Shown: piece by piece, positions 1 through 64,000 of the stretch | Numbering within the stretch: the first letter of the stretch is position 1 | Layout: every line of letters starts with the position of its first letter | Assembly: GCA_030605095.1 (NCBI GenBank) | Contig: JAUWBJ010000002.1 | Span: forward strand, 2,355 to 66,354 | Length of the DNA stretch: 64,000 bases | DNA from: Candidatus Omnitrophota bacterium | Lineage (GTDB): Bacteria > Omnitrophota > Gorgyraeia > JABMRN01 > RBG-13-46-9 | Direction of reading: 5' to 3' | Made by a program: the position numbers and the translations under genes | The notes under the pieces: model-generated | What the model was told of the DNA's origin: nothing | Databases searched by the model: none | The model's input: only the letters and a program-made list of their open reading frames with translations

Positions 1-221
1 AAGCGCTTATCGGGGCCATAGTTAAAATGAAGGATGTAGACTCGGGAGAAGAGCTTCGGTATACCCTGGTATCGGAGCTGGAAGCGGATTATTCACAGGG
101 CAAGATTTCCGTGGATTCACCCATAGGTAAGGGATTGTTGGGCCATAAGAAAAACGAAATAGTTGAGATTGAAGTTCCCGCAGGTATCCTGAAGTATAAA
201 ATACTAAAGATATCGAGATAA
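1..221 (+). CDS. greA: Transcription elongation factor GreA, C-terminal part (gene starts upstream of window)
   Basis: ORF tail '...SPIGKGLLGHKKNEIVEIEVPAGILKYKILKI' matches the GreA C-terminal FKBP-like domain; the reading frame is open to position 1. Confidence 0.8.
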   Translation, partial: ALIGAIVKMKDVDSGEELRYTLVSELEADYSQGKISVDSPIGKGLLGHKKNEIVEIEVPAGILKYKILKISR

Positions 222-256
222 AGAAACGATTCTCACGAAAAATTTGGTTTATAGTT

Positions 257-285
257 TTGACTTACATCGCTAATTGATGTATAAT
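257..285 (+). promoter_or_regulatory. Consensus sigma70-type promoter (TTGACT, 17-bp spacer, TATAAT)
   Basis: TTGACT at 257-262 and TATAAT at 280-285 with exactly 17 nt between them, about 45 nt upstream of the small ORF at 330. Confidence 0.5.
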
Positions 286-329
286 ACTGAATAATAGTTC
301 CAGAGAAACAAACTTAAAAAGGAGGTAAC

Positions 330-497
330 ATGGGATATCAACAAGGTGGCGGTGGATTTGACAGAGGACCGCGAGAGATGCACAAGGCGATTTGCGCAGA
401 CTGTAAGAAAGAATGCGAAGTTCCCTTCAAACCTAGCGGAGACCGTCCGGTATATTGCAGGGAGTGCTTTTCAAAGCGCAGGAACGAAGGTCGTTAA
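330..497 (+). CDS. Small zinc-ribbon protein with CxxC-x17-CxxC motif (55 aa; absent from the ORF track because it is under 60 aa)
   Basis: ATG at 330 preceded by AAAAAGGAGGT. Translation MGYQQGGGGFDRGPREMHKAICADCKKECEVPFKPSGDRPVYCRECFSKRRNEGR contains CADC-x17-CREC. A terminator hairpin follows at 532-566. Confidence 0.6.
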   Translation: MGYQQGGGGFDRGPREMHKAICADCKKECEVPFKPSGDRPVYCRECFSKRRNEGR

Positions 498-531
498 AAG
501 TAAGTGATTGAGGTTTTGGGACTTTTATTTA

Positions 532-566
532 AATGCCCTCTTTTTAACAGAGGGCATTTTGCTTTT
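532..566 (+). terminator. Rho-independent terminator hairpin
   Basis: aatgccctct-ttttaac-agagggcatt followed by ttgctttt. Confidence 0.55.
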
Positions 567-649
567 CCCGGACAATGTGTTTCCTGGAGGGTATAATCCG
601 AATTATAGGATATCCCGCGCGGGATGGCCAAAGATAAAAGGAGGGTATA

Positions 650-829
650 TTGGCAAGAGATAATTATTCGTATCGAAAGCGTCAGAAAGAATTGGCAAAG
701 AAAAAGAAGAAAGAAGAAAAAAGACAACGCAAACTGGATAGAAAAAACATGCAGTCAAAAGAGAGCGAAGCGCAAGTTCCGAATGAGGAAAGAGAGCAGG
801 GTCCGAACGAGAATATCGCTCCTATCTAA
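650..829 (+). CDS. Small Lys/Arg-rich basic protein (frame uncertain; alternative ORF 624-848 in another frame)
   Basis: TTG at 650 lies 5 nt after AAAGGAGGG and gives LARDNYSYRKRQKELAKKKKKEEKRQRK... (59 aa). The tracked ORF 624-848 is in a different frame and is equally basic. Neither frame is recognisable. Confidence 0.25.
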   Translation: MARDNYSYRKRQKELAKKKKKEEKRQRKLDRKNMQSKESEAQVPNEEREQGPNENIAPI

Positions 830-854
830 TACCATACTCCAAAAATGAACGTAG

Positions 855-1133
855 ATGTGGTATCTTTACATATTAAAGTGTGCCGATAATACCCTCTACA
901 CCGGCACAACAACCAACGTTTCTCGACGAGTAAACGAGCACAACCGCAAGAAAGGCGGCGCTTGCACTAGAGCCCGCTTGCCTGTTAAGCTAGTCCATAA
1001 AGAACCCTACAAAACCAGATCCAAAGCCCTCAAACGCGAAGCCCAAATCAAACGCTGGTCCCGTCAGAAGAAGCTCGCCTTCATATCCAGCGACAAACCC
1101 ACTCCTAAACACCTCAGCCGGTCACGCGACTAA
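855..1133 (+). CDS. GIY-YIG nuclease superfamily protein (UPF0213/YhbQ-like)
   Basis: MWYLYILKCADNTLYTGTTTNVSRRVNEHN... is a canonical GIY-YIG N-terminus. Confidence 0.8.
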   Translation: MWYLYILKCADNTLYTGTTTNVSRRVNEHNRKKGGACTRARLPVKLVHKEPYKTRSKALKREAQIKRWSRQKKLAFISSDKPTPKHLSRSRD

Positions 1134-1240
1134 CGCTTATCTCCCTATCTCTGAATCGGTCAATATTTAGCAGGTATTCTCGAATTTTTTATCTCTCTTT
1201 ATCTCTACAGCGCAAGTTCTTCTGTTTTTATACTAAAGAT

Positions 1241-1249
1241 GGTATAATG
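1241..1249 (+). promoter_or_regulatory. Extended -10 element (TGgTATAAT) upstream of acpP
   Basis: tggtataat at 1241-1249. RBS AAAAAGGAG lies before the acpP ATG at 1321. Confidence 0.35.
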
Positions 1250-1320
1250 TAGTAGAAGAAAGACACACAAAAAAGCATAGTTGACAACGCTATAGAGCAA
1301 ATGGAAAAAGGAGCTGATAA

Positions 1321-1563
1321 ATGTCAGATATAGCAGAAAAGGTTAAATCGGTTATTGCCGAACAGATGAAAATAAAACTGGAAAAAATTACGAAAAACGC
1401 AAAATTTGCCACCGACTTAGGTTTAGATTCCTTAGATATGGTTGAGTTGGTTATAGAATTAGAGGAAGGGTGGGATATTGAAATACCTGACGAAGAAGCC
1501 AAAAAATTAACAACGGTTAACGAAGCAATAAAATACATAGAAGAAAAAATGGCTTCAAAATAG
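1321..1563 (+). CDS. acpP: Acyl carrier protein
   Basis: 80 aa with the DSLD phosphopantetheine-attachment motif ([12 protein letters not shown]). Confidence 0.9.
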
Positions 1564-1609
1564 ATTTAAAGATGAATAATAAGTTATTACGATTTGAAAG
1601 GTTGCATTT

Positions 1610-1828
1610 ATGACAAAGGAAGAAGGTATAAAAGTCTCCGGCAAAATTACAGAAACCTTGCCCAATGCCATGTTCCGCGTGGAACTGGAAAACGGACATA
1701 AAGTACTGGCTTATCCCTGCGGCAAAATGAGAAGGCATTTTATAAGAATTTTACCCGGCGACACAGTTACGCTTGAGCTATCCCCCTACGATTTAACTAG
1801 AGGAAGAATTCTTTTTAGGCAGAGGTAA
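1610..1828 (+). CDS. infA: Translation initiation factor IF-1
   Basis: ...[52 protein letters not shown] is near-identical to the IF-1 S1-fold consensus. Confidence 0.9.
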
Positions 1829-1896
1829 GATACGAAAAATGAAGATGCCTTATGCTAATAAGAAATACGTCAAAGAATTGAGAAAAGGTAGATGTT

Positions 1897-3006
1897 ATGT
1901 CTGATAAGTTAAAACCGCTTATAATAGGAGATTTAAAGATAAAAATACCTATCATTCAAGGCGGCATGGGAGTTAAGGTATCTACGGCTTCTTTGGCCAG
2001 CGCAGTCGCGAATTGCGGCGGTGCGGGAACCATAGCCAGTGTTGGGCTTGGTTACGGCACAGAGGAAAACGAAACGAATTTTGTTAAGGCCTCGAGAGAA
2101 GGGCTCCAAAAAGAAATACGTCAGGCTAAGGAATTAACTCAAGGGGTTGTAGGCGTAAACGTAATGGTGGCTCTCAGCAATTACGAGGATTTGGTGCGGA
2201 CTGCGGTAAAAGAGAAGGCGGATTTTATTGTTTCAGGAGCAGGTTTGCCTTTGAGCCTACCGGCATTTACCGAGGGTACTTCAATAAAGCTTATACCGAT
2301 CGTTTCATCAACGAGGGCAGCCGATATTATTATCAAAACATGGAAGAGGCGTTATAATCGTCTACCGGACGCTATTGTTGTTGAAGGCCCAATGGCAGGT
2401 GGACATTTAGGATTTAAATTCGAAGATTTGAAGCTACATAAAGGCGATAGCTTGGAGAGTTTAGTAGTGGCTGTTTTGAAGATGGTTAAAGAATACAAAA
2501 GTGAGCTAGGGGGAGATATCCCGGTTATAGCAGCGGGAGGGATATTTGATGGAAAAGACGTTGCTAAGTTCCTTGGATTGGGAGCGAAGGGTGTCCAAAT
2601 GGCGACCAGATTTGCTGTTACCTTTGAATGTTCCGTCGGGGATGGATTTAAAAAATTATATATTGCGGCCAAGGAAAAAGATGTCATTATCATAAAGAGC
2701 CCCGTTGGCATGCCGGGAAGAGCGATAAAGACCAAGCTTATTGATAGAGTGCTGCATGGCGAAAGAATGCCGTTTAAGTGTAACTATAAGTGCCTTAAAA
2801 CCTGTGATCCTACGACTGTTCCCTATTGCATAGCCAAAGCCTTATTTAACGCTGTAAGCGGTGACCTGGCTAACGCGGTTGTATTTGCGGGAAGTAACGT
2901 TGTAAAAGTGAAAAAGATCGTATCCGTGAAAGAGTTAATGAATGACCTTGTTAGCGAGGCCATCGAAGAGTTAAGGAATAGAGGTATAATCTCACAAAAG
3001 AAGTAG
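1897..3006 (+). CDS. Nitronate monooxygenase-family flavoprotein, putative enoyl-ACP reductase FabK
   Basis: NPD/FabK signature (IIQGGMGV..., TIM barrel) in a 369-aa protein. It sits two genes downstream of acpP. Confidence 0.65.
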   Translation: MSDKLKPLIIGDLKIKIPIIQGGMGVKVSTASLASAVANCGGAGTIASVGLGYGTEENETNFVKASREGLQKEIRQAKELTQGVVGVNVMVALSNYEDLVRTAVKEKADFIVSGAGLPLSLPAFTEGTSIKLIPIVSSTRAADIIIKTWKRRYNRLPDAIVVEGPMAGGHLGFKFEDLKLHKGDSLESLVVAVLKMVKEYKSELGGDIPVIAAGGIFDGKDVAKFLGLGAKGVQMATRFAVTFECSVGDGFKKLYIAAKEKDVIIIKSPVGMPGRAIKTKLIDRVLHGERMPFKCNYKCLKTCDPTTVPYCIAKALFNAVSGDLANAVVFAGSNVVKVKKIVSVKELMNDLVSEAIEELRNRGIISQKK

Positions 3007-3014
3007 GCCATGAC

Positions 3015-3425
3015 ATGAGATTCAGCGTAGGGATAGGCAAAGAGAGGGCCTTAAAGGCAAAGATGGATTCGTTGGGAATAAAAGAAACGGATTTAGAGGA
3101 AAAATTCATACGCTCGAGTAAGCCGGGCGGACAAAATGTCAACAAGACGTCCACATGCGTTTATCTCAAATACAAACCTACAGGCATCGAGGTCAAGTGT
3201 CAAAAAGAACGTTCTCAAGCTTTGAACCGGTTTCTTGCAAGAAGAATACTCGTTAATAAAATTGAATCACTCGTACTGGGTAGAAAGTCAGAGGAACGGA
3301 GGAGAATAGAAAAGATACGCCGTCAGAAACGAAAGCGTTCCCGTAGGGCCAAAGAGAAAATGCTCAGGTATAAAAAAATGCGTTCCGAAAAGAAAAAACT
3401 GCGCAAATTTCCCACCGCAGAATGA
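3015..3425 (+). CDS. arfB: Alternative ribosome-rescue factor ArfB (RF-1 domain peptidyl-tRNA hydrolase)
   Basis: GGQ motif (SSKPGGQNVNKTST) plus a long basic C-terminal tail in a 136-aa protein. Confidence 0.8.
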   Translation: MRFSVGIGKERALKAKMDSLGIKETDLEEKFIRSSKPGGQNVNKTSTCVYLKYKPTGIEVKCQKERSQALNRFLARRILVNKIESLVLGRKSEERRRIEKIRRQKRKRSRRAKEKMLRYKKMRSEKKKLRKFPTAE

Positions 3426-3444
3426 CAAAAGAAGGGATAGACAT

Positions 3445-4077
3445 ATGGGATTGCTGTCGCTCTTATTTAGAGATCCAATAGCATTTCTTTTATTAGTTCC
3501 ACTGCTTCTTTATTCGGTTATCGCTCACGAAATGGCGCATGGTTGGGTTGCTTCACTGTTTGGCGATAATACGGCGAAATACTCCGGTAGATTATCACTC
3601 AACCCGAAATCTCATCTTGACCCAATGGGGACGCTTGCGCTTTTTCTTATAGGGTTTGGATGGGCAAAGCCGGTGCCTGTTAACTATAGAAACTTGAGCA
3701 ATTCCCGTCGAGCCTTTATTGCTGTCTCGCTGGCGGGGTGCGCAATAAATATACTTATCGCAATGATCGCATTATTTTTACTGCATTTTCACACCTTTCG
3801 CACAAACCATCTCTTTGCATCGGCACTTCTCATTACAGCAAGGATAAATATTATACTGGGATCTTTCAACCTGATCCCTATACCTCCCCTGGATGGATCC
3901 CGAGTTCTTATGGAATTTCTGCCCAATAATGCCAAGTATAAACTTGCCGGACTAGAACGATATGGTTTTTTCATAATTATTATCTTGCTGTGGACGGGAA
4001 TTTTGAGCCCGATAATTACATTTGTTCAAAGCTTGATCATTGGGTTAATCGGGATACTATTGAGTTTCCTCGGGTAA
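3445..4077 (+). CDS. Site-2 protease family (peptidase M50) membrane metalloprotease
   Basis: HEMAH zinc motif and NLIPIPPLDGS motif in a polytopic membrane protein. Confidence 0.8.
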   Translation: MGLLSLLFRDPIAFLLLVPLLLYSVIAHEMAHGWVASLFGDNTAKYSGRLSLNPKSHLDPMGTLALFLIGFGWAKPVPVNYRNLSNSRRAFIAVSLAGCAINILIAMIALFLLHFHTFRTNHLFASALLITARINIILGSFNLIPIPPLDGSRVLMEFLPNNAKYKLAGLERYGFFIIIILLWTGILSPIITFVQSLIIGLIGILLSFLG

Positions 4078-4154
4078 TCAAAAATAGAGCCGTAGCCGAG
4101 TCTCAAAATAAATCTTGAGGCTCGTTGCTTTTAGGATTACAATATTGGTGAAAA

Positions 4155-5390
4155 ATGGAGAAGTTTGATGCGATTATAATCGGGGCGGGGCCGGCCGGCA
4201 TGATGGCCGCGATCCGCGCCGGTGAAAGAAACAGAAATATCCTCCTCGTTGAGCGGAACAATACCCCCGGCAAGAAACTCCTCATCTCGGGAAAAGGCAG
4301 GTGTAACCTTACCAATTCTTGCGATATCGAAGACTTTCTCGGGAAATTCTCCCGGTCGCGGCATTTCTTAAGAAATGCCTTCGCAAAGTTTTTTAACACC
4401 GATCTTATGTCATTTTTTGAAAATAACCGCCTTGAACTTAAGAAAGAACATGGCGGCCGCGTATTTCCGGAAAGCGATAAATCAGGCGATATCCTGAATG
4501 TCTTAAAAGCAAAGTTAAAAAATAAGAACATTAAAGTCCTCTCAGGCGAACGTGCCCGCGAGATCATTGTAAAGGATAAAAAAATAGAAGGCATTCTGAC
4601 GTATTCCAATAAGCGTTTTTTAGCGCCGCGCATTGCTATCGCCACAGGCGGCCTATCCTATCCCGGAACAGGTTCGACAGGCGATGGGTATAGGATCGCT
4701 CGAAATCTCGGCCATAAGATCATGCCTTTAAGGCCGGCTCTCTCGCCTATCCTCATTAAAGAAAGATTTATAAGAGACTGGCAGGGCATATCGCTTAAGA
4801 ATGCGCGTTTAACACTTTTTGCCGGCGGTAAAAGAATAGATGAAAGATTCGGCGAGATGCTATTCACCCACTTTGGTTTATCGGGCCCTGTTGTCCTTGA
4901 TATAAGCGCCGATCTCTACGATGCCTTAAAACTCAAAAGTGACGTAACGATATCCATTAACTTCAAGCCCGCCCTGGACTACAAAAAACTGGATGCCAGA
5001 TTACTGCGTGAATTTAAGACAAATTCCGGGAAAAGTATAAAAAATATATTTAAGAATCTTCTGCCCCGGGGTATAATAAGGCGATTTCTTGAATACTGTG
5101 GCGTAAGCGGAAATAAAGGCGCAAGCCAGATCCCAGCAGAGGAAAGAAAGCGTCTTATCAAGGGCTTATTTGATTTAAGATTGACCGTCAAGGGTGTGAT
5201 GCCGGTCAAAGACGGTATCGTTACGAGGGGCGGTGTGAATACAAAAGAGATAAATCCGAAGACCATGGAATCGAGACTTGTAAAGGGGCTTTTTTTCGCG
5301 GGTGAGATTATAGATATAGACGCCAAGACAGGCGGATACAACATGCAGGCAGCATTTTCTACGGGATGGGTTTGCGGTGATAATCTATGA
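4155..5390 (+). CDS. NAD(P)/FAD-dependent oxidoreductase, HI0933/BaiN family
   Basis: N-terminal GxGxxG dinucleotide fold (IIGAGPAGMMAA) and HI0933-like architecture in a 411-aa protein. Confidence 0.8.
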   Translation: MEKFDAIIIGAGPAGMMAAIRAGERNRNILLVERNNTPGKKLLISGKGRCNLTNSCDIEDFLGKFSRSRHFLRNAFAKFFNTDLMSFFENNRLELKKEHGGRVFPESDKSGDILNVLKAKLKNKNIKVLSGERAREIIVKDKKIEGILTYSNKRFLAPRIAIATGGLSYPGTGSTGDGYRIARNLGHKIMPLRPALSPILIKERFIRDWQGISLKNARLTLFAGGKRIDERFGEMLFTHFGLSGPVVLDISADLYDALKLKSDVTISINFKPALDYKKLDARLLREFKTNSGKSIKNIFKNLLPRGIIRRFLEYCGVSGNKGASQIPAEERKRLIKGLFDLRLTVKGVMPVKDGIVTRGGVNTKEINPKTMESRLVKGLFFAGEIIDIDAKTGGYNMQAAFSTGWVCGDNL

Positions 5391-6061
5391 ACCCCGTTAG
5401 AAATTTTGATATACCAGGGAGAAAAAAGGATATTTCTAACGGGGTGAAATATAAAATAATATTAGCGTCGGCGTCAAAGAGGCGCTCGAAGATACTTGAA
5501 GAATGCGGGATACCGCACAGCGTCGTCATAAGTAATGTCCCCGAGAAGATGGACCATAAAAGGGGCGCGAGGTTCAATGTCCTGCATAATGCCCGACTCA
5601 AGACCGAAAAGGTAGCGGGTAGATATAAGGAAGGCTTTGTTATCGGCGTTGATACCGTTGTTTTATTAGGAAAGCGCCTAATCGGAAAACCAAAAACAAG
5701 AAAAGAGGCAAGATCCCTTCTCAACGCATTCTCGGGAAAGACAATCCTTGTCTGTACCGGGCTTTGCGTAATAGACGCTAAAAGAGCAAAATCAAAATGC
5801 GCAGTCGATATATCAAAGGTGCATGTCAAAAAGCTTTCGCGCAAAAAAATAGATAAATTCTTAAGAGTAGCAGGCCCTCATGACAAGGCAGGCGGTTTTT
5901 CGATAGAAGGCCCCGGAACATTCATATTCGATAATATAGAAGGTTCATTCTATAACATACTGGGCCTGCCCATGATGAAACTCTATGGGCTTTTTGAAGA
6001 ATTAGGCGTGGATCTTTTGGGCATGGCGGCATTATCAAATAGAGGAGGAGTTAGCATATGA
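5387..6061 (+). CDS. maf: Maf-like nucleoside triphosphate pyrophosphatase (septum formation protein Maf)
   Basis: KIILASASKRR...GKPKTRKEA...SFYNILGLP is typical of Maf. The real start may be the in-frame GTG at 5444. Confidence 0.8.
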   Translation: MNPVRNFDIPGRKKDISNGVKYKIILASASKRRSKILEECGIPHSVVISNVPEKMDHKRGARFNVLHNARLKTEKVAGRYKEGFVIGVDTVVLLGKRLIGKPKTRKEARSLLNAFSGKTILVCTGLCVIDAKRAKSKCAVDISKVHVKKLSRKKIDKFLRVAGPHDKAGGFSIEGPGTFIFDNIEGSFYNILGLPMMKLYGLFEELGVDLLGMAALSNRGGVSI

Positions 6062-6708
6062 GCCGGATAAAGACAAGATCGATCGAGAATATCGAACGCA
6101 GGATGGACGGAATCGATTCCAAATCCCTAAGATACCAGGTGCTTCAGAACGTTAAAGATTTCAAGACCTCGTGGATAGGCCTGGGGCAGGCGCTTTGCAC
6201 GGTATGGAAGGATAAGCTTTACAAGGAATGGGGCTATAACCAGTTCGATACATATACGTCAAAAGAAATAGGCATAAGGAAACAAACAGCGATGAAACTC
6301 CTCAAATCCTATTATTTTCTCGAAAAGGAAGAGCCGAAGTATCTCGGAAAGAATCCTGAGGATATTACCCCGGCGAAAGTTCCCTCCTATGAGACTGTGG
6401 ATGCATTGCGTCTGGCAAGCAGGAGAAAAGACATAGACAGGGCCGATTACGTGCGCATGAAAGAGAATGTTCTTGAATCAGGCAAGGATACCCGGGATGT
6501 CAGAGCCGCGCTTACACAACTAATAAAAAAGCGTGAAGAGCTCGAACCCGAAGAGGCGCGCGCCAAAAGAAGAATGGCGGTAATTAAGCGATTGATTAGT
6601 CTTTTAAAATCAGTGCGGCAGGAGATTAAGATAACAAAGCTCCTTCCGGTCGAGATAATAAAAGATGCCGATAGGTTGATAAACAAGCTAGAGTCAGAAA
6701 TCTCGTAA
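6058..6708 (+). CDS. Hypothetical protein
   Basis: 216-aa ORF that overlaps maf by 4 bp, so it is probably co-transcribed. No motif recognised. Confidence 0.4.
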   Translation: MSRIKTRSIENIERRMDGIDSKSLRYQVLQNVKDFKTSWIGLGQALCTVWKDKLYKEWGYNQFDTYTSKEIGIRKQTAMKLLKSYYFLEKEEPKYLGKNPEDITPAKVPSYETVDALRLASRRKDIDRADYVRMKENVLESGKDTRDVRAALTQLIKKREELEPEEARAKRRMAVIKRLISLLKSVRQEIKITKLLPVEIIKDADRLINKLESEIS

Positions 6709-6755
6709 AAAATTACATATGAAGCGGCGCTAAAGTTTAATTTCTGGAGAAAAAT

Positions 6756-7790
6756 ATGGTTAAAACAAAAATTATATGTACAGTAGGACCTTCAAGTGAA
6801 AATACTACCGTGCTTCGAAAAATGATGCTAGCGGGAATGGACGTAGCCCGGCTCAATTTTTCACACGCGAGTCATAAAGAACATCTAAGCCGCATAAACT
6901 TAATAAGAAAATTAAATAAAGAATACAGACGCCGTATAAAGATTCTGCAAGACCTCGAGGGTTACCGGATAAGGATAGGAACATTCAGAAATAGAAGTAA
7001 ATCCATAGAGTTAAAAAAAAGACAAACAGTCTATTTAAGCAATCAAAAGAAGGCCAATGATAGGACGACTATACCGTTTGATTATGAGGGCTCTCTCCGC
7101 GATATAAAAAGAGGCGTTTTCATATATATAGACGATGGCAATATCGCACTCAGGGTAAAATCCACATCAAAAAATCATGTACAAGCAGAAGTAGTTACAC
7201 CCGGAATCTTAAAGGAAAACAAAGGCGTTAATATCCCCGGTATTAAGCTTATCTTCAAGGATCTAACCGAAAAAGACAAGAAAGATTTGCAATTCGGCCT
7301 AAAGAACAAAGTGGATTTTATCGCGCAGTCATTTGTGAGGAATAAAAAGGACGTCCTTAACGTAAAGGAATTTGTAAATTATAGTAACGTAAAACCCCGG
7401 ATTATCGCAAAAATCGAAAACCGGGAAGGCATTAAAAATATTGATGGAATACTCGAAGTTGCAGACGGCATTATGATAGCGCGCGGTGATATGGGGGTAT
7501 CTTTACCCATATATGAGGTTCCTATGATGCAGAAAATGATTATAAAGAAGTGCATTAAGCGAAAGAAGATGGTGATTACCGCTACTCAAATGCTCGAAAG
7601 CATGACCGAGCATAAGAGGCCGACACGCGCTGAAGTAAGCGACATTGCAAATGCTATCCTTGATGGCTCCGGCTATTTGATGCTTTCCGGAGAAACCGCG
7701 ATAGGCGCATACCCTGCCCTGGCGGTAAAAATGATGAATGATATTATAAAATTTACAGAATATGCCTTGAAGAGACGGTCTAACAATTAA
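6756..7790 (+). CDS. pyk: Pyruvate kinase, short form (A/B domains only, no C-terminal allosteric domain)
   Basis: KIICTVGPSS...LNFSH...MIARGDMGV motifs are present. The 344-aa length is well below the ~470 aa typical of bacterial Pyk. Confidence 0.75.
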   Translation: MVKTKIICTVGPSSENTTVLRKMMLAGMDVARLNFSHASHKEHLSRINLIRKLNKEYRRRIKILQDLEGYRIRIGTFRNRSKSIELKKRQTVYLSNQKKANDRTTIPFDYEGSLRDIKRGVFIYIDDGNIALRVKSTSKNHVQAEVVTPGILKENKGVNIPGIKLIFKDLTEKDKKDLQFGLKNKVDFIAQSFVRNKKDVLNVKEFVNYSNVKPRIIAKIENREGIKNIDGILEVADGIMIARGDMGVSLPIYEVPMMQKMIIKKCIKRKKMVITATQMLESMTEHKRPTRAEVSDIANAILDGSGYLMLSGETAIGAYPALAVKMMNDIIKFTEYALKRRSNN

Positions 7791-7804
7791 GGGCAATTCT
7801 CACG

Positions 7805-8254
7805 TTGCAGGGGGTTTTGCATTTTTGCGGTTTTACGTATATACTTATAAAAAAGGAGCGAGATATGGAAACATCTGTATTTATCGCCAGGATTTTTGGC
7901 ATATTTTATTTGGTTGCAGCGGCAGGCATGATGTTTAACCGGCAATTCTATCAGAAGTTCATGGAAGACTATTGCAAGAACACTGCGCTGGTTTTTTTCA
8001 GCGGGATGTTTGCACTTATTATCGGCATTGTTATAGTGTTAATTCATAATGTGTGGGTGGCCAACTGGACTGTGATGATTACAATCATAGGTTGGATTGC
8101 GCTCATCAAAGGTATATGGATAATTGTCTTTCCGAATACGGTGCCCAAGTTCATGCAAGCTTACCAGAAAAATGAAAACCTGCTGATAGTTCATTCAATT
8201 GGTGCGCTTATCTTTGGCGCTGTTTTGACTTTTTTTGGATTTTTTGCGGGATAG
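7805..8254 (+). CDS. Hypothetical membrane protein
   Basis: 149 aa with several hydrophobic segments. Confidence 0.4.
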   Translation: MQGVLHFCGFTYILIKKERDMETSVFIARIFGIFYLVAAAGMMFNRQFYQKFMEDYCKNTALVFFSGMFALIIGIVIVLIHNVWVANWTVMITIIGWIALIKGIWIIVFPNTVPKFMQAYQKNENLLIVHSIGALIFGAVLTFFGFFAG

Positions 8255-8362
8255 GACGCTTTACGCAATAGGCTCATCGCAGCAAACCAAAGACGTGAAG
8301 CTTCTGTAAGCACAATGATATATATTATCCGCTGCTCTTAAGTTTTTAGAAGGGGGGTCTGG

Positions 8363-10336
8363 ATGAGAACTCAAAAAAATATAGTTTCTAGTTTTAAAAA
8401 AATAAGGAAGGTTAATTTCGGGGCCAGATTCTATAAAGTGGACTTGCATTTTCATACACCGGCATCCGAAGACGCAAGAGGAAAAAACCGCTATAATTTC
8501 AATCCCTACAAAGCTAAGTATCCTACCCATGATTGCGATTTCGAAAAACATTGCGACAAGGTTAAAAAGATTCAGGAAAAAATATTGGCTAATGCAAGAG
8601 AAGTTGCCGCGAAGATAGTCAAGAGATTTGTCGAAGAGAAACTTTCCTTAGTTGCCATAACTGACCATAACGCCATAGGGACATTGTGGCTCGATGCAGG
8701 TTCCAAAGCCGGCATAATGGATTTAAAGGCGCCTACATGGTACGAAATAATTGATGACGAGGCCGAGAAGATAAATGCACAAACAGGCAAAAAGGTTGTA
8801 ACCATACTGCCGGGCGTGGAGATAAGCTGCACAGGGATTCATATTCTGGCGGTTTTTCCGCCACATGAACCTCGGCGGGCGATTCATTTTGTAATATGCG
8901 ACCTTTTGGAAGAAATGGGTTTTGCCATTAAGGAGTGGGGGAAAAATCCTAAGGTCGGTAAAAGAAGCGTAATAGATGCCGTGGATTTAATCCAGCGAAA
9001 AGGCGGAATCGCCATAATCGCACACATAGACGGAAGCGATCAGGCCTTATTGAAACTTTACAAACTTAACAGCGGTGCGATGAAAAACGTGTTTTGTAAC
9101 CAGAAGTTATCGGCCGTTGAGATCGTGAATCCCTCAAAGTTTAGCAGGCAGAATAAAAAGCTCAAAATGACAATAAAGAACTGGATTAAATCGTTAAGGG
9201 TCAAGAGGGAAATTGCCCCAATTGCATATCTTCAGGGTTCGGATGCGCACGATTTAAAATCGATAGGCAAAAGGTTTACTTTTTTAAAGATGACGGTCCC
9301 CTCTTTTACCGGGTTAAAAATCGCGGTGTGGATTCCTGCCTCAAGGGCCAGAATATCTGAACTTCACAAGAGAGTGACAAAAGGTCTCTACATATACGGC
9401 GTGGAGATAAAAAATAAATATTTCGGCAGGCGTTTCATAAGGTTTAACCGTCACCTCAACTGCGTTGCCGGAGAGAAGGAGTCGGGCAAATCGTCCATTT
9501 TCCAATTGATGCAGAAGGCCGTAAGGCCCGATTCCACAAAAATCAAAGGGGACGTTAAACTGTTCGTTGAAAAGGTAATTGATTCAAGACCGCATCATTA
9601 CGCTTTTTGCAATGATAATAAGAGCGATTTTGTAGATTTATATTCAATAAACAAGGATAAAGGAACGGTAGCCAGAATCAATGCGAGCCGGATGAAGGAA
9701 TTGATGATAGAACCCAAATTTTATCATTCGGGTAAAATCGAGAAATTGATTTCCTCCAAGAATGATTTAAACGCATTTTTAATAAAACATTTCGGAAAGC
9801 CCACAAGACGGAATGTCGCTAATTTTAACAGGATGTTTTCTATTCCGAATTTTCTTGAAACAAAAGAAGAACGGCTTCTTTATGCGGAAGGAGATAACGG
9901 CAGATACAAGCTGCACGTAAATATTAACTGGCATACCGGAAAAGCGAAGATGATGGATTTTTTCAAGTTGCGTAATAGTTTGAGAAGAATTGCCATAATT
10001 TCTATGATAGTTATAAGCGGTAGTTTCGGGCCGTTAATAATTGACGCGCCTGAAAGTAATTTTGATAACGAGGATATTGCACATTTTCTCGTTCCTATCA
10101 TCAAGAAGTATAAAGATTTACGGCAAATTATATTATTTACGGGCAATCCAATTTTAGTCGTAAATTCGGACCCGGAAAATTACGTTTTATTAAGCACAAA
10201 AGGTAAAAAATTTGCCGGTATTAACTCGGGTTTTTCCATTGATGAGAAGGATCAGAAGGAGCACCTTATTAACCTGATGGAAGGCGGGTTAAAGTCGTTT
10301 AAAAAGAGGGCAATTAGATATGGAACTAAGAAATGA
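8363..10336 (+). CDS. PHP-domain phosphoesterase fused to a RecF/OLD-type ABC ATPase (candidate defence or repair nuclease-ATPase)
   Basis: PHP motifs HFH (29-31), DH (101-102), H221 and GSDAH (292-296). N-terminal ABC strand plus Walker A (369-377), a signature-like motif (537-549), Walker B and D-loop (IIDAPESNFD, 559-568). The H-loop is altered to LFTGNP. Confidence 0.6.
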   Translation: MRTQKNIVSSFKKIRKVNFGARFYKVDLHFHTPASEDARGKNRYNFNPYKAKYPTHDCDFEKHCDKVKKIQEKILANAREVAAKIVKRFVEEKLSLVAITDHNAIGTLWLDAGSKAGIMDLKAPTWYEIIDDEAEKINAQTGKKVVTILPGVEISCTGIHILAVFPPHEPRRAIHFVICDLLEEMGFAIKEWGKNPKVGKRSVIDAVDLIQRKGGIAIIAHIDGSDQALLKLYKLNSGAMKNVFCNQKLSAVEIVNPSKFSRQNKKLKMTIKNWIKSLRVKREIAPIAYLQGSDAHDLKSIGKRFTFLKMTVPSFTGLKIAVWIPASRARISELHKRVTKGLYIYGVEIKNKYFGRRFIRFNRHLNCVAGEKESGKSSIFQLMQKAVRPDSTKIKGDVKLFVEKVIDSRPHHYAFCNDNKSDFVDLYSINKDKGTVARINASRMKELMIEPKFYHSGKIEKLISSKNDLNAFLIKHFGKPTRRNVANFNRMFSIPNFLETKEERLLYAEGDNGRYKLHVNINWHTGKAKMMDFFKLRNSLRRIAIISMIVISGSFGPLIIDAPESNFDNEDIAHFLVPIIKKYKDLRQIILFTGNPILVVNSDPENYVLLSTKGKKFAGINSGFSIDEKDQKEHLINLMEGGLKSFKKRAIRYGTKK

Positions 10337-10395
10337 GCTTCAGGACTCCGTAGAATGTGGCTTGGATTGGTTGATACGCCGTCAAAAGCTAGATG

Positions 10396-10457
10396 ACAGG
10401 ACACTGTCTCCTGTGTGAATCGAAGACACTGTCCGGTGTGTTCGGACAATGTCTCTG
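10396..10457 (+). promoter_or_regulatory. Three spaced copies of the palindrome GACANTGTC (putative operator array)
   Basis: ggacactgtctcc (10396-10408), agacactgtccgg (10423-10435) and ggacaatgtctct (10445-10457). They sit 70-130 nt upstream of the ORF at 10527. Confidence 0.35.
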
Positions 10458-10526
10458 TATATGTGTGATTGAGGTCTCTAAGAAGAAAAGGTATTTAAAG
10501 AGTAAGGTAGATTAAGGAGGTGCATT

Positions 10527-10883
10527 ATGAAACAAAGGTTGATACAAATTGCGGAAGATTGCCCTGTTGACAGAGGAATAGTTCAAAAAATTCCTGTACA
10601 TGTCATTCAATACGAAGAATTGTCGAAGCACCCATATAAATACGATGAGAAGAATTTCCATGAACAAGTTAACTTAATTCGCAGAGGGAAAAAGCCAGGA
10701 GAATTGAAATTAAAAAAATATACCATTCGTCGAAATCCCCTTCCCAAAAAATATGGTTGGGGTATTCATGTAAATGAAGATGGAAAACTCGCACTTGTTG
10801 GATGTGAGACGAAAAAATACAAGGAATTAGAAAAAGATCCTAATGTCAAAAAAACAAGGGTAAGCAGAAACAAGAAAATTTGA
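10527..10883 (+). CDS. Hypothetical protein (118 aa, Lys-rich)
   Basis: ATG preceded by TAAGGAGGTG. No recognised domain. Confidence 0.4.
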   Translation: MKQRLIQIAEDCPVDRGIVQKIPVHVIQYEELSKHPYKYDEKNFHEQVNLIRRGKKPGELKLKKYTIRRNPLPKKYGWGIHVNEDGKLALVGCETKKYKELEKDPNVKKTRVSRNKKI

Positions 10884-10905
10884 GGCATAATATTATCAGT
10901 TAAAA

Positions 10906-11100
10906 TTGATGATAACGAAAAGGAAATATTTAATGGCATACGGTTACAATAATAGAGATTTTGAAGAAATGTCTTGGGGGTTCGCCATACTCAACTTTAT
11001 TGTAATTGCAGTTTTGATGGGCGGAATAATCACTATTCCGCTGGCATTGATTTGGATATTTTTTATTGCCCCGGCAATTCTTAAGAATTGGAAGAATTAA
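10906..11100 (+). CDS. Small hydrophobic membrane peptide
   Basis: WGFAILNFIVIAVLMGGIITIPLALIWIFFIAPAIL gives 1-2 predicted TM helices. The start may be the internal Met. Confidence 0.3.
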   Translation: MMITKRKYLMAYGYNNRDFEEMSWGFAILNFIVIAVLMGGIITIPLALIWIFFIAPAILKNWKN

Positions 11101-11217
11101 AACAAAAATGAGTCGAGTCTTAACTTTTAATTTGAACCCCACACCCCATTTTCTCTGCCTTCGCTGAATTGCTTTCGCGTTCAGCTTCGGCGGATCAGCC
11201 TCCGGCTGAAAAAATAA

Positions 11218-11240
11218 CCTGTCGGCAGGCAGGGATGTGT
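11218..11240 (+). repeat. Left copy of a 21-bp direct repeat (TGTCGGCAGGCAGGGATGTGT)
   Basis: 20 of 21 positions match 12118-12138. It ends 14 bp before the ATG at 11254. Confidence 0.5.
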
Positions 11241-11253
11241 ATGATAAAAATAT

Positions 11254-12111
11254 ATGAATGCATTTGAATATATTCTTTCAAAACAAATTCTTTGGGCACA
11301 CAATAACAAAATAAAGCTTGTTGGTAGCAAAGGCAAACGAGGTCGACCAGCCTATACACCAAGACTGGAGAATAATTTATTCGAACCTTTAAAACCATCT
11401 GTGAGGAGAGACTTCGAAAGTGGCGATGGAGGGGAATTAACAGGAAATCCTTCAAAGATGAGTGCGCTCCATTCTTCATCAGCATTAGGAGTAAATATCT
11501 TCCAATATTGGTTAAAAACAGAACAAATTCCAAAGATTGCAGCCGCGTGTGGTTTCTGTAACAAAAATAACAACAGGTCCTGGAATATTAAGTTTGAACA
11601 GAAATACCCTATAAGTAAGAAATTCAGGTACAGTCCAAACATCGATGTTGTCATAGAGAATTCGTTGGAAACAAAGTTTAGAGTATTTGCAATCGAATGT
11701 AAATTCTCAGAAGCGTATTCTTCGCATAAGCACTCAGGGCTTAAACAAAAATATATCAAATTGGATGAAGCATGGGATAAAGTGTCACACCTACGCACTT
11801 TTGCAAAATCAATAAGTCCAGAAGATCGCAAGTTTAATTACCTCCACCCGGCGCAACTAGTTAAACATATCCTGGGATTGACGAAAAAGTTTGGCAAGAA
11901 TAAATTCCGTCTTCTTTATCTCTGGTACGATTGTTTGGGCCATGAGGGAGCAAGGCACAAGGATGAAATAGACGAATTCACAAAGATTACCAGGAGAGAC
12001 GGCATTCGTTTTCATGCTTTGAGCTACCAAGAGCTCATTATTAGATTGTCCTCTGAATACAGTAACAAGCATGAAAGTTATATTAAATACATATCTGAAC
12101 GTTATCTATAA
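11254..12111 (+). CDS. Hypothetical protein with a PD-(D/E)xK-like nuclease motif
   Basis: NIDVVIE...FAIECKF fits the D...(E)xK core of restriction-endonuclease-like folds. The gene is exactly flanked by the 21-bp direct repeats. Confidence 0.4.
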   Translation: MNAFEYILSKQILWAHNNKIKLVGSKGKRGRPAYTPRLENNLFEPLKPSVRRDFESGDGGELTGNPSKMSALHSSSALGVNIFQYWLKTEQIPKIAAACGFCNKNNNRSWNIKFEQKYPISKKFRYSPNIDVVIENSLETKFRVFAIECKFSEAYSSHKHSGLKQKYIKLDEAWDKVSHLRTFAKSISPEDRKFNYLHPAQLVKHILGLTKKFGKNKFRLLYLWYDCLGHEGARHKDEIDEFTKITRRDGIRFHALSYQELIIRLSSEYSNKHESYIKYISERYL

Positions 12112-12117
12112 AAGGCC

Positions 12118-12138
12118 TGCCGGCAGGCAGGGATGTGT
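12118..12138 (+). repeat. Right copy of the 21-bp direct repeat (TGCCGGCAGGCAGGGATGTGT); contains the perfect palindrome CCTGCCGGCAGG
   Basis: Starts 7 bp after the stop codon of the 11254-12111 gene. The palindrome lies at 12116-12127. Confidence 0.5.
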
Positions 12139-12157
12139 TCATATTTAAAAGAAAACC

Positions 12158-12955
12158 ATGAAAATATCTAAACCATTAGTAGTGTTTGACCTTGAGACAA
12201 CAGGTACATGGATAGAGAAAGACAAAATAGTAGAAATCGGAATGATTAAGTGTCTCCCTGACGGTTCAAAGAAAGATTACGTAAAGCGCGTGAATCCCGG
12301 CATGCCGATTCCTTCGAGTGTCAGCAAGGTTACAGGAATCACAAACGAAGATGTCAAAAATGCCCCACCATTTAAAAGTATAGCTGCGGAAATATTATTT
12401 TTCATAGACAAATACGATCTGGCAGGCTTTGGCATAGAGCGTTTTGACCTACCTATCCTCGAAAGAGAAATGGTAGAGGCTGGCTTAAAATTTGAGCGCG
12501 GCGACAGAGTGGTTTATGACGCACAGAAAATATATCACATACACGAGAAAAGAACGCTAGTAGCTGCTTACCAGTTTTACTGCAATAAGGATCTTGTTAA
12601 GGCTCATTCGGCGATGGGCGATGTGGAGGCGACCATCGAAATACTTGATGATCAGGTTAGAAGATATGGTACGGAAAAGGAAGGAATAGAATCCCTAAAA
12701 GAACTTGACTATACCCGCTCCACGGAATATTTCGACAAAGAGAGGAAATTCCGTTGGTGGAACGGAGAGCTTTACCCGGTATTCGGAAAGTTTGCACGAA
12801 GACATAGCATAAAGGAGATCGCACAAAAAGAACCCTCATATCTAGAATGGATATTGAACCAGGATTTCACCAAAGATGTTAAGCTGATGGTAAAAGGAGC
12901 CCTCGAAGGCAAATTCCCCGAACCATCGGCAAAATCGGATATAGGAATAGGGTGA
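12158..12955 (+). CDS. DEDDh 3'-5' exonuclease (DnaQ/epsilon-like) with C-terminal extension
   Basis: Exo I VVFDLETTG, Exo II and Exo III HSAMGDVEAT motifs. Confidence 0.75.
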   Translation: MKISKPLVVFDLETTGTWIEKDKIVEIGMIKCLPDGSKKDYVKRVNPGMPIPSSVSKVTGITNEDVKNAPPFKSIAAEILFFIDKYDLAGFGIERFDLPILEREMVEAGLKFERGDRVVYDAQKIYHIHEKRTLVAAYQFYCNKDLVKAHSAMGDVEATIEILDDQVRRYGTEKEGIESLKELDYTRSTEYFDKERKFRWWNGELYPVFGKFARRHSIKEIAQKEPSYLEWILNQDFTKDVKLMVKGALEGKFPEPSAKSDIGIG

Positions 12956-13054
12956 ATAAAAATTGCAAACAATACAAAACCTACATGCTAGTTTTTCAAA
13001 CGTCTGCGATTTTGAAAACGGAAAATCGCAGACATTACAGAAACTTACCTAACT

Positions 13055-13585
13055 ATGAAGAATATTTTAACGAAATTGGCTGGTGGCGATCTTCGTTCTA
13101 TTGGAAATGTAAATAGTGTCGTGAGGGAGGTATTGAATAATCCTTCATTATTTAAGGATGTTTTCAATGGCTTATCTAATAATGATCCCGTTATAAAGAT
13201 GCGCTCTGCTGATGCTATTGAAAAGATTACCTCAAAGCACCCGGAATATCTTCATCCATTCAAGAAAAGATTAATTTGCCAAATAGCGAAGATTGAGCAA
13301 CAAGAGGTTCGTTGGCACCTAGCCCAAATTTTCCCTCGCCTTAGAATTACCCCCAAAGAAAAAGGTGAAGTAGTAAGAATTCTCTTTGATTACCTTGAAG
13401 ACAAAAGCAAAATTGTTAAAACATTCTCAATGCAGGCACTTTCTGACTTAGCTGAAAAAGATATTGTTTTGCGATCTAGAGTAATTAACTCGCTTAAAAA
13501 ATTAATTAAAACTGGCAGTCCGGCTATGAAAAGCAGAGGCAAAAAGTTACTGATTAAATTAAATAAAGTCAATGAAATGACATAA
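13055..13585 (+). CDS. Hypothetical alpha-helical (HEAT/ARM-like) protein
   Basis: 176 aa with repeated helical segments. Weak resemblance to AlkD-like HEAT-repeat proteins; not reliable. Confidence 0.3.
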   Translation: MKNILTKLAGGDLRSIGNVNSVVREVLNNPSLFKDVFNGLSNNDPVIKMRSADAIEKITSKHPEYLHPFKKRLICQIAKIEQQEVRWHLAQIFPRLRITPKEKGEVVRILFDYLEDKSKIVKTFSMQALSDLAEKDIVLRSRVINSLKKLIKTGSPAMKSRGKKLLIKLNKVNEMT

Positions 13586-13752
13586 CAAAGACCAGCCCGG
13601 GGGGGGTCATACCGGACAAAGCTCGAACCGCCTAAATGATTTTCTAACTTGGTTAGCTTTGCCGAGTTAGGATACACAAAAGGTATATTATATAACTTGT
13701 TTTTATTCGATAAGTAAGGTATATTTATATATACAGAAAAAGGAGGTAAATT

Positions 13753-14232
13753 ATGAAAAGAAAATTGATGCTTATCGCGCTTTTAGTCTCTGTGTTAACC
13801 CTTAGTGTTATGCCGCTTGAGGTTTATGCACTTGACCATGGTAAAACAAAAGGGCAAAAAGGGCACCAGTGGGATCTTGAAAAAAAGTTCTCCTTCAAGG
13901 CGCATTTAATACTCGCGAAGAAAGAAGAACTTGGCCTTTCGGACGCACAGGTGGCTAAAATCAAAGAATTGAAAATGAAGACCACAAAGGATTTAATCAG
14001 AAAAGATGCCGAAATCAAGATACTCGCCCTCGATATAAAAGCCGCGATGTGGGAAGATCCGATAAACACAAGCGCTGTAAACAAATTAATCGATAAAAAA
14101 TACGACCTTAAGAAGGAAAAAACCAAATCTTCGATAGGAGCTTATACTGCATTAAAGGGCATTTTGACAAAAGGGCAAAAAGAGAAGATGAAAGGGTTCC
14201 TGAAGAAGTGCAAAAAACAAAAGATGCAGTAA
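13753..14232 (+). CDS. Periplasmic Spy/CpxP-family (LTXXQ-motif) protein
   Basis: Signal peptide plus LSDAQVAKIKEL and LTKGQKEKMKGF motifs. Confidence 0.5.
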   Translation: MKRKLMLIALLVSVLTLSVMPLEVYALDHGKTKGQKGHQWDLEKKFSFKAHLILAKKEELGLSDAQVAKIKELKMKTTKDLIRKDAEIKILALDIKAAMWEDPINTSAVNKLIDKKYDLKKEKTKSSIGAYTALKGILTKGQKEKMKGFLKKCKKQKMQ

Positions 14233-14241
14233 CGCCTCCGC

Positions 14242-15177
14242 ATGCATACGAATTGGCCTAAATTATTAAGGCGAAAATTTACGAATTCATTCCCGGCCTG
14301 GTACTTCGTCGAATACATACTTCTGCACACAACAATGGCATTGATTAATTTCTTCCCCATCAAGGTTTCTACCTGGATAACCAGAAGGATCGGGGAAATC
14401 ATGTTTTTGATATTGCCAGAGAGGAGAAGAGTCGCCCTCAATAATCTTACCATCGCGTTCGGTAATTCCAAATCAGATTCTGAAAAAACAAAAATTGCCT
14501 TAGAATCCTTCCGTAATTTAATGACTTCTTTTATGGAATTTTTCAGACTGCCCAAGTTTGTAAATTCATCGGCAAAACACATATTCTTTAAAGGGGCCGA
14601 GCATTTTGACGGCGCTTTTGCCAGAGGTAATGGGGTAATTGTTGCCCTGTCCCATCTGGGACCGTGGGAATACCTGGGGGTTTTTACATATCTAAAAAAA
14701 TACCCGTCTGCTATCATAGGCAAGGCCTTAAGAAATCCTTATATCTACAGGCGGATCAGAGCGTTGAGGGAAACAGTCAAGCTGGACCATATCGATAAAG
14801 ATGCAGGGTTAAAAGCGGTCTTTTCAAAGCTCAGGCAAAACTACGGGGTAGCTATTGCGATCGACCAGTGGGCAGGTAACGAGGGAATATGGATTGATTT
14901 TTTTGGCACACCAACCTCAACAACTTCCCTTCCGGCACGTCTTGCAAAAAAAACAGGTTGTGCCATTATCCCCATGTATTGTATTAGAATAGCCAGCGGT
15001 GAATATGAAATTCATCTAGAGCCTGAGATAACCTTCAAAGAAAACGAAAATAATTGGGTAGAAAACACAACGAAGAAACTTAACCTTCTCCTGGAACAGA
15101 AAATTCGCGCCTATCCCGGACAGTGGTCATGGACACACAAACGCTGGAAAAATAAAAGACATATAAAGAGAAGTTAG
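14242..15177 (+). CDS. Lipid A biosynthesis lauroyl/myristoyl acyltransferase (LpxL/HtrB family)
   Basis: HLGPWE motif (ALSHLGPWEYLG) and the right length for a Kdo2-lipid IVA acyltransferase. Confidence 0.7.
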   Translation: MHTNWPKLLRRKFTNSFPAWYFVEYILLHTTMALINFFPIKVSTWITRRIGEIMFLILPERRRVALNNLTIAFGNSKSDSEKTKIALESFRNLMTSFMEFFRLPKFVNSSAKHIFFKGAEHFDGAFARGNGVIVALSHLGPWEYLGVFTYLKKYPSAIIGKALRNPYIYRRIRALRETVKLDHIDKDAGLKAVFSKLRQNYGVAIAIDQWAGNEGIWIDFFGTPTSTTSLPARLAKKTGCAIIPMYCIRIASGEYEIHLEPEITFKENENNWVENTTKKLNLLLEQKIRAYPGQWSWTHKRWKNKRHIKRS

Positions 15178-15204
15178 CGGACTTGTGTTTAATTTAAAAA
15201 AGTT

Positions 15205-17130
15205 TTACTTTCGTAGCTGTTTCTCCGCGTCTATTATGTCGCGGTTTATCAAACGGAGGGCTTTTTTTACTTTGTCCTTAAGCTGGCTAGATGCGGGGGT
15301 ATCGAGAATTTCGCGAAGAATCTGAATCGCCATTCTGAAATAGCGTATCACTTCGCCTTCATCCGCGTCCGAGTAGCTTAAGGTTTTATCAAACGTCTCC
15401 CCTTCCATCCAGGCCCCAAGGGCGGGTGAAAGATGATAAAAATAGTTTTTGCTTAGAGGTATTATACCGAATCTTTTCTCCATTCTTTGAATATCTCCCA
15501 CCATGCCTTCTGTAATATTCTGCAAAGACCTTGTTTTCTTACTCAATCTCGGCCTGGCAGAACCCTTGCGGGGTTCGAAAACGAGCGCGAGGGAAAGCGC
15601 GCCTAGTTCCTTTTCCGAAAGATGCTCCAGCGTGCCTTTTTCGTAAAGTTCGGAAAGCGAAAGTTCGTATCCGTAGATTTTACTCGCGAAAACGCCTTTT
15701 CCCGTAAGACGCTCTTTTCCTATATAACCGAGTTCCTTTAAGATTTTTACCTTTGAACGCAAAAGTTCAAGCGCTCTATTCTGTAACTTTTTCTTCTCCC
15801 GGAAACAATGAAAAGAGTAAGGGTATATGTCATAGAGCTTCTCGCTGTATTTGTCGTAAAGGTTGAGTACGGTTGCGTAAGAAGCGTTGAATCTTGAGCG
15901 CACTTTTTCAGGTTCGCCGTATATTATCCGTTTTAATTCATGATACGGAATAAAACGGGGGTTGACCCGGGAATAGACAAAACCTTCAACATCTATTCCG
16001 CGGCGTCCGGCCCTTCCTGCCATCTGGTAAAAATCCCGCGTCTTGAGGTTCGCGTGAAAACGGCCGTAAAACTTTCTTAGCTCGTCAAACACGACCGTGC
16101 GCGCCGGCATGTTTATGCCGAGAGCAAAGGTCTCCGTCGTAAATATAACCTTCATGAGCCGGCTTGTAAAAAGCCGCTCGACTACCTCCTTTAAAGTAGG
16201 AAGCATCCCGGCGTGGTGATAGGCAATCCCTCTTTCGATAAGCGGTTCTAACTTTGCGGCTGATTTCTCGCCGGCAAGGTCGAACCTTTCGCAAAGCTCG
16301 TGAAAAAGTGCGCGTATCTTTATCTTCTCCTCAGCGTTCAGAAAATCGAACTGGCGCATCTCCTCCGCCAGGTATTCGCAACGGCGCCTCCCAAAAGAAA
16401 AGTATATGCAGGGAAGGCGGTTATTTTTAAAGAGATGATCTACTAACGCGGTTGGTTTATTCGGCTTCAGGTGTTCTTTACCAGGAAATCTCCTGCCGCG
16501 GTAATAATAGAATTTTTTTATACCGGCCTCTAATCGCCTCACCTTATCAAGATTATCGAGAATCTCCCCCTGGCACTGGTAAAAGAAATGAAGCGGAACA
16601 GGCCTCTTATCTTCCTTTACTATCTTAAGCGGTTTATTGTGAATCGAGTGTATCCAATTCGAAAATTCATCTATATTCGGTATGGTGGCCGATAAAGCGA
16701 GTATCTTCATATGCTTCGGCAAAAAGATAAGGGACTCTTCCCATACGGTTCCGCGCTCGTAATCGTCGAGATAATGTATTTCATCAAATATTATCCATGA
16801 ATATTCCTCAAGGCTTCCGGTTTCCTCGAGAACCTTGTTTCTGAATATCTCGGTTGTCATTATAAGAATGGGCGCGTGAGGGTTTATACTAACGTCGCCT
16901 GTCAGTATTCCTATTTTATCGGGGAAACCTTTCTGAAATTCGCGGAATTTCTGGTTTGAGAGGGCTTTTATGGGAGCGGTGTAAACGGCTCTTTTGTTTT
17001 TCTCGAGGCAGTCGTTTATAACGTATTCGGCGATAACGGTTTTTCCCGCTCCCGTAGGCGCGGCAACTATAACCGAATGGCCTTCTTTAACATAGCCGAT
17101 TGCTTTTTCCTGGAATGGGTCATAAATCAT
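15205..17130 (-). CDS. Superfamily-2 DEAD/DEAH-box helicase (Ski2-like)
   Basis: Walker A APTGAGKT, DEIH box (IFDEIHYLDD), and the QMAGRAGRRG motif VI. Confidence 0.75.
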   Translation of the reverse strand: MIYDPFQEKAIGYVKEGHSVIVAAPTGAGKTVIAEYVINDCLEKNKRAVYTAPIKALSNQKFREFQKGFPDKIGILTGDVSINPHAPILIMTTEIFRNKVLEETGSLEEYSWIIFDEIHYLDDYERGTVWEESLIFLPKHMKILALSATIPNIDEFSNWIHSIHNKPLKIVKEDKRPVPLHFFYQCQGEILDNLDKVRRLEAGIKKFYYYRGRRFPGKEHLKPNKPTALVDHLFKNNRLPCIYFSFGRRRCEYLAEEMRQFDFLNAEEKIKIRALFHELCERFDLAGEKSAAKLEPLIERGIAYHHAGMLPTLKEVVERLFTSRLMKVIFTTETFALGINMPARTVVFDELRKFYGRFHANLKTRDFYQMAGRAGRRGIDVEGFVYSRVNPRFIPYHELKRIIYGEPEKVRSRFNASYATVLNLYDKYSEKLYDIYPYSFHCFREKKKLQNRALELLRSKVKILKELGYIGKERLTGKGVFASKIYGYELSLSELYEKGTLEHLSEKELGALSLALVFEPRKGSARPRLSKKTRSLQNITEGMVGDIQRMEKRFGIIPLSKNYFYHLSPALGAWMEGETFDKTLSYSDADEGEVIRYFRMAIQILREILDTPASSQLKDKVKKALRLINRDIIDAEKQLRK

Positions 17131-18212
17131 GTAGATTTATTCACATATAGCGTCTGGGTGGGATAGGCGAATTCAATGCCACGTTTTTCAAATTCTTCCT
17201 TTACGGCAAAATTAATCTCTTGCTGAATATCCATATATTTATTGTAATCCCTGCTCATAACGTAGTAAACAACTTCAATAACGAGGTTGAAATCGCCGTA
17301 TGAAGAGAAATGCGCGCGGTCAAAAGTCGTATCCTTAACGTTTTTTATCACTTTCTCGATTACGCCTGGTATCTCTTTTAACTTTTTAAGGGGCGTCTGG
17401 TATGTAACGCCAAGCCTGAAAACAACTCTCCTTTTTCCCATCCTTTTATAGTTGCGCACCCTGGATGAGGTAAGGTCTTTGTTGGAAAAAACAACCTGCT
17501 CTCCGCCGAGTGAGCGTATGCGCGTGGTCTTAATTCCGATATGCTCGATGGTTCCTAAATAGTCCCCTATTATGATAAAATCTCCGATTTCAAACGGCTT
17601 GTCAAAAAGAATCGCGAAATAACTGAATAAATCGCCCAGAATCGCCTGGGCCGCTAAAGCTATTGCCACGCCTCCTATACCCAGCCCTGCGATAACGGCT
17701 GATATTTTGAATCCCAGATTGTCCAGGAAAAACGTAATCGCCAGACCCCATACAACTACCTTTACGACTTTTAAAATTCCGGTCAGACTGCGCTCTAAAG
17801 TTTTATCTTTTCCTCTTTTTGCCGAATAAATATCAAACCCGTAATCCGTAAGGGCTATGGCTAAACGCGCTATAAACATCACCAGAATAGCCATCATTAC
17901 AGTGTTGATGCCTTTTAAGAGCAGCGGATTTAAAGTCAGGGTATTTACGCTTATATATAAAACGCCGAAATACGCTAAAGGAAGGGCTATATTTTGAACA
18001 ATTCCAATCAGAAAGTCATCCAGGGTGGTAACGGTTTTCTCCGCCCATTTTTTTAAGCGTTTTAGAAGAAAATGGCGGAATATTTTAATACCGACATAAC
18101 CTGCAAAAAACAGAAGAACGCATATCAAATAATCCGCGATACGGTTTCCGAGAAAAACATTTTCCATAATATCCTGAAACATTTTATCCTCCGCCGGATG
18201 TGGCCCGGACAA
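17127..18212 (-). CDS. Mechanosensitive ion channel, MscS family
   Basis: TM helices followed by the conserved MscS beta-domain (...GDLFSYFAILFDKPFEIGDFI...). Confidence 0.85.
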   Translation of the reverse strand: MSGPHPAEDKMFQDIMENVFLGNRIADYLICVLLFFAGYVGIKIFRHFLLKRLKKWAEKTVTTLDDFLIGIVQNIALPLAYFGVLYISVNTLTLNPLLLKGINTVMMAILVMFIARLAIALTDYGFDIYSAKRGKDKTLERSLTGILKVVKVVVWGLAITFFLDNLGFKISAVIAGLGIGGVAIALAAQAILGDLFSYFAILFDKPFEIGDFIIIGDYLGTIEHIGIKTTRIRSLGGEQVVFSNKDLTSSRVRNYKRMGKRRVVFRLGVTYQTPLKKLKEIPGVIEKVIKNVKDTTFDRAHFSSYGDFNLVIEVVYYVMSRDYNKYMDIQQEINFAVKEEFEKRGIEFAYPTQTLYVNKST

Positions 18213-20148
18213 GTTTTTCGAGCCGCAGCCACTGGTTGTCGATGTCTCTTTGTATTTCTTCTAAGACGTGCTTGTTTCCTTCTTTAAAGAGATGCTTGAA
18301 ACGGCCTTGTGTTCTTAAAAATTCTACAACAGGTTTTCTCTCTTTAGGCTTGTAGGTGAAATGCCAGATTCCTTTTTCAATTTCAATTAACGGCCAATAG
18401 CCTGTCTCTACGGCTAACTTGGAAATTTTCACCGTGTCTTCCTGCGGATAACGCCATCCGCGATGGCACAATGACAAGACATTTAAGAATGCGGGCCCCT
18501 CTACGGCAAACGCTTTCTGTGATTTCGTTACAAGGTCATTCCAGTGCGAAATCGAACCCTGGGCAACGTAAGGGATATTGTGCGCCGCAACAATGGCGGT
18601 GAGGTCCTTTCGTAGTTGGGGTTTGCCATAACTTGCTTTACCGGCAGGGGCTGTCGTTGTAGATGCGCCTTTTGGAGTTGCGCTGGAACGTTGTACCCCG
18701 GTATTTTCGTAGGCTTCGTTATTATAGCAGACATAGACGAAATTATGTCCGCGTTCAAATGCGCCGGACATAGACTGAAGTCCGATGTCGTAAGAATTTC
18801 CGCTTAATGATATTTTCCCGTTTCTTTTCGTAATAACAGTATGGTTCTTCTTTAATTGCGGACAATAAACGAAGCCCTTATAATCTTCTAGAAACACTTG
18901 TTGTTTGTTGCCGTAAAGCCTTCTTCTCGAATATAACTTATGATTTAAATAATTAAACCCTATACCTATTCTATAAACCCCGTCTTCTTTTCTTTGAGAA
19001 ATACTACAGTTTTTACCCAATTTTAAAACCAGCTCCACCATATTATTCATGAGTTCTTTCGAAGCTGTAATAAACTTAATGTGATAACTCCTGCGATTTT
19101 TTTGTTTAGTTATGGAGCCGTCCCCTTCTATCAGCGAACCGAATATTTCTTTAAGATAGTGCTTATTAAGTGATAATACCCATTTTGGTATTTTTTTATT
19201 TTTAAATCCCTTGCCGCATTCTCTTTCCAAATATTCGTATATTTGTTTTGATTGGAAGTCAACAGATCTGTTGCATTTAAACGGAGAAAGACCGAGATCT
19301 TTTAATAGTCTATAGATCTTTTCTTTCTTATCCTTATTTGACTGGTATATGCGTATAAGATAGCCGGATTTGCTTTTATATAAACATCCTTCAGTAATAT
19401 ACCAACCTAAAAATTTTAACCATTTTTTAGTATCAAATTTTGAAAATTCCTTTTGATATCTATATTTAGGAATCTTTGGAACTTCTATTACCATCCACAG
19501 CGTATCGTTTCCATCCCCATACCAATTGAACTTTCTCGAAAAAGCTGTTTTGTATCTTTTTAATAAATCGACGCCTTTGATAAACTCCCATTTACCCTTA
19601 TACCACATAGGCACATTATGATTCGGCGTTATTAAAAAGTCTATAAAACGGCTTTTGCCTCTTATCATTCTACCTTCATATGGATATTTATGCAGTTTTT
19701 CATTCTCCTGCAATTCCAAAATATTGGTTTCGGGATTTACCGACCAAATTTTTTCTCCTACTTTTATATTTTTTATATTTCTAAATCCGTTTTCGGTAAA
19801 TATTTCTGTATCTTCTGAATAGCAACCGCCATCGCCGCCGAAGGCAACGAACTTTATATCTTTAGTAATTTTACCTTTTTTCTTCAAAGCGCGGTAGGCT
19901 GTTTCTGCGCCACTTATTGTCGCAGCCACGTTTTCAAAAGCGTTATGTATAAAAGGAACGTTCCACGCCGTATACGGATATATAGTGGTAGCGACTTCTA
20001 AACATCCTGTCGCGGCTCCTGCTACGATAGGCGACGTTGTTCCCATAAGAATCTGCCTCACGGCGATAGAAGCTCCACAACCCGAGCAAAGCCTATGTCC
20101 CGGAGTCAATCTTTCCGGTATCTTTGATAGCTCTTTAATATTTGCCAT
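18184..20148 (-). CDS. porB: Pyruvate:ferredoxin oxidoreductase beta subunit (TPP-binding) interrupted by an in-frame intein
   Basis: N-extein ...FVAFGGDGG and C-extein SYDIGLQSMSGAFERGHNFVYVCYNNEAYENTGVQRSSATP match PorB. About 343 aa are inserted between them. Confidence 0.8.
   Translation of the reverse strand: MANIKELSKIPERLTPGHRLCSGCGASIAVRQILMGTTSPIVAGAATGCLEVATTIYPYTAWNVPFIHNAFENVAATISGAETAYRALKKKGKITKDIKFVAFGGDGGCYSEDTEIFTENGFRNIKNIKVGEKIWSVNPETNILELQENEKLHKYPYEGRMIRGKSRFIDFLITPNHNVPMWYKGKWEFIKGVDLLKRYKTAFSRKFNWYGDGNDTLWMVIEVPKIPKYRYQKEFSKFDTKKWLKFLGWYITEGCLYKSKSGYLIRIYQSNKDKKEKIYRLLKDLGLSPFKCNRSVDFQSKQIYEYLERECGKGFKNKKIPKWVLSLNKHYLKEIFGSLIEGDGSITKQKNRRSYHIKFITASKELMNNMVELVLKLGKNCSISQRKEDGVYRIGIGFNYLNHKLYSRRRLYGNKQQVFLEDYKGFVYCPQLKKNHTVITKRNGKISLSGNSYDIGLQSMSGAFERGHNFVYVCYNNEAYENTGVQRSSATPKGASTTTAPAGKASYGKPQLRKDLTAIVAAHNIPYVAQGSISHWNDLVTKSQKAFAVEGPAFLNVLSLCHRGWRYPQEDTVKISKLAVETGYWPLIEIEKGIWHFTYKPKERKPVVEFLRTQGRFKHLFKEGNKHVLEEIQRDIDNQWLRLEKLVRATSGGG
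18796..19824 (-). mobile_element. Intein with LAGLIDADG homing-endonuclease domain, inserted in porB
   Basis: Block A CYSEDTEIFT, block B TPNH, LAGLIDADG-like motifs LGWYITEGC and LIEGDGS, ends ...ISLSGN followed by +1 Ser. Confidence 0.7.
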
Positions 20149-20196
20149 TGTCCTTTAAACCTGTCCGACCGCGTAGGTCGGACAGGTTTTGTTAAT

Positions 20197-21375
20197 CTAA
20201 TTTCGAACTCCTAAATAGTTAACGAGTGCTTTAATCCTTCCTGTTTTCTTTATTTCCTCTAACTCTTTATATACCTTTTTTATGTCTTCCGGGAAGATGT
20301 CGCGGCCACCGAGGCCGAATATGTAATCTATAACCGGCGGTCTCTTTTGTGATTCATAAAGCGCTGCTTTAACTTCGCTGAACAAAGGCCCGCCTTCACC
20401 CGAGAACGAATCGCTTCTATCCAGGACAGCTACGGCTTTTAAATTCGAGAGTGCCTTTATAATTCTTTCCTTCGGGAACGGCCTGAAAAATCTCGGCTTG
20501 AGAAGGCCTGCCTTTACCCCTTTTTTTCTTAATTCATCAACCACGCCCTTCGCCGTCCCTGCCGTTGAGCTCAAGACAACAATCGCTACCTCGGCATCAC
20601 TCAGCTTGTATTCTTCAACCAGGTCGTGCGACTTATTAAATGTTTTATTAAATTCCGCCAGGACCGCCGGAATAGTTTTTAAGGCATCTTTCATCGCCTC
20701 TGCTTCCTGGCGTTTATGTTCGAAATAAAAATCCTGCAAATCCAGGGGACCGTATGTTACCGGGTTTTCCACATCGAGAAGGCTGTGTTCCAGAGTATAT
20801 TCGCCTATAAACTTTTTAACCTTGTCGTCAGGAAATGTACTTATACCTTCTACGGCGTGGCTTGTTATAAAACCATCCTGGCAGACCATAACGGGCAGGA
20901 GAATCTTTTTGTGCTCTGCTATTTTTACGGCAACAATGATATTTTCGTAAACCTCCTCGGCATTTTCGGAATAAAGCTGAATCCAGCCCGAGTCCCTTGC
21001 GCCCATTGTATCGGAGTGGTCGCAATGTATGTTTATGGGCCCTGACAAGGCTCTATTCACGACAGGCATAACAATGGGAAGGCGTAAAGACGCCGTTATA
21101 TAAACAATTTCCCACATAAGGGCAAGGCCGTTTGCCGACGTGGCGGTCATTGTCCGCGCACCGCTTGCGGCAGAGCCGACGCACGCGCTCATCGCGCTAT
21201 GTTCGGACTCAACCGGAATCATTTCTGTCTTTACCCTGCCGTCAGCCGCGAACTGGGAAAAATTCATAACAATCTCTGTCTGCGGCGTAATAGGATAAGC
21301 CGCGACGACATCCGGCTCAATCTGTCTCATTGCCTCAGCAGCAGCCTGGTCTCCCGTTAATGCGGTTAATTTCAT
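20197..21375 (-). CDS. porA: Pyruvate:ferredoxin oxidoreductase alpha subunit
   Basis: 392 aa. PorA-like N-terminus (YPITPQTEI...), in operon order with porD and porB. Confidence 0.85.
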   Translation of the reverse strand: MKLTALTGDQAAAEAMRQIEPDVVAAYPITPQTEIVMNFSQFAADGRVKTEMIPVESEHSAMSACVGSAASGARTMTATSANGLALMWEIVYITASLRLPIVMPVVNRALSGPINIHCDHSDTMGARDSGWIQLYSENAEEVYENIIVAVKIAEHKKILLPVMVCQDGFITSHAVEGISTFPDDKVKKFIGEYTLEHSLLDVENPVTYGPLDLQDFYFEHKRQEAEAMKDALKTIPAVLAEFNKTFNKSHDLVEEYKLSDAEVAIVVLSSTAGTAKGVVDELRKKGVKAGLLKPRFFRPFPKERIIKALSNLKAVAVLDRSDSFSGEGGPLFSEVKAALYESQKRPPVIDYIFGLGGRDIFPEDIKKVYKELEEIKKTGRIKALVNYLGVRN

Positions 21376-21650
21376 CCCTTCTCCATTTTAATACACTTTA
21401 CCGGGCAGATGCTCGCGCATATCCCGCAACCCTTGCAGTAGTCATAGTCAAATCCTTCCATTTTTCCGTCTTTTACAAGAACGGAGGAATCGGGGCAGTA
21501 TATCCAGCATTGAAGGCAATTTATGCATTTGGGTTTATCCACAACCGGCTTAAAAGTCCGCCATGAACCTGTCTTATATTCCCTGGCAGTACCGCCTTTA
21601 TCTATAATTCCGGCTATCGGAATCTCTTTCCAGCCTTTTTTCTTTTTCAC
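21372..21650 (-). CDS. porD: Pyruvate:ferredoxin oxidoreductase delta subunit (2x[4Fe-4S] ferredoxin)
   Basis: CINCLQCWIYCP and CKGCGICASICP cluster motifs. GTG start. Confidence 0.8.
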   Translation of the reverse strand: MKKKKGWKEIPIAGIIDKGGTAREYKTGSWRTFKPVVDKPKCINCLQCWIYCPDSSVLVKDGKMEGFDYDYCKGCGICASICPVKCIKMEKG

Positions 21651-21764
21651 CCCGCCCTTCCTTTTCTTTTGATGCCAATCATTGTCTTTATTTTTGCTAA
21701 ACTACTCCCCCTCTTCCTTATGTAATTTGTTTTAATCTTTTTATTAGGAAGGGCGGGGTTCATC
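21647..21764. repeat. Inverted-repeat intergenic element, copy A (CACCCCGCCCTTCC ... GGAAGGGCGGGGTTCATC)
   Basis: 13-bp terminal inverted repeats around about 90 bp, with homology to copy B at 28934-29047. The left arm provides AGGAAGG SD plus the GTG start of porD. The right arm overlaps the porG stop. Confidence 0.5.
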
Positions 21765-22332
21765 CTGTCTTTGTTTCCTTGAAGGCGCGTTTTATCGCTT
21801 TTATGTTCGCTTCGGTTTTTTCTTCGCCGAGCTTTTTAAGGAATTTCTTCCGCACTTTTTTTTCCAGCGCTTCAACCGGCACAATCGGTTTAATCTTCAA
21901 AAGAGCGCCCAGCATCGGCGTATTGGGCATCGGCATACCGAGTATCTCCAGTGAAATTTTTGTCGCATCGCAGGTGGCAACTTTTCCTTTTTTGTATCTC
22001 GCCTTCCAGCGCACGCTATCAACTGTCTCGGTCGTATTCACAATCAAGATACCGCTCTCGTCCAGGCCATCGGCAACATCAACAGTCTCCAGTAATGTCG
22101 GGTCTATCACAACAACAATATCGGGATTTGTTACAGGGGAATGGATATTTATCGGCCGGTCGCTGATTCTGGTATAGGCGCGAATAGGCGCGCCTGCCCT
22201 TTCAGGGCCGTATTCGGGAAAGGCCTGAATAGACTTACCTGTATCCAGGGCCGCTTCAGCCAAAAACTGGGCGGCTGTCTTGGCGCCCTGGCCTCCCCGG
22301 CCATGCCACCTTATTTCTAATAAATCCTTCAT
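21760..22332 (-). CDS. porG: Pyruvate:ferredoxin oxidoreductase gamma subunit
   Basis: RGGQGAKTAAQ motif typical of POR gamma subunits. Confidence 0.85.
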   Translation of the reverse strand: MKDLLEIRWHGRGGQGAKTAAQFLAEAALDTGKSIQAFPEYGPERAGAPIRAYTRISDRPINIHSPVTNPDIVVVIDPTLLETVDVADGLDESGILIVNTTETVDSVRWKARYKKGKVATCDATKISLEILGMPMPNTPMLGALLKIKPIVPVEALEKKVRKKFLKKLGEEKTEANIKAIKRAFKETKTG

Positions 22333-22349
22333 TTTGTCGGCTTTTAGAC

Positions 22350-23135
22350 TTAAACAGCGGGGCCTTGAGGACTTTCGCCTTCCTTAGCCAGCCCTAAGTA
22401 ATAACCCATGAAAACGAGCATCATAACAACAGGAATGTAAGATTGAACGGCGCTATTTACAATGGTTATTATTACCCGGGTTAGTATAAGTGGCAGCGGG
22501 ATAGTGATAAGTCCGATTATAAATCCGATTACTAAAGAAACAACAACGCTGATAGCAATCAAAAACAGAAATATCTTTAATACTTCCCAGAAATTATTTC
22601 GGCTTACGCTTATGCCTTTTTTAATCGCCTGTAAAACGCGGTTCTCATCGGCAACGATTGAGTAAACCGGGAATAAAAGTATAACCACGGCAACAAGCGC
22701 AACGGTTGCTGCTATAACCGTAACGATAGATCTCATGAAGGCATTATTAGCGATAAGCAAAACGCCGCTTCCGACCAAGAACAGAACTAACGCAATTCCC
22801 AGCGCTATTAATACATAAAGTGAGAGGAGGCCCAGAATTCTCAAATAGTACTTTTTTCCGTATGCGATAAAATTAGATATGTCGCAGGCGCCCGTTTTGT
22901 GAATATCCCTGGTGAGCCCTAACGCCCCGCCTTGCAAAAAGATAAAAATAGTGAAAAATATCAAGGTGAGAAGGAATGAGATCGTCGCTATGACGGGATT
23001 TCCTGTATTCTCCGGCGTTGTAAGCGGTAAACTCATCAGGCCCATAACAACGTTAAGGATAAAAAATATTAATACCACTTTAAGCAGTTTTTGGCTTAAT
23101 AAGAATCCTTTTTTTACAGATTCAACTATATTCAT
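22350..23135 (-). CDS. Hypothetical polytopic membrane protein
   Basis: 261 aa with 6 or more hydrophobic helices. Confidence 0.4.
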   Translation of the reverse strand: MNIVESVKKGFLLSQKLLKVVLIFFILNVVMGLMSLPLTTPENTGNPVIATISFLLTLIFFTIFIFLQGGALGLTRDIHKTGACDISNFIAYGKKYYLRILGLLSLYVLIALGIALVLFLVGSGVLLIANNAFMRSIVTVIAATVALVAVVILLFPVYSIVADENRVLQAIKKGISVSRNNFWEVLKIFLFLIAISVVVSLVIGFIIGLITIPLPLILTRVIITIVNSAVQSYIPVVMMLVFMGYYLGLAKEGESPQGPAV

Positions 23136-23214
23136 CTTAACCTCCCGCTCTTTTCGAGCTTTAAAATTAAAGATACACTATAAATAAAGCGCTGTCAAGA
23201 CCTTATTGCGTTTA

Positions 23215-23814
23215 TCAAGCTTCTCTTTTACCCTCGAAGGCTTTATAAAGGGTCGCTTGATCCGCGTATTCGAGATTTCCGCCCACGGGCATACCGTAAG
23301 CAATCCTGTATAGCTTTATGGCCATGGGCTTCAGCAATTTAACAAGGTAAAGGGCTGTGGCCTCGCCTTCCGTGTTGGAATCGGTCGCGATTATGACTTC
23401 TTTTATCTTTTCTTTTCTGATTCTTTTTACCAGCTCGTCGATTTTTAAGTCCTTGGGGCCCACGCCGTCTAAAGGCGATAATGCCCCCAGCAAAACGTGA
23501 TATACGCCGTTAAAGTGCCCCATCTTCTCTATCGAAATCACGTCGCTCGGTTTTTCTACGACGCACAAAGTCGCCTTATCCCTGGCGTCGTTACCGCATA
23601 TGTCGCAGAGCTCCTGATCACTCAAGTTATTACAGGTCTTGCAGAATTTCACGCTGTTTTTAAGTTTTACTATTGCATCCGAAAGCTTTTTTGCTTCTTC
23701 AGCCGGCTTTGTCAAAATGAAAAAGGCAAGCCGCTGGGCTGATTTCGGGCCTATGCCCGGCATTTTGCTAAATTCCGTTATCAACGCCTTCATCGAACCC
23801 GGCAGGCCCTTCAT
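23215..23814 (-). CDS. recR: Recombination protein RecR
   Basis: HhH motif, C4 zinc finger (CKTCNNLSDQELCDIC) and Toprim domain. Confidence 0.9.
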   Translation of the reverse strand: MKGLPGSMKALITEFSKMPGIGPKSAQRLAFFILTKPAEEAKKLSDAIVKLKNSVKFCKTCNNLSDQELCDICGNDARDKATLCVVEKPSDVISIEKMGHFNGVYHVLLGALSPLDGVGPKDLKIDELVKRIRKEKIKEVIIATDSNTEGEATALYLVKLLKPMAIKLYRIAYGMPVGGNLEYADQATLYKAFEGKREA

Positions 23815-25514
23815 GCTTTCTCCTTATTCCTATTCTCTCTTATATCCACAACCCTTCCCTCAAATATGTCAACCGCTGACTCTACTATCGGGTCTACCCT
23901 GTTTGGCCGGTTTTTTCCGGCTTCTTCAATTTCGCTCTCTTCAATACTTGTTATCCCGGATGCGGCGGATTCTTCAATTTGCCCTTCCAGGGCCTCAATA
24001 CTTAAAGATACGTCTTCTCCTGTAATGCTTTTAATGGCTTCTTCTACGAATTTTTTGTTTGTATTGACCTCTAACGCCTCTTTATGCAATGAATTATTCT
24101 TGTTAAACCCTATCGCAAGGACATTATCTTCCACCTTGAGCAGCTTTCCTTCGGAAAGGAACGTAGCAATCGACATTTTTTTGTTCTTTACGAAATTTAA
24201 AACCTTGGCCCAGGAGCTTCTTATCTTCTGCAGGAGGAGTATGTCGCGCTCCGCAGCAACTTCTTCTTCCGGTATCGCGGGCGGTTCTGCGGATGGCTTT
24301 ACAGACGGTCTTACAATTTTTTCGGATTTCTCCGCCGTGGCATGCCTACTTTGAATTCCTCCTCTGGCGAAGGAGGATTCTATCCGTGAAAGCCTGTCCA
24401 GAATTTCTTTAATTGAAGTGAGCCTGGTTCTATCAGTCAATTTAATCAAGGAAATTTCCAGGGGAACTCGCGCCAGGTTTGTCTTCTTCATTAAATCCAT
24501 TGCGGCAGATAATGTGTAGGTGACGTATAAAATTTCATCGAGCGAGAGGAGCTTACTCTGCTCCCGTAACTTATAATAGTCCTCTTCGGAAAGCGTTATG
24601 TAGACGCTACTCGTATCCTTTGCTATTTTCGCCACCATAAGATTTCTGAAGTAGTCTATGATGCTTGAAGCTACAAAAATAGGGTCCTTTCCGCTATTTA
24701 CGAGGCCATCGATGATGTTTAACACATTTTCCTTTTTGTTATTTATTATAGAGTCGGCTAAATCAAAGAGGACATCCTGCTCTAACAAGCCCAGAACCTT
24801 CGTAACGTCATGGGCCTGCACTTTTCCTTTTGTAAAGGAGAGGAGTTGATCGAGAATTATCTCCGCGTCTCTCATGCTCCCGTCGGCCTGCCTTGCGATT
24901 AAAAAGATTGCTTCATCGTTAACGTCAAGTTTTTCCTTTTTTCTAATCTCCTCTAATTTTTTAGCTATATCCCTTTTGGGTATTTTTCTAAAGTCGAAGC
25001 GCTGGCATCTGGAAATGATTGTCGGTAATACCTTGTAGGGCCTGGTGGTCGCAAAGATAAATTTCACATGGAGCGGCGGTTCCTCCAGCGTCTTAAGTAG
25101 GGCGTTAAAGGCCTCCTGGGTGAGCATATGGACTTCGTCGATAATGTATATCCGGAATTTTCCGCGCACAGAGGCAAATTTTACATTTTCTCTTAAGTTC
25201 CTTATTTCATCGATTCCCCTGTTGGAAGCGCCGTCGATTTCTATAACATCCATGCCTATCCCCCGCAAAATTTCCTGGCAGGAAGCACATTTATTGCACG
25301 GCTCGGGACGCGGGCCCTTCTCGCAGTTTAAACTCTTGGCAAGGATTCTCGCAGTCGATGTCTTGCCGACCCCACGCGGGCCGGTAAATAGATACGCATG
25401 CGCAACCTTATCCATAGCGATAGCGTTCTTAAGCGTAGTCGCGATATGCTCCTGTCCTATAATTTCATCAAACGCCTGCGGCCTGTATTTCCTCGCAAAT
25501 GGTAGGTATGCCAT
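23811..25514 (-). CDS. dnaX: DNA polymerase III subunit gamma/tau
   Basis: ARKYRPQAFDEIIGQEHI...GPRGVGKTS... Overlaps recR by 4 bp; no ybaB lies between them. Confidence 0.9.
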   Translation of the reverse strand: MAYLPFARKYRPQAFDEIIGQEHIATTLKNAIAMDKVAHAYLFTGPRGVGKTSTARILAKSLNCEKGPRPEPCNKCASCQEILRGIGMDVIEIDGASNRGIDEIRNLRENVKFASVRGKFRIYIIDEVHMLTQEAFNALLKTLEEPPLHVKFIFATTRPYKVLPTIISRCQRFDFRKIPKRDIAKKLEEIRKKEKLDVNDEAIFLIARQADGSMRDAEIILDQLLSFTKGKVQAHDVTKVLGLLEQDVLFDLADSIINNKKENVLNIIDGLVNSGKDPIFVASSIIDYFRNLMVAKIAKDTSSVYITLSEEDYYKLREQSKLLSLDEILYVTYTLSAAMDLMKKTNLARVPLEISLIKLTDRTRLTSIKEILDRLSRIESSFARGGIQSRHATAEKSEKIVRPSVKPSAEPPAIPEEEVAAERDILLLQKIRSSWAKVLNFVKNKKMSIATFLSEGKLLKVEDNVLAIGFNKNNSLHKEALEVNTNKKFVEEAIKSITGEDVSLSIEALEGQIEESAASGITSIEESEIEEAGKNRPNRVDPIVESAVDIFEGRVVDIRENRNKEKA

Positions 25515-25720
25515 ATTGGTTTTTCCTTTTCAACAAATACCTTTATATCAAAAAATAGCCCAAAAAGCAACTCAATTACGCCTCTTGGGTATGACCTACG
25601 AACAAATCGCCAAAAGTTTAAACGTCGGTGTAATAACTGCTACTAAGGCTTGTAAATATAAAAGGAGGAACTGTTTCTAATTTGTGGCACCACGATATTC
25701 CAAGTCTGCATCGGAAGTTC

Positions 25721-26173
25721 TCAAGTCCATCTAAATATTTTCTTTAGCTTCGCCGGTGGTTTAATTATATATACAACTATAGTAACAAGAGCGATAAATA
25801 TTGTAGGAATCAATATTACTAATGGATTAACATCCGGATAAACTAATTTTTCGATATAGCGGACTATAAACGAACCGTGATACCCAATTTTAGAATTGTA
25901 TCCTCCCCTTAAAAAATTTTCCAGTATAGTTAAAGGACAATACTCTCTTAAAAGAGTCAATAGCCCAACATAGACTATACCGCAAAGATGAAGTGTCCTG
26001 AATAACCATCTGTCAAAGAATTTAGGGTTAAAGAATCCTCTTAAAGTAAGGAAGAATCCCGAAAGCATAAAGAGTATCCATAAAAAATGTATAACTACGA
26101 TTAAATCAGCAAAAATTTTGTACAGCAACTTTACCCCGTTAGAAAAGGCTCTGTCCTTCATCCCGTTAGACAA
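25721..26173 (-). CDS. Hypothetical membrane protein
   Basis: 150 aa with 3-4 TM segments. Confidence 0.35.
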   Translation of the reverse strand: MSNGMKDRAFSNGVKLLYKIFADLIVVIHFLWILFMLSGFFLTLRGFFNPKFFDRWLFRTLHLCGIVYVGLLTLLREYCPLTILENFLRGGYNSKIGYHGSFIVRYIEKLVYPDVNPLVILIPTIFIALVTIVVYIIKPPAKLKKIFRWT

Positions 26174-26188
26174 ATTTTCTAACGGGGT

Positions 26189-28936
26189 TTATATTTCTTC
26201 TTTAAGTCTCATAACCTCTTGTCTTATTCCTAAGGTTATGGCTTCATAGTCATCTTTAGCGCCTAGTCTCGATCCTTCTTTTTTAAGTTCTTCTGCGTTA
26301 TGCGGTCTTCCGAAAACAATCGTAACAGGGTGGGGTCGTCTGGGAAAACGATTTGTTCTTGGCCAGGATTCATAGGAACCTTTGATATACACAGGAACCA
26401 ATCGAATGCTCAGTTCTTTTGCCAATATCCCGACTCCTTTTTTGAATTCTTTAACTTCTCCGTCAATTGACCTTGCTCCTTCGGGAAAGATGCAAGCTGT
26501 TTTGCCATTTCTCAAAATATAAGCACAAGCCTGTATCGCATCTATTAATTGCGCGCCAGGGTCGATAGGAATTATTCTGATTAATTTTACGATATTTCTA
26601 ATTATTGGAACTTCGAAATAGGCTCTATAACCAAGGAAGAACATATGTTTTTTTAACCATCGAGGTAGGGCTGCAACAATTAGGAACCCGTCCAAATAAC
26701 TACCGTGATTGGGGCAGAGAATAAATGCTTTGTTCGAAGGTAAATTTTTTATTCCAAAAACTTTAACCTGCCAGATAAGTTTAAATATTATATATAACAT
26801 CCCAGAGACTAATAGCGTGAAAAACCGCGCTATCCAACCGGGAAATAAATCTATTTTTTCAATTATATCTTTGGCTGGATTGGTCTTTAAAATATCACTC
26901 CATAAAGATAATCGAGTCTGGATTGCTGAGACTTCCTCGGTCCTTGGTTCTTTCTTTAAAATCAATTTCTCAATTTCAAGAATAAGTTCTCTTACTATGA
27001 AAATTTTAACCATTACAGAATCCGGTATGTCAATCTTTAAAATCTTTTCTAATGCAACCATTAATTCCGCGCGCCCTAACGAATCAAGGCCAAGATCGAT
27101 TTCCAAGTGGTCGTCCAACCGGATTTGCCTCTCTAAATCCGTTTCTTTACTTAAGGTTTTTATTATTTTCTTGGCAATTCCCGAAGAGAGAATTTTAAGG
27201 TCTTCACCTGTAAGGGAAATCTCCTCATCTATCTTTCTCAACCCCACGCCCATAAGTTCATCTAAATATCTATTCTTAATTTCAAATCTTTTTAACTTCC
27301 CTAAACGTGTCTGGGGTAAATCCTCACTTGTAACAACAAAGCCCATAATCCGTTTGTAGGGAGGGTATTGTTTAGACAGATTCTCCAAATCCCACTTAAT
27401 CATTCCATAAATATTAACCTCGCCAACCTTGCGGTAATAGTCCAAATCAGGCACAATGACCGCCATAAGCTTTTCCTCTTCTCTTTTACCAGTTGCTAAT
27501 ACGCATAATCCTTTAATAAAAGGGCTCTTGGCATAATGGGATTCCACCTCTTCGGGAGATATATTCTTTCCCGAGCTTAACACAATCAACTCTTTCTTCC
27601 TTCCCGTAAGACGGAGATACCCCTCTTTGTCCAGATAACCCAAATCTCCAGAATAGAACCAATTATCCTTTAAAACCTTTCTCGTCTCTTCGACTTCTTT
27701 ATAGTAGCCTCTCATAACATTAGGGCCTTTGATTGCCACCTCGCCTACGCCGTATTCGTCAGGTTCAGCAATTCTTAAGTTCACATCTGGAATTACTTTC
27801 CCCACAGAGCCTATTTTTTGTTTTTTCAATGGATTAAAAGTTGCTACCGGCGATGTTTCAGTAAGTCCGTATCCTTCCAGGATTGTAAAACCGATTTTCA
27901 CAAGAAACCTTGCTGCCTCTTCATTTAACTTAGCACCGCCACAAGCAAAAAATCTTAAATTTTTTCCGAAGGCACGGTGAATCTTTGACAATGCCAGCTT
28001 GGCCAAGTTAATTCCCGTAAACTTTCTCACCAACCACAATATCTCTATAAACCCTAAAAGGGAGAGTCTCATCAAAAACGGGACTTTCTTTATTCCATCT
28101 ACTATATGCTTATAAAACATATAAAAAAGCTGAGGTACTCCCGTTAATATCGTCACACCTGTCTTTCTCATACACGCAAGCAATTCCTCACTCTTAAGGC
28201 TTGAAATGTAGGTAATCTTGCTTTGAGAAAAAAGTGGTATAACGAGGGTCACCATAAATGGAAATGAATGATGCAGCGGTAATATAGACAGAACATTATC
28301 TTTATCTGAAAAGAGTTTTAATTTATCAATACTTTGAGAATTGGAATAAAAATTTTCATGGGTTAACATAACACCTTTTGGCCTGCCGGTAGTGCCTGAG
28401 GTATAAAGAATAGAGGCGATATCCTGGGGAGATGCCTCTGGCATAGATGTTATGGACTTTAAATCTGATACGGCAGATATCGTTTCCGAAAAAGAAATAA
28501 TTTCTTCGGACGATTTTTCAATGTCGAGGGCTATGATTTGTTGTAATGAAGGCACGCTATTAGTGAAGCCCGTAAATAACGAAAGTAATTTACTGGAGGT
28601 AAAGGCTACCTTGCTTTCTGAATCACTTAGAAAAAATTTTATCTCTTCTTGTCCGGATTGAGGATCAAGAGGGATAGCTATGGCCCCTCGAAGCATAATG
28701 CCAAAGTAGATCATTCCCCATTCAGGCCTGTTTTCCAGAACAATAGCGACTCTATCGCCTTTTTTTATCCCCGCTTTAAGTAAAGAATGTGCAACAGATT
28801 GAGAGACCCCGTAAAGCTCTTTATAGGTATACTTGACATAGACATCTTCTTTTTTCATTTGCATAACAATTCTATCAGGAAATTGATCAACTATTTCTCT
28901 TAATTTACCATGTAGAGTATATAATTTCTTATTCAC
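26189..28936 (-). CDS. Tri-domain acyl-ACP synthetase / lysophospholipid acyltransferase (AMP-binding + PP-binding + PlsC domains; Aas-like)
   Basis: AMP-binding motifs (YTSGTTGRPKG), carrier-domain serine (LGLDSLGRAELM), and the C-terminal HX4D acyltransferase motif (NHGSYLDG). GTG start is supplied by IR element copy B. Confidence 0.7.
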   Translation of the reverse strand: MNKKLYTLHGKLREIVDQFPDRIVMQMKKEDVYVKYTYKELYGVSQSVAHSLLKAGIKKGDRVAIVLENRPEWGMIYFGIMLRGAIAIPLDPQSGQEEIKFFLSDSESKVAFTSSKLLSLFTGFTNSVPSLQQIIALDIEKSSEEIISFSETISAVSDLKSITSMPEASPQDIASILYTSGTTGRPKGVMLTHENFYSNSQSIDKLKLFSDKDNVLSILPLHHSFPFMVTLVIPLFSQSKITYISSLKSEELLACMRKTGVTILTGVPQLFYMFYKHIVDGIKKVPFLMRLSLLGFIEILWLVRKFTGINLAKLALSKIHRAFGKNLRFFACGGAKLNEEAARFLVKIGFTILEGYGLTETSPVATFNPLKKQKIGSVGKVIPDVNLRIAEPDEYGVGEVAIKGPNVMRGYYKEVEETRKVLKDNWFYSGDLGYLDKEGYLRLTGRKKELIVLSSGKNISPEEVESHYAKSPFIKGLCVLATGKREEEKLMAVIVPDLDYYRKVGEVNIYGMIKWDLENLSKQYPPYKRIMGFVVTSEDLPQTRLGKLKRFEIKNRYLDELMGVGLRKIDEEISLTGEDLKILSSGIAKKIIKTLSKETDLERQIRLDDHLEIDLGLDSLGRAELMVALEKILKIDIPDSVMVKIFIVRELILEIEKLILKKEPRTEEVSAIQTRLSLWSDILKTNPAKDIIEKIDLFPGWIARFFTLLVSGMLYIIFKLIWQVKVFGIKNLPSNKAFILCPNHGSYLDGFLIVAALPRWLKKHMFFLGYRAYFEVPIIRNIVKLIRIIPIDPGAQLIDAIQACAYILRNGKTACIFPEGARSIDGEVKEFKKGVGILAKELSIRLVPVYIKGSYESWPRTNRFPRRPHPVTIVFGRPHNAEELKKEGSRLGAKDDYEAITLGIRQEVMRLKEEI

Positions 28937-29047
28937 CCCGCCCTTCCTTTCTTTTCAATGCAATCCCTGTTTTTATCTTTTGCAATCACTTCGTTCTTCA
29001 TTATATTATTATTCATTGTAATTTTTTTAGGAAGGGCGGGGTTCATC
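28934..29047. repeat. Inverted-repeat intergenic element, copy B
   Basis: Same terminal inverted repeats and homologous interior as copy A. It encodes the last residues (DEPRPS) and stop of the MFS gene, and the SD plus GTG start of the Aas-like gene. Confidence 0.5.
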
Positions 29048-30274
29048 TCCAGCCATCGCTCCTTGTATACTATCTGGAACTTTTTGAAGTATAATAAAGC
29101 CCATGACTAAAAATGGCAATAAACTGAGGATAGCCAACCGGTACTTTAAAATCCCCAAAAAGCCGAATCCCCAGACACAAACTCCCCAGATAAGTGGCCC
29201 GATAATTGAAGCGGACTTTCCTACTAAGCCATAAAAACCAAAGACCTCTCCTACCATTTGTGGTGGAGATAAATCTACCACTAATGCCCGCGCACTTGTC
29301 CAGGTTGCACCTAAACATATTCCTACCAATGGTCCCACAACCCAGAATGCGGTTTTGCTAAAAGATATAACCACCAAAAGGATGCTTATACACCATACCC
29401 CCAAGACAATACTTAAAGTTCGCTTTGAGCCGAACCTATCTGTAATGAATCCTGTTACAAATGAACTCAGAATAGCAAAGACTGTAGATATAATATAGAA
29501 GGCGATAATCTCATGGTCTGTAAATCCCATAACTTTTTTGGTGTAAACAGACATAAATACAATAAGGGTATTAATAGCATTAAGGGTTATAAATGCAGCA
29601 ATTAAAAAATTAAAGAGCGCCGGATACTCCCTGATATGTATAAATGTCTCTTTTACTTTCCTGAAACTGTCTATTATTCGAATTCCGAATTTATCTATTC
29701 TTTTTACCAACCGATCTTTCACAAATAGAAAACAGGGAAGGGAAAATAAAAGAAAGAGAATTGCCGTAGGGACAAATGCTGCTTGCCTTCCATATCTTAA
29801 AACAAATGGTCTGACTAAAAGTAATCCGGCAATCGTGCCGCAATATCCCAGACTTACACCGTAACCGGAGACTCGACCTGTCTGACCTTTGTCGCTTATC
29901 TCGGGAAGCAAAGCATTGTAGAATATAGCAGCTGTCTGATAGCAAAAATTGGCAATGGCAAAGAACAGAAGTCCTAAAACTAATCTATTTACCAGTCCTA
30001 TTAATGCGGTAAAGGCACAACAGATTAAGGTGAAGAACATTAAAAAGGGCATCCTTCTTCCCAGTCTATCTGAAATCGCTCCCATTATCGGGGAAGAGAT
30101 AGCCGCCAATAACATCGAGCCGGACAAGGCCCAGCTGTATAAAATATCCTCTCCCTTCATATCCACAGTTACCCACAAAGCAAAGTAAAGGGAGATTACA
30201 TTCATGGCAAATATAGTATTAGCAAAGTCATACATCGACCAGGAGAAGATTGTAAGTTTTCTATTAATCTTCAT
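29027..30274 (-). CDS. MFS transporter, probable lysophospholipid transporter (LplT-like)
   Basis: 12-TM MFS fold. Adjacent to the Aas-like gene, as lplT-aas is in E. coli. Confidence 0.6.
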   Translation of the reverse strand: MKINRKLTIFSWSMYDFANTIFAMNVISLYFALWVTVDMKGEDILYSWALSGSMLLAAISSPIMGAISDRLGRRMPFLMFFTLICCAFTALIGLVNRLVLGLLFFAIANFCYQTAAIFYNALLPEISDKGQTGRVSGYGVSLGYCGTIAGLLLVRPFVLRYGRQAAFVPTAILFLLFSLPCFLFVKDRLVKRIDKFGIRIIDSFRKVKETFIHIREYPALFNFLIAAFITLNAINTLIVFMSVYTKKVMGFTDHEIIAFYIISTVFAILSSFVTGFITDRFGSKRTLSIVLGVWCISILLVVISFSKTAFWVVGPLVGICLGATWTSARALVVDLSPPQMVGEVFGFYGLVGKSASIIGPLIWGVCVWGFGFLGILKYRLAILSLLPFLVMGFIILQKVPDSIQGAMAGDEPRPS

Positions 30275-30308
30275 TGATTACTTTTTGGCTATCCTTGATT
30301 TTTTAACT

Positions 30309-30962
30309 CTACATGGGTAATACATAAAATAATATTGCAAAATAGTGACATATGCTACCGCCTAAGACAAATAAATGCCATATTGCATGGTGGAAAGGGA
30401 GCTTATCAAAAAAGTGAAAAATAACTCCCACGCTATAGAGTATTCCTCCCATAACTAACCAGCTTATTCCGCCGAACGGAATCTTTTTTACTATAGGATA
30501 TACGGCAATAAGTGCAAACCATCCCATTGTCAAATAACTAATGGTAGATAAAACTAGAAACCTATTTACAAAGAACATTTTAAGCACTATGCCTATTAGT
30601 GCTAACCCCCAAATTGCACCAAAAAAAGTCCAGCCCCACGGCCCTCTCAATGAAACAAGTGTAAAAGGAGTGTATGTGCCGGCAATCAAAAGATAAATGG
30701 CAGAATGATCGATTATTTTAAATATATAGTTTATGCGTCCAGATGAGAAATAAAAACTATGATATAAAGTAGAAGCAGCGTATAGTATAATCAAACTACC
30801 GCCATAAATGCTGAAGCTAACAATTCGCCAGGTATCTCCGTGAATCTTTGCCAATACAACAAGAATGACCAAACCTGCTATACTCAAAAAAAGACCAATA
30901 CCATGTGTGACGCTATTTGCTATCTCTTCTATTAAAGACGACTTATCTTTCTCGTTTTCCAT
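30309..30962 (-). CDS. Hemolysin III / PAQR-family membrane protein
   Basis: 7-TM protein with HxxxH (VTHGIG) and C-terminal HH motifs. Confidence 0.8.
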   Translation of the reverse strand: MENEKDKSSLIEEIANSVTHGIGLFLSIAGLVILVVLAKIHGDTWRIVSFSIYGGSLIILYAASTLYHSFYFSSGRINYIFKIIDHSAIYLLIAGTYTPFTLVSLRGPWGWTFFGAIWGLALIGIVLKMFFVNRFLVLSTISYLTMGWFALIAVYPIVKKIPFGGISWLVMGGILYSVGVIFHFFDKLPFHHAIWHLFVLGGSICHYFAILFYVLPM

Positions 30963-31808
30963 TTACTTGAGGGTCTCGTCAAACCAGCCTGTTATAAGAT
31001 CTCGCATCCTGTCCGGATGCAGCTGAATAAGCCTTTCTGCATGAAATCCTTTTTCTATTATTACAAGCTTCTTATAACCTTGATAAACATTATATAGCTT
31101 TCTGGAATGACGATCCTTAATAACCCAATCCCAACCCCCATGTATAAAGAGTATTGGCGTATGTTTTATTCTGGTTATTGTCTCGATCGGTTTCGGTGGC
31201 TGTGTAGTAAGGATATTTGTAACCCGTGCACCTTTTCCTTCCCAGACATCTACGATATTATCTATTAGATCATAGAACATACCGAGTTCCCAAAAATAAA
31301 AATCTATGGCTCTAAATTTTGACGGACAACTTATTAATACCATGCTATCTATGTCTTCTCTTAGGGCTGCGGCGTTAACTGAGGCGGCCGCAGCTAGGGA
31401 AAAGGCTACTATACCTATATGTTTATACCCTTGAGCTACTGCGTAATCTACTACCGTATTTACATCCATATGTTCCTTAGCCGACCATGAAAACTTTCCG
31501 CTGCTATCTCCGTGGCCTCTAAAATCAAAGATTATGACATCATGCTCAGGTAAGATTAAATCTACAGTTTTACGCATCCACCTATTCTTTTTGCTGTTAT
31601 AAAACCCCGGGCATATTATAACAATGGTGTCAAATCCGCTCCTATAACGTTCATAAGCGATCTTTACGTTATCTTTGGTATACAATATACCTGTTTCCGC
31701 CTTTGGAGATGACCCCGTTTTCGCATACCCAGAAGGTATAACTGCCATAAGCGAAAACACAATACAACAAAACCAAATTTTAAATACTACTATGTCGCCG
31801 AGTCTCAT
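30963..31808 (-). CDS. Secreted alpha/beta-hydrolase
   Basis: Signal peptide and a GxSxG nucleophile elbow (AFSLA). Confidence 0.6.
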   Translation of the reverse strand: MRLGDIVVFKIWFCCIVFSLMAVIPSGYAKTGSSPKAETGILYTKDNVKIAYERYRSGFDTIVIICPGFYNSKKNRWMRKTVDLILPEHDVIIFDFRGHGDSSGKFSWSAKEHMDVNTVVDYAVAQGYKHIGIVAFSLAAAASVNAAALREDIDSMVLISCPSKFRAIDFYFWELGMFYDLIDNIVDVWEGKGARVTNILTTQPPKPIETITRIKHTPILFIHGGWDWVIKDRHSRKLYNVYQGYKKLVIIEKGFHAERLIQLHPDRMRDLITGWFDETLK

Positions 31809-32005
31809 GGGATAAATACGATCTGGGCAGATAATCTTCTTACCGAATTACTATAAGTCTTGAGCCGATTTCGGATAAGGAATCGGATTTTTATCACATT
31901 ATCTCCGACGGGGAGAGAAGATTTAAGTCTTATTATGTGGCACATACAAAAATTCAAACCCTTGCATTATTAGACGATATGTATAAAGGTTCGAATTGGT
32001 ATCAC

Positions 32006-32100
32006 TGGCGGAGGAGGAGGGATTTGAACCCTCGGTACCGCGTTAAGCGGTACAACAGTTTAGCAAACTGCCGCCCTAAACCGGACTAGGCGACTCCTCC
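32006..32100 (-). tRNA. tRNA-Ser(GCU), long variable arm, CCA encoded
   Basis: Cloverleaf GGAGGAG...anticodon loop UUGCUAA...GGUUCAAAUCC...CUCCUCCGCCA. Confidence 0.85.
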
Positions 32101-32142
32101 TAACTCCTTTATTTGCAAGGACTTACGTAAATTAAGCTCTAT

Positions 32143-33216
32143 CTAAAACTGGTTTCTACGCTGCTCTTGTCTTCCTGATTTCATCGAGGAAAATTTATTA
32201 TACCTATTAAGATATCTGGGATTACTTGTTCCGATTTTTGAAAAATATTTTTTTACTTCTTCTGGTCTATTAATATATACCGTTTGATGGTTTATGTCGA
32301 TGACGGGATGATAATTAAGTTTCTCCAGCATCCTTTTAATTGACTTCACTAATGGAATAGAATAATTTCTAAAACTCATCTTTAAATAGCTATATCCTTT
32401 CCCGGCTACTTTATAGCTATGCTTATAAACACATCCGTCGGTGTCAAAAAGTCCTCGCAGGCAACTGGCTTGGTATCCCTTTTTCTCAAATATCCAATCG
32501 GGAACATCTATCTGATTCGTGACTTTATTTCCTTTTTTGATTCCCATTTTCTCCAAAAATTTCACTAGGTTTGTAGCCGAGACTACTATATTAGATCTCC
32601 CGTCTTTCTTTCCTATCTGCATTTTTGAAGATATACCAAATAAATTCTTTACCAGGCGTTAAATATAAAAAGCGTAATCTTGATCTTTCTTTCCGTTAAA
32701 TGATACAGTAATCTGATGATTGCTAGAAACCCCGCCGTCTCCTAACATGATACCGATAAATTCTGTTAATTTAAATGATTTTTCAGGCCGTTTAATTTCC
32801 TTTCTTGTAACAAATCCCAATTTTCTAATTCTCTCTAGAAAGCTGGGGTCAGAAAGAATTTTCTTTTTTGTAGACAAGCCTCCTCTTTTCCTGCTTTCAA
32901 GCGTACCCGGTGGGCCATATAGTTCAATGCGGCGTTTGCCGCCTAATTTGCTGGCTTTTTTTACACTCCAATACGGTGGTCGCACTTCTATATCTTCGGG
33001 TAATTTTGTACCTAATTTGTAACTTATTAAAAATAAGGGCCAAAATGAAATGTTATTTTTTTCTCTCTTCCAGTCCCTCAAAGTTCTATCGCAAACACAC
33101 GCAATCTTTGCAAGCTCTGAAACATCCATATTCAATGTAGAAAGAGCTCCTTCCAGGAAATCCCGTTGTTTGCCTTTTCGAAATTTAATTCTTGAATTTA
33201 GTTTTACTTCTTGCAT
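32143..33216 (-). pseudogene. HTH-LAGLIDADG endonuclease gene interrupted by a single in-frame TAA (ORFs 33216-32659 and 32622-32143 are in the same frame)
   Basis: Motif 1 GIMLGDGG is in the upstream ORF and motif 2 GLFDTDGCV in the downstream ORF. They are separated by a TAA plus 12 in-frame codons. Confidence 0.55.
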
Positions 33217-33701
33217 TTGTCCCGTTTTTTCTTAAAAAACTCCTGAATCAATGAACGTGATTCGTCTTTTAATAGGCCTCGTTTTACTTTTACTCTATGG
33301 TTTAACTTTTTATTCTGCAGAATATTTAATGCGGAACCGGAGGCGCCTGACTTCGGGTCTTCCGTAGCGTAGAAGAGATTTCGTATTCTTGCTAACACCA
33401 TCGCTCCGGCGCACATCGGACAAGGCTCTATTGTAACATACAGGCCGCAATCTTTCAATCTCTCGTTCTTCAGGTGCGACGCTGCCTGGGTGATCGCTAT
33501 CATCTCGGCATGAGCGGTCGGGTCTTTTAGGGTTTTTATTTGATTATAAGCGCGGCCGATAATCTCCCCCTTATAAACAATAACCGCTCCGACCGGAACC
33601 TCGTCCTTCTCGAACGCGGTTTGCGCCTCTTTCAGCGCCGCCTCCATGTATTTTTTGTGCTTATCAGCCATACCACACTTTTTTCGCCGAAACCAAATCA
33701 A
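33204..33701 (-). CDS. tadA: tRNA-specific adenosine deaminase
   Basis: HAEMIAI...PCPMCAGA zinc-binding motifs. The listed N-terminus (MIWFRRKKCG) is encoded by a repeat; the real start is probably the internal Met (MADKHK...). Confidence 0.85.
   Translation of the reverse strand: MIWFRRKKCGMADKHKKYMEAALKEAQTAFEKDEVPVGAVIVYKGEIIGRAYNQIKTLKDPTAHAEMIAITQAASHLKNERLKDCGLYVTIEPCPMCAGAMVLARIRNLFYATEDPKSGASGSALNILQNKKLNHRVKVKRGLLKDESRSLIQEFFKKKRDKCKK
33668..33700 (-). repeat. Half-copy of the tRNA-trailing hairpin repeat (family 1), overlapping the tadA 5' end
   Basis: ccacacttttttcgccgaaaccaaatcaatg matches the 34497-34553, 49495-49525, 49665-49712 and 53840-53875 copies. Confidence 0.4.
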
Positions 33702-33702
33702 T

Positions 33703-33790
33703 GCTAAAGCGGAGAGGGAGGGACAGGCACCCGTTCCTATTCAAAACAGCTCTTTTAACACCAATTTTAACACCAAAATTCACCTAAACT
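33703..33790 (-). repeat. Upstream-element repeat (family 2) with tandem GGTGTTAAAA motifs
   Basis: About 80% identical to 47607-47690. The minus strand reads GGTGTTAAAATTGGTGTTAAAAG...TTGAATAGGAACGGG. Confidence 0.4.
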
Positions 33791-33821
33791 ACTCCTTTGT
33801 TTTGGGGGCAGGTACCGAAAA

Positions 33822-34394
33822 CTACCAGTGATAAATAACAATCTCTAAAGGATCGGACTCAATTTGTCCTGTCCAAAAATTGTCTAGTTTTTTGTCTGGC
33901 TTATCCTTAAAATGTATAATACGGGAACTAGATGTGTTTTCATATATTGCCTTAAGCTGAACAACTTTTGATGCCTCTTCAATTTTAGGAAAATTCCATA
34001 TATCAGACGTAATATAAATATCAAAAACGTAATACTCATCTGGGAGAAGTGTCCAATAATCAGGGAAGTCCTTTTCCCACTCAATGACCGGATTCTTCTC
34101 TATAACTATTTTCCGACCATCAAGTACCATCTCAAAGGAGAGATTACTATATCCCCAAGAACATGATTCATTCCAAAGTGTTTGTGGTTCATCTGATATA
34201 TTTTTTAGTAAAACGTGAAATTCTGGTTTATTAGTGAAGCTTTTACTAATTTGTCTTTGTCTGTGTTCTAGCCTCTGGGGAATAACAAGGGTTATTTCAA
34301 AAGGTGATTCCCTATCTTCAGCATAGGCTATTACAAAAGAGATTAACAATATAACACTAATCAAGAAAAATATTACTTTTTTCTTCTTCATCAT
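33822..34394 (-). CDS. Secreted hypothetical protein
   Basis: N-terminal signal peptide (MMKKKKVIFFLISVILLISFVIAYA). No known domain recognised. Confidence 0.4.
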   Translation of the reverse strand: MMKKKKVIFFLISVILLISFVIAYAEDRESPFEITLVIPQRLEHRQRQISKSFTNKPEFHVLLKNISDEPQTLWNESCSWGYSNLSFEMVLDGRKIVIEKNPVIEWEKDFPDYWTLLPDEYYVFDIYITSDIWNFPKIEEASKVVQLKAIYENTSSSRIIHFKDKPDKKLDNFWTGQIESDPLEIVIYHW

Positions 34395-34496
34395 TCCTCC
34401 TATCTAAACATCTCCTTTACTTTGGGCGTAGTTCTTGTACCGTTTCAGAAGTTGAATTCAACCTGTCCCGCAAGCCCTTTCGCCGAAGGCGAAAAG

Positions 34497-34553
34497 CCAA
34501 GGCGAAAAAAGAGAATCCCGCACTTTTTTCGCCGAGACCAAATCAGTACAAAA
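34497..34553 (-). repeat. tRNA-trailing hairpin repeat (family 1), full copy
   Basis: Minus strand GGCGAAAAAAG-UGCGGGAUUCU-CUUUUUUCGCC, immediately 3' of tRNA-Arg. Confidence 0.45.
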
Positions 34554-34554
34554 G

Positions 34555-34628
34555 CGTGCCTGGGAGGATTCGAACCTCCGACCTTTTGCTTCGTAGGCAA
34601 ACGCTCTATCCAGCTGAGCTACAGGCAC
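34555..34628 (-). tRNA. tRNA-Arg(ACG)
   Basis: 74-nt cloverleaf with anticodon loop CUACGAA and T-arm GGUUCGAAUCC. No encoded CCA. Confidence 0.85.
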
Positions 34629-34631
34629 ACA

Positions 34632-36353
34632 TTAAAACCTTAACACCAGATTAAGCAAACCGCCGACTACTATCCCCACGCTAATCATTATAGCGGCCGA
34701 TTTCAGCATATCCTTTATGCCTAATTCCCGAATCAAAACAGCAAAAGTCGCTATGCAGGGAAAATATATAGCTAAAACCGTGCTTCCTATCACCAGTTGC
34801 TTCGTAGTCAAATTAAGCGGTCCCAGCATGCCGATAGCGACATCCTTCCTTAAAAAACCGACTATCAAAGCAGCGATGGCCTCTTTCGGAAGGCCCCATA
34901 CGTTTCGCAGGAGCGGCGAAAAAATCTTTGAAAGAGCGTCTATAACATGCAACACGTATAAAATATTGACAAAGAGAATTCCGAGAAGGACATACGGCAC
35001 CGCTTCCTTCAGGAAACTTAAAATGCGCATCCAGAGTTTCTTAAAGACAGCCAAAAGTTGCGGAATTCTATAAGGCGGCATCTCGACTAAAATCTCAGGG
35101 CTTTTCCCCTTCATTACTTTATTCAGTATTATGCCTTTAATGATCAAGAGGATAAATAATGTCAGAAATATAAGCACCACGTACGCCCCTCCTCTTTGAC
35201 CGACCAGGCCGACAATCATCGCAATCTGCGCCATGCATGGTATGGCGATTGCCATAAGGGTCGCGGCGATAAACTTTTCGCGCTTTTCCTCCAGAATCCG
35301 TATGGCCAGAACGCCGGGGACATTACAGCCCAATCCTAAAATCATGGGAATAATGGCGTATCCGTGTAGCCCCAAACGGTGCATAAAATTATCCGTCAAA
35401 ACCGCAAGCCGCGGAAGATAGCCAAAATCCTCCATGACACCCAATACGAAATAAAAGCTAATAATATAAGGTAATACCATAGCGAAGGGAACGTAAAGGC
35501 CCGTCGTAAAAAGCCCGAAGGTCTGGGAGTAGTCCAGTTCTCCTTCGATAAGTTTTCCTATAATAATATCGTGTAAAAATCCGCCCGCGCCTAAAAATGC
35601 CGATAATTTCATAATGAGGGGCGTCCATATTCTCTCAAAAAATGGATCGGCTAAATATGTAATAAGGTTTTCCGCCACGAAACGGATTACCCAGAACGCG
35701 CAAAGCACAACAAGAGCGGCAATCGGAATTCCCGTAACAGGCCTTATGCTCAAATCTTCCAGTCTTTCCAAAAAGGTATGGTGCCGATGGTGTAGCTTTT
35801 GAACATCCTCGATTATTTTTCCTATGTGCTTCCACCTTTCTTCGTCTTTAAGCGGGTTTATCTTTTTTGCCTTTGCTTTCGGGATATGCTCGACTAATTC
35901 TTTTATTCCTTCCCCTGTCAATCCACATGTCGGAATTACGGGAATGCCCAGGGCTTTCTCTAACTTTTTTACGTCTATCTCTATGCCTTTATGTTTTGTG
36001 TCATCCCACATATTAAGCGCTACTATAACGGGTATATCCTGTTCCAGCAATTCTAACGTAAGATAAAGATTTCTCTCCAGATTCGTAGCGTCCACAATAT
36101 TTATAACAAGATCCCCGTCTTTTATCATCCGGACAGCCACTTCTTCTGCCCTGGAGGTGGGGTGCAGGGTATATGTTCCGGGAACATCTATAATAGCGGG
36201 CCGGGAACTATCTATTTTAGTGTACCCTTGAGTAAATTCGACGGTTGTGCCGGGATAATTCGAAATAACCACCTTCGCGCCGGTAAGCCTCGAGAAAATA
36301 GCGCTCTTCCCGACGTTGGGATTTCCCATTAGTAAAATTTTATTTATCTTCAC
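34632..36353 (-). CDS. feoB: Ferrous iron transporter FeoB
   Basis: N-terminal G-domain (GNPNVGKS) plus polytopic membrane domain; 573 aa. Confidence 0.9.
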   Translation of the reverse strand: MKINKILLMGNPNVGKSAIFSRLTGAKVVISNYPGTTVEFTQGYTKIDSSRPAIIDVPGTYTLHPTSRAEEVAVRMIKDGDLVINIVDATNLERNLYLTLELLEQDIPVIVALNMWDDTKHKGIEIDVKKLEKALGIPVIPTCGLTGEGIKELVEHIPKAKAKKINPLKDEERWKHIGKIIEDVQKLHHRHHTFLERLEDLSIRPVTGIPIAALVVLCAFWVIRFVAENLITYLADPFFERIWTPLIMKLSAFLGAGGFLHDIIIGKLIEGELDYSQTFGLFTTGLYVPFAMVLPYIISFYFVLGVMEDFGYLPRLAVLTDNFMHRLGLHGYAIIPMILGLGCNVPGVLAIRILEEKREKFIAATLMAIAIPCMAQIAMIVGLVGQRGGAYVVLIFLTLFILLIIKGIILNKVMKGKSPEILVEMPPYRIPQLLAVFKKLWMRILSFLKEAVPYVLLGILFVNILYVLHVIDALSKIFSPLLRNVWGLPKEAIAALIVGFLRKDVAIGMLGPLNLTTKQLVIGSTVLAIYFPCIATFAVLIRELGIKDMLKSAAIMISVGIVVGGLLNLVLRF

Positions 36354-36585
36354 TTCTTTCTACCTCGACGAAAATCTTCGCCGCCATGCCAAAACCGATC
36401 GCGACCTTAAAATTATCCACTAACACGGTCTGGGGACCCCGCCAGAAACGGGCTCCCACCTTTTTTACTCTCTTTCCTATCCTTACCCCCATGCTCTGGA
36501 TTCTTCTTGTTGCGCCAAAACCCCCGTCGATCTTCATAACAATACCGGTCTCGCCGGGTTCCATATCTACTAAACTTATTAGCAT
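36340..36585 (-). CDS. feoA: FeoA family protein
   Basis: 81-aa SH3-like FeoA (GETGIVMKI...). Overlaps the feoB start. Confidence 0.8.
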   Translation of the reverse strand: MLISLVDMEPGETGIVMKIDGGFGATRRIQSMGVRIGKRVKKVGARFWRGPQTVLVDNFKVAIGFGMAAKIFVEVERSEDK

Positions 36586-36586
36586 A

Positions 36587-36796
36587 TTACCACCACTTAC
36601 CTCGTTTTTGATATGTTTTAATAAAACGTTCTATACTTCTATCATACGTTTTCTCTACATCGGAAGGAAAAAAGCACGCCGGAAACTGTCCGATTTTCCA
36701 GTGCGATGTTATACACTCACAACAAACGCCCTTCTTGCTGCAGGATTCGTACGTGCAAGTGCATCTTTTTAGATTTTGTTCCTTTTTACACTCCAT
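36587..36796 (-). CDS. Small Cys-rich protein (9 Cys in 69 aa)
   Basis: CTCTYESCSKKGVCCECITSHW. Lies between trxB and feoA with tight spacing. Function unknown. Confidence 0.35.
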   Translation of the reverse strand: MECKKEQNLKRCTCTYESCSKKGVCCECITSHWKIGQFPACFFPSDVEKTYDRSIERFIKTYQKRGKWW

Positions 36797-37733
36797 ATTT
36801 TTCTCCCTTTAACTCTTCCACATACATGCGCGCCGAAAATGCCGCAGTCGCGCCGTCGCCGCAAGCGGTAACTATCTGGCGCAAAAGTTTCTTCTTCGCG
36901 TCGCCGCAGGCAAAAATGCCTTTTTTCGATGTCTTCATGTTGCTATCCGTGATAACATGTCCATTCTTATCGAGCTTCAAGATGCCTTTCAGAAAATCGG
37001 TATTAGGTATATATCCAACCGATATAAATATGCCGTCGCATGGAATTTCTTTTTTCTCGCCGGTTTTTACGTTTTTTATCTTAACCGACTTTACTTTCTC
37101 ATCTCCCGAAATTGCGATTAAGGTAGAATTCCATATAAACTTTATTTTTTTATCCGCGAATGCTCTTTCCTGTAAAATCTTTGTTGCGCGCAAACGCTCG
37201 CGGCGGTGTATCAGCGTAACCTGCCGGCCGAATCTAGCCAAAAATAGCGCTTCTTCTACCGCTGCATCACCGCCTCCCGCAACAATTATGTCCTTATCTT
37301 TGAAAAATGCCGCGTCACATACCGCGCAATAAAAGACGCCTTTTCCCTGAAATTTTTCTTCGCCGGGAATGCCTAATTTTCTTGGGCTAGTGCCTACCGC
37401 AATAACTACTGATAGGGAAACGACGGATTCTCCGTCCAGCTTTATCTGATACGCTTTCTTGCCGCTTGATTTGGACTCTTTAATGCTTTTTACATCGTCT
37501 ATTCTAAATTCTGCTCCAAATTTTTCCGCTTGCTTTCTAAATCTATCCATCAGCTCAAATCCGTTTAATCCTTCCGGAAAGCCGGGATAATTTTCGATAT
37601 CGCTTGCCATAGCAGCCTGGCTTGCTATAGCGGCACTTTCTATCAATAAGGTCTTTAACCCTGCCCTCGAAGCATATATTGCCGCCGTAAGGCCGGCGGG
37701 GCCCGCGCCGATTATAACTACGTCGTATGTCAT
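36786..37733 (-). CDS. trxB: Thioredoxin-disulfide reductase
   Basis: GAGPAG FAD fold, redox-active CAVC, GGGDAA NADPH motif. Confidence 0.9.
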   Translation of the reverse strand: MTYDVVIIGAGPAGLTAAIYASRAGLKTLLIESAAIASQAAMASDIENYPGFPEGLNGFELMDRFRKQAEKFGAEFRIDDVKSIKESKSSGKKAYQIKLDGESVVSLSVVIAVGTSPRKLGIPGEEKFQGKGVFYCAVCDAAFFKDKDIIVAGGGDAAVEEALFLARFGRQVTLIHRRERLRATKILQERAFADKKIKFIWNSTLIAISGDEKVKSVKIKNVKTGEKKEIPCDGIFISVGYIPNTDFLKGILKLDKNGHVITDSNMKTSKKGIFACGDAKKKLLRQIVTACGDGATAAFSARMYVEELKGEKYGV

Positions 37734-38509
37734 ATTTTTCCTCTTCTTTTTAGCGTATCTTTTTCGCTTATGGCTTTTACCTTTTTTCTTCTGGCTTCGT
37801 AAATACTGACATACTTGGTATCTTTAAAAAATTTCTTTATTTTATCTAACTCTTTTCTTGGCAGGGGTTTTACCCCGCACGGCCTTAAAGGTGTGTTAAT
37901 CTGAATTTCGTCGGGTTTAAGCCTGCGGGCAAGATGAGCTATTTCTCCCGCGTAATCTTTATTTTCCTTTACGAACATTATCTGTAACGCGAATTTTCCT
38001 TTATACCGTGCCTTGAATTCTTTTAATCCTTTTAGAATATTATCAAATTTTATTGTTTTTACCGGTTTGTTAATCTTCGCGAAAAGCAGATGATTATGCG
38101 CGTCGAGTTTCGCAATAACAAAATCCGCTAACAATAAATCCTTTTGAACATCCTTTTTATATATTATGGAAGAGTTCGTCAAGATTGCTATTTTCGCCTT
38201 CCTTATCTTTCTTATCTCTTTTATGATTTCGCCCAAATTTTTAGCCAGCGTAGGTTCCCCCGCACCTGAAAATGTAATGTAGTCGAGCTTAAGCGGTGGC
38301 AAGGTTTTTATCTCTTCTATAATTTTGCGGGTGGGAACGAATGTCTTTCTTTTGTCGGTTAAAATGCGGGTTTTACCGACCTGGCAGTATATGCAATCAA
38401 AAGAACATGTCTTGCCACGTCCCCTGAAAACAGGGTCTATCCCTAAAGACCTGCCTAACCTCCAGGAAGACACCGGCCCATAGATGTATTTAAATCTTCT
38501 CTTTACCAC
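37730..38509 (-). CDS. Radical SAM protein
   Basis: CSFDCIYCQ CX3CX2C cluster motif, preceded by GPVSSWRLGRSLGI. Confidence 0.7.
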   Translation of the reverse strand: MVKRRFKYIYGPVSSWRLGRSLGIDPVFRGRGKTCSFDCIYCQVGKTRILTDKRKTFVPTRKIIEEIKTLPPLKLDYITFSGAGEPTLAKNLGEIIKEIRKIRKAKIAILTNSSIIYKKDVQKDLLLADFVIAKLDAHNHLLFAKINKPVKTIKFDNILKGLKEFKARYKGKFALQIMFVKENKDYAGEIAHLARRLKPDEIQINTPLRPCGVKPLPRKELDKIKKFFKDTKYVSIYEARRKKVKAISEKDTLKRRGKI

Positions 38510-40360
38510 TTATTTTCTTAAAAAACGCTTTCTTTCCGCGAGGAGAATAATATCTCTCAATTCTTCGATATTGCGGGCATTCAACCAGCGTTTATCAAAG
38601 TCTCCTTGCTGTGCAATCTCAGCAATAGCAGCAAGCGCTCTAAGATGGAAATTGCGTTCGTCTTTAGTCCCGACTAAAACAAAAACTACGTGAACCCGGT
38701 CTTGAGTTTCAGGAAAGGCTATTCCTTCTTTGCACCGCGCTAAGAGAATTCCGAATTTGCGTCCTCCTTCGATAATAATATGCGGTATCGCAAGACCCGG
38801 ACGAATAACCGTACTTGTCTCTTTTTCCCGTTTCATCAACAGGTCAGATATAGTGCCGGAATCGGTATCGAGTTCTGTCGCTAAAAAACCTGACGCTTCT
38901 TTAAAAAACTCCTCCATAGTTAAAGGTTTTTCCAGGTCTAGTATTTTGCAACCGCCTATCAGCCGGTCAAACCTGTCTTCGACAATATCGTCTCTTTCTC
39001 TTAGAATTTCTTTTAATTCTGTCTCAAGGTAATTTGTCGTCAGTTCTTTGGCGGTAATCCGTTCTATAACATGTATGAGCGCAAATTCTCTTTTTACCCT
39101 CGGGCGTACATATATTCTGTACCACAAAAATGCCGTCAAGACGAAAATCGCTGTTATTGTATATGTCGTAACCCCCATCTCGAAAATCAAAAACATTCCC
39201 GATATGATGCCCGCTATCTGCATCCACGGATACAGGGGAGAGCGGAATTTTGGCTGGTAATTCTGAATTTTACTCTCGCGCATTATAATAACCGCTAAGT
39301 TAACAAATATATATAATAATATCAAAAGAGTGGAAGCAACTTTGACGAGAAGCATTAAGTCAAGAAAAATAATTCCTATTATCATAAACACACCGGTAAA
39401 AAGTATGGAATAGTGAGGCGTTCCGGATCGTTTATTTATTCGTTTTAAAAATGCCGGAAGAATTCTATCTCTCGCCATTGCTATCGGATAACGCGATGCT
39501 GCCATAATTCCCGCGTTTGCCGTGGAAATAAACGCCAGTATCGCCGCGATTGCCATAACTATATTTCCAAAAATTCCCATAAAAGCGTGCGCCCCGTCTG
39601 ATATAGGCGTCAGGGAATTGTGTAATTTATCCGGTTCCAGAACACCTGTTGTTATAAATACAACCAGGGCGTAAAAAATTCCCACTATAATCAGGGAAAG
39701 AATCATTCCGAGAGGTATGTTTCGGCCCGGATTCTTCACCTCTTCGGAAAGGCTTGCTATCTTAGTAAGTCCGCCGTAGGAAATAAAAATTAATCCAGCC
39801 GTAGCAAAAACAGCGCCCTTTCCAAAAGGCGTAAACGGAACAAATCTTGTTATATGGATAGAAGGGAAACCATGAAATATATAAAATAAAAGTACGCCAA
39901 AGAGGCCAAAAACAAGAAATCTTTGAAATAGCCCTGCCCCTCTAACGCCTTTAATATTTAATCCTACAAAAAAAAGACAAAGCAAAACCGCTACAATTTT
40001 TATCGGAACATTTATAATTAACGCCGCGTACGCGCCCATACCCACAAGCGCAAAAGCGCTTTTAAGGCTCAACGAAAACCAGCTTGCCACCCCACCTATG
40101 GTGCCGATAGAAGGCCCCATAGTTCTTGTTATGAAAAAGTAATCGCCGCCCGCTTTAGGCATGGCTGTAGCAAGTTCGGCTTTGCTCAAGAGGGCGGGAA
40201 GCGCCAAAAGGCTCGCGATAATATAGGAAAGAAAAAGCGAAGGTCCTGTCTTGGCTGAAGCGATGCCCGGCAAAATAAAAAGGCCTGAGCTTATCATCGC
40301 TCCGGACGCTACGCAAAAAATATCCAGAAGGCCGAGTTCTCTTTTTAGCTTCTGTTTCAC
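38510..40360 (-). CDS. APC-family amino-acid permease fused to a C-terminal PTS EIIA(Ntr/Fru)-type regulatory domain
   Basis: 12-TM APC core, plus a C-terminal region with GLAIPHIIIE (EIIA type-2 active-site His context). Confidence 0.65.
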   Translation of the reverse strand: MKQKLKRELGLLDIFCVASGAMISSGLFILPGIASAKTGPSLFLSYIIASLLALPALLSKAELATAMPKAGGDYFFITRTMGPSIGTIGGVASWFSLSLKSAFALVGMGAYAALIINVPIKIVAVLLCLFFVGLNIKGVRGAGLFQRFLVFGLFGVLLFYIFHGFPSIHITRFVPFTPFGKGAVFATAGLIFISYGGLTKIASLSEEVKNPGRNIPLGMILSLIIVGIFYALVVFITTGVLEPDKLHNSLTPISDGAHAFMGIFGNIVMAIAAILAFISTANAGIMAASRYPIAMARDRILPAFLKRINKRSGTPHYSILFTGVFMIIGIIFLDLMLLVKVASTLLILLYIFVNLAVIIMRESKIQNYQPKFRSPLYPWMQIAGIISGMFLIFEMGVTTYTITAIFVLTAFLWYRIYVRPRVKREFALIHVIERITAKELTTNYLETELKEILRERDDIVEDRFDRLIGGCKILDLEKPLTMEEFFKEASGFLATELDTDSGTISDLLMKREKETSTVIRPGLAIPHIIIEGGRKFGILLARCKEGIAFPETQDRVHVVFVLVGTKDERNFHLRALAAIAEIAQQGDFDKRWLNARNIEELRDIILLAERKRFLRK

Positions 40361-40382
40361 GCTTACATTCTCTTAGGGAAAG

Positions 40383-41303
40383 TTAGTGCAATATAAAATC
40401 CAGTATGGCCGCCGCCCCATAGACCTTGTTTTCGGTCTGCTGCCAGATAATAGATTGAGGCCCTTCGATAACATCCTCTGTAATCTCCAATCCCTTATAG
40501 GCAGGCAGGCAATGCATGACAGAGGCTTCCTTTTTGGCGAGCTTCAAAATACCGGCGTTTATCTGGTACTCTTTAAATACCTTAAGCCTTTCCTCTCTTT
40601 CTTTTTCCTGGCCCATGCTGACCCAAACATCCGTATAAAGGATATCGGCATCTCTCGCGGCATCTCCGGGATTTTCGACAATTTTAAGCTTTGCTTTTGT
40701 CTTTTTCGCAATTTGTTCCGCGTTCTTGAAGATGTCCTCATTCGGATGATATCCTCCGGGGCACGCTGCCGTCATATTCATACCTGTCATAGCCGCGCCC
40801 ATGAATAGCGAACAGCATATATTGTTTCCGTCTCCGATATACGCCAGAGTCAGCCCTTTAAGTTCCTGTTTGATTTCCAGAATAGTGAAGAAGTCGCATA
40901 TTATCTGCGTCGGATGCGTAAGATCGGAAAGGCCGTTAATTACGGGAACGCCCGCATACCTGGCAAGTTCTTTGACGGTCTTATGACTATAGACCCTGGC
41001 AACAAGCACATCCAGGTAGCTGCCCAGTGTTTGCGCGATGTCTTTTATTGACTCTCCGCGGCTCTGCTGCAATTCGCCTGACGGAAGATAGACCGTTTTC
41101 CCCCCAAGTCTTGCAGCTGCCGTCTCAAAGCTTACTCGCGTCCTTGTGGAAGGCTTTTCAAAAAAGAGCCCCACCACTCTTCCCTGGAGCGTATTTATCA
41201 CCTTGTGCTCTTTTATTTTCGCTTTAAATGTCTTCGCCTTCTTAAAGATTTGATGTAGCTCCTTCGGCGATATGTCATTTAAAGTCAGAAGCGACTTAGC
41301 CAT
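40383..41303 (-). CDS. argF: Ornithine carbamoyltransferase
   Basis: STRTRVSFE carbamoyl-phosphate motif and HCLPA motif. Confidence 0.85.
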   Translation of the reverse strand: MAKSLLTLNDISPKELHQIFKKAKTFKAKIKEHKVINTLQGRVVGLFFEKPSTRTRVSFETAAARLGGKTVYLPSGELQQSRGESIKDIAQTLGSYLDVLVARVYSHKTVKELARYAGVPVINGLSDLTHPTQIICDFFTILEIKQELKGLTLAYIGDGNNICCSLFMGAAMTGMNMTAACPGGYHPNEDIFKNAEQIAKKTKAKLKIVENPGDAARDADILYTDVWVSMGQEKEREERLKVFKEYQINAGILKLAKKEASVMHCLPAYKGLEITEDVIEGPQSIIWQQTENKVYGAAAILDFILH

Positions 41304-41399
41304 TGTTATGTCTCCTCATGCCCCATTCAATACATCGTGGGTGGGGCAAAAAACATCTTACCTAACAAATAGGTAAAAGTCAAGTTTGTATTCTTGCGG

Positions 41400-42122
41400 T
41401 CAACGCGCCTCGTTCTCTAATTTCGCGTGCACGATGTCTCTCAGGCGGGCAAAATCGCCGGGTTGGAATTCTGTCGTATCGACTGGGGGGAGTACCTTCA
41501 GTTTGCCGCATACCTTGGTTTTAAAAATCCAGCTTCCTTTAGGAATAGCATTTCTTGTGCCCGTTATGGATACGGGGAGAATGGGTTTCTTCTCCTTTAT
41601 GGCGAGCTTAAACGCTCCGTTCTGGAACTCGTTCATTTCGTCTGTGTCGCTGCGGGTGCCTTCCGGGAAGAATAACACGGAAATATCCTTTCTAAGCCAA
41701 TCGCCGGCTTCCCGATATATCTTCTTAATGCTTCCGAATTGCCCCCGCGTAAGCTTAATGTGTTTGGTAAGCGAGAGGCACCACCCTACGAAGGGTACTT
41801 TAAAGAGGCTCTCTTTCGCTATCCATTTGAATTGCATACGGGTTTTATACATCACGGCAATGTCGCCCAGGCTCTGGTGGTTGGCGGTTATCACGTATGC
41901 CTGGCGCGGGTTTATATTCTCCAGTCCGCTTACTCGGATATCCCAGTAAGGATTTAAGCCGATAATGGCGTTTGCCCACCAGAAGCACTGCGCGTGAATG
42001 ATTCTTCTTTTCTTGTCAAAGGGAAAAAGGACTATCGTTAAAAATAGTTCCACAAAAAAAAGAAGAATCGTCAAAGCCGAAGCGACTATCCATACAGCTA
42101 TCGATAGTACAATTGAGCCCAT
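41400..42122 (-). CDS. plsC: 1-acyl-sn-glycerol-3-phosphate acyltransferase
   Basis: HX4D motif (NHQSLGDI) and FPEGTRS motif. Confidence 0.8.
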   Translation of the reverse strand: MGSIVLSIAVWIVASALTILLFFVELFLTIVLFPFDKKRRIIHAQCFWWANAIIGLNPYWDIRVSGLENINPRQAYVITANHQSLGDIAVMYKTRMQFKWIAKESLFKVPFVGWCLSLTKHIKLTRGQFGSIKKIYREAGDWLRKDISVLFFPEGTRSDTDEMNEFQNGAFKLAIKEKKPILPVSITGTRNAIPKGSWIFKTKVCGKLKVLPPVDTTEFQPGDFARLRDIVHAKLENEAR

Positions 42123-42130
42123 TAAAAATT

Positions 42131-42367
42131 CTACTCCATGTGATTCAGCGCTTCCTGGATTAAGGGAAGAATGGATTCTGCCTCTTGCTTCGTTACCCTT
42201 CCTAACTTGGCAAACATGAAACCGCCTTCTGCGTCCCTATTTTCTCTTGAGATTTGCAGTTTTTTGGCCCCTTTATTATAGGCATAGACACTTACGGTCA
42301 TTCGCCCTGATTCACTTTCCTGGGATTTTGAAAACAGACATTCGTCTAAGCTGCTGTTATACGGCAT
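42131..42367 (-). CDS. Hypothetical protein (78 aa)
   Basis: ORF only. No recognisable motif. Confidence 0.25.
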   Translation of the reverse strand: MPYNSSLDECLFSKSQESESGRMTVSVYAYNKGAKKLQISRENRDAEGGFMFAKLGRVTKQEAESILPLIQEALNHME

Positions 42368-42388
42368 ACTTAACCTCCTTTTTTCATT

Positions 42389-43420
42389 TTAGAATCTTTT
42401 ATACGGTTCAACAATTACCTTAACGCATCTTTTAGCTTCCGCGACAAGCCCGAAACCGCGACCTGTATCTTTCAAACTTAACCTGTGTGTAATCATTTTG
42501 CGCACAGGTATGGATCTCGAGCGGATTAATTCTATGGCCTCTACGGCATCCGACGGGCTATTGGCGTACGAGGTCATCAATTTCATTTCGCTACGCCAGA
42601 ACTTGTTGACAGGCACGGGAAGCTCGACATCCGGGTCTGTAGCGGCAAAGAATAAAATAGTGCCTCCGCGTTCTGCGCATTGAAGCGCCTGTTTAAAAGC
42701 CGGAAAAGCGCCTGTACACACTATTACAACATCGGCAAGCCTGTTATCGTTCATTTCGCGAAAGTTTCCGGGAACGTCTTCGTCGGCATGTATAACCGCA
42801 TCCGCGCCCAATCGCTGCGCGATTTTCAGGCGATATTCGTTAATATCGGTTGTGATTACCCGCTGAGCTCCCTTAACTCGGGCAAGCAAAAGGTGTAACA
42901 ATCCTGAAATGCCGCTGCCAAGAATAAGTACGCTCTGGCCTTTTTTTATTCCGGCGAGTCTCTGCCCGCGAATGACGCATGCCAGTGGTTCAATAAACGT
43001 TCCCTCTTCAAACGAAATTTCTCCGGGTAAAAGAAATACCCCGCGTTCAACGTTTATTTTCGGCACGCGTATATATTCGGCAAATCCACCGGGGAAATAG
43101 TTTGTGGTATGTAAGGTTTCGCAGGCTGTGTGGTGTCCCGCCAGGCAAAAGTGGCACGTATTGCAGGGCACGTGATGGGAGACGAAAACCCTGTCGCCTA
43201 CCTTGTAGCCTTTCACGTCGTCTCCTATCTCGGCGATTTCTCCGGTTATTTCATGTCCGAGAACAAGAGGCGCCTTTTTAACGCGGTACCATTCCAGAAC
43301 ATCCGTGCCACAGATGCCGCCGGCCAGTACTTTTACGAGGAGCTCTCCCGGGCCGATTTTCGGCGCTGGCATCTCCTCCAGCCGCACATCGCTGTTATTG
43401 TAATACATCGCTACACGCAC
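42389..43420 (-). CDS. Zinc-dependent alcohol dehydrogenase family (threonine/sorbitol dehydrogenase-like)
   Basis: GICGTDV, structural-Zn cysteines (CNTCHFC), GSGISG Rossmann motif. Confidence 0.8.
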   Translation of the reverse strand: MRVAMYYNNSDVRLEEMPAPKIGPGELLVKVLAGGICGTDVLEWYRVKKAPLVLGHEITGEIAEIGDDVKGYKVGDRVFVSHHVPCNTCHFCLAGHHTACETLHTTNYFPGGFAEYIRVPKINVERGVFLLPGEISFEEGTFIEPLACVIRGQRLAGIKKGQSVLILGSGISGLLHLLLARVKGAQRVITTDINEYRLKIAQRLGADAVIHADEDVPGNFREMNDNRLADVVIVCTGAFPAFKQALQCAERGGTILFFAATDPDVELPVPVNKFWRSEMKLMTSYANSPSDAVEAIELIRSRSIPVRKMITHRLSLKDTGRGFGLVAEAKRCVKVIVEPYKRF

Positions 43421-44208
43421 GCTATTTCCTTAAATAACTCATGAGCCTGTCCGGCAGTAGCGTTTTCATGGATAATGGCACGTAGAGCCCGAGCTATGGC
43501 TACAGGATGGGCGTCCTGCCAGACATTCCTTCCCAGATTTATGCCGATAGCCCCTTTTTGCATGCCGTCATAGACAAATTCTAATACTTCAAGTTCTGTT
43601 TTGCATTTGGGCCCGCCTGCCATAACCACCGGAACAGGGCATCCCTTCACAACCTTATCAAAGTCTTTCTCGCACCAGTAAGTCTTTACTACCCGCGCGC
43701 CGAGTTCGGCAGCGATACGACAGCTTAAGGCAAGATAGCGGCTGTCCCGGCTTCCCAGTTCCTTACCTACTGCCGTAACGGCCATTACAGGAATACCGTA
43801 GTTCTCGCATTTATTGACAAGCCGGGCAAGATTGAGTAGCGTCTCACGCTCATAATTACTGCCTACAAAGATAGAAATTCCGACAGCAGCGGCATTAAGG
43901 CGAATGATTTCCTCTATAGAAGTGGTAATGCTTTCGTTTGCCAGGTCTTTCCCGATCACGCTTGTGCCGCCGGACACCCTCAATATTATAGGTTTATTGT
44001 CGGCGGGATCCACGCATGAGCGCAATACCCCTCTCGTAACAAAAATGGCATCGACAAAGTCAAGAAGCGGTTTGATGGTTTCGCCAGGTTTTTCTAAACA
44101 GCGCGTTGGCCCCTGAAAATACCCATGGTCTATGGGCAAAAAGAAACAATGCCCGTCAGGTTGAATAAGCCGGTTCAGCCGATTTTTAATTCCCCAGTCC
44201 ATTTTCAT
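43411..44208 (-). CDS. Class I aldolase of the DhnA/FbaB family (fructose-bisphosphate aldolase / ADH synthase-like)
   Basis: LPIDHGYFQGP N-terminal motif and TIM-barrel length. Confidence 0.6.
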   Translation of the reverse strand: MKMDWGIKNRLNRLIQPDGHCFFLPIDHGYFQGPTRCLEKPGETIKPLLDFVDAIFVTRGVLRSCVDPADNKPIILRVSGGTSVIGKDLANESITTSIEEIIRLNAAAVGISIFVGSNYERETLLNLARLVNKCENYGIPVMAVTAVGKELGSRDSRYLALSCRIAAELGARVVKTYWCEKDFDKVVKGCPVPVVMAGGPKCKTELEVLEFVYDGMQKGAIGINLGRNVWQDAHPVAIARALRAIIHENATAGQAHELFKEIACV

Positions 44209-44542
44209 ACCTCCCTGCCTGCCGGTAGGCAGGCTCTTACTATTAATGTTTATTTGACAATATATTATGATATGCGTCTTTTGTCAAGGAATTAAAGATT
44301 TTTGGCTAAAAATTCCCCTTTATAAGAAAGCTCTTGACATTTTCCGGGAAATATGCTATTCTTACCCTCAAGATAGTGAGGTTATTGCTATTTTTGATGT
44401 TTGATTTTGTGAAAATTGTGAGTAGTTAAGCTAACCGCATGTTGGCCTCAGACAGTTGCATACCATTCATAAAGCTCGCAAGTAAGCAATTCATAATTCA
44501 TTTGTATAACCCCTTAAAGCAGTACCGCACAAGGAAGATGTT

Positions 44543-44704
44543 ATGGCAAAGATAGATATATACAATGAAAGGGATTTTGAAAGGTCGTTAAAGCGTTTTA
44601 AAATGCGCTGTTTAAAAGAAGGTATTTTTAGAGAGTGCCGCGAAAGGCGCCATTTTGTCAAACCATCACAAAAAAGGAGGGAAAAAGGAAAAAGAAAGAA
44701 ATAA
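44543..44704 (+). CDS. rpsU: 30S ribosomal protein S21 (not in ORF track, under 60 aa)
   Basis: MAKIDIYNERDFERSLKRFKMRCLKEGIFRECRERRHFVKPSQKRREKGKRKK follows the bS21 pattern. RBS AAGGAAG precedes it. Confidence 0.7.
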   Translation: MAKIDIYNERDFERSLKRFKMRCLKEGIFRECRERRHFVKPSQKRREKGKRKK

Positions 44705-44759
44705 GCGTAGAATTGTTGTTTTTAAAGAGATAATGTGAATCAAGAAGGAGAATAAAAGA

Positions 44760-45074
44760 ATGGACGTAAGTAAACTTTATATAGGCAACCTGGATTTTAA
44801 TACAACCGAAGACGAGATCAAGAGTCATTTCGAGCAAAAAGGGATACAGACCAAATCAATAACCCTGATAAAGGATAAATATACGGGTAGAGCAAAAGGT
44901 TTTGGTTTTGTTGAAGTTGAATCCGAAGACGTGCTCCAGAAAGCGATTGAGGCCCTGGATGGCCAAGAGCTTAACGGACGCAAGCTAACCGTAAACAAAG
45001 CAAGGCCACCGAGAGAAAGATCCGGCGGATCAGGCTTTGGCGGCGGCGGCGGCGGAAGACACTCAAGATTCTAA
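44760..45074 (+). CDS. RRM-type RNA-binding protein with Gly-rich tail
   Basis: RNP2 LYIGNL and RNP1 KGFGFVEV motifs. Confidence 0.85.
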   Translation: MDVSKLYIGNLDFNTTEDEIKSHFEQKGIQTKSITLIKDKYTGRAKGFGFVEVESEDVLQKAIEALDGQELNGRKLTVNKARPPRERSGGSGFGGGGGGRHSRF

Positions 45075-45094
45075 CGCATAAAATAGCCGAGGTT

Positions 45095-45152
45095 TAAACC
45101 TCGGCTATAATAATAAAAAAGGTGGGTGAAATACCCGCCTTTTTTATGTCGC
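45095..45152. terminator. Bidirectional terminator region: perfect palindrome ATAGCCGAGGTTTAAACCTCGGCTAT plus a GGTGGGT/ACCCGCC hairpin with flanking A/T runs
   Basis: Two hairpins between the convergent RRM gene (+) and the DUF481-like gene (-). The second is followed by TTTTTT. Confidence 0.5.
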
Positions 45153-45250
45153 GAAGCGGCCGTTCGACAGGCTCAGGGCCGTCCTGCGAAGTCCCGAGCG
45201 GAGCGAGGGGAGCGAGGTCAAAGGACGACACCCATGTAAAGAGGATGGAA

Positions 45251-46171
45251 TTAGAAAGAATACATAAGCGATGAAATAAAATATAAATCGTTTTTGTCAG
45301 TATCGTTAGGGGGACTCGAATTATATTCATCAATAAAGCCTAAACGAAGTGATAATATTTTATTGAGAGATACGGTAAACGCCGTTTCTGAACGTATTCT
45401 GTAAGATCCTGAATTGATTAATGTAGGATAGAAATATAAATCCTCCGAAAATGTTGCGTTCTTGAATATGGTCTGTTCGTAAAATAGTCTCGGTATCAGG
45501 ACCATCTTACTCGTATTTTTTGTCTCGTCCCTATAATCCGTATGTTCCAAACCTACAGCGATTTCGGTTATAAGTTTAGTTTTAGGTAAACCAAAAAACC
45601 AATACCCCAATCCTGTTGCGGGGATAAACCTGTAATCCACGTTGGCAAATCTGTCATGGTCGGCTTCTAACCTATAAAAATGATACCATGCCTTTCTTGG
45701 ACCAAGGCTAAACGCATAACGACCCATTCCATACCATTTCTGTGCATCCATTTTTTTATTCGACGATGAGTAGAGTATGTCTCCTTTAAAAGTCCACTCA
45801 TCAATATGTTTATTGTTTCTGTTAAGAAAGGCACTTAGAGAGAATTGTTCGGTTCTAGCATTACCCCTAGTCGCATTATAACCGACCGATATTTCCCTTT
45901 TCCACTGTATAGCTTTTTCTTCTTTGCTAATAGCTTCTCGAATATTTTTATCTGTAAGAATCTTATTTACAAATTTCTTATTCACAGTTATCGAACCCAT
46001 TGCTGCAGTTTCTATTAGTATACTATTTTCATCTTGTTTTATTATTTTTCCACTTAATCTATCTCCGTTCTTGAGATAAACTTCATCTGCATGAACATTT
46101 TGTAATGTTGGCAATAAAAATAAGACTAGTGTTGTAACTATAATTGTAAATTGAGCAAAATATTTTTTCAT
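45251..46171 (-). CDS. Outer-membrane beta-barrel protein (DUF481/YdiY-like)
   Basis: Signal peptide, alternating amphipathic beta-strand pattern, C-terminal aromatic (…LMYSF). Confidence 0.5.
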   Translation of the reverse strand: MKKYFAQFTIIVTTLVLFLLPTLQNVHADEVYLKNGDRLSGKIIKQDENSILIETAAMGSITVNKKFVNKILTDKNIREAISKEEKAIQWKREISVGYNATRGNARTEQFSLSAFLNRNNKHIDEWTFKGDILYSSSNKKMDAQKWYGMGRYAFSLGPRKAWYHFYRLEADHDRFANVDYRFIPATGLGYWFFGLPKTKLITEIAVGLEHTDYRDETKNTSKMVLIPRLFYEQTIFKNATFSEDLYFYPTLINSGSYRIRSETAFTVSLNKILSLRLGFIDEYNSSPPNDTDKNDLYFISSLMYSF

Positions 46172-46209
46172 ATTTAAGTATGCCTACTGTATCTTTCAAA
46201 CATTCCCTA

Positions 46210-47472
46210 TCAAGACTGGCGGTGGTGTTGGCGGTAGTGTTGGCGGTGTCTATGCCCGTGGAATCTCGAGTGTCTTCTTCGTCTTCCTTGGTACGGTTTT
46301 TGGCTCTGGTGATATTTTGATTCTTCAATAAATTTTTCTTTTGGAAATTCAGGGTGTTCTACTATCGGCAAGGCAGTCTTAATAAGTTTTTCAATGCTTC
46401 TGACATCCTTGCCCTGCTCAGGTGTCGCAAAAGATATAGCACGGCCTTCGTGCCCCGCGCGGCCTGTGCGGCCAATACGATGCACATAATGCTCAGTGTC
46501 ATCCGGGAGATCATAGTTTATAACAAGCTCTATGCCTGTAACATCAATGCCCCTGGCAGCAATATCAGTGGCAACAAGTATCTTATACTTTCCTGATTTA
46601 AAACCATCCAGGGCCTCTTTTCTCTGGGCAAGTGAACGGTTTGAGTGAATCTCAGCAGCTCTGTAGTTCATTCGCTGTAAGCCGCGTGCAGTCTTTTTAG
46701 CGCCCATTTTTGTCCGGGTGAAGATAAGTACCGGACCGTGATAGCGGTCAAGCAGCTTTATTAAAAGCTGACGCTTTGAGCTTTGCTTAACAATAAAGAC
46801 TTCCTGTATAATGCGCTCCGCAGTAGTTCCTGAGGGAGCGACTTCAACATGTACAGGGAGCTTCATGTGCGCGGCTGCCATTCTCACGATTTCTCCTGGT
46901 ATAGTTGCGGAAAAAAGCATGGTCTGTCTGCTTCGTGGAACAAATTTAATAATTCTTTCAATCTGCGGCAGAAATCCCATGTCAAGCATACGATCCGCCT
47001 CATCCAAAACCAGGACATTTACATCAGCCAAAAGAACTGTGCGTCGCTCCATGTGATCGACAAGACGTCCGGGAGTAGCAACCAGAACACGCGGGTTTTT
47101 TCTTAATGCTTTTAGCTGCAGATGCATGGATGCACCGCCTATAATAACAACTGTCTTTATGCCAAACGGCTGGGCAATCTTCTGAAACACCTCATTAACC
47201 TGAGTAGCAAGCTCCCTGGTAGGTACAAGAATCAGCGCGCGGCCCTTTCTCTGGGAAAGGCGCTGGATAATAGGAATGGTAAAGGCAAGTGTCTTGCCAG
47301 TGCCGGTCTGCGCAACTCCTATAATATCTTTGTCTTCTATGGCAATGGGTATGGTTTTATGTTGAATCGGCGTAGGAACCGTAAACTTCATTCGATCCAG
47401 TATGTCCAGTATTCTCGGGGCAATCCCAAGGCCGTAAAAAGAAATGTTTGTCTGGCGTTGAATTTGTGTCAT
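46210..47472 (-). CDS. DEAD-box ATP-dependent RNA helicase
   Basis: Q-motif, AQTGTGKT, DEAD (VLDEADRML), SAT, HRIGRTGRAG, plus an Arg/His-rich C-terminal tail. Confidence 0.9.
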   Translation of the reverse strand: MTQIQRQTNISFYGLGIAPRILDILDRMKFTVPTPIQHKTIPIAIEDKDIIGVAQTGTGKTLAFTIPIIQRLSQRKGRALILVPTRELATQVNEVFQKIAQPFGIKTVVIIGGASMHLQLKALRKNPRVLVATPGRLVDHMERRTVLLADVNVLVLDEADRMLDMGFLPQIERIIKFVPRSRQTMLFSATIPGEIVRMAAAHMKLPVHVEVAPSGTTAERIIQEVFIVKQSSKRQLLIKLLDRYHGPVLIFTRTKMGAKKTARGLQRMNYRAAEIHSNRSLAQRKEALDGFKSGKYKILVATDIAARGIDVTGIELVINYDLPDDTEHYVHRIGRTGRAGHEGRAISFATPEQGKDVRSIEKLIKTALPIVEHPEFPKEKFIEESKYHQSQKPYQGRRRRHSRFHGHRHRQHYRQHHRQS

Positions 47473-47606
47473 TATAGTTCATAATAACACTATTGGATGG
47501 CATTGTATACAACTATTATTTTCTTATGATGGGCGCAAGAAGTGTTTGAAATTTATCTATGTTTGTAACTATATGTAAAATAAGCAGTTAGGTAAGTCAA
47601 AAATTA

Positions 47607-47690
47607 ATGGCGGAGAGGCAGGGACAAGCCCCCGTTCCTATTCAAAACTGCCCTTTTAACAGCAATTTTAACACCAGATTTCACTTGTTG
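47607..47690 (-). repeat. Upstream-element repeat (family 2), second copy
   Basis: Homologous to 33703-33790. Lies about 130 nt upstream of the DEAD-box helicase start. Confidence 0.4.
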
Positions 47691-48370
47691 TGCTCCAATA
47701 GCTCTATTATCTCATCTTCCTCGATAGCCCTAAGATTCTCTATTACCTTCTTACGCCATTGTCTGTGTATTTTATTGAAAATACTATTTATTTCATCTTG
47801 GTAATTATGTCGCAATAGTTCTCGAAATACTCGCAGTGCACCTTCGATATCTCTATCATGTTTATCTATTTTTCTCCTTCGTTTGAATATGATGAATTTA
47901 TGTAATGCATATGCGGCAGGATGGGGCAATCTTATATGTAATCTTTCCGCATTAACGGATATAGTATTAGCGATGAGGAAATCTAAAAATCGTAACGGCT
48001 GCGCATTTATCGCAAGTTGTGGAATAGGATATGGTTTATCATGTCCGCGTCCTCTTTCTGGAACAAGAAACTCAATAGTTAAATCGGGATGTTCGAGTTT
48101 TATATAACCTTTAGAGCCTTTATATGTTTCAAGAAACCCTAAATCTTCTACTAGATTAAAAATATTGATTTCTTTATCAAACTTAAATGGTACGGGTATT
48201 AAAAAATCGATGTCTTTGGTTCTGATATATGTAGAATACTCTTTGGATTTGAAATAATATTTATAAAAATAGATAGTCCAACTGCCGATTAAAACAATGT
48301 GTCTAAGTATACCAACTTTCTCAAACCTATTTAAAACTTCTAGGCATATATTAAACGTCTTCTTTTCCAT
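47681..48370 (-). CDS. Minimal nucleotidyltransferase-fold protein (AbiEii/DUF1814-like), putative toxin
   Basis: NTase GS...D.D signature (LIGSWTIYF...RTKDIDFLI). Confidence 0.45.
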   Translation of the reverse strand: MEKKTFNICLEVLNRFEKVGILRHIVLIGSWTIYFYKYYFKSKEYSTYIRTKDIDFLIPVPFKFDKEINIFNLVEDLGFLETYKGSKGYIKLEHPDLTIEFLVPERGRGHDKPYPIPQLAINAQPLRFLDFLIANTISVNAERLHIRLPHPAAYALHKFIIFKRRRKIDKHDRDIEGALRVFRELLRHNYQDEINSIFNKIHRQWRKKVIENLRAIEEDEIIELLEHNK

Positions 48371-48671
48371 GCAATGACTTCCTTAGAAATTTTATTCTCT
48401 TGCTTAACTGGCGAATCATTTCTTTATACTTTGCTCTGAGTCGTTTTGATTTTTTGAATTCAGCAATAAATTCTTTTGATAATTTCTTACCTTTGTAAAC
48501 AAATTTAACACGTTTCCCGTCTCTATAAGCCAGATAATAATATTTATAACCTTTTATTTCTTTCTCTATTAGGCTACCACCCGGATATTTTTTAAGAGCC
48601 TTTTCGTAGTCCTTTTTTAACCTTATAGAATTCTCAAGCTCTTCCCTAAGAACCCCTTTAATAACACCCAT
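48351..48671 (-). CDS. Small basic protein upstream of and overlapping the NTase gene (putative antitoxin/partner)
   Basis: The start is probably the internal Met (MGVIKGV...); the longer tracked ORF would run into the operator array. 20-nt overlap with the NTase gene. Confidence 0.35.
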   Translation of the reverse strand: MGVIKGVLREELENSIRLKKDYEKALKKYPGGSLIEKEIKGYKYYYLAYRDGKRVKFVYKGKKLSKEFIAEFKKSKRLRAKYKEMIRQLSKRIKFLRKSLHGKEDV

Positions 48672-48688
48672 GACAATACTCCATTTTG

Positions 48689-48830
48689 TTACCAAACAAA
48701 TTACTAGATATAGTATACCTTGTTTGGCAACAAAAGTCAAGTAAAGTTACCAAACAAAATTGTAAAATGTAGGGTATTTGTTTGGTAACAAGTCTAAAAA
48801 ATTACCCAACAACATTGTTTGTTTTAGGTA
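48689..48830. promoter_or_regulatory. Array of at least four palindromic sites TTGTTTGG(T/C)AACAA (putative operator)
   Basis: gttaccaaacaaa and ttgtttgg[tc]aac occur at about 48692, 48721, 48746 and 48779, with a degenerate copy near 48815. Confidence 0.4.
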
Positions 48831-48843
48831 TTATTGGGTAATA

Positions 48844-48931
<88 letters not shown>

Positions 48932-48940
48932 AAAATCACG

Positions 48941-49026
48941 CGGAAGGAGCAGGATTCGAACCTGCGGTACTCGTTAAAGTACAGACGCTTTCGAGGCGTC
49001 CGGTTTAAACCACTCACCCATCCTTC
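48941..49026 (-). tRNA. tRNA-Ser(CGA)
   Basis: Anticodon stem GACGC/GCGUC, loop CUCGAAA, long variable arm. Confidence 0.8.
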
Positions 49027-49045
49027 CACAATTTATAAAGAACGT

Positions 49046-49525
49046 TTAAGAAGATTTTAACTTCATTATCCTGCTATTCGCAGGATCGAGTTTACATATT
49101 CTATTTTTTTTATGTTCTAAAACCTTTGGAGCGTTTACTACTTCCTCGAAGCCTCCTCTTTTAAGAAAAGCAGGTTTGTGACTAATGCTGTATATGGGTT
49201 TTTCGGGATTTTGTCTTTTTGCCTCTTCAGTCAGAAATAAAAGCATCTTTACGCCAATGCCTTTTCCTCGGTGGTAATAATCAACGCCTAAAGACGCTAT
49301 TTCAAAATATTCCTTATGGTCCTTTATTCTCCCGAATGCGACTGTTTTACCACTATTTTTTGCAACAAAAAATTGTTTCCAGTTCACGTCGGCGCTATCC
49401 AGAATATATTTTTTCAGTTTTTCTTGAATATAGGGCCAGTCTTTTTCTTTCGCTCTTTCTATTTTTATCTCTTCCATATACAATTCATATTCCGCACTTT
49501 TTTCGCCGAGACCAAATCCATTCAA
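49046..49525 (-). CDS. GNAT-family N-acetyltransferase
   Basis: Acetyl-CoA motif RGKGIG. The first 16 listed residues are encoded by a family-1 repeat; the real start is probably M17 (MEEIKI...). Confidence 0.75.
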   Translation of the reverse strand: MNGFGLGEKSAEYELYMEEIKIERAKEKDWPYIQEKLKKYILDSADVNWKQFFVAKNSGKTVAFGRIKDHKEYFEIASLGVDYYHRGKGIGVKMLLFLTEEAKRQNPEKPIYSISHKPAFLKRGGFEEVVNAPKVLEHKKNRICKLDPANSRIMKLKSS

Positions 49526-49530
49526 GAATA

Positions 49531-49712
49531 GTATTGTCTACTCCCCCTTCCTATTAGGAAGGGACACAGGCCGCCGCAGGCGGCCGTCATAAGGGAAACC
49601 TTGGGTTTCCCTTTGAAATGATTTGGCGTCAGCCTCAGCCGAAGGCTGAGGTTTCTGCCGAAAAAAGAGAATCCCACACTTTTTTCAGCAGAAACCAAAT
49701 CAGTACAAGAGC
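49531..49712 (-). repeat. Structured repeat of about 180 nt (includes the family-1 hairpin), copy 1; candidate ncRNA/leader
   Basis: About 85% identical to 53700-53875 with compensatory stem changes. It lies between tRNA-Ser(UGA) and the GNAT gene. Confidence 0.5.
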
Positions 49713-49799
49713 GGAGAGGGTGGGATTCGAACCCACGTGACTCGTGAGAGTCAAACGGTTTTCAAGACCGCCCGGTTATAGCCACTTCCGTACCTCTCC
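49713..49799 (-). tRNA. tRNA-Ser(UGA)
   Basis: Anticodon loop CUUGAAA, long variable arm, GGUUCGAAUCC. Confidence 0.8.
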
Positions 49800-49804
49800 C
49801 TCCT

Positions 49805-50467
49805 TTAAGTAAGTAACCCACTAAAAATATTTGAATAAATATCTTTTGAATAAATAAATGTCTTTTTTGCAAAAGCTACAAAAGATATATCCTTGGAGAT
49901 AAAACTCAAAGCTAAAAACGCAATAGAGATATTTGCTACATATATAAGAAGAACGGAAAATAGATACCCTGTTCTCAAGATATCGGGCTGTCGCCTTTTC
50001 ATTACTTCTACAGTCATAATAAGATGGAAACTAATCGCAAATCCTATTAAGAAAATAAACTCATTAGAAAATTTCGACATATTATAAAATCTGGACAGAA
50101 TCCAGTATAATAAAAACAAGAGCATTGCGTGAATCGGCACGAAATAAGGGCTTAACCTGATAAACAAATTGGTTTTTGTCGCCGCAACAGTCCCGCCCTC
50201 ATGCGAGATCTGAAAAGATGTTACTTTGCCGCCGCAAAGCCATATTGCTAGTACATGAACTACCTCATGGCCCCACGCGTAGATATACATGGGTTTTAAA
50301 AAAATTATATGGAAAATCGGATAGACAAAAAATCCGCCTACAAGCCAAAGGAAATTAACATTGACGAAATCCAAATGTCGCAGGCCTTGAAGGAATGCCT
50401 TTGTCGACGATATGACAACGGGGATAAAAAAAATGGCGATAAGTACTTTGAAAATCTTGCCAAACAT
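49805..50467 (-). CDS. Membrane protein with HExxH motif (putative zinc metalloprotease)
   Basis: WGHEVVHVLA within a 6-TM protein. Confidence 0.4.
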   Translation of the reverse strand: MFGKIFKVLIAIFFIPVVISSTKAFLQGLRHLDFVNVNFLWLVGGFFVYPIFHIIFLKPMYIYAWGHEVVHVLAIWLCGGKVTSFQISHEGGTVAATKTNLFIRLSPYFVPIHAMLLFLLYWILSRFYNMSKFSNEFIFLIGFAISFHLIMTVEVMKRRQPDILRTGYLFSVLLIYVANISIAFLALSFISKDISFVAFAKKTFIYSKDIYSNIFSGLLT

Positions 50468-50470
50468 ATT

Positions 50471-51748
50471 TTATGCAGGTTTTATCACTTTAAGCCTGTC
50501 TAAATAAAAACGTAACGGTCTCGGAATGTTTACGCTGCCGTCCTTATTCTGGTGAATCTCTAAAATAGCGATTACAAGCCGCGCTAAAGCAACGCCTGAA
50601 CCATTTAGCGTATGAATATATTGTAGCTTCTTCGATTCTTTAGACTTAAATTTTATGTTTATCCTGCGAGCCTGAAAATCCGTAAAGTTGGAACAACTCG
50701 ATACCTCAAGCCATTTTTTTATGCCCGGAGCCCAGAGTTCTATATCGTAACACTTGCTTGCCGCAAAACTCAAGTCACCCGTAGAAAGCGCGACAACCCT
50801 GTAAGGCAATTCCAGCGCCCGAATTACCTCTTCGGCATCATTTAAGAGTTTTTCAAGTTCGTCATAAGAGGTTTCGGGTTTTACAAATTTGACCAGTTCA
50901 ACCTTATCGAACTGGTGAACCCTCGTAAGGCCTTTTGTGTCTTTTCCGTATGAACCGGCTTCCCGCCTGAAACATGCCGTATACGCCGTATAACAGATGG
51001 GCAGGCGCTCTTCTTCTAAAACTTCATTTGCGTGAATATTCGTAACAGGAACCTCTGCTGTCGGAACTAAAAAGAGGTCCTCGTCTTTTAATCTATACAT
51101 ATCCTCCTCTAATTTTGGAAGCTGTCCTGTTCCGGTCATGCTTCTTCGGTTTACCAAGAACGGAGGAAATACCTCTGTATAACCGTGCTTTTTTGTATGT
51201 AAATCCAGCATAAAATTGAATAGGGCCCGTTCGAGCCGCGCGCCTAATCCTTTATATAAGACAAAGCCGGTTCCTGCGATTTTTGCGGCTCTTCCAAAGT
51301 CGAAAATATCCAAAATCTCGCCGATTTCCATATGTGTTCTTGGCTCAAACTTAAATTTCGGCAATTTACCACATTCTTTAACCACTTTATTTGACTCCGG
51401 GCCAAGCCCTACAGGAATAGATTTATGGGGTATATTTGGGATATTATATATAAAATCCTTGAATTTTTGCTCTATTCCCTCCACTTTAGCTTCAATTTCG
51501 CCTATTTTTTGGGATACGCCCTTCATAGAGCTGATTAACTCCTTTGGATTCTTCTTTTCCCGCATCATCTTACCGATTTTATCGGAAACTTCGTTCTTCT
51601 GACGCTTTAAGCTTTCCACTTCCGTAAGAAGTTTGCGCCTTTCTTTGTCTATTTTCAAGAATTCGTCAATATCTACCTTTTCACCCTTATCCCTTGCGGC
51701 TTTCTTTACTACTTCCGGATTCTCCCGTATAAACTTTATATCAAGCAT
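50471..51748 (-). CDS. serS: Seryl-tRNA synthetase
   Basis: N-terminal coiled coil and class II motifs (…FRREAGS…; GSGVALARL). Confidence 0.9.
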
Positions 51749-51757
51749 AACTTCCCC

Positions 51758-53224
51758 TCACCCTTTTAACACGCAAAGTGGTCGCATACGAGCTACCCGC
51801 TTCGATATACCTGCTTCATGAACGACATGAACAACTTCAGTTACATTCTTATAAGCTTCCGGTGCCTCTTCGGCTAATGTGCCGCGGCCCGCAGCCATCA
51901 CTGATATTCCTTTCTCGGCAAGTTCCCCGGAAATAGACCTTCCCCGACACGCGGAGATAGCTGCTTTTCTTGACATAAGCCGGCCTGCACCGTGGCAGGT
52001 GCTAAAAAACGTTTCTTCGGCTTTCTGGGTTCCGACTAATAAAAACGAATGCCTTCCCATATCACCCGGTATTATAACGGGCTGGCCTATTTCTTTATAC
52101 TTTGACGGTAAATCAGGATGGCCTGGAGGGAAAGCGCGTGTCGCGCCTTTTCTGTGCACGCATAAAAGTTTTTCTTTTTCGTCAATGTTATATTTTTCAA
52201 ATTTTGCTATATTATGGGCGACATCGTAAATCAAGTCCATTCCTAAATCTTTAGAGCTCCTGTTAAAAAATTTCTCAAAAACCTCACGCACAAGATGCAT
52301 AAGGCACTGTCTATTATTCCAGGCATAGTTTGCCGCGCACTTCATCGCGCCAATGTAAGCTTGCCCTTCCGGCGACCTCACCGGAGCGCAGGCAAGTTGT
52401 CTATCAGGAACAGAAATTCCATATTTACTTAGCACGCCAATCATGCCCTTTGAATACTCATCGCATATCTGATGACCAAAACCGCGCGAACCGGAATGTA
52501 TCATTATTGTAATCTGGCCTTTTTCAATATTAAAAATTTCCGCACATTTTTCGTCATAGATTTCGTCTACAAGCTGAATTTCAATAAAATGATTTCCGCT
52601 TCCGAGCGTCCCTGATTGCTTTTTTCCTCTCTGATACGCTCTATCGGAAACCTTCGACGGATCTGCGCCTTGCATTTGTCCGTTTTCTTCGGTGCACTCC
52701 AGATCTTCTTTTGTACCAAATCCTTTACTGACAGCCCATTTTGCGCCGTTTGTTAATATTTTTCTCTCTTCATTAACGTCAACTCTGATTTTTCCTTCGG
52801 AGCCGAGACCGGCTGGGACGTGGTTGTAGAGGGCAGTGACTAAATCTTTAATTCGCGGCTTTATTTCTTTTTCAGTCAGGTTTGTTTTTACAAGCCGGAC
52901 GCCACAATTGATATCGTAACCCACGCCGCCTGGCGTAATTACGCCTCCATCTTCGATATCAGTTGCCACAACGCCGCCTATGGGTAGCCCATAACCCCAG
53001 TGAATGTCAGGCATTGCCAATGAATACTTTACAATTCCCGGAAAGTGCGCCGCATTCGCGACTTGTTGCGGCGCTCTGTCGCGTTCTATACTCTCAAGCA
53101 AATTCTTGTCAGCGTAAATTACGCCAGGCACTCGCATACCCGGCATATAGCTCTTAGGTATGCACCATCTGTAATCGTCTATTTTTTCTAACCGGCCCTG
53201 CCAGATTTGCATATTACACGTCAA
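51758..53224 (-). CDS. rtcB: RNA-splicing ligase RtcB
   Basis: GGVGYDINCG, HSGSRGFGHQ, CHGAGR motifs. Confidence 0.9.
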   Translation of the reverse strand: MTCNMQIWQGRLEKIDDYRWCIPKSYMPGMRVPGVIYADKNLLESIERDRAPQQVANAAHFPGIVKYSLAMPDIHWGYGLPIGGVVATDIEDGGVITPGGVGYDINCGVRLVKTNLTEKEIKPRIKDLVTALYNHVPAGLGSEGKIRVDVNEERKILTNGAKWAVSKGFGTKEDLECTEENGQMQGADPSKVSDRAYQRGKKQSGTLGSGNHFIEIQLVDEIYDEKCAEIFNIEKGQITIMIHSGSRGFGHQICDEYSKGMIGVLSKYGISVPDRQLACAPVRSPEGQAYIGAMKCAANYAWNNRQCLMHLVREVFEKFFNRSSKDLGMDLIYDVAHNIAKFEKYNIDEKEKLLCVHRKGATRAFPPGHPDLPSKYKEIGQPVIIPGDMGRHSFLLVGTQKAEETFFSTCHGAGRLMSRKAAISACRGRSISGELAEKGISVMAAGRGTLAEEAPEAYKNVTEVVHVVHEAGISKRVARMRPLCVLKG

Positions 53225-53630
53225 ATACTATATCTACGCTACACCCTTCGTCCGACTCTCTTATATTAAGGTCGTGGTATGTAGCCGCTTTTATCTCGGT
53301 TTTTAATCTGTTTCTGTTTTCTCCGATATGCCTGCCGTAGACTTTCACCATAAGTTGCTCTTCGCTTAAGAAACTGACCTCAAATTCAAAAAATATAATG
53401 CCTTTTGTGTAGAAATTATAGAGTAGCTCGTCCAGCCAGGAAACTAAAAGCTCCTCTTTCGAAGGAGCTTTTAAATTTACGTCTATGGATACGGAACTTT
53501 TTAAGCCTTCAAGGTCGGCTATGATATCGAACATTCCATAAGCTGCGTTAATAAAAAGTTCCTTTAAATCCTTGCCGTATACTCTAATTGCTATGTCCGC
53601 CGTGTGCGGAATCTGTTCATACCGCTTCAT
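53214..53630 (-). CDS. Archease (RtcB activator)
   Basis: EQIPHTADIAIRVYG N-terminal signature. Overlaps rtcB by 11 bp. Confidence 0.8.
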   Translation of the reverse strand: MKRYEQIPHTADIAIRVYGKDLKELFINAAYGMFDIIADLEGLKSSVSIDVNLKAPSKEELLVSWLDELLYNFYTKGIIFFEFEVSFLSEEQLMVKVYGRHIGENRNRLKTEIKAATYHDLNIRESDEGCSVDIVFDV

Positions 53631-53699
53631 ATTTTTCCTCTAATGGGAAAAAGATTGTTAAGAAAAAACCGTAGGTTTTGTCTTAACTCTAGATTGCGT

Positions 53700-53875
53700 T
53701 ATTCTACTCCCCTTCCTATTAGGAGGGGGTACAGCGAGCGAAGCGAGCGTCATAGGGGGGAACCTGGGTTCCCCTTTGAAATGATTTGGCGTCAGCCTCA
53801 GCCGAAGGCTGAGGTTCCTATTGAAAAAAGAGAATCCCGCACTTTTTTCGGCAGGAACCAAATCAGTATAAGAAG
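53700..53875 (-). repeat. Structured repeat of about 180 nt, copy 2 (immediately 3' of tRNA-Lys)
   Basis: Shares ctttgaaatgatttggcgtcagcctcagccgaaggctgaggtt and the family-1 hairpin with copy 1. Differs by paired substitutions in the stems. Confidence 0.5.
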
Positions 53876-54235
53876 TACCCCGCAGAGGACTCGAACCTCT
53901 CACAATCGCCTTAAACACTATTGTTACCCTACCATAAGATAGAGGGCCAATTCGGTTATATTGGCCTCTGCATATCGCTATGCAGGTCAGACTATACAAT
54001 CTTCGCGAAATATAAAATTTCACGAAGTCCTGATTATAGTCGTTGAACCTCCCCCGTTCTTGCACGCAAGGGCGGGGTTTGGCTGCGGATTGTCTGCATC
54101 GCTGTATTTTTACCTGATACGGTAACAGCGAATACGCCAGAGTTTCCCGCAATTTACAGGATTTTCATCTATTAGTTACCTAATAGCGCCCCTTATTAAA
54201 AAAGGGCGGTGCTCTACCAGATGAGCTAGCGGGGC
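53876..54235 (-). tRNA. tRNA-Lys(UUU) interrupted by a group I intron (exon 1 54235-54203, intron 54202-53916, exon 2 53915-53876)
   Basis: Exon 1 GCCCCGCUAGCUCAUCUGGUAGAGCACCGCCCU plus exon 2 UUUAAGGCGAUUGUGAGAGGUUCGAGUCCUCUGCGGGGUA fold into a cloverleaf with loop CUUUUAA. Confidence 0.65.
53916..54202 (-). ncRNA. Group I self-splicing intron (287 nt, no ORF)
   Basis: P-like AAUUGCGGGAAA, Q-like AAUCCGCAGCC, R-like GUUCAACGACUAUAA and S-like GAUUGUAUAGUCUG elements. P1 pairs exon CGCCCU with IGS GGGGCG (U.G at the 5' splice site). Terminal G precedes exon 2. Confidence 0.7.
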
Positions 54236-54264
54236 ACGATTTAACCTTCTTCCAAAGAACAATT

Positions 54265-55125
54265 CTATTTTTTTATAGCGTAAGAAAAAATTGCTGTTCT
54301 TAAAATTTCTCTTTTCTCTATTTCTTCCTGCCATATACTATTTTTACGACAGGGGTTCATGCAAATTAATGGTGAAAAATTTATCTCTCGCATGAAAGCA
54401 ATAAGATTTTTTCTGCCACCGATTTCTATCGCCTTACTATGTATATCTACTCTTGCATTTATGCCAAATTCCTGTAACAGATCTGCTATCTCTCTTAATA
54501 TCTTATCTGACTTCTGATAACCCCTTACTCGTCTTTTATCCTCACATTTGTAATAAACATTGCCCTCGTCATCGAAAAATGCTTTCAAAAATGCTCGCTT
54601 TTCTTCCTTTGTAGCTTTTGTTTTCAAATAAGCTGATATTTCGTTTATTCTTTCTTTTATATATGCTGCAAACTCCACATTGTGAAAAGCCACGACAGTA
54701 ACTCCATTTTTCCGAACATGTATCTTTGGCTCAATTCCAAAAACTCGTTTAACCAACACTTTGAGATGCTCAATCTGATATTTTGAGCGGTTATAATATG
54801 TGCATCCGCCTTGGCGTACATGGCCATCAAACATAAAATGAGCTACTACATGGATAATTTCAGGATTCCAGCCCAATGGTTTATTTATGTTTCTACCTGG
54901 TAAACAAATACCCTTTCGGGGATTTGTTCTGTTTCTGAGTAGTAATTCAATTTTTCTCTTCAGAATCTCGTTTTTCTGATCTTGCGTTAATTCGACTCCC
55001 TCTATATAGCCGTATACCGTACTTTTAGGCAGTCTTGTCTTGGCCATTATAGAGTTCAAAGAAAAACCTTGTTCCCTAAGATTCCTACATAGTTTTTTAA
55101 TATATTTTCTACTCTTATACTTCAT
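54265..55125 (-). CDS. HTH-LAGLIDADG homing-endonuclease-like protein (free-standing, directly upstream of tRNA-Lys)
   Basis: Two LAGLIDADG-like motifs (HFMFDGHV and LKAFFDDEGNV) after an N-terminal HTH. Confidence 0.65.
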   Translation of the reverse strand: MKYKSRKYIKKLCRNLREQGFSLNSIMAKTRLPKSTVYGYIEGVELTQDQKNEILKRKIELLLRNRTNPRKGICLPGRNINKPLGWNPEIIHVVAHFMFDGHVRQGGCTYYNRSKYQIEHLKVLVKRVFGIEPKIHVRKNGVTVVAFHNVEFAAYIKERINEISAYLKTKATKEEKRAFLKAFFDDEGNVYYKCEDKRRVRGYQKSDKILREIADLLQEFGINARVDIHSKAIEIGGRKNLIAFMREINFSPLICMNPCRKNSIWQEEIEKREILRTAIFSYAIKK

Positions 55126-55135
55126 AACAACAAAA

Positions 55136-55167
55136 AAAGCGGTGCTCTACCAGATGAGCTAGCGGGG
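55136..55167 (-). repeat. 32-nt duplicate of the tRNA-Lys 5' exon (positions -2 to +30) followed by a T-run, placed just before the LAGLIDADG ATG
   Basis: ggtgctctaccagatgagctagcggggca is identical at 54208-54236 and 55138-55166. Confidence 0.5.
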
Positions 55168-55169
55168 CA

Positions 55170-55754
55170 TTAAACTTCTTGAATCTCTTTCTCTTTATTA
55201 GCTAAATGGTTATCAATCTCTTTTGAGTATTTGTCAATGAGCTTCTGAGTTTGGTCTTTATATTTAAATTTTTCGTCTTCCGTAATTACTTTATCTTTTT
55301 GTAGCTTATCGATATCTTCATTGGCAACGCGCCTTGCCGTGCGCAAGGAAATTTTTCCTTCCTCCGATATTTTTTTCAAAACCTTGGCCAGTTCATCCCT
55401 TCGTTCTTTCGTGAGGGAAGGAATGGAAATTCGAATGACCTTTCCGTCGTTATTCGGAGTAATTCCGAGCCCTGAGGCAAGAATGGCTTTCTCAACGTCT
55501 CCGAGTATGGAACGATCCCAGGGCTGGATAACAATAAGACGCGGTTCCGGAGTCGAAATGCCGGCTAATTGTTTAAGAGACATTGAGGTATCATAACAAT
55601 CGACTTTTACCCCCTCTACAAGGGCTGAATGCGCCCTACCTGTCCGTATGGTAGAAAATTCTCTTTCGGTAGCTTCAACCGTTTTTTTCATTTTATGTTC
55701 TACGTCTCCCAATACCTCTTTTGCCGTCGCAGCCAAGAAATCACCCCCTATCAA
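55170..55754 (-). CDS. frr: Ribosome recycling factor
   Basis: ...[12 protein letters not shown]...[16 protein letters not shown]... The real start may be internal. Confidence 0.9.
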
Positions 55755-56488
55755 TAAACAAGCGTTCCTATCTTCTTCCCCATAACAACTTTTTTTATAT
55801 TCCCTTTTTTATTGATATTAAATACTATGATGGGCAGGTTATTGTCCATACATAAACTTATAGCCGTTGCGTCCATAATCTTTAAACCTTTTTTCAAAAC
55901 GTCTATATATCGCACTTTTTTGTATTTTCTCGCGTCCCTGGATTTCATCGGGTCTTTTGTATAAATACCGTCGACCTTTGTGGCTTTCAGGATAATATCC
56001 GCCCCGATCTCCGTCGCCCTTAAGGCAGCTGTTGTATCGGTCGTAAAATACGGATTACCCGTCCCGCAGACAAATATAACAACTCTTTTCTTCTCCAGGT
56101 GCCTGATAGCCCTTCTTCTTATGTAAGGCTCTGCCAGGGCCTCCATCTGTATAGCTGTCTGGACACGCGTAAAAACGCCTATTCTTTCTAAAGCGTCCTG
56201 AAGAGCCAAACCGTTGAGAACCGTGGCAAGCATTCCCATATAATCTGCGATAGCGCGGTCCATTCCCTTTTGCGTTGCCGCTTCCAGCCCCCGGAAAATA
56301 TTACCTCCGCCGATGACAACGGCAACTTCACAGCCGAGGTCCTTTACCTCTTTAATCTGCCCGGCAATCGAGAGCATCACGCGAGGGTCAACGCCGTATT
56401 CCGACTTACCCTGAAGCGCTTCGCCGCTTATTTTAAGAACTATGCGTTTATACTTTGCTTTCATCTTCGCCCAATTGATAGCGGACAA
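55751..56488 (-). CDS. pyrH: UMP kinase
   Basis: [14 protein letters not shown]...[11 protein letters not shown]. The start is probably the internal Met at 56464, which removes the overlap with tsf. Confidence 0.9.
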
Positions 56489-57041
56489 ATCTTCTTATAA
56501 CGATATTTTCGCCTATCTTTGCAATTAGCGCGTGAAGTAGTTCCTTAATTTTTATTTTTGGGTCCTTAACAAAGGGCTGGTCTAAAAGACAGGTTTCTTC
56601 GTAAAATTTCTCCAGCTTACCCGCAAGAATCTTATCAAGTGCCTTTTTCGGTTTATTTTTTATAGTGGCCATGAGTATTTCTTTCTCTTTCTCCAGCGTA
56701 CTTTCGAGGACCTCTTCTCTTTTTACATATTCCGGCTTTGTGGCGGCAATTTGCATGGATATATCTTTTACAAATCTTTTAAATTCTTCATTTCGCGCCA
56801 CAAAATCTGTTTCGCAATTAACCTCAACCAAAACGCCGATTTTGCCGTTCATATGAATGTAGCTTTCTACGCGCCCGTCTTTGGCAGCGCGACCCGATTT
56901 AAGGGATGCGAGCTTTATTCCTTTTTTTCTCAATATTTCAATCGCTTTTTCTATGTTCCCGGCTGCTTCCTTAAGGGCTTTTTTACAATCCATAATGCCG
57001 GCCTGAGTCTTCTCTCTGAGCTTCTTAATAGCATCTAACAT
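56448..57041 (-). CDS. tsf: Elongation factor Ts (short form)
   Basis: N-terminal UBA-like [10 protein letters not shown] and [12 protein letters not shown] motifs. Confidence 0.85.
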
Positions 57042-57091
57042 AACAATACCCTTCCCTTACCCTTACCTATTAGGGGAGGTTTAAACCTCCC

Positions 57092-57964
57092 CTACTTACT
57101 GGTAGGCCTTTTTCGCCTTACAGGCTCATCGCCTTTTTCTTTTTCCGAGGCTTTCTCCAGGCGTATATCCCCCTCTATTAACTCTTCAGCTTCTTTTTCA
57201 TTTACCTTCTTCTCTGTCTCCTCAAAGGGTGCTTTTTTAGCTTTTTCCATATCTTTTTTACCCGCTAAAAACTGGTTTCTTCCTTCGAGCACGCTTCTGG
57301 AAACAAGCGACGCTATAAAACTTATGGATTTCATCGCATCGTCATTGCCGGGAATAACGTAATTTATTTTATCGGGATCGCAATCCGTATCCACTAACGC
57401 CACAACGGGGATGGAGAGCTTATTGGCTTCGTGTACGGCGATTTCTTCTCTTTTAGAATCAACGACAAATAATGCCCCCGGCAGCCGGTCCATCGATCTT
57501 ATACCTTGCAGGTTCTTCAGGAGATTTGTGATTTTTTTATCAATCGTGGCTCTTTCTTTTTTAGAGAGGCTTTCATAGGTGCCGTCTTCTTTCATTTTTT
57601 CGAAAGATTCCAGTTTATTCACGCTCTTTCTTATGGTAAGAAAATTCGTAAGGGTGCCGCCGAGCCATCTATGGTTTACATAAAACATATTGCATTTTTC
57701 TGCTTCTCCCTTAATAATAGACTGGCTTTGCTTTTTGGTCCCCACAAATAGAATATAACTGCCTGCCGTTGCCGCCTCATTCAAGAATCTACAGGCTTCC
57801 AGGAGAAATTTCGCGGTCTTTTCAAGGTCTATGATATATATACCTTCCTTCTCGCCAAATATAAATTTCTCCATCTTCGGATTCCACTTTTTCGTCTGAT
57901 GCCCGAAATGTACCCCTGCTTCCAACAATTGTTTGACTAAAGCCTGTTCCTTTTTTGTCGCCAT
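57092..57964 (-). CDS. rpsB: 30S ribosomal protein S2
   Basis: AGVHFGHQTKKWNPKM N-terminus with an acidic/basic C-terminal extension. Confidence 0.9.
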   Translation of the reverse strand: MATKKEQALVKQLLEAGVHFGHQTKKWNPKMEKFIFGEKEGIYIIDLEKTAKFLLEACRFLNEAATAGSYILFVGTKKQSQSIIKGEAEKCNMFYVNHRWLGGTLTNFLTIRKSVNKLESFEKMKEDGTYESLSKKERATIDKKITNLLKNLQGIRSMDRLPGALFVVDSKREEIAVHEANKLSIPVVALVDTDCDPDKINYVIPGNDDAMKSISFIASLVSRSVLEGRNQFLAGKKDMEKAKKAPFEETEKKVNEKEAEELIEGDIRLEKASEKEKGDEPVRRKRPTSK

Positions 57965-58031
57965 ATAAGTTTATCCTCCGTTTCTTAAGTTAATATTATA
58001 GTTATAAGACATATAATGTCAATATAGTATT

Positions 58032-59861
58032 CTAGTATTCATCCCTGAATTGCATATCGTATAGCCTCCTATATAATCCTCCTCTTTCCATAAGTTCCCT
58101 ATGCGTACCCGTATCGATAATTTTACCTTTGTCCAATACAACTATCCTGGTAGTGTGTTTTATAGTGCTTAATCTGTGAGCTATAACAAATACTGTCCTT
58201 CCTTTCATCAGGCGGTCTATGGCCTCTTGCACATATCGTTCGGACTCGGTGTCCAGCTGAGAGGTCGCTTCGTCAAGAATGAGGATGGGCGGGTTTTTAA
58301 ATATAGCCCTTGCGATAGCAAGCCTTTGCCTCTCGCCGCCCGATATCTTAAATCCCCTTTCCCCGACAACAGTATCATATTGCAGGGGCAAACCCATAAT
58401 AAAGTCATGGGCATTGGCGACCTTTGCGGCTTTAATAATGTTTTCCCTGGAATAATTTTTGTCGCCATAGGCAATATTGACTGTAACCGTATCGTTAAAA
58501 AGCAGCATCTCCTGGGTTACAATGCCTATCTGGTTTCTCAAGGATTCAAGTGTTACGTCTCTTAAATCTATATCGTCTATCCTGATACTCCCCTTTGACG
58601 GGTCGTAAAAACGCGGTATCAGGTTGATGAGGGTAGTTTTGCCCGTGCCGCTTAGCCCCACGATGGCTACAATCTCGCCTTTTTTTATATCTAAATTCAC
58701 GTCTTTAAGGACGTAATCTTTATCGTATTTAAACCAGATACCCTCCAATGATACATGCCGTGATAGTATGGCGAGTTCCCTTGCTCCTTCTTTCTCACTT
58801 ATGCTTTCTTCGGTATCCAGAATTTCGAAAATCCTTGTTGCCGCCGCAAGAGACTGTTGCAAGACCGCATACACCTTGCCCAATCGCTTAACAGGTTTCA
58901 GCATCAATAGAATAGAACTCAAAAATACTACAAAAGAACCCCATGAAAGGGTGCCGGCTATGATTTGCCTGTAAGCCAGGTACATAACTATCACGAAATA
59001 TATCGCGCTTGTAAATTCGTTTATCGGGCCTATGGCATTAATCCTTTTTACGGCCTTCATTGCCAGTTTATAAAAACCTATGTTTTGATTTTTAAATTTA
59101 TTGTATTCGTATTTCTGCATAGAAAAGGCTTTTACTATGCGCATTCCGGTTATTATTTCAAAAAGTGTCATGTTTATATCGCCCATTTTTTCTTGAGTCT
59201 CTGTCGTTATTTTACGGAGTCTCCTGGATATTATAACAGCCGGCAAAAGTATACATGGAAATAAAATTATACTGGTAAATATGAATCTAAGTGGTATACC
59301 AAAAAATATAACAACGCATACTACAACCGTAAAGTGACTTATAATCTCCAGCGGCCTTAAGATAAGGTCGAGTAGCCCCGTGCTTATCGAATCTCTTACA
59401 ATGCTGGCATCGTAGGTTATGCGGGACATGAGTTTTGCGGTCGGGTTCTTGCTATAGAAGTACATGGATAATCTCAGTAATTTCTCATATATAGCGTCTT
59501 TTATATCTTTTACAACTCTCTGACTGACATCGTTCATAAGATAAACGTGAAAGAAATCGAAGAGGTTGCGTAGTAAAAAGTATATCAGCGCCCCTACAAG
59601 CAGTATTGTCACCAGTCTCATCGTCGGCAAAGCATTTATTTTGTCAATGAGAAGCGTTATAAAGAGCGGCGCTTTAACGTGCGAAGGAATAGTTATTTCC
59701 GAGCCCCGCATAATGTTGTCAACTACAGGTATGAGCGCGGTCGGCGAAAGGCCGTTCAAAACGCTATATATAAGCATGAAGATAAAAGCCAACGCCAAAA
59801 CCCACAGGTGCGGCTTCACAAACCCTATCAATCTCTTATAATCTCTTATATCTTGCTTCAT
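58032..59861 (-). CDS. ABC transporter permease/ATP-binding protein, MsbA-like exporter
   Basis: 6-TM domain plus NBD with Walker A GLSGTGKTT, signature ISGGERQRLAIA, Walker B ILILDEATS. Confidence 0.8.
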   Translation of the reverse strand: MKQDIRDYKRLIGFVKPHLWVLALAFIFMLIYSVLNGLSPTALIPVVDNIMRGSEITIPSHVKAPLFITLLIDKINALPTMRLVTILLVGALIYFLLRNLFDFFHVYLMNDVSQRVVKDIKDAIYEKLLRLSMYFYSKNPTAKLMSRITYDASIVRDSISTGLLDLILRPLEIISHFTVVVCVVIFFGIPLRFIFTSIILFPCILLPAVIISRRLRKITTETQEKMGDINMTLFEIITGMRIVKAFSMQKYEYNKFKNQNIGFYKLAMKAVKRINAIGPINEFTSAIYFVIVMYLAYRQIIAGTLSWGSFVVFLSSILLMLKPVKRLGKVYAVLQQSLAAATRIFEILDTEESISEKEGARELAILSRHVSLEGIWFKYDKDYVLKDVNLDIKKGEIVAIVGLSGTGKTTLINLIPRFYDPSKGSIRIDDIDLRDVTLESLRNQIGIVTQEMLLFNDTVTVNIAYGDKNYSRENIIKAAKVANAHDFIMGLPLQYDTVVGERGFKISGGERQRLAIARAIFKNPPILILDEATSQLDTESERYVQEAIDRLMKGRTVFVIAHRLSTIKHTTRIVVLDKGKIIDTGTHRELMERGGLYRRLYDMQFRDEY

Positions 59862-59989
59862 AAATGTAATTTCACTCAGTTATTAGCATAAAATATTATC
59901 ATATATAGCGCTTTTTGTCGAGGGAAAAAACGCTTGATATAGAAAGGTGGGTGTGGTAGAATTGGGATTTACAAATTAAGGGATATAAG

Positions 59990-60919
59990 ATGGTTAAAAT
60001 TAATGTTGGCGTTGTCGGGGTAGGGTATCTCGGTTCCCGGCATGCCCGCGTGTATTCCCAGTTAAAGAGCGCTAACCTTGTCTGCGTCTGCGACATTGAT
60101 AAAAAGCGGGCTAAAAAGGTGGCTAAAAAACACAGGGTCTGGTATCTTCCGGATTACCGGACTCTCTTCGATAAGGTAGATGCCGTCAGCATTGCCGTTC
60201 CGACAAACCTTCATTATCGAATAGCAAAAGACTTCCTGAATAACGGCATCCATGTCCTAATAGAAAAACCTATCACAAATACCGTCGATGAGGCGCAAGA
60301 GCTCATTGATATCGCGGATTCTAAAAACCTCACCCTGCAGGTGGGGCACATCGAAAGATTCAATCCTGTAGTAAGAGCGGTAGAACCGCTTATTAAAAAC
60401 GCGCGTTTCATCGAGTGCCATAGGTCTGGTCCCTACAGAAAAAAGAAACGCGTCAAGGACGTGGGTGTTGTATTAGACCTTATGATACACGATATAGATA
60501 TTATCCTGTCTCTTGTAAAATCCGAGGTGGAAAGTATCGAAGCGGTCGGGATAAGCACAATATCGCCTTACGAAGATATAGCTAACGTCCGCCTTAATTT
60601 TAAGAATGGCACGATTGCCGATATCACCGCCAGCCGTGTTACAAAAGAGGAAGTACGGCAGATAAAGATATCTCAGGAAGATATATATATAACATTGAAC
60701 TACCTTCACCAGGACGCATTTATAGTCAGAAAGGCAGATAATAAAGTATTAAAGAAAAAATTAAAAATAGAGAAAAAGGAACCTCTTAAACAAGAGCTTA
60801 AATCTTTTATAGCGTCTATCCAAAACAATACAAGGCCTATTGTTTCCGGAAGGGAAGGGAAGATGGCTCTTGGCGTGGCCATGGACATCCTGGAAAAGAT
60901 TAAATCCTCTAAAAAATAA
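59990..60919 (+). CDS. Gfo/Idh/MocA-family NAD(P)-dependent oxidoreductase
   Basis: N-terminal Rossmann VGVVGVGYLGSRHA and EKP motif. Adjacent to lipid A genes, so GnnA-like is possible. Confidence 0.7.
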   Translation: MVKINVGVVGVGYLGSRHARVYSQLKSANLVCVCDIDKKRAKKVAKKHRVWYLPDYRTLFDKVDAVSIAVPTNLHYRIAKDFLNNGIHVLIEKPITNTVDEAQELIDIADSKNLTLQVGHIERFNPVVRAVEPLIKNARFIECHRSGPYRKKKRVKDVGVVLDLMIHDIDIILSLVKSEVESIEAVGISTISPYEDIANVRLNFKNGTIADITASRVTKEEVRQIKISQEDIYITLNYLHQDAFIVRKADNKVLKKKLKIEKKEPLKQELKSFIASIQNNTRPIVSGREGKMALGVAMDILEKIKSSKK

Positions 60920-61083
60920 ATGAGGCCACAACTTACGGACCACGAGCGAAGCGAAGTGGGGCATAAGTTGTATGGCCGAATTTATCCCGAGGGCACGAAG
61001 TGCCTGAGGGATCTCAAGATGAATGAGATTGCTTCGCCCTTGACGTTTTCAATGTCAAGGGCTCGCAATGACGGAAAAAAAGA

Positions 61084-62214
61084 ATGACAAAATATATCCT
61101 CGTATCCGCCGGAGAAGTTTCCGGCGACATTCACGCCGCTAACCTCATTAAGAAGCTTAAAGAATTGAATCCAAGCTTGCGCTTTTTCGGAATCGGCGGA
61201 AAAAGAATGGAGCAAGCCGGTGTAGAACTCGTCGAGAGAATGGACAAATTTTCCATCGTGGGTGTGTGGGAAGCATTAATAGAACTTGGGAATATATACA
61301 AAATTTATAAAAAAATTACGGAAAAAATCAGAATAGAGAAACCCGATATCGCGATTCTTATCGATTACCCGGGTTTCAATTTAATCCTTGCCAGAGAATT
61401 GAAAAAAAGAGGCCTTAAAATAGTCTACTATATCACGCCGCAAATCTGGGCCTGGGGCGGTTTCAGGGTACATCTATTCAAGAAATACATCGATAAGGCA
61501 ATAGTAATTTTAAAATTTGAAGAAGAGCTTTTCAAAAAATACGGTATCGACGCGGCCTTTGTGGGGCATCCTCTCCTGGACCGGGAACCGGAAATTCGCC
61601 TCGATAAAAAATCGCTGCATTTAGACGAAGAAAAATTCACTATAGCGCTTTTGCCCGGATCAAGGGAGAGAGAGGTAACAAAAATACTTTCTTTAATGTT
61701 AAAAACGGCTGAATTTATATCGGGAGAGAAACAAGTTCAGTTTGTCCTTTTAAAAAATTCAGCCGTCGATGAGAAAATTTACGATGAGGAGTTGAAAAAA
61801 TCGAATCTTCGCATCACCAAAATTTTGGATGATACCTATGGGTGCCTATCTATTTCTGATTTCGTGTTTGTTTCCTCGGGTACTGCAACGCTGGAAAGCG
61901 CTATAATGGAAAAGCCCATGCTAATTACGTATAAAACATCGCTTTTTACGGGTCTTTTTTTCAAGTTTTTTGCAAAGACACGCTGGGTTGGCCTTGTAAA
62001 TATAATAGCGGAAAGGGAAATTGCCCCTGAAATCTTACAGTATGATGCGAAACCAAAATATCTTGCCTCTCAAATACTTTCCATTATATCGTCAAAGGAA
62101 AAAATGGAAAAGCAGATTCAAGATTTAAGGCAGGTTAAATGTGCCCTCGGCACGGCCGGGGCATCGCTTCGAGCAGCTCGAATAATTAACGATTTTATTA
62201 CACTACAACGATAG
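61084..62214 (+). CDS. lpxB: Lipid-A-disaccharide synthase
   Basis: ILVSAGEVSGDIHAANLIKKLK N-terminus and GT-B length. Confidence 0.85.
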   Translation: MTKYILVSAGEVSGDIHAANLIKKLKELNPSLRFFGIGGKRMEQAGVELVERMDKFSIVGVWEALIELGNIYKIYKKITEKIRIEKPDIAILIDYPGFNLILARELKKRGLKIVYYITPQIWAWGGFRVHLFKKYIDKAIVILKFEEELFKKYGIDAAFVGHPLLDREPEIRLDKKSLHLDEEKFTIALLPGSREREVTKILSLMLKTAEFISGEKQVQFVLLKNSAVDEKIYDEELKKSNLRITKILDDTYGCLSISDFVFVSSGTATLESAIMEKPMLITYKTSLFTGLFFKFFAKTRWVGLVNIIAEREIAPEILQYDAKPKYLASQILSIISSKEKMEKQIQDLRQVKCALGTAGASLRAARIINDFITLQR

Positions 62215-62995
62215 AAATATCGTTTTTATCGGCGAGTTCTATAGAGGCCTCTTTTTCTACGAGAAACATCCTCTTCTCTTCTATGGCCAGGACCCTGCCT
62301 TTATTCTCGGCAATCAACTTAATTGTTTCCGGCCCGACTACGGGAACATCCCATCTCATATCCTGCTGAGGGCGGGAGACCTTGACGACGACAAATTCTC
62401 CGCAAAGCCTTGCGGCCCTTTCTATAGTACGGTTCGTGCCTTCCATAGCTTCAATGCTTACAACGGATTTATCTTTAACTACAATAGTCTGGCCTATGTC
62501 TCTCTGGGCAATCTCTTTGGCAATCTTAAATCCAAATGATATATCATCGTACTCTTTTTGGGTAGGCGTTCTTTTTGTTAAAATGCCTTTTGACGGAAGA
62601 AGATCCGAAAGATATTCGATACCGTTTATTACTTTTATCCCTCTTTTCTCAAATTCAGACGTAATTTTCTTTAAGACGGCATAGTCGCTTTTATTTTCTG
62701 AATTTTTTAAAGAATTCAAAACTTTATCACCTTTATTTATCTTGCCGTAAATAATCGATTTATCGACTTTACCCAGCATCACAACTTTTTTAATTCGTTC
62801 GACGACAAGTAAAAGAAAAAATTTCTTAACTTGTCTGGGGTCAAGTTGATGTATCCTGTTACAGGAATCTCCGAGATCCGACGAAGCCATTCCTTTAATG
62901 GCAAACCCTATAACTTTTACACCTTGACTTCGGGCTTTTTTCGCAAAAATAATAGGGAGTCTACCACCACCTGCTATCAGGCCGATTTTTTCCAT
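62198..62995 (-). CDS. lpxI: UDP-2,3-diacylglucosamine pyrophosphatase LpxI (DUF1009)
   Basis: KIGLIAGGGRLP N-terminus and the right length. Sits in the lpx cluster. Confidence 0.7.
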   Translation of the reverse strand: MEKIGLIAGGGRLPIIFAKKARSQGVKVIGFAIKGMASSDLGDSCNRIHQLDPRQVKKFFLLLVVERIKKVVMLGKVDKSIIYGKINKGDKVLNSLKNSENKSDYAVLKKITSEFEKRGIKVINGIEYLSDLLPSKGILTKRTPTQKEYDDISFGFKIAKEIAQRDIGQTIVVKDKSVVSIEAMEGTNRTIERAARLCGEFVVVKVSRPQQDMRWDVPVVGPETIKLIAENKGRVLAIEEKRMFLVEKEASIELADKNDISIVVV

Positions 62996-63002
62996 TTGAG
63001 GT

Positions 63003-63443
63003 TTATCTTTTCCTGTCTAATATACTAAACAAAAGGTCTGCCTCACAAACGACACTCTCGCCAACCTTAGCGACACCGTGGGCCTGGACTAATTTGGGTT
63101 TATGCCTAGTTACGGCAATCTCAAGCGTAAGGGTGTCCCCCGGAAAAACAGGTTTTCTAAATTTTGCGTTGTTTATGGAAATAAAGTAAGCAAGTTTCCC
63201 GCGGTTTTCCTCTCTCTTCAGCGCCAGCACGCCGCAGGTTTGTGCGAGCGCTTCGATGATTAATACGCCCGGCATTACGGGATGTTCGGGGAAATGCCCC
63301 TCGAAAAATGGCTCGTTTACCGTGACATTCTTAATGCCTGTTATTTTCAACTCTTCGATATCGACAATTTTATCCACCAGCAAAAATGGATACCTGTGGG
63401 GCAGATATGTCTTGATTTCGTTTATGTCCATATTTGTTTTCAT
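63003..63443 (-). CDS. fabZ: 3-hydroxyacyl-ACP dehydratase
   Basis: HFPEHPVMPGVLIIEALAQ hot-dog motif. Confidence 0.85.
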   Translation of the reverse strand: MKTNMDINEIKTYLPHRYPFLLVDKIVDIEELKITGIKNVTVNEPFFEGHFPEHPVMPGVLIIEALAQTCGVLALKREENRGKLAYFISINNAKFRKPVFPGDTLTLEIAVTRHKPKLVQAHGVAKVGESVVCEADLLFSILDRKR

Positions 63444-64000
63444 TGTGACTCCTTTATTTTTTCAACCAACTCCAGGTTCAGCTTATGGCCGCTACGTATA
63501 GCGATTACCCTGCCTTTTATCGGTTTACCCAATAAATACAGGTCTCCTATTAAATCCAATACCTTATGCCTTACCGGCTCATCGGGGAATCTCAAGATAT
63601 TATCTATCGGGCCGTTTTTCGCCATAACCAACGTGTTCTTTAAATTAGCGCCCTTGCCATAACCCTGTCTCAAAAGAGAATTTACTTCTTCTTTGAGGCA
63701 AAATGTTCTCGCCGGCGCAATCTCTTTCTGAAACACTTCAGAATCTACTATGTCACTGAAAAATTGCCTTCCTATAGCAGGGCCGGGGTATTCCAATATG
63801 TAAGAAATCTTAAAAGTTTGGCTTGGAAATATGCCTAAAAAAGACTCTTTGTCTTCCACCCAAAGCGGTTTTTTAACCTCTATAAATTCTCGCTCACGTC
63901 TTTGAGTTTTTATGCCGACCGCTTTAAGAGCTTCTAAAAAGAGAATCGCACTTCCGTCTAACCCCGGTGGTTCGGAGCTCGTCAGTTCTATCCTTATATT
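63440..64000 (-). CDS. lpxC: UDP-3-O-acyl-GlcNAc deacetylase, C-terminal part (gene continues past the window end)
   Basis: HKVLDLIGDLYLLG motif. The frame stays open from 63860 to 64000 (…DGSAILFLEALKAVGI…). Confidence 0.8.
   Translation of the reverse strand, partial: NIRIELTSSEPPGLDGSAILFLEALKAVGIKTQRREREFIEVKKPLWVEDKESFLGIFPSQTFKISYILEYPGPAIGRQFFSDIVDSEVFQKEIAPARTFCLKEEVNSLLRQGYGKGANLKNTLVMAKNGPIDNILRFPDEPVRHKVLDLIGDLYLLGKPIKGRVIAIRSGHKLNLELVEKIKESQ

What the first reader, a model, noticed from the sequence alone, without database searches (positions are those of the whole stretch)
8363..10336. Single-polypeptide fusion of a PHP phosphoesterase domain to a RecF/OLD-type ABC ATPase
The N-terminal 300 aa carry the ordered PHP metal-ligand motifs HxH (HFH at 29-31), DH (101-102), H221 and the terminal GSDAH (292-296). 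The C-terminal half opens with the characteristic RecF/SMC/OLD beta-strand plus P-loop (YIYGVEIKNKYF...LNCVAGEKESGKSS). It also has a degenerate signature helix (LRNSLRRIAIISM), a Walker B/D-loop (LIIDAPESNFD) in which the catalytic Glu is shifted (DAPE rather than DE), and an H-loop whose His is replaced (LFTGNP). A nuclease joined to an ABC ATPase is the logic of OLD, Gabija GajA and PARIS AriAB defence proteins, but here the nuclease is a PHP domain and it is N-terminal. From memory, a PHP+ATPase single-gene defence candidate called Ppl has been reported in a large defence-system screen; I cannot verify that this protein belongs to it. The neighbourhood adds to the case: an operator-like palindrome array, an unknown 118-aa protein, a small membrane peptide, a repeat-flanked nuclease-like gene and an exonuclease.
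Basis: partly seen in the sequence, partly recalled or inferred. Interest (0 to 1): 0.75.

Follow-up and report, generated by a model that had tools for sequence, protein, structure and literature searches.

The report
Short coiled-coil-less relative of Ppl nuclease
This gene encodes a real fusion of a metal-dependent PHP nuclease domain to a Rad50/SMC-type nucleotide-binding domain; it is a compact, previously unclassified cousin of the known single-gene anti-phage protein Ppl, and its ATPase half has lost the coiled coil and most residues needed to hydrolyse ATP.

Summary
ORF 8363-10336 (+, 657 aa) has an N-terminal PHP domain with all nine metal ligands and a C-terminal Rad50/SMC-type ABC domain.

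The protein is significantly related to TrlF (E 3e-68), Spaf_1101 and Ppl (E 5e-41; PADLOC Ppl 7e-30). It fails all three curated NCBIfam cut-offs (231/350, 206/475, 141/1000 bits).

It belongs to a monophyletic clade of about 655 aa (99/100 bootstrap). Compared with the 800-950-aa forms, this clade:
- lacks about 335 residues of helical and accessory insert between the ATPase lobes;
- lacks the Q-loop Gln, the SxGQ signature and the H-loop His, and has `DAPE` where the long forms have `DQPE`;
- keeps the P-loop, the Walker B Asp and the D-loop.

The gene is stand-alone, with no conserved neighbour in 41 independent contexts. It is rare and scattered across phyla, absent from viral contigs, and not enriched in defence islands.

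Best reading: a Ppl-like PHP nuclease gated by nucleotide binding. A role in phage or mobile-element defence is inferred from homology only. It is a new variant of a known kind, of moderate interest.

The parts
8363..10336 (+). Complete gene for the 657-aa PHP / ABC-type nucleotide-binding fusion protein (stop codon included)
   Evidence: ORF list; ATG/TGA and motifs checked; N-terminus co-linear with more than 120 homologues
8350..8357 (+). Likely ribosome-binding site AAGGGGGG, 5 nt upstream of the ATG
   Evidence: Read directly from the sequence; inference only
8420..9367 (+). PHP phosphoesterase/nuclease domain (aa 20-335). Metal ligands H29, H31, D37, H102, E153, H160, H221, D294, H296
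8480..8638 (+). Clade-specific insertion in the PHP domain (aa 40-92, mostly one long helix 60-91), gapped or much shorter in TrlF
   Evidence: BLASTP gaps against plasmid and archaeal TrlF; helix in the model
9374..9574 (+). ABC domain N-lobe (aa 338-404) with Walker A G370-x4-G375-K376-S377 (nt 9470-9493)
9575..9967 (+). Short middle region (aa 405-535): beta subdomain plus short helices. It replaces the ~470-aa helical/accessory region of TrlF/Ppl-like proteins. The Q-loop column (S456 in KFYHSGKI, nt 9716-9739) has no Gln
   Evidence: Model secondary structure compared with the long-form model, which has helices 413-653 plus a module at 659-762; BLASTP co-ordinates; Q-loop alignment
9968..10321 (+). 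ABC domain C-lobe (aa 536-653). It contains a degenerate signature N538-S539-L-R-R (nt 9974-9988), Walker B/D-loop LIIDAPESNFD (nt 10034-10066) and an H-loop column LFTGNP with Gly in place of His (nt 10133-10150)
   Evidence: C-lobe alignment against TrlF, Spaf_1101 and Ppl-like forms; motif counts
10337..12157 (.). Context only, not shown to be functionally linked: a variable slot between the gene and a DEDDh exonuclease gene. It holds three GACAnTGTC palindromes (10399-10455), a DUF6157 gene (10527-10883), a 64-aa membrane peptide ORF (10906-11100) and a REase-ARP PD-(D/E)XK gene (11254-12111) flanked by 23-nt direct repeats
   Evidence: Pfam; repeats; homology to the 91% relative stops at the stop codon and resumes ~12 nt before the RNase_T start

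Best explanation
The gene encodes a stand-alone, short-form member of the PHP-nuclease + SMC-like ATPase superfamily that includes Ppl, TrlF and Spaf_1101. SHOWN: (1) the N-terminal PHP domain has a complete and invariant nine-ligand trinuclear metal site and is the most conserved part of the protein, so it is the catalytic effector. (2) The C-terminal half has the fold of a Rad50/SMC/RecF-type ABC head and an intact P-loop, Walker B Asp and D-loop. It lacks the Q-loop Gln, the SxGQ signature, a Glu or Gln next to the Walker B Asp, the H-loop His and the long helical insert. INFERRED: the ABC half binds a nucleotide but hydrolyses it poorly or not at all, and it acts as a nucleotide-occupancy sensor or conformational gate for the PHP site. 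By analogy with E. coli Ppl, the PHP domain would degrade DNA from 3'-OH ends once cellular NTP levels fall during infection. Ppl is reported to be a 3'-5' ssDNA exonuclease held off by NTPs bound to both domains and released by NTP depletion plus 3'-OH overhangs. The most likely biological role is single-gene defence against phages or other mobile DNA.
For: Homology: TrlF E 3.1e-68, Spaf_1101 7.9e-61, Ppl 4.7e-41; PADLOC Ppl 6.8e-30; 1,717 superfamily clusters at E<=1e-10. Structure: confident two-domain model; PHP half matches EndoQ, TM0559, RNase AM and PolC/PolIII PHP domains, and ABC half matches Smc, Rad50, RecF, SbcC, JetC and GajA. Conservation in 124 clade members: PHP ligands 99-100%, K376 122/124, D561 117/124, P563 122/124, E564 114/124; never Gln at the Q-loop column and never His at the H-loop column. 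Mean pairwise identity is 0.60 for PHP against 0.35-0.52 for the ABC parts. Long forms keep YSQxEI, SxGQK, DQPE and THN, and they too lack the canonical catalytic Glu at +1. Single-gene status: no conserved neighbour in 41 independent contexts. Accessory status: 18 loci among 185,579 species genomes, spread over Omnitrophota, Gemmatimonadota, Myxococcota, Desulfobacterota, Anaerolineales, Campylobacterales and Scalindua. Location differs even between 86-91% identical copies. Relatives are defence-linked: TrlF lies beside a type II R-M system on a conjugative plasmid and beside DUF1156/DUF262/DUF499 genes on an archaeal plasmid. Ppl mechanism as summarised in PMC12904381 and PMC13434339.
Against: No experiment exists for any member of this clade. 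It fails all three curated family cut-offs. Neighbours are mostly housekeeping or metabolic genes, and only a few of 221 neighbour ORFs hit PADLOC models, so the usual guilt-by-association support for defence is absent. The family was not found on viral contigs, and PHROGs gave no hit. The parts that Ppl may need for DNA-end sensing (the helical insert and extra module) are missing, so the Ppl mechanism may not transfer. The primary Ppl paper could not be read, so its mechanism is known here only second-hand. Loss of hydrolysis is inferred from motifs alone. E564 (the +3 Glu), which is retained throughout the superfamily, could still support catalysis.
Confidence: 0.55

Rival explanations
1. 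An accessory DNA-repair or DNA-end-processing nuclease rather than an immune protein. It would be a one-chain analogue of Mre11-Rad50/SbcCD logic, or an EndoQ/PolX-PHP-like lesion or 3'-end processing enzyme, with the ABC domain acting as a DNA or nucleotide clamp.
Against: The distribution is extremely rare and patchy (18 of 185,579 species genomes), there is no conserved synteny with any repair operon, and location differs between near-identical copies. This is typical of accessory or mobile genes, not of repair pathways. All named relatives are Ppl, TrlF or Spaf_1101, which sit with R-M and other defence genes on plasmids. RNase_T is not a recurrent neighbour across the 41 groups.
Confidence: 0.22
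2. A bona fide member of the Ppl (or TrlF) family with a working ATPase motor: the first reader's lead taken literally.
For: Significant HMM matches to Ppl and TrlF; same domain order; same DxPE Walker B pattern as the long forms. PADLOC's Ppl model matches at 6.8e-30, so an automated pipeline might label it Ppl.
Against: Scores are 141/1000 (Ppl), 231/350 (TrlF) and 206/475 (Spaf_1101) bits, whereas long representatives reach 480-576 bits on TrlF. About 335 residues of the middle region are missing. The Q-loop Gln, SxGQ signature and H-loop His are absent in the clade but conserved in the long forms. The clade is monophyletic and distinct (99/100).
Confidence: 0.08
3. A PHP phosphoesterase acting on small molecules or RNA (nucleotides, pAp, cyclic or linear oligonucleotides, RNA 5' ends as in RNase AM) rather than on DNA, with the P-loop domain binding the substrate or an effector.
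Against: These hits are far weaker than those to TrlF, Ppl or EndoQ. Fusion to an SMC/Rad50-type head is characteristic of DNA-handling proteins. The only characterised relative, Ppl, is reported as a DNA exonuclease.
Confidence: 0.1

Closest known systems
Ppl (Gao et al. 2020; mechanism Xu et al. 2026, Mol Cell 86:180; NCBIfam NF042955, PADLOC PDLC02208)
   Same: Single-gene architecture; N-terminal PHP domain with a full metal site; C-terminal SMC/Rad50-like P-loop domain; Walker B of the D-x-P-E type without the canonical Glu at +1; significant HMM homology (E 4.7e-41 and 6.8e-30).
   Different: 657 aa against about 880 aa. No long helical insert or extra module between the lobes. No Q-loop Gln, SxGQ signature or H-loop His. 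DAPE instead of DQPE. An extra ~50-aa helix inserted in the PHP domain. 141 bits against a cut-off of 1000. No experimental evidence of defence. Found in uncultivated sediment and aquatic lineages rather than enterobacteria.
TrlF family AAA-like ATPase (NCBIfam NF045780)
   Same: Best-scoring curated family (231 bits, E 3e-68) and sister group in the tree. Aligns over PHP + N-lobe (aa 19-404 to 4-328) and over the C-lobe (541-652 to 801-911).
   Different: Below the 350-bit cut-off and lacking the ~470-aa middle region. TrlF keeps SxGQK, DQPE and THN. TrlF is common on conjugative plasmids (1,034 PLSDB records matched in the protein search, 772 of them conjugative, including TrlF- and Spaf_1101-annotated genes) and lies next to R-M genes; this clade is chromosomal, rare and without such neighbours. 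I found no literature on TrlF itself.
Spaf_1101 family AAA-like ATPase (NCBIfam NF045781)
   Same: Same PHP + SMC-like layout; 206 bits, E 8e-61.
   Different: Below the 475-bit cut-off; a separate branch in the tree; the long form has canonical motifs; found in Firmicutes plasmids between resolvase and IS genes.
Mre11-Rad50 / SbcCD, and the OLD, GajA and AriA class of nuclease + ABC ATPase proteins
   Same: General logic of a nuclease governed by an ABC-type head. The ABC half superposes on Rad50, SbcC and GajA heads.
   Different: Here the nuclease is a PHP domain (not a Mre11 phosphodiesterase or TOPRIM), it is fused N-terminally in one chain, and the head lacks a coiled coil and the hydrolysis motifs.
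EndoQ (PHP-fold lesion-specific DNA endonuclease, PDB 5zb8)
   Different: 16% identity; EndoQ has no ABC domain; no evidence here for lesion specificity.

Membership tests
Ppl (NCBIfam NF042955 equivalog) | Whole-protein score at or above the curated cut-off (1000 bits) | tested here: not met
   140.7 bits, E 4.7e-41
Ppl | Single-gene system (no obligatory partner gene) | tested here: met
   No conserved neighbour in 41 independent contexts
Ppl | N-terminal PHP domain with a complete metal-binding site | tested here: met
Ppl | Full-length architecture of ~880 aa with a large helical region between the two ATPase lobes | tested here: not met
   657 aa with a middle region of ~135 aa against ~470 aa. 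The model of the Ppl-like P0233 has helices 413-653 plus a module at 659-762, which are absent in the model
Ppl | Anti-phage activity; 3'-5' ssDNA exonuclease inhibited by NTPs | not testable with these tools
   Needs plaque assays and biochemistry. The property is known for E. coli Ppl only through citing papers
TrlF family (NCBIfam NF045780) | Score at or above 350 bits with an end-to-end match | tested here: not met
   231.4 bits in two separate stretches. Long representatives score 480-576 bits in one stretch
Spaf_1101 family (NCBIfam NF045781) | Score at or above 475 bits | tested here: not met
   206.5 bits; P0156 scores 501.7
PHP superfamily (Pfam PF02811) | Pfam gathering score of 26.4 bits | tested here: not met
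   12.9 bits, E 0.14
PHP superfamily | PHP fold plus the HxH, D/H, H, E, H, H, DxH ligand set | tested here: met
SMC/Rad50/RecF-type ABC ATPases | ABC head fold with Walker A, Walker B Asp and D-loop | tested here: met
SMC/Rad50/RecF-type ABC ATPases | Catalytic set: Q-loop Gln, signature SxGQ, Glu after the Walker B Asp, H-loop His | tested here: not met
   The columns hold A/P/S, S-L-R-R, Ala and N/S/G respectively across 124 members
SMC/Rad50/RecF-type ABC ATPases | Coiled-coil insertion between the lobes | tested here: not met
   Only short helices at 443-491 in the model
OLD / Gabija GajA / PARIS AriA | N-terminal ABC ATPase followed by a C-terminal TOPRIM nuclease | tested here: not met

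The most novel reading that the evidence does not exclude
The ~655-aa clade is a natural minimal version of the Ppl/TrlF immune nuclease. The ABC head would have become a pure nucleotide-sensing pseudo-ATPase, with no coiled coil, Q-loop, signature or H-loop, that gates a PHP nuclease. This would show that NTP sensing, rather than ATP-driven DNA handling, is the core of this superfamily's mechanism, and it would provide a compact model for dissecting it. Alternatively, the clade is a non-immune repair enzyme related to the lineage from which the plasmid-borne defence forms arose.
Probability: 0.35. Interest if true: 0.55.

Novelty: new variant of a known kind. Interest (0 to 1): 0.4.

Why it matters
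PHP + ATPase single-gene defence (Ppl) is already known, so the fusion itself is not new. What is new is a well-populated, strongly conserved and unclassified clade that keeps the PHP active site intact while removing the coiled coil and four of the canonical ATP-hydrolysis elements from the ABC half. If the clade is a working immune nuclease, nucleotide binding alone may be enough to regulate this class of effector, which fits the emerging theme of NTP depletion as an infection signal. It would also give a much smaller protein for structural and mechanistic work. In addition, it flags a gap in curated annotation: members are currently labelled "hypothetical", "EcfA2" or "TrpH-like", and automated defence finders may either miss them or mislabel them as Ppl.

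Tried and rejected
PHP and AAA_23 are both below threshold, so Pfam cannot be used to establish the domains.
- **PDB sequence searches:** the single-sequence search gave only a weak EcfA2 C-lobe hit, and the family profile gave nothing. No solved Ppl-like structure was found by either search.
- **Literature on TrlF:** only unrelated uses of the acronym. The primary Ppl papers, Xu 2026 and Gao 2020, are not held.
- **Conserved partner gene:** none. RNase_T recurs only in close relatives plus one distant locus. Two-component proteins recur in 11 of 41 groups, which I judge, by a rough estimate from how common such genes are rather than a formal test, to be about what chance would give.
- **Defence-island test:** PADLOC and Pfam scans of 221 neighbour ORFs found only scattered hits, namely SduA-like x2, one UvrD-like, mad2/3/8, AriA and PDC-S01/S27.
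- **Viral origin:** no relatives in IMG/VR and no PHROG hit. The phage database contains only long forms.
- **Promoter and terminator scan:** nothing above the shuffle expectation.
- **Composition:** gene GC is 0.399 against 0.415 for the window, so there is no anomaly.
- **AFDB Foldseek:** the library was not available.
- **E562/E564 covariation:** mutual exclusion is perfect in 124 sequences (Fisher p = 1.6e-9), but all E562 sequences fall in one subclade. I treat it as roughly one event and only suggestive.
Full report
**1.

Window 8363-10336 (+) is one uninterrupted ORF of 657 codons (ATG to TGA), preceded by AAGGGGGG 5 nt upstream.

Pfam alone does not establish the domains: PHP scores E 0.14 and AAA_23 E 1.6e-4, both below gathering. 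Three other lines of evidence do.
- NCBIfam gives TrlF_fam_ATP E 3.1e-68 (231 bits), Spaf_1101 7.9e-61 (206 bits) and Ppl_antiphage 4.7e-41 (141 bits). PADLOC's Ppl model gives 6.8e-30.
- An AlphaFold2 model built on 40 homologues is confident, with pLDDT 87.7 and pTM 0.85.

**2. The family**

A word-indexed search found 550 homologues. The best 120 are almost all 645-670 aa long and 47-98% identical. Named sources include Candidatus Omnitrophota (91% identity, on a 1.43-Mb chromosome), Scalindua, Desulfobacterales and Gemmatimonadota.

The exhaustive search of 1.84 billion representatives shows two tiers.
- About 15-20 clusters of 609-720 aa align end to end.
- After a sharp drop in score, there is a very large set of 790-950-aa proteins that match only in 2-4 separate stretches at 29-36% identity. 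In total 1,717 clusters score E<=1e-10 and 5,034 score E<=1e-3.

When scanned against NCBIfam, the long proteins pass the TrlF cut-off (480-576 bits against 350) or the Spaf_1101 cut-off (P0156: 502 against 475). The short ones fail all three cut-offs. The Ppl model is a narrow equivalog with a 1000-bit cut-off. The nearest representative, P0233, scores 573 on Ppl and 576 on TrlF, so Ppl appears close to or within the TrlF group.

A neighbour-joining tree on 527 shared columns recovers the core ~655-aa clade in 99 of 100 bootstraps. It sits beside the TrlF/Ppl-like group, and the Spaf_1101-like proteins form a separate branch.

**3. How it differs from the long forms**

BLASTP against a plasmid TrlF (917 aa) and an archaeal TrlF (856 aa) aligns residues 19-404 with TrlF 4-328 (PHP plus N-lobe). 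It aligns residues 541-652 with TrlF 801-911 (C-lobe). About 470 TrlF residues therefore correspond to about 135 residues here.

A confident model of the long Ppl-like representative P0233 (pLDDT 87.8) shows what those residues are. It has a run of long helices from 413 to 653, one of them 61 residues long, followed by an extra module at 659-762. My protein has only short helices between residues 443 and 491. In the other direction, it carries a ~50-residue helical insertion in the PHP domain (aa 40-92) that TrlF lacks.

**4. Catalytic residues**

| Element | Short clade, 124 full-length members | Long forms |
|---|---|---|
| PHP ligands H29, H31, D37, H102, E153, H160, H221, D294, H296 | 123-124/124 | present |
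| Walker A | G370 121, G375 121, K376 122, S/T377 120 | present |
| Q-loop | A, P or S; never Gln | YSQxEI |
| Signature | S539 followed by L/M, R/K, R/K | SxGQK |
| Walker B | `DAPE` (A562 102/124, P563 122, E564 114) | `DQPE` (93 of 114) |
| H-loop | N, S, G or K; never His (His one position later in about a quarter) | THN |
| D-loop | D568 112/124 | present |

The PHP domain is the most conserved part of the protein, with a mean pairwise identity of 0.60. The C-lobe is at 0.52, the N-lobe at 0.44 and the middle region at 0.35.

A deeper-branching 609-aa protein, P0141, still has LSAGE and DEPE. The degeneration is therefore specific to the core clade.

One subclade has D-E-P-[G/D/A] instead of `DAPE`. 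Glu at +1 and Glu at +3 are mutually exclusive across the 124 sequences. This probably reflects a single evolutionary event.

From established knowledge of ABC ATPases, the Q-loop Gln, the trans-acting signature, the Walker B Glu and the H-loop His are all needed for efficient hydrolysis in an ATP-sandwich dimer. I therefore infer that this domain binds nucleotide but is at best a very poor ATPase. That is an inference from motifs, not a measurement.

**5. Genomic context**

*Family-wide.* I collected 18 loci from species genomes, 46 from metagenomes and several from exact-protein look-ups. After collapsing copies of at least 85% identity, there are 41 independent contexts.
- The only neighbour family that recurs in three or more groups is generic histidine-kinase/response-regulator proteins (11 groups). 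I judge this to be roughly the chance rate, as a rough estimate and not a formal test.
- The upstream 149-aa membrane protein also recurs, but only among close relatives.
- Scans of 221 neighbour ORFs show mostly housekeeping and metabolic families, with scattered defence-model hits: SduA-like, one UvrD-like, a MADS fragment, AriA and PDC-S01/S27.
- The clade is absent from IMG/VR.
- It occurs in only 18 of 185,579 species genomes, across at least seven phyla or orders. This points to a rare accessory gene spread by horizontal transfer.

*In this window.* In the 91%-identical Omnitrophota genome, GreA directly abuts the gene. Here the GreA 3' end is at window 1-270, and 8 kb of other genes intervene. 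DNA homology between the two genomes ends at the stop codon and resumes about 12 nt before a 90%-identical DEDDh exonuclease gene. The slot between them holds a DUF6868 gene in the relative. In the window it holds a palindrome triplet, a DUF6157 gene, a membrane peptide ORF and a repeat-flanked REase-ARP PD-(D/E)XK gene. So the local neighbourhood is variable, but the family as a whole is not island-associated.

*The long relatives.* A protein search matched 1,034 PLSDB plasmids, 772 of them conjugative. A TrlF gene lies next to a type II R-M pair on an IncFII/IncU plasmid. Another lies next to DUF1156, DUF262 and DUF499 genes on a haloarchaeal plasmid.

**6. What is known about Ppl**

Ppl was introduced as a single-gene PHP + ATPase system (Gao et al. 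2020, as cited in PMC11482910). Phage Bas63 gp130 counteracts it (same paper).

Xu et al. 2026 (Mol Cell 86:180) is not held here. It is summarised in PMC12904381 and PMC13434339. According to those summaries:
- E. coli Ppl is a 3'-5' ssDNA exonuclease;
- it is inhibited by NTPs bound to both the PHP and NTPase domains;
- it is activated by NTP depletion together with 3'-OH overhangs made by a phage homing endonuclease.

**7. Interpretation**

The most economical reading is that this is a compact Ppl/TrlF-like effector. The PHP site does the chemistry, and the degenerate ABC head reports nucleotide occupancy. Even the long forms naturally carry Gln at the catalytic-Glu position (`DQPE`), which in other ABC proteins is the classic hydrolysis-dead substitution that still binds ATP. 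This fits a sensing role across the superfamily, and the short clade takes it further.

The defence function is inferred only from homology and from the accessory, horizontally scattered distribution. The lack of defence-island association and the EndoQ/Rad50-like structural matches keep a DNA-repair role alive as the main rival. The protein is not a member of Ppl, TrlF or Spaf_1101 by the curated criteria, and it is not an OLD, GajA or AriA type.

**8. Verdict**

The feature is real. The neighbourhood argument is weak. Novelty: a new variant (a short, coiled-coil-less form with degenerate hydrolysis motifs) of a known kind. Interest is moderate, at 0.4.

Noticed in passing
window 53968-54212 (-), with flanks ~53875-54235: Strong group I intron (Rfam RF00028, 101.7 bits against a gathering score of 50), preceded by a tRNA-like 5' half. 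ARAGORN in intron mode calls a tRNA-Lys(UUU) with a 265-nt intron in the anticodon loop, but the mature tRNA it draws is 96 nt long with an odd long variable arm, so the 3' exon boundary is uncertain.
   Followed up: partly
window 11218-11240 and 12116-12138: 23-nt direct repeats CCTG(T/C)CGGCAGGCAGGGATGTGT (96% identical, containing the perfect palindrome CCTGCCGGCAGG) bracket the REase-ARP / PD-(D/E)XK gene at 11254-12111. They could be hairpin terminators, REP-like elements or cassette boundaries.
   Followed up: partly
window 10399-10455: Three copies of the palindrome GACA(C/A)TGTC spaced 25 and 20 nt apart, between the PHP-ATPase stop codon and the DUF6157 gene. They look like an operator array, and they are absent from the 91% relative, which carries a different gene in this slot.
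   Followed up: partly
window 10337-12157 compared with L019 11975-12412: The whole segment between the PHP-ATPase gene and the DEDDh exonuclease gene has been swapped between two genomes that are ~90% identical on both sides. It holds DUF6157 + a 64-aa membrane peptide + REase-ARP here, and a single DUF6868 gene there. This is a small variable hot spot.
   Followed up: partly
window 1-270 compared with L019 9719-9988: The 3' end of a GreA-like gene at the very start of the window is directly adjacent to the PHP-ATPase gene in the 91% relative. In the window, 8 kb of genes including Maf and pyruvate kinase lie between them, which indicates a rearrangement or insertion.
   Followed up: no
short-clade proteins P0080, P0081, P0100, P0111, P0113, P0121, P0129 (Walker B column, aa 561-564 of the window protein): One subclade has D-E-P-(G/D/A) instead of D-A-P-E. 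Glu at +1 and Glu at +3 never co-occur in the 124 core-clade sequences, as if a single acidic residue were required at one position or the other. This is probably one evolutionary event.
   Followed up: partly
window 12158-12955 (+); also L019 12423-13217 and L021 11766-12410: A DEDDh (RNase_T) exonuclease with an ExoX-like C-terminus lies near the PHP-ATPase gene in the window, in the 91% relative and, two genes away on the opposite strand, in a 50%-identical member from a 9-Mb genome. It is not a recurrent neighbour across the 41 contexts.
   Followed up: yes
PLSDB plasmids, e.g. L028 (NZ_MF788069.1) and L030 (NZ_CP064792.1): Long TrlF/Spaf_1101-family PHP-ATPase genes are very common on plasmids: 1,034 records matched, 772 of them conjugative, mostly Escherichia and Klebsiella. 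They often lie beside R-M genes and resolvases. I could find no paper that describes 'TrlF'.
   Followed up: partly

What the first reader, a model, noticed from the sequence alone, without database searches (positions are those of the whole stretch)
11218..12140. Single gene precisely bracketed by 21-bp direct repeats
TGTCGGCAGGCAGGGATGTGT (11220-11240) and TGCCGGCAGGCAGGGATGTGT (12118-12138) match at 20 of 21 positions. They flank ORF 11254-12111 at 14 bp upstream of the ATG and 7 bp past the stop. The right copy embeds the perfect palindrome CCTGCCGGCAGG. The encoded 285-aa protein has a PD-(D/E)xK-like D...ExK core (NIDVVIE...FAIECKF). The geometry suggests either a site-specific gene-cassette insertion (a target-site duplication or recombination site) or paired regulatory palindromes around a nuclease gene.
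Basis: seen in the sequence. Interest (0 to 1): 0.6.

Follow-up and report, generated by a model that had tools for sequence, protein, structure and literature searches.

The report
Nuclease gene between copies of hairpin repeat
A restriction-endonuclease-like gene sits between two copies of a small hairpin-forming intergenic repeat that marks the joints of swappable single-gene modules in one uncultured bacterial lineage; this is a real but modest example of modular gene shuffling at short repeats.

Summary

The repeat is not a transposon-type target duplication and not a genome-wide REP. It is the right-hand part (GC palindrome plus right stem arm) of a nested-hairpin intergenic element. That element separates single-gene modules in a small variable, nuclease-rich segment upstream of a conserved DEDDh exonuclease gene.

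- A contig with a 94.6% identical exonuclease region lacks the nuclease gene. It has one intact element there, preceded by other genes separated by the same element.
- A contig with an 86% identical copy of the nuclease module has the same left element but a different right neighbour.
- Homology breakpoints fall inside the palindrome (12115-12131) and in the loop of a second hairpin (13016|13017).
- A 75% identical homologue in another array is again flanked by a related hairpin repeat, which also separates that contig's other genes.
- None of the roughly 60 window ORFs put to Pfam is an integrase or transposase, and there are no attC features.

Best reading: recombination between copies of regulatory hairpin elements, like PeSL shuffling in T4-like phages. 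The recombination mechanism is inferred, not shown.

The parts
8363..10336 (+). TrlF/Ppl-like PHP + AAA ATPase gene (657 aa), first gene of the variable segment
   Evidence: PADLOC Ppl, E 6.8e-30. NCBIfam TrlF_fam_ATP, 231 bits, below the family cut-off. No counterpart in L013.
10527..11100 (+). DUF6157 gene (10527-10883) and a 64-aa membrane-like ORF (10906-11100); variable-segment genes to the left of the element
   Evidence: Pfam DUF6157, E 1.9e-20. No close relatives in the protein database apart from the identical sequence.
11137..11153 (+). Left stem arm and start of the A/T loop of the hairpin element 'E' (CCCCACACCCCATTTTC)
   Evidence: Matches CCCCACATCCCATTTTC of the elements in L012, L013 (three copies) and L051 with one mismatch. 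Pairs with GGGATGTG at 11233-11240 in the DNA fold, z = -2.95.
11154..11209 (+). 55-56-nt GC-rich double-hairpin insertion inside the A/T loop of E, absent from all other E copies
   Evidence: Alignment A2 and fold. It shares the 12-mer GCCTTCGCTGAA with a hairpin insert in a Bacteroidia MAG element (L042).
11218..11240 (+). Repeat copy 1: GC palindrome 'P' with a shortened left arm (CCTG TCGG CAGG), then CAGG and the right stem arm of E (GGGATGTGT)
   Evidence: L012 has the full form GCCTGCC-TGTC-GGCAGGC at the same place.
11241..11253 (+). 13-nt leader of the nuclease module (ATGATAAAAATAT), identical in L012
11254..12111 (+). REase-ARP family PD-(D/E)xK nuclease gene (285 aa)
12115..12138 (+). 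Repeat copy 2: perfect 14-bp palindrome GCCTGCCGGCAGGC, then AGG and the E right arm GGGATGTGT. It has no E left arm, so it is a truncated element. Homology with L012 ends at 12131 and homology with L013 starts at 12115.
   Evidence: Fold.
12158..12955 (+). DEDDh (RNase_T/DnaQ-like) 3'-5' exonuclease gene, conserved in Candidatus Omnitrophota MAGs; the right-hand anchor of the variable segment
   Evidence: Pfam RNase_T, E 1.7e-19. 3362 homologues; of the listed hits that carry an organism name, all are Omnitrophota/Omnitrophica. 94.6% nt identity to L013.
12990..13045 (+). Second palindrome 'IR': the exonuclease 3' arm (AGTTTTTCAAACGTCTGCGATTTT), an 8-nt loop, then a conserved leader (AAAATCGCAGACATTACAGAAAC) of the next gene. 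Synteny breakpoints with L013 and L012 abut at 13016|13017, within the loop.
   Evidence: (I20), (z = -5.3). The same leader lies just upstream of three other unrelated genes (L013 52-87 and 843-878; L012 968-1002).
13055..13585 (+). HEAT-repeat-like gene carrying the IR-type leader
   Evidence: weak HEAT_2 match.
44210..44235 (-). Third copy of the GC palindrome (GCCTGCC-TACC-GGCAGGC followed by AGGGAGGT), in the 5' leader of a DeoC/LacD-type aldolase gene (43411-44208, minus strand)

Best explanation
The 21-mer is the right-hand part of a lineage-specific, nested-hairpin intergenic element.

**Anatomy.**
- The basic form is an 8-bp stem with a 14-nt A/T loop: ACACATCC-CATTTTCAAAAATA-GGATGTGT.
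- The composite form carries a 16-20-bp GC palindrome (CCTGCC[TGCC]GGCAGGCAGG) inserted just before the right arm.

**Where it sits.** Copies of this element, and of a second hairpin/leader element (IR), lie between the single-gene modules of a short hyper-variable, nuclease-rich segment. That segment lies just upstream of a conserved DEDDh exonuclease gene in a narrow uncultured lineage.

**How the repeats arose.** The REase-ARP nuclease gene is one facultative module. It was joined to its neighbours by recombination inside the GC palindrome. The unit [palindrome right half - GATGTGT - 13-nt leader - ORF - 4 nt - palindrome left half] lies next to the exonuclease gene here. It lies next to a different gene in L012 and is absent from L013. 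The two 'direct repeats' are therefore the two joints, attL/attR-like: a full element upstream and a truncated one downstream.

**Mechanism I commit to.** Short-homology recombination, possibly stimulated by hairpin breakage, between copies of these elements. This is the bacterial-chromosome counterpart of PeSL-mediated modular shuffling in T4-like phages. It needs no element-encoded recombinase. The element's everyday role is probably a transcript-end or insulating hairpin between independently acquired genes.

**Shown:** the anatomy, the presence/absence and neighbour polymorphism, the breakpoint positions, and the absence of mobility genes among the window ORFs tested. **Inferred:** the recombination mechanism, the direction (gain or loss) and the regulatory role.
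For: 1. **The repeat is half of a bigger element.** The full left arm and loop lie at 11137-11153 and pair with 11233-11240. Composite elements in L013 and L012 fold as an outer stem plus an A/T mini-hairpin plus a GC hairpin, with z = -4.9 and -3.6.
2. **The same element separates unrelated genes.** This is seen three times in L013, once in L051 (directly after a YjbQ-type ORF, judged from its sequence and not put to Pfam here) and once in L012.
3. **Presence/absence.** L013's exonuclease region is 94.6% identical to window 12115-13016. It is preceded by one intact composite element and a 309-aa gene, with no nuclease gene.
4. **Same module, different neighbour.** L012 57-970 matches window 11218-12131 at 85.8%. 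It then continues directly with the IR leader and another gene.
5. **Breakpoints sit in hairpins.** The L012 and L013 homologies overlap only in 12115-12131, which is the palindrome. They abut at 13016|13017, one base from the centre of the IR loop.
6. **One cassette definition explains both junction sets.** With the module bounded in the palindrome, both the window and the L012 junctions follow. A target duplication needs two different insert ends.
7. **Independent recurrence.** The 75% identical homologue in L053 lies between copies of a related hairpin (CCACCCT-GCAAAAATAT-AGGGTGG, 16-nt exact direct repeat). That hairpin also occupies the other intergenic gaps of the contig.
8. **No mobility genes.** None of the roughly 60 window ORFs put to Pfam is an integrase, transposase or resolvase.
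9. **A documented precedent exists.** PeSL elements flank single ORFs, and recombination between them deletes or inserts those ORFs (PMC2839356, PMC4122927).
Against: - Only three informative comparator contigs exist (L012 1.2 kb, L013 5.8 kb, L051 1.7 kb). All are metagenomic. None shares the window's genes to the left of the element, so there is no strict empty site with both flanks syntenic.
- The direction of the event is unknown.
- The shared identity at the joint (17-23 bp) is at the lower limit for RecA-type recombination.
- No promoter consensus was found in the element, so the 'promoter + terminator' architecture of true PeSLs is not met.
- The hairpins lack a clear downstream T-run on the sense strand. 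The T-run lies on the antisense strand, so a terminator role is unproven.
- Four other lineages of the nuclease gene (L003-L005, L006-L008, L009-L011, L054) show no flanking repeats.
- No excised circle or alternative junction has been observed.
Confidence: 0.5

Rival explanations
1. Insertion with long target duplication. The nuclease gene, or double-strand breakage linked to it, inserted just downstream of a pre-existing composite element in front of the exonuclease gene. The insertion duplicated about 23 bp of target, as described for restriction-modification and solitary nuclease genes.
For: The window has two copies and L013 has one copy that aligns with both. This is the 'b1' pattern of Furuta et al. 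2010 (PMC2853133). That paper reports a solitary mcrA-type gene with 26/26-bp repeats and notes that such repeats often span start or stop sites. None of the window ORFs put to Pfam is a mobility gene. A second case lies in the same window: a LAGLIDADG ORF (54265-55125) is bracketed by 38-nt direct repeats that match at 36/38.
Against: In L012 the right-hand copy stops after the palindrome (GGCAGGCAGG|AACGG). The insert would then need different ends in the two genomes. The repeated sequence is not unique target DNA. It belongs to a repeat family that also flanks other genes. The left flank beyond the element is not syntenic with L013.
Confidence: 0.2
2. A dedicated site-specific cassette system. 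The GC palindrome (7-bp inverted arms around a GCCGGC spacer in its long form), and perhaps the IR palindrome (12-bp arms with an 8-bp spacer), are core sites of a recombinase encoded elsewhere. The single-gene modules are excised and integrated as circles, analogous to integron cassettes.
For: The arrays are same-strand, tightly packed single genes separated by imperfect palindromes whose inner part varies. The breakpoints lie at palindrome centres. Four unrelated left contexts join the IR leader at the same base (G|AACRG). The geometry is compatible with tyrosine-recombinase core sites; this last point rests on my own knowledge, not on a test.
Against: No recombinase gene was found among the ORFs tested across the 64-kb window or on the comparator contigs. 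There is no RYYYAAC...GTTRRRY attC signature. The breakpoints are central rather than at an R' box. The palindrome also occurs in a housekeeping 5' leader. Several junctions carry only half a site.
Confidence: 0.1
3. Purely regulatory repeats. Each copy is simply the transcript-end or operator hairpin that belongs to its neighbouring gene, and its position on both sides of the nuclease gene has nothing to do with how the gene arrived.
For: All copies lie between same-strand genes, just upstream of a start codon. The copy at 44210-44235 runs into a GGGAGG Shine-Dalgarno sequence of an aldolase gene. The palindromic half-sites would suit a dimeric binding protein. Hairpin folds are significant, z = -2.6 to -5.3.
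Against: This does not explain why homology with two relatives breaks exactly inside the palindrome and the IR loop. It does not explain why copy 2 lacks the left arm, or why the gene content between element copies differs among close relatives. No promoter-like site and no sense-strand terminator was detected at the elements. No Rfam family matches.
Confidence: 0.12
4. A genome-wide REP/MITE-type selfish repeat, or a chance match.
For: The elements are extragenic palindromes. A third palindrome copy lies 32 kb away. Nested insertions of GC hairpins into the element suggest some autonomous spread.
Against: Shuffles give 0 expected matches. The exact 18-mer occurs only twice in the source MAG among 185,579 species genomes scanned. 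Profile searches find 1 E, 2 IR and 3 P copies in 64 kb. No terminal inverted repeats with a short target duplication surround the gene.
Confidence: 0.03

Closest known systems
PeSL (promoter-early stem-loop) regulatory cassettes of T4-like phages (Arbiol, Comeau & Krisch 2010, PMC2839356; Comeau et al. 2014, PMC4122927)
   Same: A short, conserved, hairpin-containing intergenic motif is repeated between small accessory ORFs in a hyper-variable region. Close relatives differ by insertion, deletion or replacement of single ORFs, with crossovers inside the motifs. No dedicated recombinase is known.
   Different: This case is in a bacterial chromosome flanked by housekeeping genes, not in a phage. 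No sigma-70-type promoter was detected in the motif. The motif is a nested hairpin with a GC palindrome. Mini-circles have not been demonstrated. Copy number is very low.
Insertion with long target duplication of restriction-modification or solitary nuclease genes (Nobusato et al. 2000, cited from the reference list of Furuta et al. and not read here; Furuta, Abe & Kobayashi 2010, PMC2853133)
   Same: A restriction-type nuclease gene with no mobility genes is flanked by direct repeats longer than 20 bp that lie at gene boundaries. A related genome carries a single copy.
   Different: The repeated sequence is a member of a repeat family that also flanks other genes. The relative L012 has a shorter right copy. 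There is no methyltransferase partner. The left flank is not syntenic in the 'empty' relative.
Integron gene cassettes / attC arrays (including CALINs)
   Same: Same-orientation, tightly spaced single-gene modules are separated by imperfect palindromes with a conserved outer stem and a variable inner structure. The cargo is variable and rich in defence or nuclease genes.
   Different: There are no R''/R' (RYYYAAC/GTTRRRY) boxes and no intI. The elements are 32-105 nt with a continuous stem. Breakpoints are at the centre of the palindrome, not at the R' box.
REP/BIME-type repetitive extragenic palindromes
   Same: Extragenic GC-rich palindromes lie at gene ends and could stabilise transcripts and promote rearrangement.
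   Different: Copy number is very low (three palindromes in 64 kb, and two exact 18-mers in the source MAG). The elements are concentrated in one variable segment.
Pfam PF22558 REase-ARP (PD-(D/E)xK superfamily)
   Same: Full-length match above the gathering threshold, a conserved D...ExK core and a restriction-endonuclease fold.
   Different: Nothing. The protein is an ordinary member (100-62% identical to the 120 best hits listed).

Membership tests
Pfam REase-ARP (PF22558) / PD-(D/E)xK nucleases | Profile match above the curated gathering score over the full domain | tested here: met
   65.3 bits against a cut-off of 27; residues 18-285 match profile positions 12-270 of 270.
Pfam REase-ARP (PF22558) / PD-(D/E)xK nucleases | Conserved catalytic D...(D/E)xK residues | tested here: met
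   D131 and E148 are invariant and K150 is at least 90% conserved in 25 homologues.
Pfam REase-ARP (PF22558) / PD-(D/E)xK nucleases | Restriction-endonuclease-like alpha/beta fold | tested here: met
Pfam REase-ARP (PF22558) / PD-(D/E)xK nucleases | Nuclease activity and sequence specificity | not testable with these tools
   Needs biochemistry. Whether it cuts the GCCGGC-containing palindrome is unknown.
Integron cassette / attC | attC with R'' RYYYAAC and R' GTTRRRY boxes, L''/L' boxes and extrahelical bases | tested here: not met
   Read directly from the sequences. The E/P element has no AAC...GTT boxes. The IR palindrome has AAC/GTT at its stem ends in L012 but is a continuous 15-bp stem without an unpaired spacer.
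Integron cassette / attC | Integron integrase (intI) next to the array | tested here: not met
   None of the roughly 60 window ORFs put to Pfam is a tyrosine recombinase. None appears on L012, L013 or L053.
Integron cassette / attC | Cassette boundaries at the G|TT of R' | tested here: not met
   Breakpoints lie in the centre of the palindromes (12115-12131; 13016|13017).
Transposon / MITE with target-site duplication | Terminal inverted repeats at the ends of the inserted segment, a short fixed-length duplication and a transposase (for autonomous elements) | tested here: not met
   The module ends (ATGATAAAAATAT... and ...TAAAAGG) are not inverted repeats. The duplication is 23 bp here and shorter in L012. 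No transposase was found.
REP/BIME | High genomic copy number of an extragenic palindrome | tested here: not met
   Two exact 18-mers in the source MAG. Three palindrome copies in 64 kb by profile search. The MAG is fragmentary, so degenerate copies elsewhere are not excluded.
Insertion with long target duplication (Furuta et al. 2010) | Nuclease or RM gene flanked by direct repeats longer than 20-30 bp, with no mobility genes | tested here: met
   A 23-nt repeat matching at 22/23. It is above their 20-bp screen and below their 30-bp criterion. No mobility genes.
Insertion with long target duplication (Furuta et al. 2010) | Related genome with an empty site: one repeat copy and both flanks syntenic | tested here: inconclusive
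   L013 has one copy and a syntenic right flank. To the left, only the element itself is shared.
PeSL-like regulatory cassette | Conserved stem-loop motif repeated between accessory ORFs of a hyper-variable region, with indel or replacement breakpoints inside the motif | tested here: met
PeSL-like regulatory cassette | Consensus promoter within the motif, and terminator activity of the stem-loop | tested here: inconclusive
   No sigma-70-like site on the sense strand at the elements. Terminator-like calls appear only on the antisense strand. The promoter types of this phylum are unknown.
PeSL-like regulatory cassette | Excised mini-circles formed by recombination between flanking motifs | not testable with these tools
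   Needs inverse PCR or a junction-read search in the raw reads.

The most novel reading that the evidence does not exclude
The nested hairpins may be more than passive homology patches. They could be the sites of a dedicated cassette-exchange system distinct from integrons, with a trans-acting or still unrecognised recombinase, or hairpin-targeted breakage. Such a system would assemble arrays of single defence or nuclease genes in Omnitrophota-like bacteria. In addition, the 28-nt GC palindrome plus tail (GCCTGCCTGTCGGCAGGCAGGGATGTGT) is identical in this lineage and in a Bacteroidia MAG, and near-identical in a Collierbacteria MAG. It could be a self-spreading mini-element that inserts into hairpin loops.
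Probability: 0.1. Interest if true: 0.75.

Novelty: new variant of a known kind. Interest (0 to 1): 0.4.

Why it matters
If the reading is right, PeSL-type modular shuffling operates in a bacterial chromosome and not only in T4-like phages. Short regulatory hairpins would double as recombination joints for single accessory genes, here in a small nuclease and defence hot spot of a poorly known phylum. That would offer a simple, recombinase-free route by which solitary nuclease genes are gained, lost and swapped. It would also give a concrete sequence signature, element copies at module joints, for finding such hot spots in fragmentary metagenomic data. It is not a new kind of mobile element on present evidence.

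Tried and rejected
- **Transposon-type target duplication: rejected.** There are no inverted ends and no transposase. The right copy is shorter in L012. Homologues in four other lineages (L003-L005, L006-L008, L009-L011, L054) have no flanking direct repeat of 9 nt or more.
- **Genome-wide REP: rejected.**
- **Integron attC: rejected.** There are no R boxes and no intI, and the breakpoints are central.
- **Known structured RNA: nothing found.** Rfam gave no hit at E up to 10 on window 10300-13800, and none at E up to 1 on eight related loci apart from a 5S rRNA.
- **Phage origin of the elements: no support.** Three pattern scans of IMG/VR gave 0 hits.
- **CRISPR-repeat idea for the 28-mer: rejected.** No locus in the genome scan carries an array of it.
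- **A better empty site via the left neighbour: failed.** The DUF6157 search found no close relatives. More distant exonuclease relatives (L014, L052; 72-75% nt identity) lack all the elements.
- **Promoter or terminator role: nothing convincing.** The scan gave no sense-strand site at the elements.
- **Empty site for the second, LAGLIDADG case: failed.** The ribosome-recycling-factor product as I delimited it is not on record.
- **Covariation analysis of the hairpin: not attempted formally.** There are too few distinct copies. The changes seen within the lineage weaken pairing rather than compensate for it.
Full report
**Observation.** The identity extends two bases to the left. The repeated unit is therefore 23 nt (11218-11240 and 12116-12138, 22/23). 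A degenerate search with up to three mismatches finds three sites in the window against 0.00 expected from shuffles. The third is a related palindrome at 44207-44227 on the minus strand. The ORF 11254-12111 lies 13 nt after copy 1 and ends 4 nt before the 23-nt copy 2. The palindrome in copy 2 is perfect over 14 bp (GCCTGCCGGCAGGC, 12115-12128). Two other assemblies of the same organism (L001, L002) carry the identical arrangement.

**The gene.**
- The 285-aa product matches Pfam REase-ARP (PF22558) over its full length at 65.3 bits, against a cut-off of 27.
- In 25 homologues D131 and E148 are invariant, and K150 is conserved in at least 90%.
- The family is large (1784 hits) and unusually uniform. 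Members are about 285 aa, and the 120 best hits listed are 62-100% identical.
- Homologues at 73-75% identity sit in unrelated, defence-rich neighbourhoods. These include type I R-M, DpnI/NucS/PLD and methyltransferase genes.

This is an ordinary, horizontally mobile, solitary restriction-type nuclease gene.

**What the repeat is part of.**
- *L012* carries a nuclease gene whose product is 84% identical. Upstream it reads TAACCCCACATTCCATTTTCAAAAATAGCCTGCCTGTCGGCAGGCAGGGATGTGT, followed by the same 13-nt leader.
- *L013* has an exonuclease region 94.6% identical to the window's. The exonuclease gene there is preceded by CCCCACATCCCATTTTCAAAAATAGCCTGCCTGCCGGCAGGCAGGGATGTGT.
- Two further intergenic gaps of L013, and one gap on contig L051, carry the simpler CCCCACATCCCATTTTCAAAAATAGGATGTGT.

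The basic element (E) is thus a hairpin with an 8-bp stem (ACACATCC/GGATGTGT) and a 14-nt A/T loop. The composite form has a 16-20-bp GC palindrome (P) inserted just before the right arm.

In the window the left arm of E lies at 11137-11153. A further 55-56-nt GC-rich double hairpin is inserted in its loop (11154-11209). The whole element folds as a branched structure with z = -2.95. The cleaner composite copies give z = -4.9 and -3.6. Copy 2 has no left arm, so it is a truncated element.

**Distribution.**
- The exact 18-mer core occurs only at this locus in the source MAG (GCA_030604545.1). That MAG is labelled Deltaproteobacteria, although every listed exonuclease homologue that carries an organism name is from Candidatus Omnitrophota.
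- Profile searches of the 64-kb window find one E, two IR and three P copies.
- The third P lies in the 5' leader of a housekeeping aldolase gene and runs into its Shine-Dalgarno sequence.

So this is not a genome-wide REP, and the palindrome is not specific to nuclease genes.

**Comparative evidence for modular exchange** (blastn).
- L013 4864-5744 aligns with window 12115-13016. The homology starts in the palindrome and ends in the loop of a second hairpin.
- L012 57-970 aligns with window 11218-12131. It runs from palindrome to palindrome.
- L012 971-998 then aligns with window 13017-13044.

The nuclease module is therefore next to the exonuclease gene in the window and next to a different gene in L012. 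It is absent from L013. There a single intact composite element precedes the exonuclease gene, and five other same-strand genes lie upstream (an HNH gene and ORFs of 246, 533, 154 and 309 aa), most of them separated by E or IR elements.

The two homologies overlap only within 12115-12131, the palindrome. They abut at 13016|13017, one base from the centre of the IR loop. The IR leader (GAACRGRAAATCGCAGACRTTACARAAAC) begins at the same base in four different left contexts.

**The wider window.** The segment 8255-12140 holds a TrlF/Ppl-like ATPase gene, a DUF6157 gene, a 64-aa ORF and the nuclease gene. It has no counterpart in L013 and lies between housekeeping genes: pyruvate kinase to the left and the exonuclease and LpxL-type genes to the right. 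None of the roughly 60 window ORFs put to Pfam is an integrase, transposase or resolvase.

**Choosing between mechanisms.**
- *Classical target-site duplication* is excluded. There are no inverted ends and no transposase, and the duplication length is variable.
- *'Insertion with long target duplication'*, described for R-M and solitary nuclease genes (PMC2853133), fits the window-versus-L013 comparison. It also gains some support from a second case in the same window (see below). However, it needs the insert to end differently in the window and in L012.
- *Recombination at the palindrome* explains both junction sets with one definition. The module is bounded inside the palindrome: [P right half - GATGTGT - leader - ORF - AAKG - P left half].
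- *An independent recurrence.* The homologue in L053 (75% identical) is again bracketed by a 16-nt exact direct repeat (GCAAAAATATAGGGTG). That repeat is part of a related hairpin (CCACCCT-GCAAAAATAT-AGGGTGG; compare CAAAAATA-GGATGTGTCCC in L051). The hairpin also occupies the other intergenic gaps of the contig. The repeats are thus a property of the array, not of the nuclease gene.

The closest documented behaviour is that of PeSL cassettes in T4-like phages. There a conserved stem-loop/promoter motif flanks accessory ORFs, and recombination between motif copies deletes, inserts or replaces single ORFs (PMC2839356, PMC4122927).

I therefore commit, at about 0.5, to recombination between copies of these hairpin elements as the origin of the bracketing repeats. 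Short homology is the likely basis, perhaps aided by breakage at hairpins. A dedicated site-specific system (about 0.1) and long target duplication (about 0.2) remain open.

**Limits.**
- The comparators are short metagenomic contigs.
- There is no strict empty site with both flanks syntenic, and the direction of the event is unknown.
- No promoter, and no sense-strand terminator, was detected in the element. No Rfam family matches. The element's everyday function is therefore inferred only from its position and fold.
- Chimeric assembly is unlikely for L013. The longest stretch shared by its three E copies is 24 nt, which is shorter than the assembler's k-mer as I recall it (k = 31 for Logan; not checked here).

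**Verdict.** The repeats are joints between copies of a hairpin repeat family in a small hyper-variable segment. They are not a signature of a gene-specific mobile element. This is a new variant of known kinds (PeSL-like shuffling; repeat-flanked restriction genes) in a poorly studied lineage, and of moderate interest.

Noticed in passing
window 54199-55169 (minus strand): A second single nuclease gene is bracketed by direct repeats. A LAGLIDADG_3 ORF (54265-55125, 286 aa) lies between two 38-nt copies matching at 36/38 (55132-55169 and 54199-54236). On the minus strand they read TGCCCCGCTAGCTCATCTGGTAGAGCACCGC(C/T)TTTTTT, which resembles a tRNA 5' half (D arm) followed by a T-run. Copy 1 starts right after the stop codon of the ribosome-recycling-factor gene.
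   Followed up: partly
L012 50-83; L021 2760-2792; L023 5272-5304; L046 907-939; L050 2748-2836 and 5699-5728: The 28-mer GCCTGCCTGTCGGCAGGCAGGGATGTGT is identical in L012 (this lineage) and in a dispersed intergenic repeat of about 130 nt in a Bacteroidia MAG. A near-identical copy follows the 5S rRNA gene of a Collierbacteria MAG. Nested versions occur in another Omnitrophota MAG. The cross-phylum identity is unexplained.
   Followed up: partly
window 11154-11209 and L042 4107-4150: The 55-56-nt GC hairpin inserted in the loop of the window's element shares GCCTTCGCTGAA...TTCAGC with a hairpin inserted in the loop of the palindrome in a Bacteroidia MAG copy. This suggests that GC hairpins insert into hairpin loops.
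   Followed up: no
window 12990-13045; L013 52-87 and 843-878; L012 968-1002: A conserved leader of about 33 nt (GAACRGRAAATCGCAGACGTTACAAAAAC) lies 3-25 nt upstream of the start codons of four unrelated genes. After the exonuclease gene an inverted copy of it forms a 12-15-bp palindrome with the next gene's leader.
   Followed up: partly
window 33670-33711 / 34515-34556; 33709-33783 / 47610-47684: A 42-nt direct repeat (86% identical) flanks an unannotated 190-aa ORF (33822-34394) between a tRNA-Ser-3'-like fragment and tRNA-Arg. Two 75-nt copies (89% identical) that begin with a tRNA-Ser 3'-end-like sequence lie 13.9 kb apart. They may be old attachment-site remnants.
   Followed up: no
window 49544-49710 / 53709-53873: Direct repeats of about 165 nt (88% identical) lie 4.16 kb apart. 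They flank a block holding tRNA-Ser(tga), a 220-aa ORF, seryl-tRNA synthetase, RtcB and archease.
   Followed up: no
window 18184-20148, 32143-32622, 855-1133: The window holds further homing-endonuclease-type domains. A LAGLIDADG_3 domain lies inside a TPP-enzyme (pyruvate:ferredoxin oxidoreductase subunit) ORF and looks intein-like. A free-standing 159-aa LAGLIDADG ORF lies next to tRNA-Ser(gct). There is also a 92-aa GIY-YIG ORF.
   Followed up: no
window 10336-10527: The 190-nt gap upstream of the DUF6157 gene holds three direct copies of GACAYTGTC-type motifs (GACACTGTCTCC, GACACTGTCCGG, GACAATGTCTCTG). This could be an operator array.
   Followed up: no
window 21639-21764 / 28925-29047: Two intergenic stretches of about 125 nt, 7.3 kb apart, are 75-77% identical. 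They contain the inverted motif GAACCCCGCCCTTCC / GGAAGGGCGGGGTTC (families D10 and D13).
   Followed up: no
window 8363-10336: The TrlF/Ppl-like PHP + AAA ATPase is 657 aa, whereas the family profiles span 836-944 positions. It scores below the NCBIfam cut-offs, so it may be a shortened or divergent relative of the Ppl anti-phage protein.
   Followed up: no
L001 / L033 (GCA_030604545.1, contig JAUVVS010000097.1): The source MAG is labelled 'Deltaproteobacteria bacterium' at NCBI. Among the listed exonuclease homologues, every one that carries an organism name is from Candidatus Omnitrophota MAGs, so the label is doubtful.
   Followed up: no

What the first reader, a model, noticed from the sequence alone, without database searches (positions are those of the whole stretch)
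18796..19824. LAGLIDADG intein inserted at the TPP-binding GDGG motif of pyruvate:ferredoxin oxidoreductase beta subunit
PorB reads ...FVAFGGDGG|CYSEDTEIFT...(343 aa)...KISLSGN|SYDIGLQSMSG... The insert has intein block A (Cys1, DTEI), block B (TPNH), two LAGLIDADG-like motifs (LGWYITEGC, LIEGDGS), a terminal Asn and a +1 Ser. It lacks the usual penultimate His (Gly-Asn instead). Inteins sit mostly in replication and repair proteins, so one in a central-metabolism oxidoreductase at a cofactor-binding loop is notable. POR activity would depend on splicing.
Basis: partly seen in the sequence, partly recalled or inferred. Interest (0 to 1): 0.6.

Follow-up and report, generated by a model that had tools for sequence, protein, structure and literature searches.

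The report
Mobile intein splitting the PorB enzyme
A self-splicing, mobile protein element (an intein with its own homing endonuclease) sits exactly in the cofactor-binding loop of a central anaerobic enzyme, pyruvate:ferredoxin oxidoreductase subunit beta, of an Omnitrophota bacterium; the claim is real, but it is a new example of a known kind of element, not a new kind.

Summary
Confirmed. Window 18796-19824 (minus strand) is a precise 1029-nt, 343-aa in-frame insertion in porB (18184-20148), between GDGG and SYDIG of the TPP/Mg2+ motif. Syntenic orthologous loci in close Omnitrophota relatives hold a 311-aa PorB (95% identical) with an empty site. The in-silico spliced gene aligns with them without any gap.

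The insert folds (AF2 pLDDT 91.9) like full-length intein/LAGLIDADG endonucleases (TliVMA, PI-PkoII, PI-SceI). It keeps Cys1, block B TxxH, both endonuclease acidic residues, terminal Asn and Ser+1.

It looks mobile. GC is 0.32 against 0.48 in the host gene. Distribution is sporadic across Omnitrophota and DPANN archaea. Between related carriers the intein has lower dS than the exteins, and both its domains are under purifying selection (dN/dS 0.04-0.11).

The missing penultimate His is a family trait. The intein belongs to a very large, poorly annotated family (about 3,500 clusters at 50% identity) with Cys1, Cys at block F position 4 and a Gly-Asn end. That family also sits in other metabolic enzymes and phage proteins.

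PorB carries inteins at two further sites in the same motif. I found no publication on PorB inteins. Splicing and homing are inferred, not shown.

The parts
18184..20148 (-). porB precursor gene: 654 aa, 75.1 kDa. It encodes N-extein + intein + C-extein.
   Evidence: ORF. NCBIfam PorB model matched in two stretches; masses.
19825..20148 (-). N-extein, 108 aa, ending ...KFVAFGGDGG. The Asp of GDG is the Mg2+ ligand of the TPP motif.
   Evidence: It aligns with PFOR beta 9bt4_C and with D. africanus PFOR 1b0p at GGDG.
18796..19824 (-). PorB-a intein: 343 aa, 40.9 kDa. A HINT splicing domain (about residues 1-100 and 305-343) has a LAGLIDADG endonuclease domain (about 125-300) nested inside it.
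   Evidence: Exactly 1029 nt are absent from orthologues L015, L016 and L017. GC is 0.317 against 0.476 in the exteins.
19822..19824 (-). Cys1, the N-terminal splicing nucleophile (block A).
   Evidence: Invariant in alignment A1, and present in 162 of 163 family copies.
19618..19629 (-). Block B, T66-P-N-H69 (TxxH motif).
   Evidence: H69 is invariant and T66 nearly invariant. Both are present in 33 of 33 copies from other hosts.
19390..19392 (-). Glu145, the acidic residue of LAGLIDADG motif 1 (FLGWYITEG).
   Evidence: nearly invariant. LAGLIDADG_3 scores 49.4 bits against a cut-off of 22.5.
19120..19122 (-). Asp235, the acidic residue of LAGLIDADG motif 2 (SLIEGDGS).
   Evidence: G234-D235-G236 are invariant.
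18841..18864 (-). Block F, VY-C321-PQLKKN-H328. Cys occupies position F:4 (usually Asp). The block F His probably assists Asn cyclisation.
   Evidence: C321 and P322 are invariant, H328 nearly invariant; the Cys aligns with the Asp of PI-PkoII (YVYDLSVEDN). F:4 is Cys in 26 of 28 copies.
18796..18801 (-). Block G end, Gly342-Asn343. The penultimate residue is Gly rather than His; the terminal Asn is the cyclising residue.
18793..18795 (-). Ser+1, the first C-extein residue and nucleophile for transesterification. It is Thr in most intein-free alleles.
   Evidence: Ser occurs in 31 of 34 carriers; Thr occurs in 102 of 118 intein-free PorBs.
18184..18795 (-). C-extein, 203 aa plus stop codon, starting SYDIGLQSMSG... 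It includes the YNN Mg2+-binding part of the TPP motif.
20197..22332 (-). The rest of the operon: porA (20197-21375), porD ferredoxin-like subunit (21372-21650) and porG (21760-22332).
   Evidence: POR_N/PFOR_II, Fer4_21 and POR domains. One search shows the same gene order in the intein-free genome CP070780.1.

Best explanation
This is a mobile, class-1-type intein carrying an intact LAGLIDADG homing endonuclease. I call it the 'PorB-a' intein. It lies in frame in porB, two residues after the Mg2+-ligand Asp of the GDG...NN thiamine-pyrophosphate motif.

**Proposed splicing path (inferred).** The gene is translated as a 75-kDa precursor that probably cannot bind TPP. The intein then removes itself in four steps:
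1. Cys1 makes an N-S acyl shift, helped by block B Thr66 and His69.
2. The N-extein is transferred to Ser+1.
3. Asn343 cyclises. The block F His328 probably assists, because the penultimate residue is Gly.
4. An O-N shift joins the exteins into a 311-aa, 34-kDa PorB reading ...GGDGG-SYDIG...

**Proposed homing (inferred).** The freed 41-kDa intein would act as a homing endonuclease. It would cut intein-less porB alleles at the conserved GGDGG/TYDIG coding DNA and be copied in by repair.

**Status of each step.** Shown here: the precise insertion, the fold, conservation of the catalytic residues, and the population-genetic signs of mobility. Inferred only: actual splicing, actual DNA cleavage, and inactivity of the precursor.
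For: **Precise insertion.**
- The extein-only sequence matches 311-aa intein-free Omnitrophota PorBs at up to 95% identity, 311 of 311 aligned with no gap.
- Loci L015, L016 and L017 show the same gene order (dnaX-recR-DUF7847-porGDAB-mscS-helicase) with an empty site.
- The in-silico spliced gene is 936 nt, the same length as the gene in L015 and L016, at 88.5% nt identity without a gap.
- The extein-only sequence aligns seamlessly with solved PFOR beta 9bt4_C (E 1e-83), oxalate oxidoreductase beta 5c4i_C and PFOR 1b0p.

**Intein identity.**
- The AF2 model has pLDDT 91.9.
- The best Foldseek matches are TliVMA, PI-PkoII, PhoVMA, PI-SceI and PI-PfuI, with E 5e-18 to 1e-12.
- A PDB profile search gives E 4e-13 to PI-PkoII, and weaker hits to the KlbA intein and a BIL domain for the N-terminal splicing region.

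**Catalytic residues.** C1, H69, D235, C321 and N343 are invariant in 21 sequences that are as little as 32% identical to the window's intein; E145 and H328 are nearly invariant.

**Function maintained.** dN/dS is 0.07-0.09 for the whole intein, 0.04-0.06 for the HINT part and 0.06-0.11 for the endonuclease part.

**Mobility.**
- Intein GC is below extein GC in all 11 carriers.
- Between carriers L001-L003, intein dS is 0.51-0.67 while extein dS is 1.66-2.69.
- The window's intein is more similar to archaeal copies than its exteins are (66.5% against 48.7% for L004).
- The window's exteins are closest to intein-free genomes, not to other carriers.
- Carriers span Omnitrophota and Nanoarchaeota, Woesearchaeota, Diapherotrites/Iainarchaeum and Micrarchaeia.

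**Precedent.** A penultimate-Gly intein, the Bethlehem gp51 RDF intein, splices fully, and mutating its Gly to His slows it (PMC5050341).
Against: - No experiment shows splicing or cleavage.
- Curated intein splicing profiles fall below their thresholds.
- Two normally important assisting residues are non-canonical: F:4 is Cys, not Asp, and G:6 is Gly, not His. The chemistry may therefore differ from the textbook class 1 path.
- dS estimates (NG86) are rough, are saturated for comparisons with the window itself, and could be biased by the AT-rich composition of the intein.
- The lower identity in the 144 nt downstream of the site (77% against 94%) is only suggestive of co-conversion.
Confidence: 0.85

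Rival explanations
1. The intein is a conditional, redox-gated switch. Cys1 and the invariant Cys321 at block F position 4 lie next to each other in the splicing active site. Under oxidising conditions they would form a disulfide, holding the oxygen-labile POR as an inactive precursor. Splicing would resume on reduction.
For: - C1 and C321 are invariant in the PorB-a family, and the Cys1 / F:4-Cys pairing is near-universal in the wider family.
- In class 1 inteins the F:4 residue contacts the position-1 side chain (PMC10663303).
- Disulfide traps that involve catalytic Cys residues are documented. One is the MoaA intein of P. abyssi, which also sits in an oxygen-labile enzyme (PMC10663303, PMC4031507).
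- The M. smegmatis DnaBi1 intein acts as an oxidative stress sensor (PMC6195587).
Against: - The same Cys pair occurs in this family in phage portal, RNA polymerase, methyltransferase and glycosyltransferase hosts. It is therefore a family trait, not an adaptation to POR.
- No experimental data exist.
Confidence: 0.15
2. The intein uses a class-3-like path. Cys321 at F:4, rather than or in addition to Cys1, attacks the N-terminal junction and forms a block F branched thioester before transfer to Ser+1.
For: - F:4 Cys is the obligate nucleophile of class 3 inteins, and Ser/Thr at +1 is typical of them (PMC2807308).
- Three WCT inteins in InBase also had an N-terminal Ser or Cys (PMC2807308).
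- Here F:4 Cys is invariant and +1 is Ser.
Against: - The class 3 signature is otherwise absent. B:12 is Val/Ile/Leu/Met, never Trp. G:5 is Ser/Asn/Cys, never Thr in the PorB-a inteins or in a 33-sequence sample from other hosts and viral contigs. Cys1 is invariant and the canonical TxxH block B is kept.
Confidence: 0.1
3. The intein is decayed and no longer splices, or it only cleaves. In that case this porB copy is non-functional and the organism relies on another oxidoreductase.
For: - The penultimate His and the F:4 Asp are both missing.
- Curated splicing-domain profiles are below threshold.
- Only 64 kb of the genome was seen, so a second POR cannot be excluded.
Against: - The same non-canonical residues are conserved across thousands of clusters, which is incompatible with decay.
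- dN/dS is 0.04-0.11 in the intein.
- The exteins are intact, 95% identical to intein-free orthologues, and sit in an intact porGDAB operon.
Confidence: 0.04
4. The insert is a native PorB domain or an assembly chimera, not an insertion element.
For: None found.
Against: - The 118 newly retrieved close PorB homologues in the extein-only search are 304-324 aa and lack it.
- The same precursor sequence is present in an independently assembled Logan contig.
- Homologous copies lie at the identical site on many unrelated contigs.
Confidence: 0.01

Closest known systems
Large archaeal intein/LAGLIDADG homing endonucleases: PI-PkoII (2cw7), the TliVMA and PhoVMA inteins (7qsu/7qss/7qst), PI-PfuI (1dq3) and PI-SceI (1vde)
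   Same: - The architecture is the same: a HINT splicing domain split by a two-motif LAGLIDADG endonuclease.
- These are the best structural and sequence matches.
- Cys1, block B TxxH, a terminal Asn and a nucleophilic +1 residue are all shared.
   Different: - The host is PorB, at the TPP motif.
- Sequence identity is only 12-17%.
- F:4 is Cys instead of Asp, and the penultimate residue is Gly instead of His.
Mycobacteriophage Bethlehem gp51 (RDF) intein and other class 1 inteins without a penultimate His (PMC5050341). The C. eugametos ClpP and M. jannaschii PEP synthase inteins are cited there as Wang & Liu 1997 and Chen et al. 2000.
   Same: - It is a class 1 intein with a penultimate Gly.
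- The RDF intein splices efficiently, and its block F His is proposed to take over the role of the missing His.
   Different: - I did not test whether the RDF intein belongs to the same sequence family.
- The host protein and the organism are different.
Pyrococcus abyssi MoaA intein (redox trap; PMC10663303)
   Same: - It is an intein inside an oxygen-labile, cofactor-dependent metabolic enzyme of an anaerobe.
- Catalytic Cys1 is available for disulfide trapping.
   Different: - In MoaA the partner Cys lies in the N-extein. Here the candidate partner is the intein's own F:4 Cys.
- Redox control here is only a hypothesis.
Class 3 (WCT) inteins, for example MP-Be DnaB, MchDnaB1 and MsmDnaBi1 (PMC2807308, PMC7664689, PMC6195587)
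   Same: - Cys at block F position 4.
- Ser/Thr at +1.
- Links to phages (viral contigs carry relatives).
   Different: - This intein has Cys1.
- It lacks Trp at B:12 and Thr at G:5.
- It keeps the canonical TxxH block B.
- It fails three of the four defining features.
PorB site-b and site-c inteins found here in other metagenomic PorBs (for example P0028, P0039, P0031)
   Same: - The host protein is the same.
- The TPP/Mg2+ motif is the same: site c lies 3 residues before, and site b 5 residues after, the Mg-binding Asn.
- The host phylum is the same for many (Omnitrophota).
   Different: - They belong to different intein clades with canonical Asp at F:4. Site b ends VVHN|T and site c ends ISN|C.
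- Many site-b copies are mini-inteins without an endonuclease (463-540 aa proteins).

Membership tests
Intein (HINT-domain protein-splicing element, class 1) | An in-frame insertion absent from orthologues, with exteins that join seamlessly into a conserved protein. | tested here: met
   The insertion is exactly 1029 nt. The extein-only sequence aligns 311 of 311 residues without a gap to P0141 at 95% identity, and the syntenic loci have an empty site.
Intein (HINT-domain protein-splicing element, class 1) | Cys/Ser at position 1, block B TxxH, a C-terminal Asn, and Cys/Ser/Thr at +1. | tested here: met
   C1, H69 and N343 are invariant and T66 is nearly invariant. The +1 residue is Ser in 31 of 34 copies and Thr in 3 of 34.
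Intein (HINT-domain protein-splicing element, class 1) | Penultimate His (G:6) and Asp at F:4. These are common assisting residues, but not obligatory. | tested here: not met
   G:6 is Gly (Met in a subclade) and F:4 is Cys. Functional inteins without His at G:6 are known (PMC5050341).
Intein (HINT-domain protein-splicing element, class 1) | HINT fold. | tested here: met
   The AF2 model has pLDDT 91.9. The top 16 Foldseek PDB matches are all full-length inteins. Mini-inteins (6rpq, 6frg, 6zgq) also match.
Intein (HINT-domain protein-splicing element, class 1) | A score above the curated cut-off of the splicing-domain profiles (Pfam Hint_2 / Intein_splicing, TIGR01445). | tested here: not met
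   Hint_2 scores 12.9 against 28.4 bits, and intein_Nterm scores 13.1 against 24.5 bits. The family is divergent from the seed sets.
Intein (HINT-domain protein-splicing element, class 1) | Autocatalytic excision with extein ligation. | not testable with these tools
   Needs expression followed by SDS-PAGE or MS.
LAGLIDADG homing endonuclease (two-motif, intein-nested) | Two LAGLIDADG helices, each ending in an acidic residue, with an alpha-beta-beta-alpha-beta-beta-alpha fold. | tested here: met
   LAGLIDADG_3 scores 49.4 against a cut-off of 22.5 bits. E145 is nearly invariant and D235 invariant; matches to I-DmoI, I-SceI and I-Tsp061I with E 1e-7 to 1e-5.
LAGLIDADG homing endonuclease (two-motif, intein-nested) | Site-specific cleavage of the intein-less allele. 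| not testable with these tools
   Only indirect support is available: purifying selection on the endonuclease domain (dN/dS 0.06-0.11) and sporadic distribution.
Class 3 (WCT) inteins | No Cys/Ser/Thr at position 1. | tested here: not met
   Cys1 is invariant.
Class 3 (WCT) inteins | Trp at B:12. | tested here: not met
   B:12 is Val here, and V/I/L/M/Y/H/Q across the family; it is never Trp.
Class 3 (WCT) inteins | Cys at F:4. | tested here: met
Class 3 (WCT) inteins | Thr at G:5. | tested here: not met
   G:5 is Ser here, and Ser/Asn/Cys/Gln in the PorB-a set and the 33-sequence sample. In the wider family Thr occurs in 16 of 163 copies.
PorB, beta subunit of four-subunit pyruvate:ferredoxin oxidoreductase | TPP-binding PP domain with the GDG...NN motif; best match to PorB; encoded together with porA, porD and porG. 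| tested here: met
   9bt4_C at E 1e-83; operon domains; synteny.
PorB, beta subunit of four-subunit pyruvate:ferredoxin oxidoreductase | A score above the NCBIfam equivalog cut-off (NF008819, 405 bits), which supports pyruvate specificity. | tested here: not met
   The extein-only sequence scores 368.9 bits (best family, one stretch 11-301). PorA scores 522 against 550. Substrate specificity is therefore likely but not certain.

The most novel reading that the evidence does not exclude
The PorB-a intein would represent a very large, largely unannotated intein family of at least about 3,500 clusters at 50% identity. The family is defined by Cys1, Cys at block F position 4 and a Gly-Asn C-terminus.

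On this reading, its active-site Cys pair gives it a chemistry distinct from textbook class 1. That could be an internal Cys1-Cys(F:4) redox switch, or a relay of the N-extein through a second thioester.

In PorB this would make maturation of an oxygen-labile, central anaerobic enzyme depend on the cell's redox state. The family's spread into metabolic enzymes of Omnitrophota and DPANN archaea would be carried by viruses.
Probability: 0.15. Interest if true: 0.7.

Novelty: new member of a known kind. Interest (0 to 1): 0.42.

Why it matters
**Host range of inteins.** This shows that inteins invade the thiamine-pyrophosphate/Mg2+ loop of a core anaerobic carbon-metabolism enzyme, at three separate sites. 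That extends the rule that inteins target the most conserved catalytic motifs beyond the ATPase and replication proteins that dominate surveys (PMC4760082).

**Gaps in annotation.** The intein belongs to a big family that standard splicing-domain profiles miss. Intein censuses of uncultivated bacteria, DPANN archaea and phages are therefore probably undercounting. Genome annotations label such genes 'hypothetical', and here the start codon is also miscalled.

**Transfer across domains of life.** The presence of closely related copies in Omnitrophota and in DPANN archaea, while the host genes are only about 40-57% identical, is a clear case of intein movement between bacteria and archaea.

**A testable mechanism.** The conserved trio of Cys1, Cys at F:4 and Gly at G:6 is a concrete variant of intein chemistry that can be tested. 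It could serve as a redox-controllable splicing module.

Tried and rejected
1. **Inteins nearly fixed in Omnitrophota PorB.** The first database search suggested this. Searching with the extein-only sequence returned 118 newly retrieved intein-free PorBs of up to 95% identity among the 120 listed. The first result was a bias of word-based candidate selection, so I rejected the idea.
2. **Class 3 (WCT) membership.** Rejected, because three of the four defining features fail.
3. **Direct MAFFT alignment of precursor DNA with intein-free genes.** This gave a gap of the right size (1029 nt) but shifted it by 86 nt. I replaced it with an ungapped comparison of the in-silico spliced gene.
4. **Literature searches for a PorB/POR intein**. 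No paper describes one. The supplement of the 2015 census is not held, and InBase itself could not be queried. 'Not published' is therefore not proven. One JGI record (P0108) is auto-labelled '.../intein/homing endonuclease'.
5. **Papers not held in the library.** Nicastri 2013 (internal disulfide switch) and Tori & Perler 2011 could not be read.
6. **Cluster look-up.** This gave no organism names. Taxonomy came from genome contigs titles instead.
7. **Other copies in the window.** A profile scan found no second copy of the intein family.
8. **Cys1-Cys321 distance.** I could not measure it, because the model coordinates are not exposed.
Full report
**1. The observation**

The minus-strand ORF at 18184-20148 encodes 654 aa. 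It reads ...KFVAFGGDGG | CYSEDTEIFT...(343 aa)...KISLSGN | SYDIGLQSMSG.... The insert is window 18796-19824, which is 1029 nt.

- NCBIfam's PorB model matches in two pieces that abut at the insert.
- Pfam finds TPP_enzyme_C plus LAGLIDADG_3 (E 5e-13).
- GC falls from 0.43-0.52 in the flanks to 0.28-0.35 inside the insert. Over the whole elements, the intein is 0.317 and the exteins 0.476.
- Upstream lie porA, porD and porG.

**2. Is it an insertion?**

Yes, and this is decisive.

- A search with the extein-only sequence returns mostly 304-324-aa PorBs of Candidatus Omnitrophota. The best is 95% identical and aligns 311 of 311 residues without a gap.
- The genes for P0141 and P0142 lie in the same gene order as in the window: dnaX-recR-DUF7847-porG-porD-porA-porB-mscS-DEAD helicase-acyltransferase. 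One of them is in a complete 1.43-Mb genome, CP070780.1.
- The in-silico spliced gene is 936 nt. So are the genes in L015 and L016, at 88.5% nt identity with no gap. The difference is exactly 1029 nt.
- The extein-only protein also aligns straight through the junction with solved PFOR beta (9bt4_C, E 1e-83), oxalate oxidoreductase beta (5c4i_C) and D. africanus PFOR (1b0p).
- The same precursor sequence occurs in an independent Logan assembly, so it is not a chimera.

**3. Is it an intein?**

- A profile of 21 site-a inserts (alignment A1) hits PI-PkoII at E 4e-13. With its N-terminal region it also hits the KlbA intein and a bacterial intein-like domain.
- AlphaFold2 run on A1 gives pLDDT 91.9 and pTM 0.91.
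- The top 16 Foldseek PDB matches are full-length inteins with nested LAGLIDADG endonucleases: TliVMA, PI-PkoII, PhoVMA, PI-SceI and PI-PfuI. Free LAGLIDADG enzymes and mini-inteins follow.
- In sequences as little as 32% identical to the window's intein, these residues are invariant or nearly so: C1, T66, H69 (block B TxxH), E145, D235 (the LAGLIDADG acids), C321-P322, N327-H328 (block F) and N343.
- The +1 residue is Ser in 31 of 34 carriers but Thr in 102 of 118 intein-free alleles.
- Curated splicing-domain profiles stay below threshold, so the family is divergent from the seed sets.

**4. Unusual catalytic make-up**

Block F aligns as VY-C-PQLKKN-H. In PI-PkoII the equivalent stretch is YVY-D-LSVEDN, so the Cys sits where the Asp normally is. 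From my own knowledge, the Asp-to-His spacing of seven residues also matches the Mxe GyrA intein. Position F:4 is therefore Cys. The penultimate residue is Gly.

[quoted passage not shown] The other class 3 features are absent here: Cys1 is present, B:12 is Val, and G:5 is Ser. I therefore do not file it as class 3.

A penultimate-Gly class 1 intein, the Bethlehem gp51 RDF intein, splices completely. The block F His is thought to substitute for the missing His (PMC5050341). Here H328 is nearly invariant.

**5. Mobility**

- The window's exteins are closest to intein-free genomes (88-94% nt). They are only 65-79% identical to other carriers.
- Between carriers L001-L003, intein dS (0.51-0.67) is 3-4 times lower than extein dS (1.66-2.69). 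dN/dS is 0.04-0.11 in both the splicing and the endonuclease parts.
- Intein GC is below extein GC in all 11 carriers.
- Site-a PorB carriers are three Omnitrophota lineages plus Nanoarchaeota, Woesearchaeota, Diapherotrites/Iainarchaeum and Micrarchaeia. For L004, L007 and L009 the intein is clearly more similar to the window's copy than the exteins are, for example 66.5% against 48.7% for L004.
- The 144 nt just downstream of the site are 77% identical to L015, against 94% further on. This is suggestive of a co-conversion tract but is not proof.

Together this fits recent acquisition by homing or horizontal transfer, with a still-functional endonuclease.

**6. Position in the enzyme**

GDG...NN is the TPP diphosphate/Mg2+ motif. 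From my own knowledge of Chabriere et al. 1999, the aligned residues in D. africanus PFOR are the Mg2+ ligands Asp963, Thr991 and Val993.

The intein sits two residues after the Asp. A 41-kDa insert at that point should prevent cofactor binding. That POR activity depends on splicing is a reasonable inference, but it is untested.

The extein-only protein scores best on the PorB model, though under its equivalog cut-off (369 against 405 bits).

**7. Wider findings**

- *Three intein sites in PorB.* Metagenomic PorBs carry inteins at three sites in the same motif: site a (GDGG|S), site c (YV|CYNN) and site b (YMN|TG). Double carriers exist, both a+b and c+b. The site-b and site-c inteins are canonical and unrelated.
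- *Size of the site-a family.* The A1 profile finds 3,569 clusters at 50% identity with E <= 1e-30, and 9,104 with E <= 1e-10. Among 163 full-length copies, 162 start with Cys, 153 have a penultimate Gly and 159 end in Asn. The +1 residue is Ser in 108, Thr in 37 and Cys in 18. F:4 is Cys in 26 of 28 aligned copies in a 33-sequence sample from other hosts and viral contigs.
- *Hosts of the family.* They include a Glu_synthase-domain protein, ornithine cyclodeaminase/mu-crystallin, phage RNAP-beta-like proteins, a Mu-like portal, glycosyltransferases, a D12 methyltransferase, RuvC, PrimPol, NrdD, ThyX and a C1A protease. Many of these proteins hold 2-3 copies.
- *Viral carriers.* Viral contigs carry full-length relatives, which suggests a route between domains of life.

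**8. Novelty and score**

I found no paper on an intein in POR/PorB. One JGI record is machine-labelled as such. InBase and the census supplement could not be checked.

The element is a new member of a known kind: a new host and insertion site. It comes from a poorly annotated family with a non-canonical but conserved active-site composition.

Inteins in metabolic enzymes have precedent, for example MoaA (PMC10663303); other metabolic hosts known to me are SufB and PEP synthase. Splicing here is not demonstrated. I rate interest as moderate, at 0.42.

The most novel reading that the evidence does not exclude is redox-gated or relay chemistry through the Cys1/Cys(F:4) pair. I give it a probability of about 0.15.

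Noticed in passing
Related proteins P0028, P0039, P0031, P0066, P0111, P0010, P0016 and P0057 (not in the window): PorB proteins from metagenomes carry inteins at two further sites in the same TPP/Mg2+ motif. Site b is YMN|TG, where many copies are mini-inteins. Site c is YV|CYNN. Some proteins hold two inteins (a+b or c+b).
   Followed up: partly
Alignment A1 profile; P0259-P0401; L010-L013; L019-L034: The site-a intein belongs to a very large family, with 3,569 clusters at 50% identity at E <= 1e-30. Its signature is Cys1, Cys at block F position 4 and a Gly-Asn end. It is found in many non-replicative hosts, including a Glu_synthase-domain protein, OCD/mu-crystallin, GT1 glycosyltransferases, a Mu-like portal and phage RNAP-beta-like proteins, and it occurs in viral contigs. 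Many host proteins hold 2-3 copies. Standard Pfam and TIGRFAM splicing-domain models miss it.
   Followed up: partly
Window 20047-20148 (minus strand), the 5' end of porB: The public gene call for this protein (P0001, 620 aa) starts 34 codons downstream of the ATG at 20148. Intein-free orthologues start MANIKELSK..., as the longer ORF does, so the deposited annotation is probably N-terminally truncated.
   Followed up: partly
Window 18652-18795 (minus strand), the first 144 nt of the C-extein: Nucleotide identity to the intein-free orthologue L015 drops to 77% here, against 94% in the rest of the C-extein. Identity to other intein carriers rises slightly. This may be a co-conversion tract left by homing.
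   Followed up: partly
Window 20077-20112 (minus strand), nt 37-72 of porB: Over this stretch nucleotide identity to L015, L016 and L017 is only 55-58%, although the protein is conserved there. This is unexplained.
   Followed up: no
Window 8363-10336 (+): A 657-aa ORF with no Pfam match at E <= 1e-5.
   Followed up: no
Window 51758-53224 (-): An RtcB tRNA ligase of 488 aa. RtcB is a frequent intein host elsewhere, but this copy has no intein. A scan with the A1 profile finds no second copy of this intein family anywhere in the 64 kb.
   Followed up: yes
Window 26189-28936 (-): A 915-aa fusion of an AMP-binding domain, a carrier (PP-binding) domain and an acyltransferase domain.
   Followed up: no
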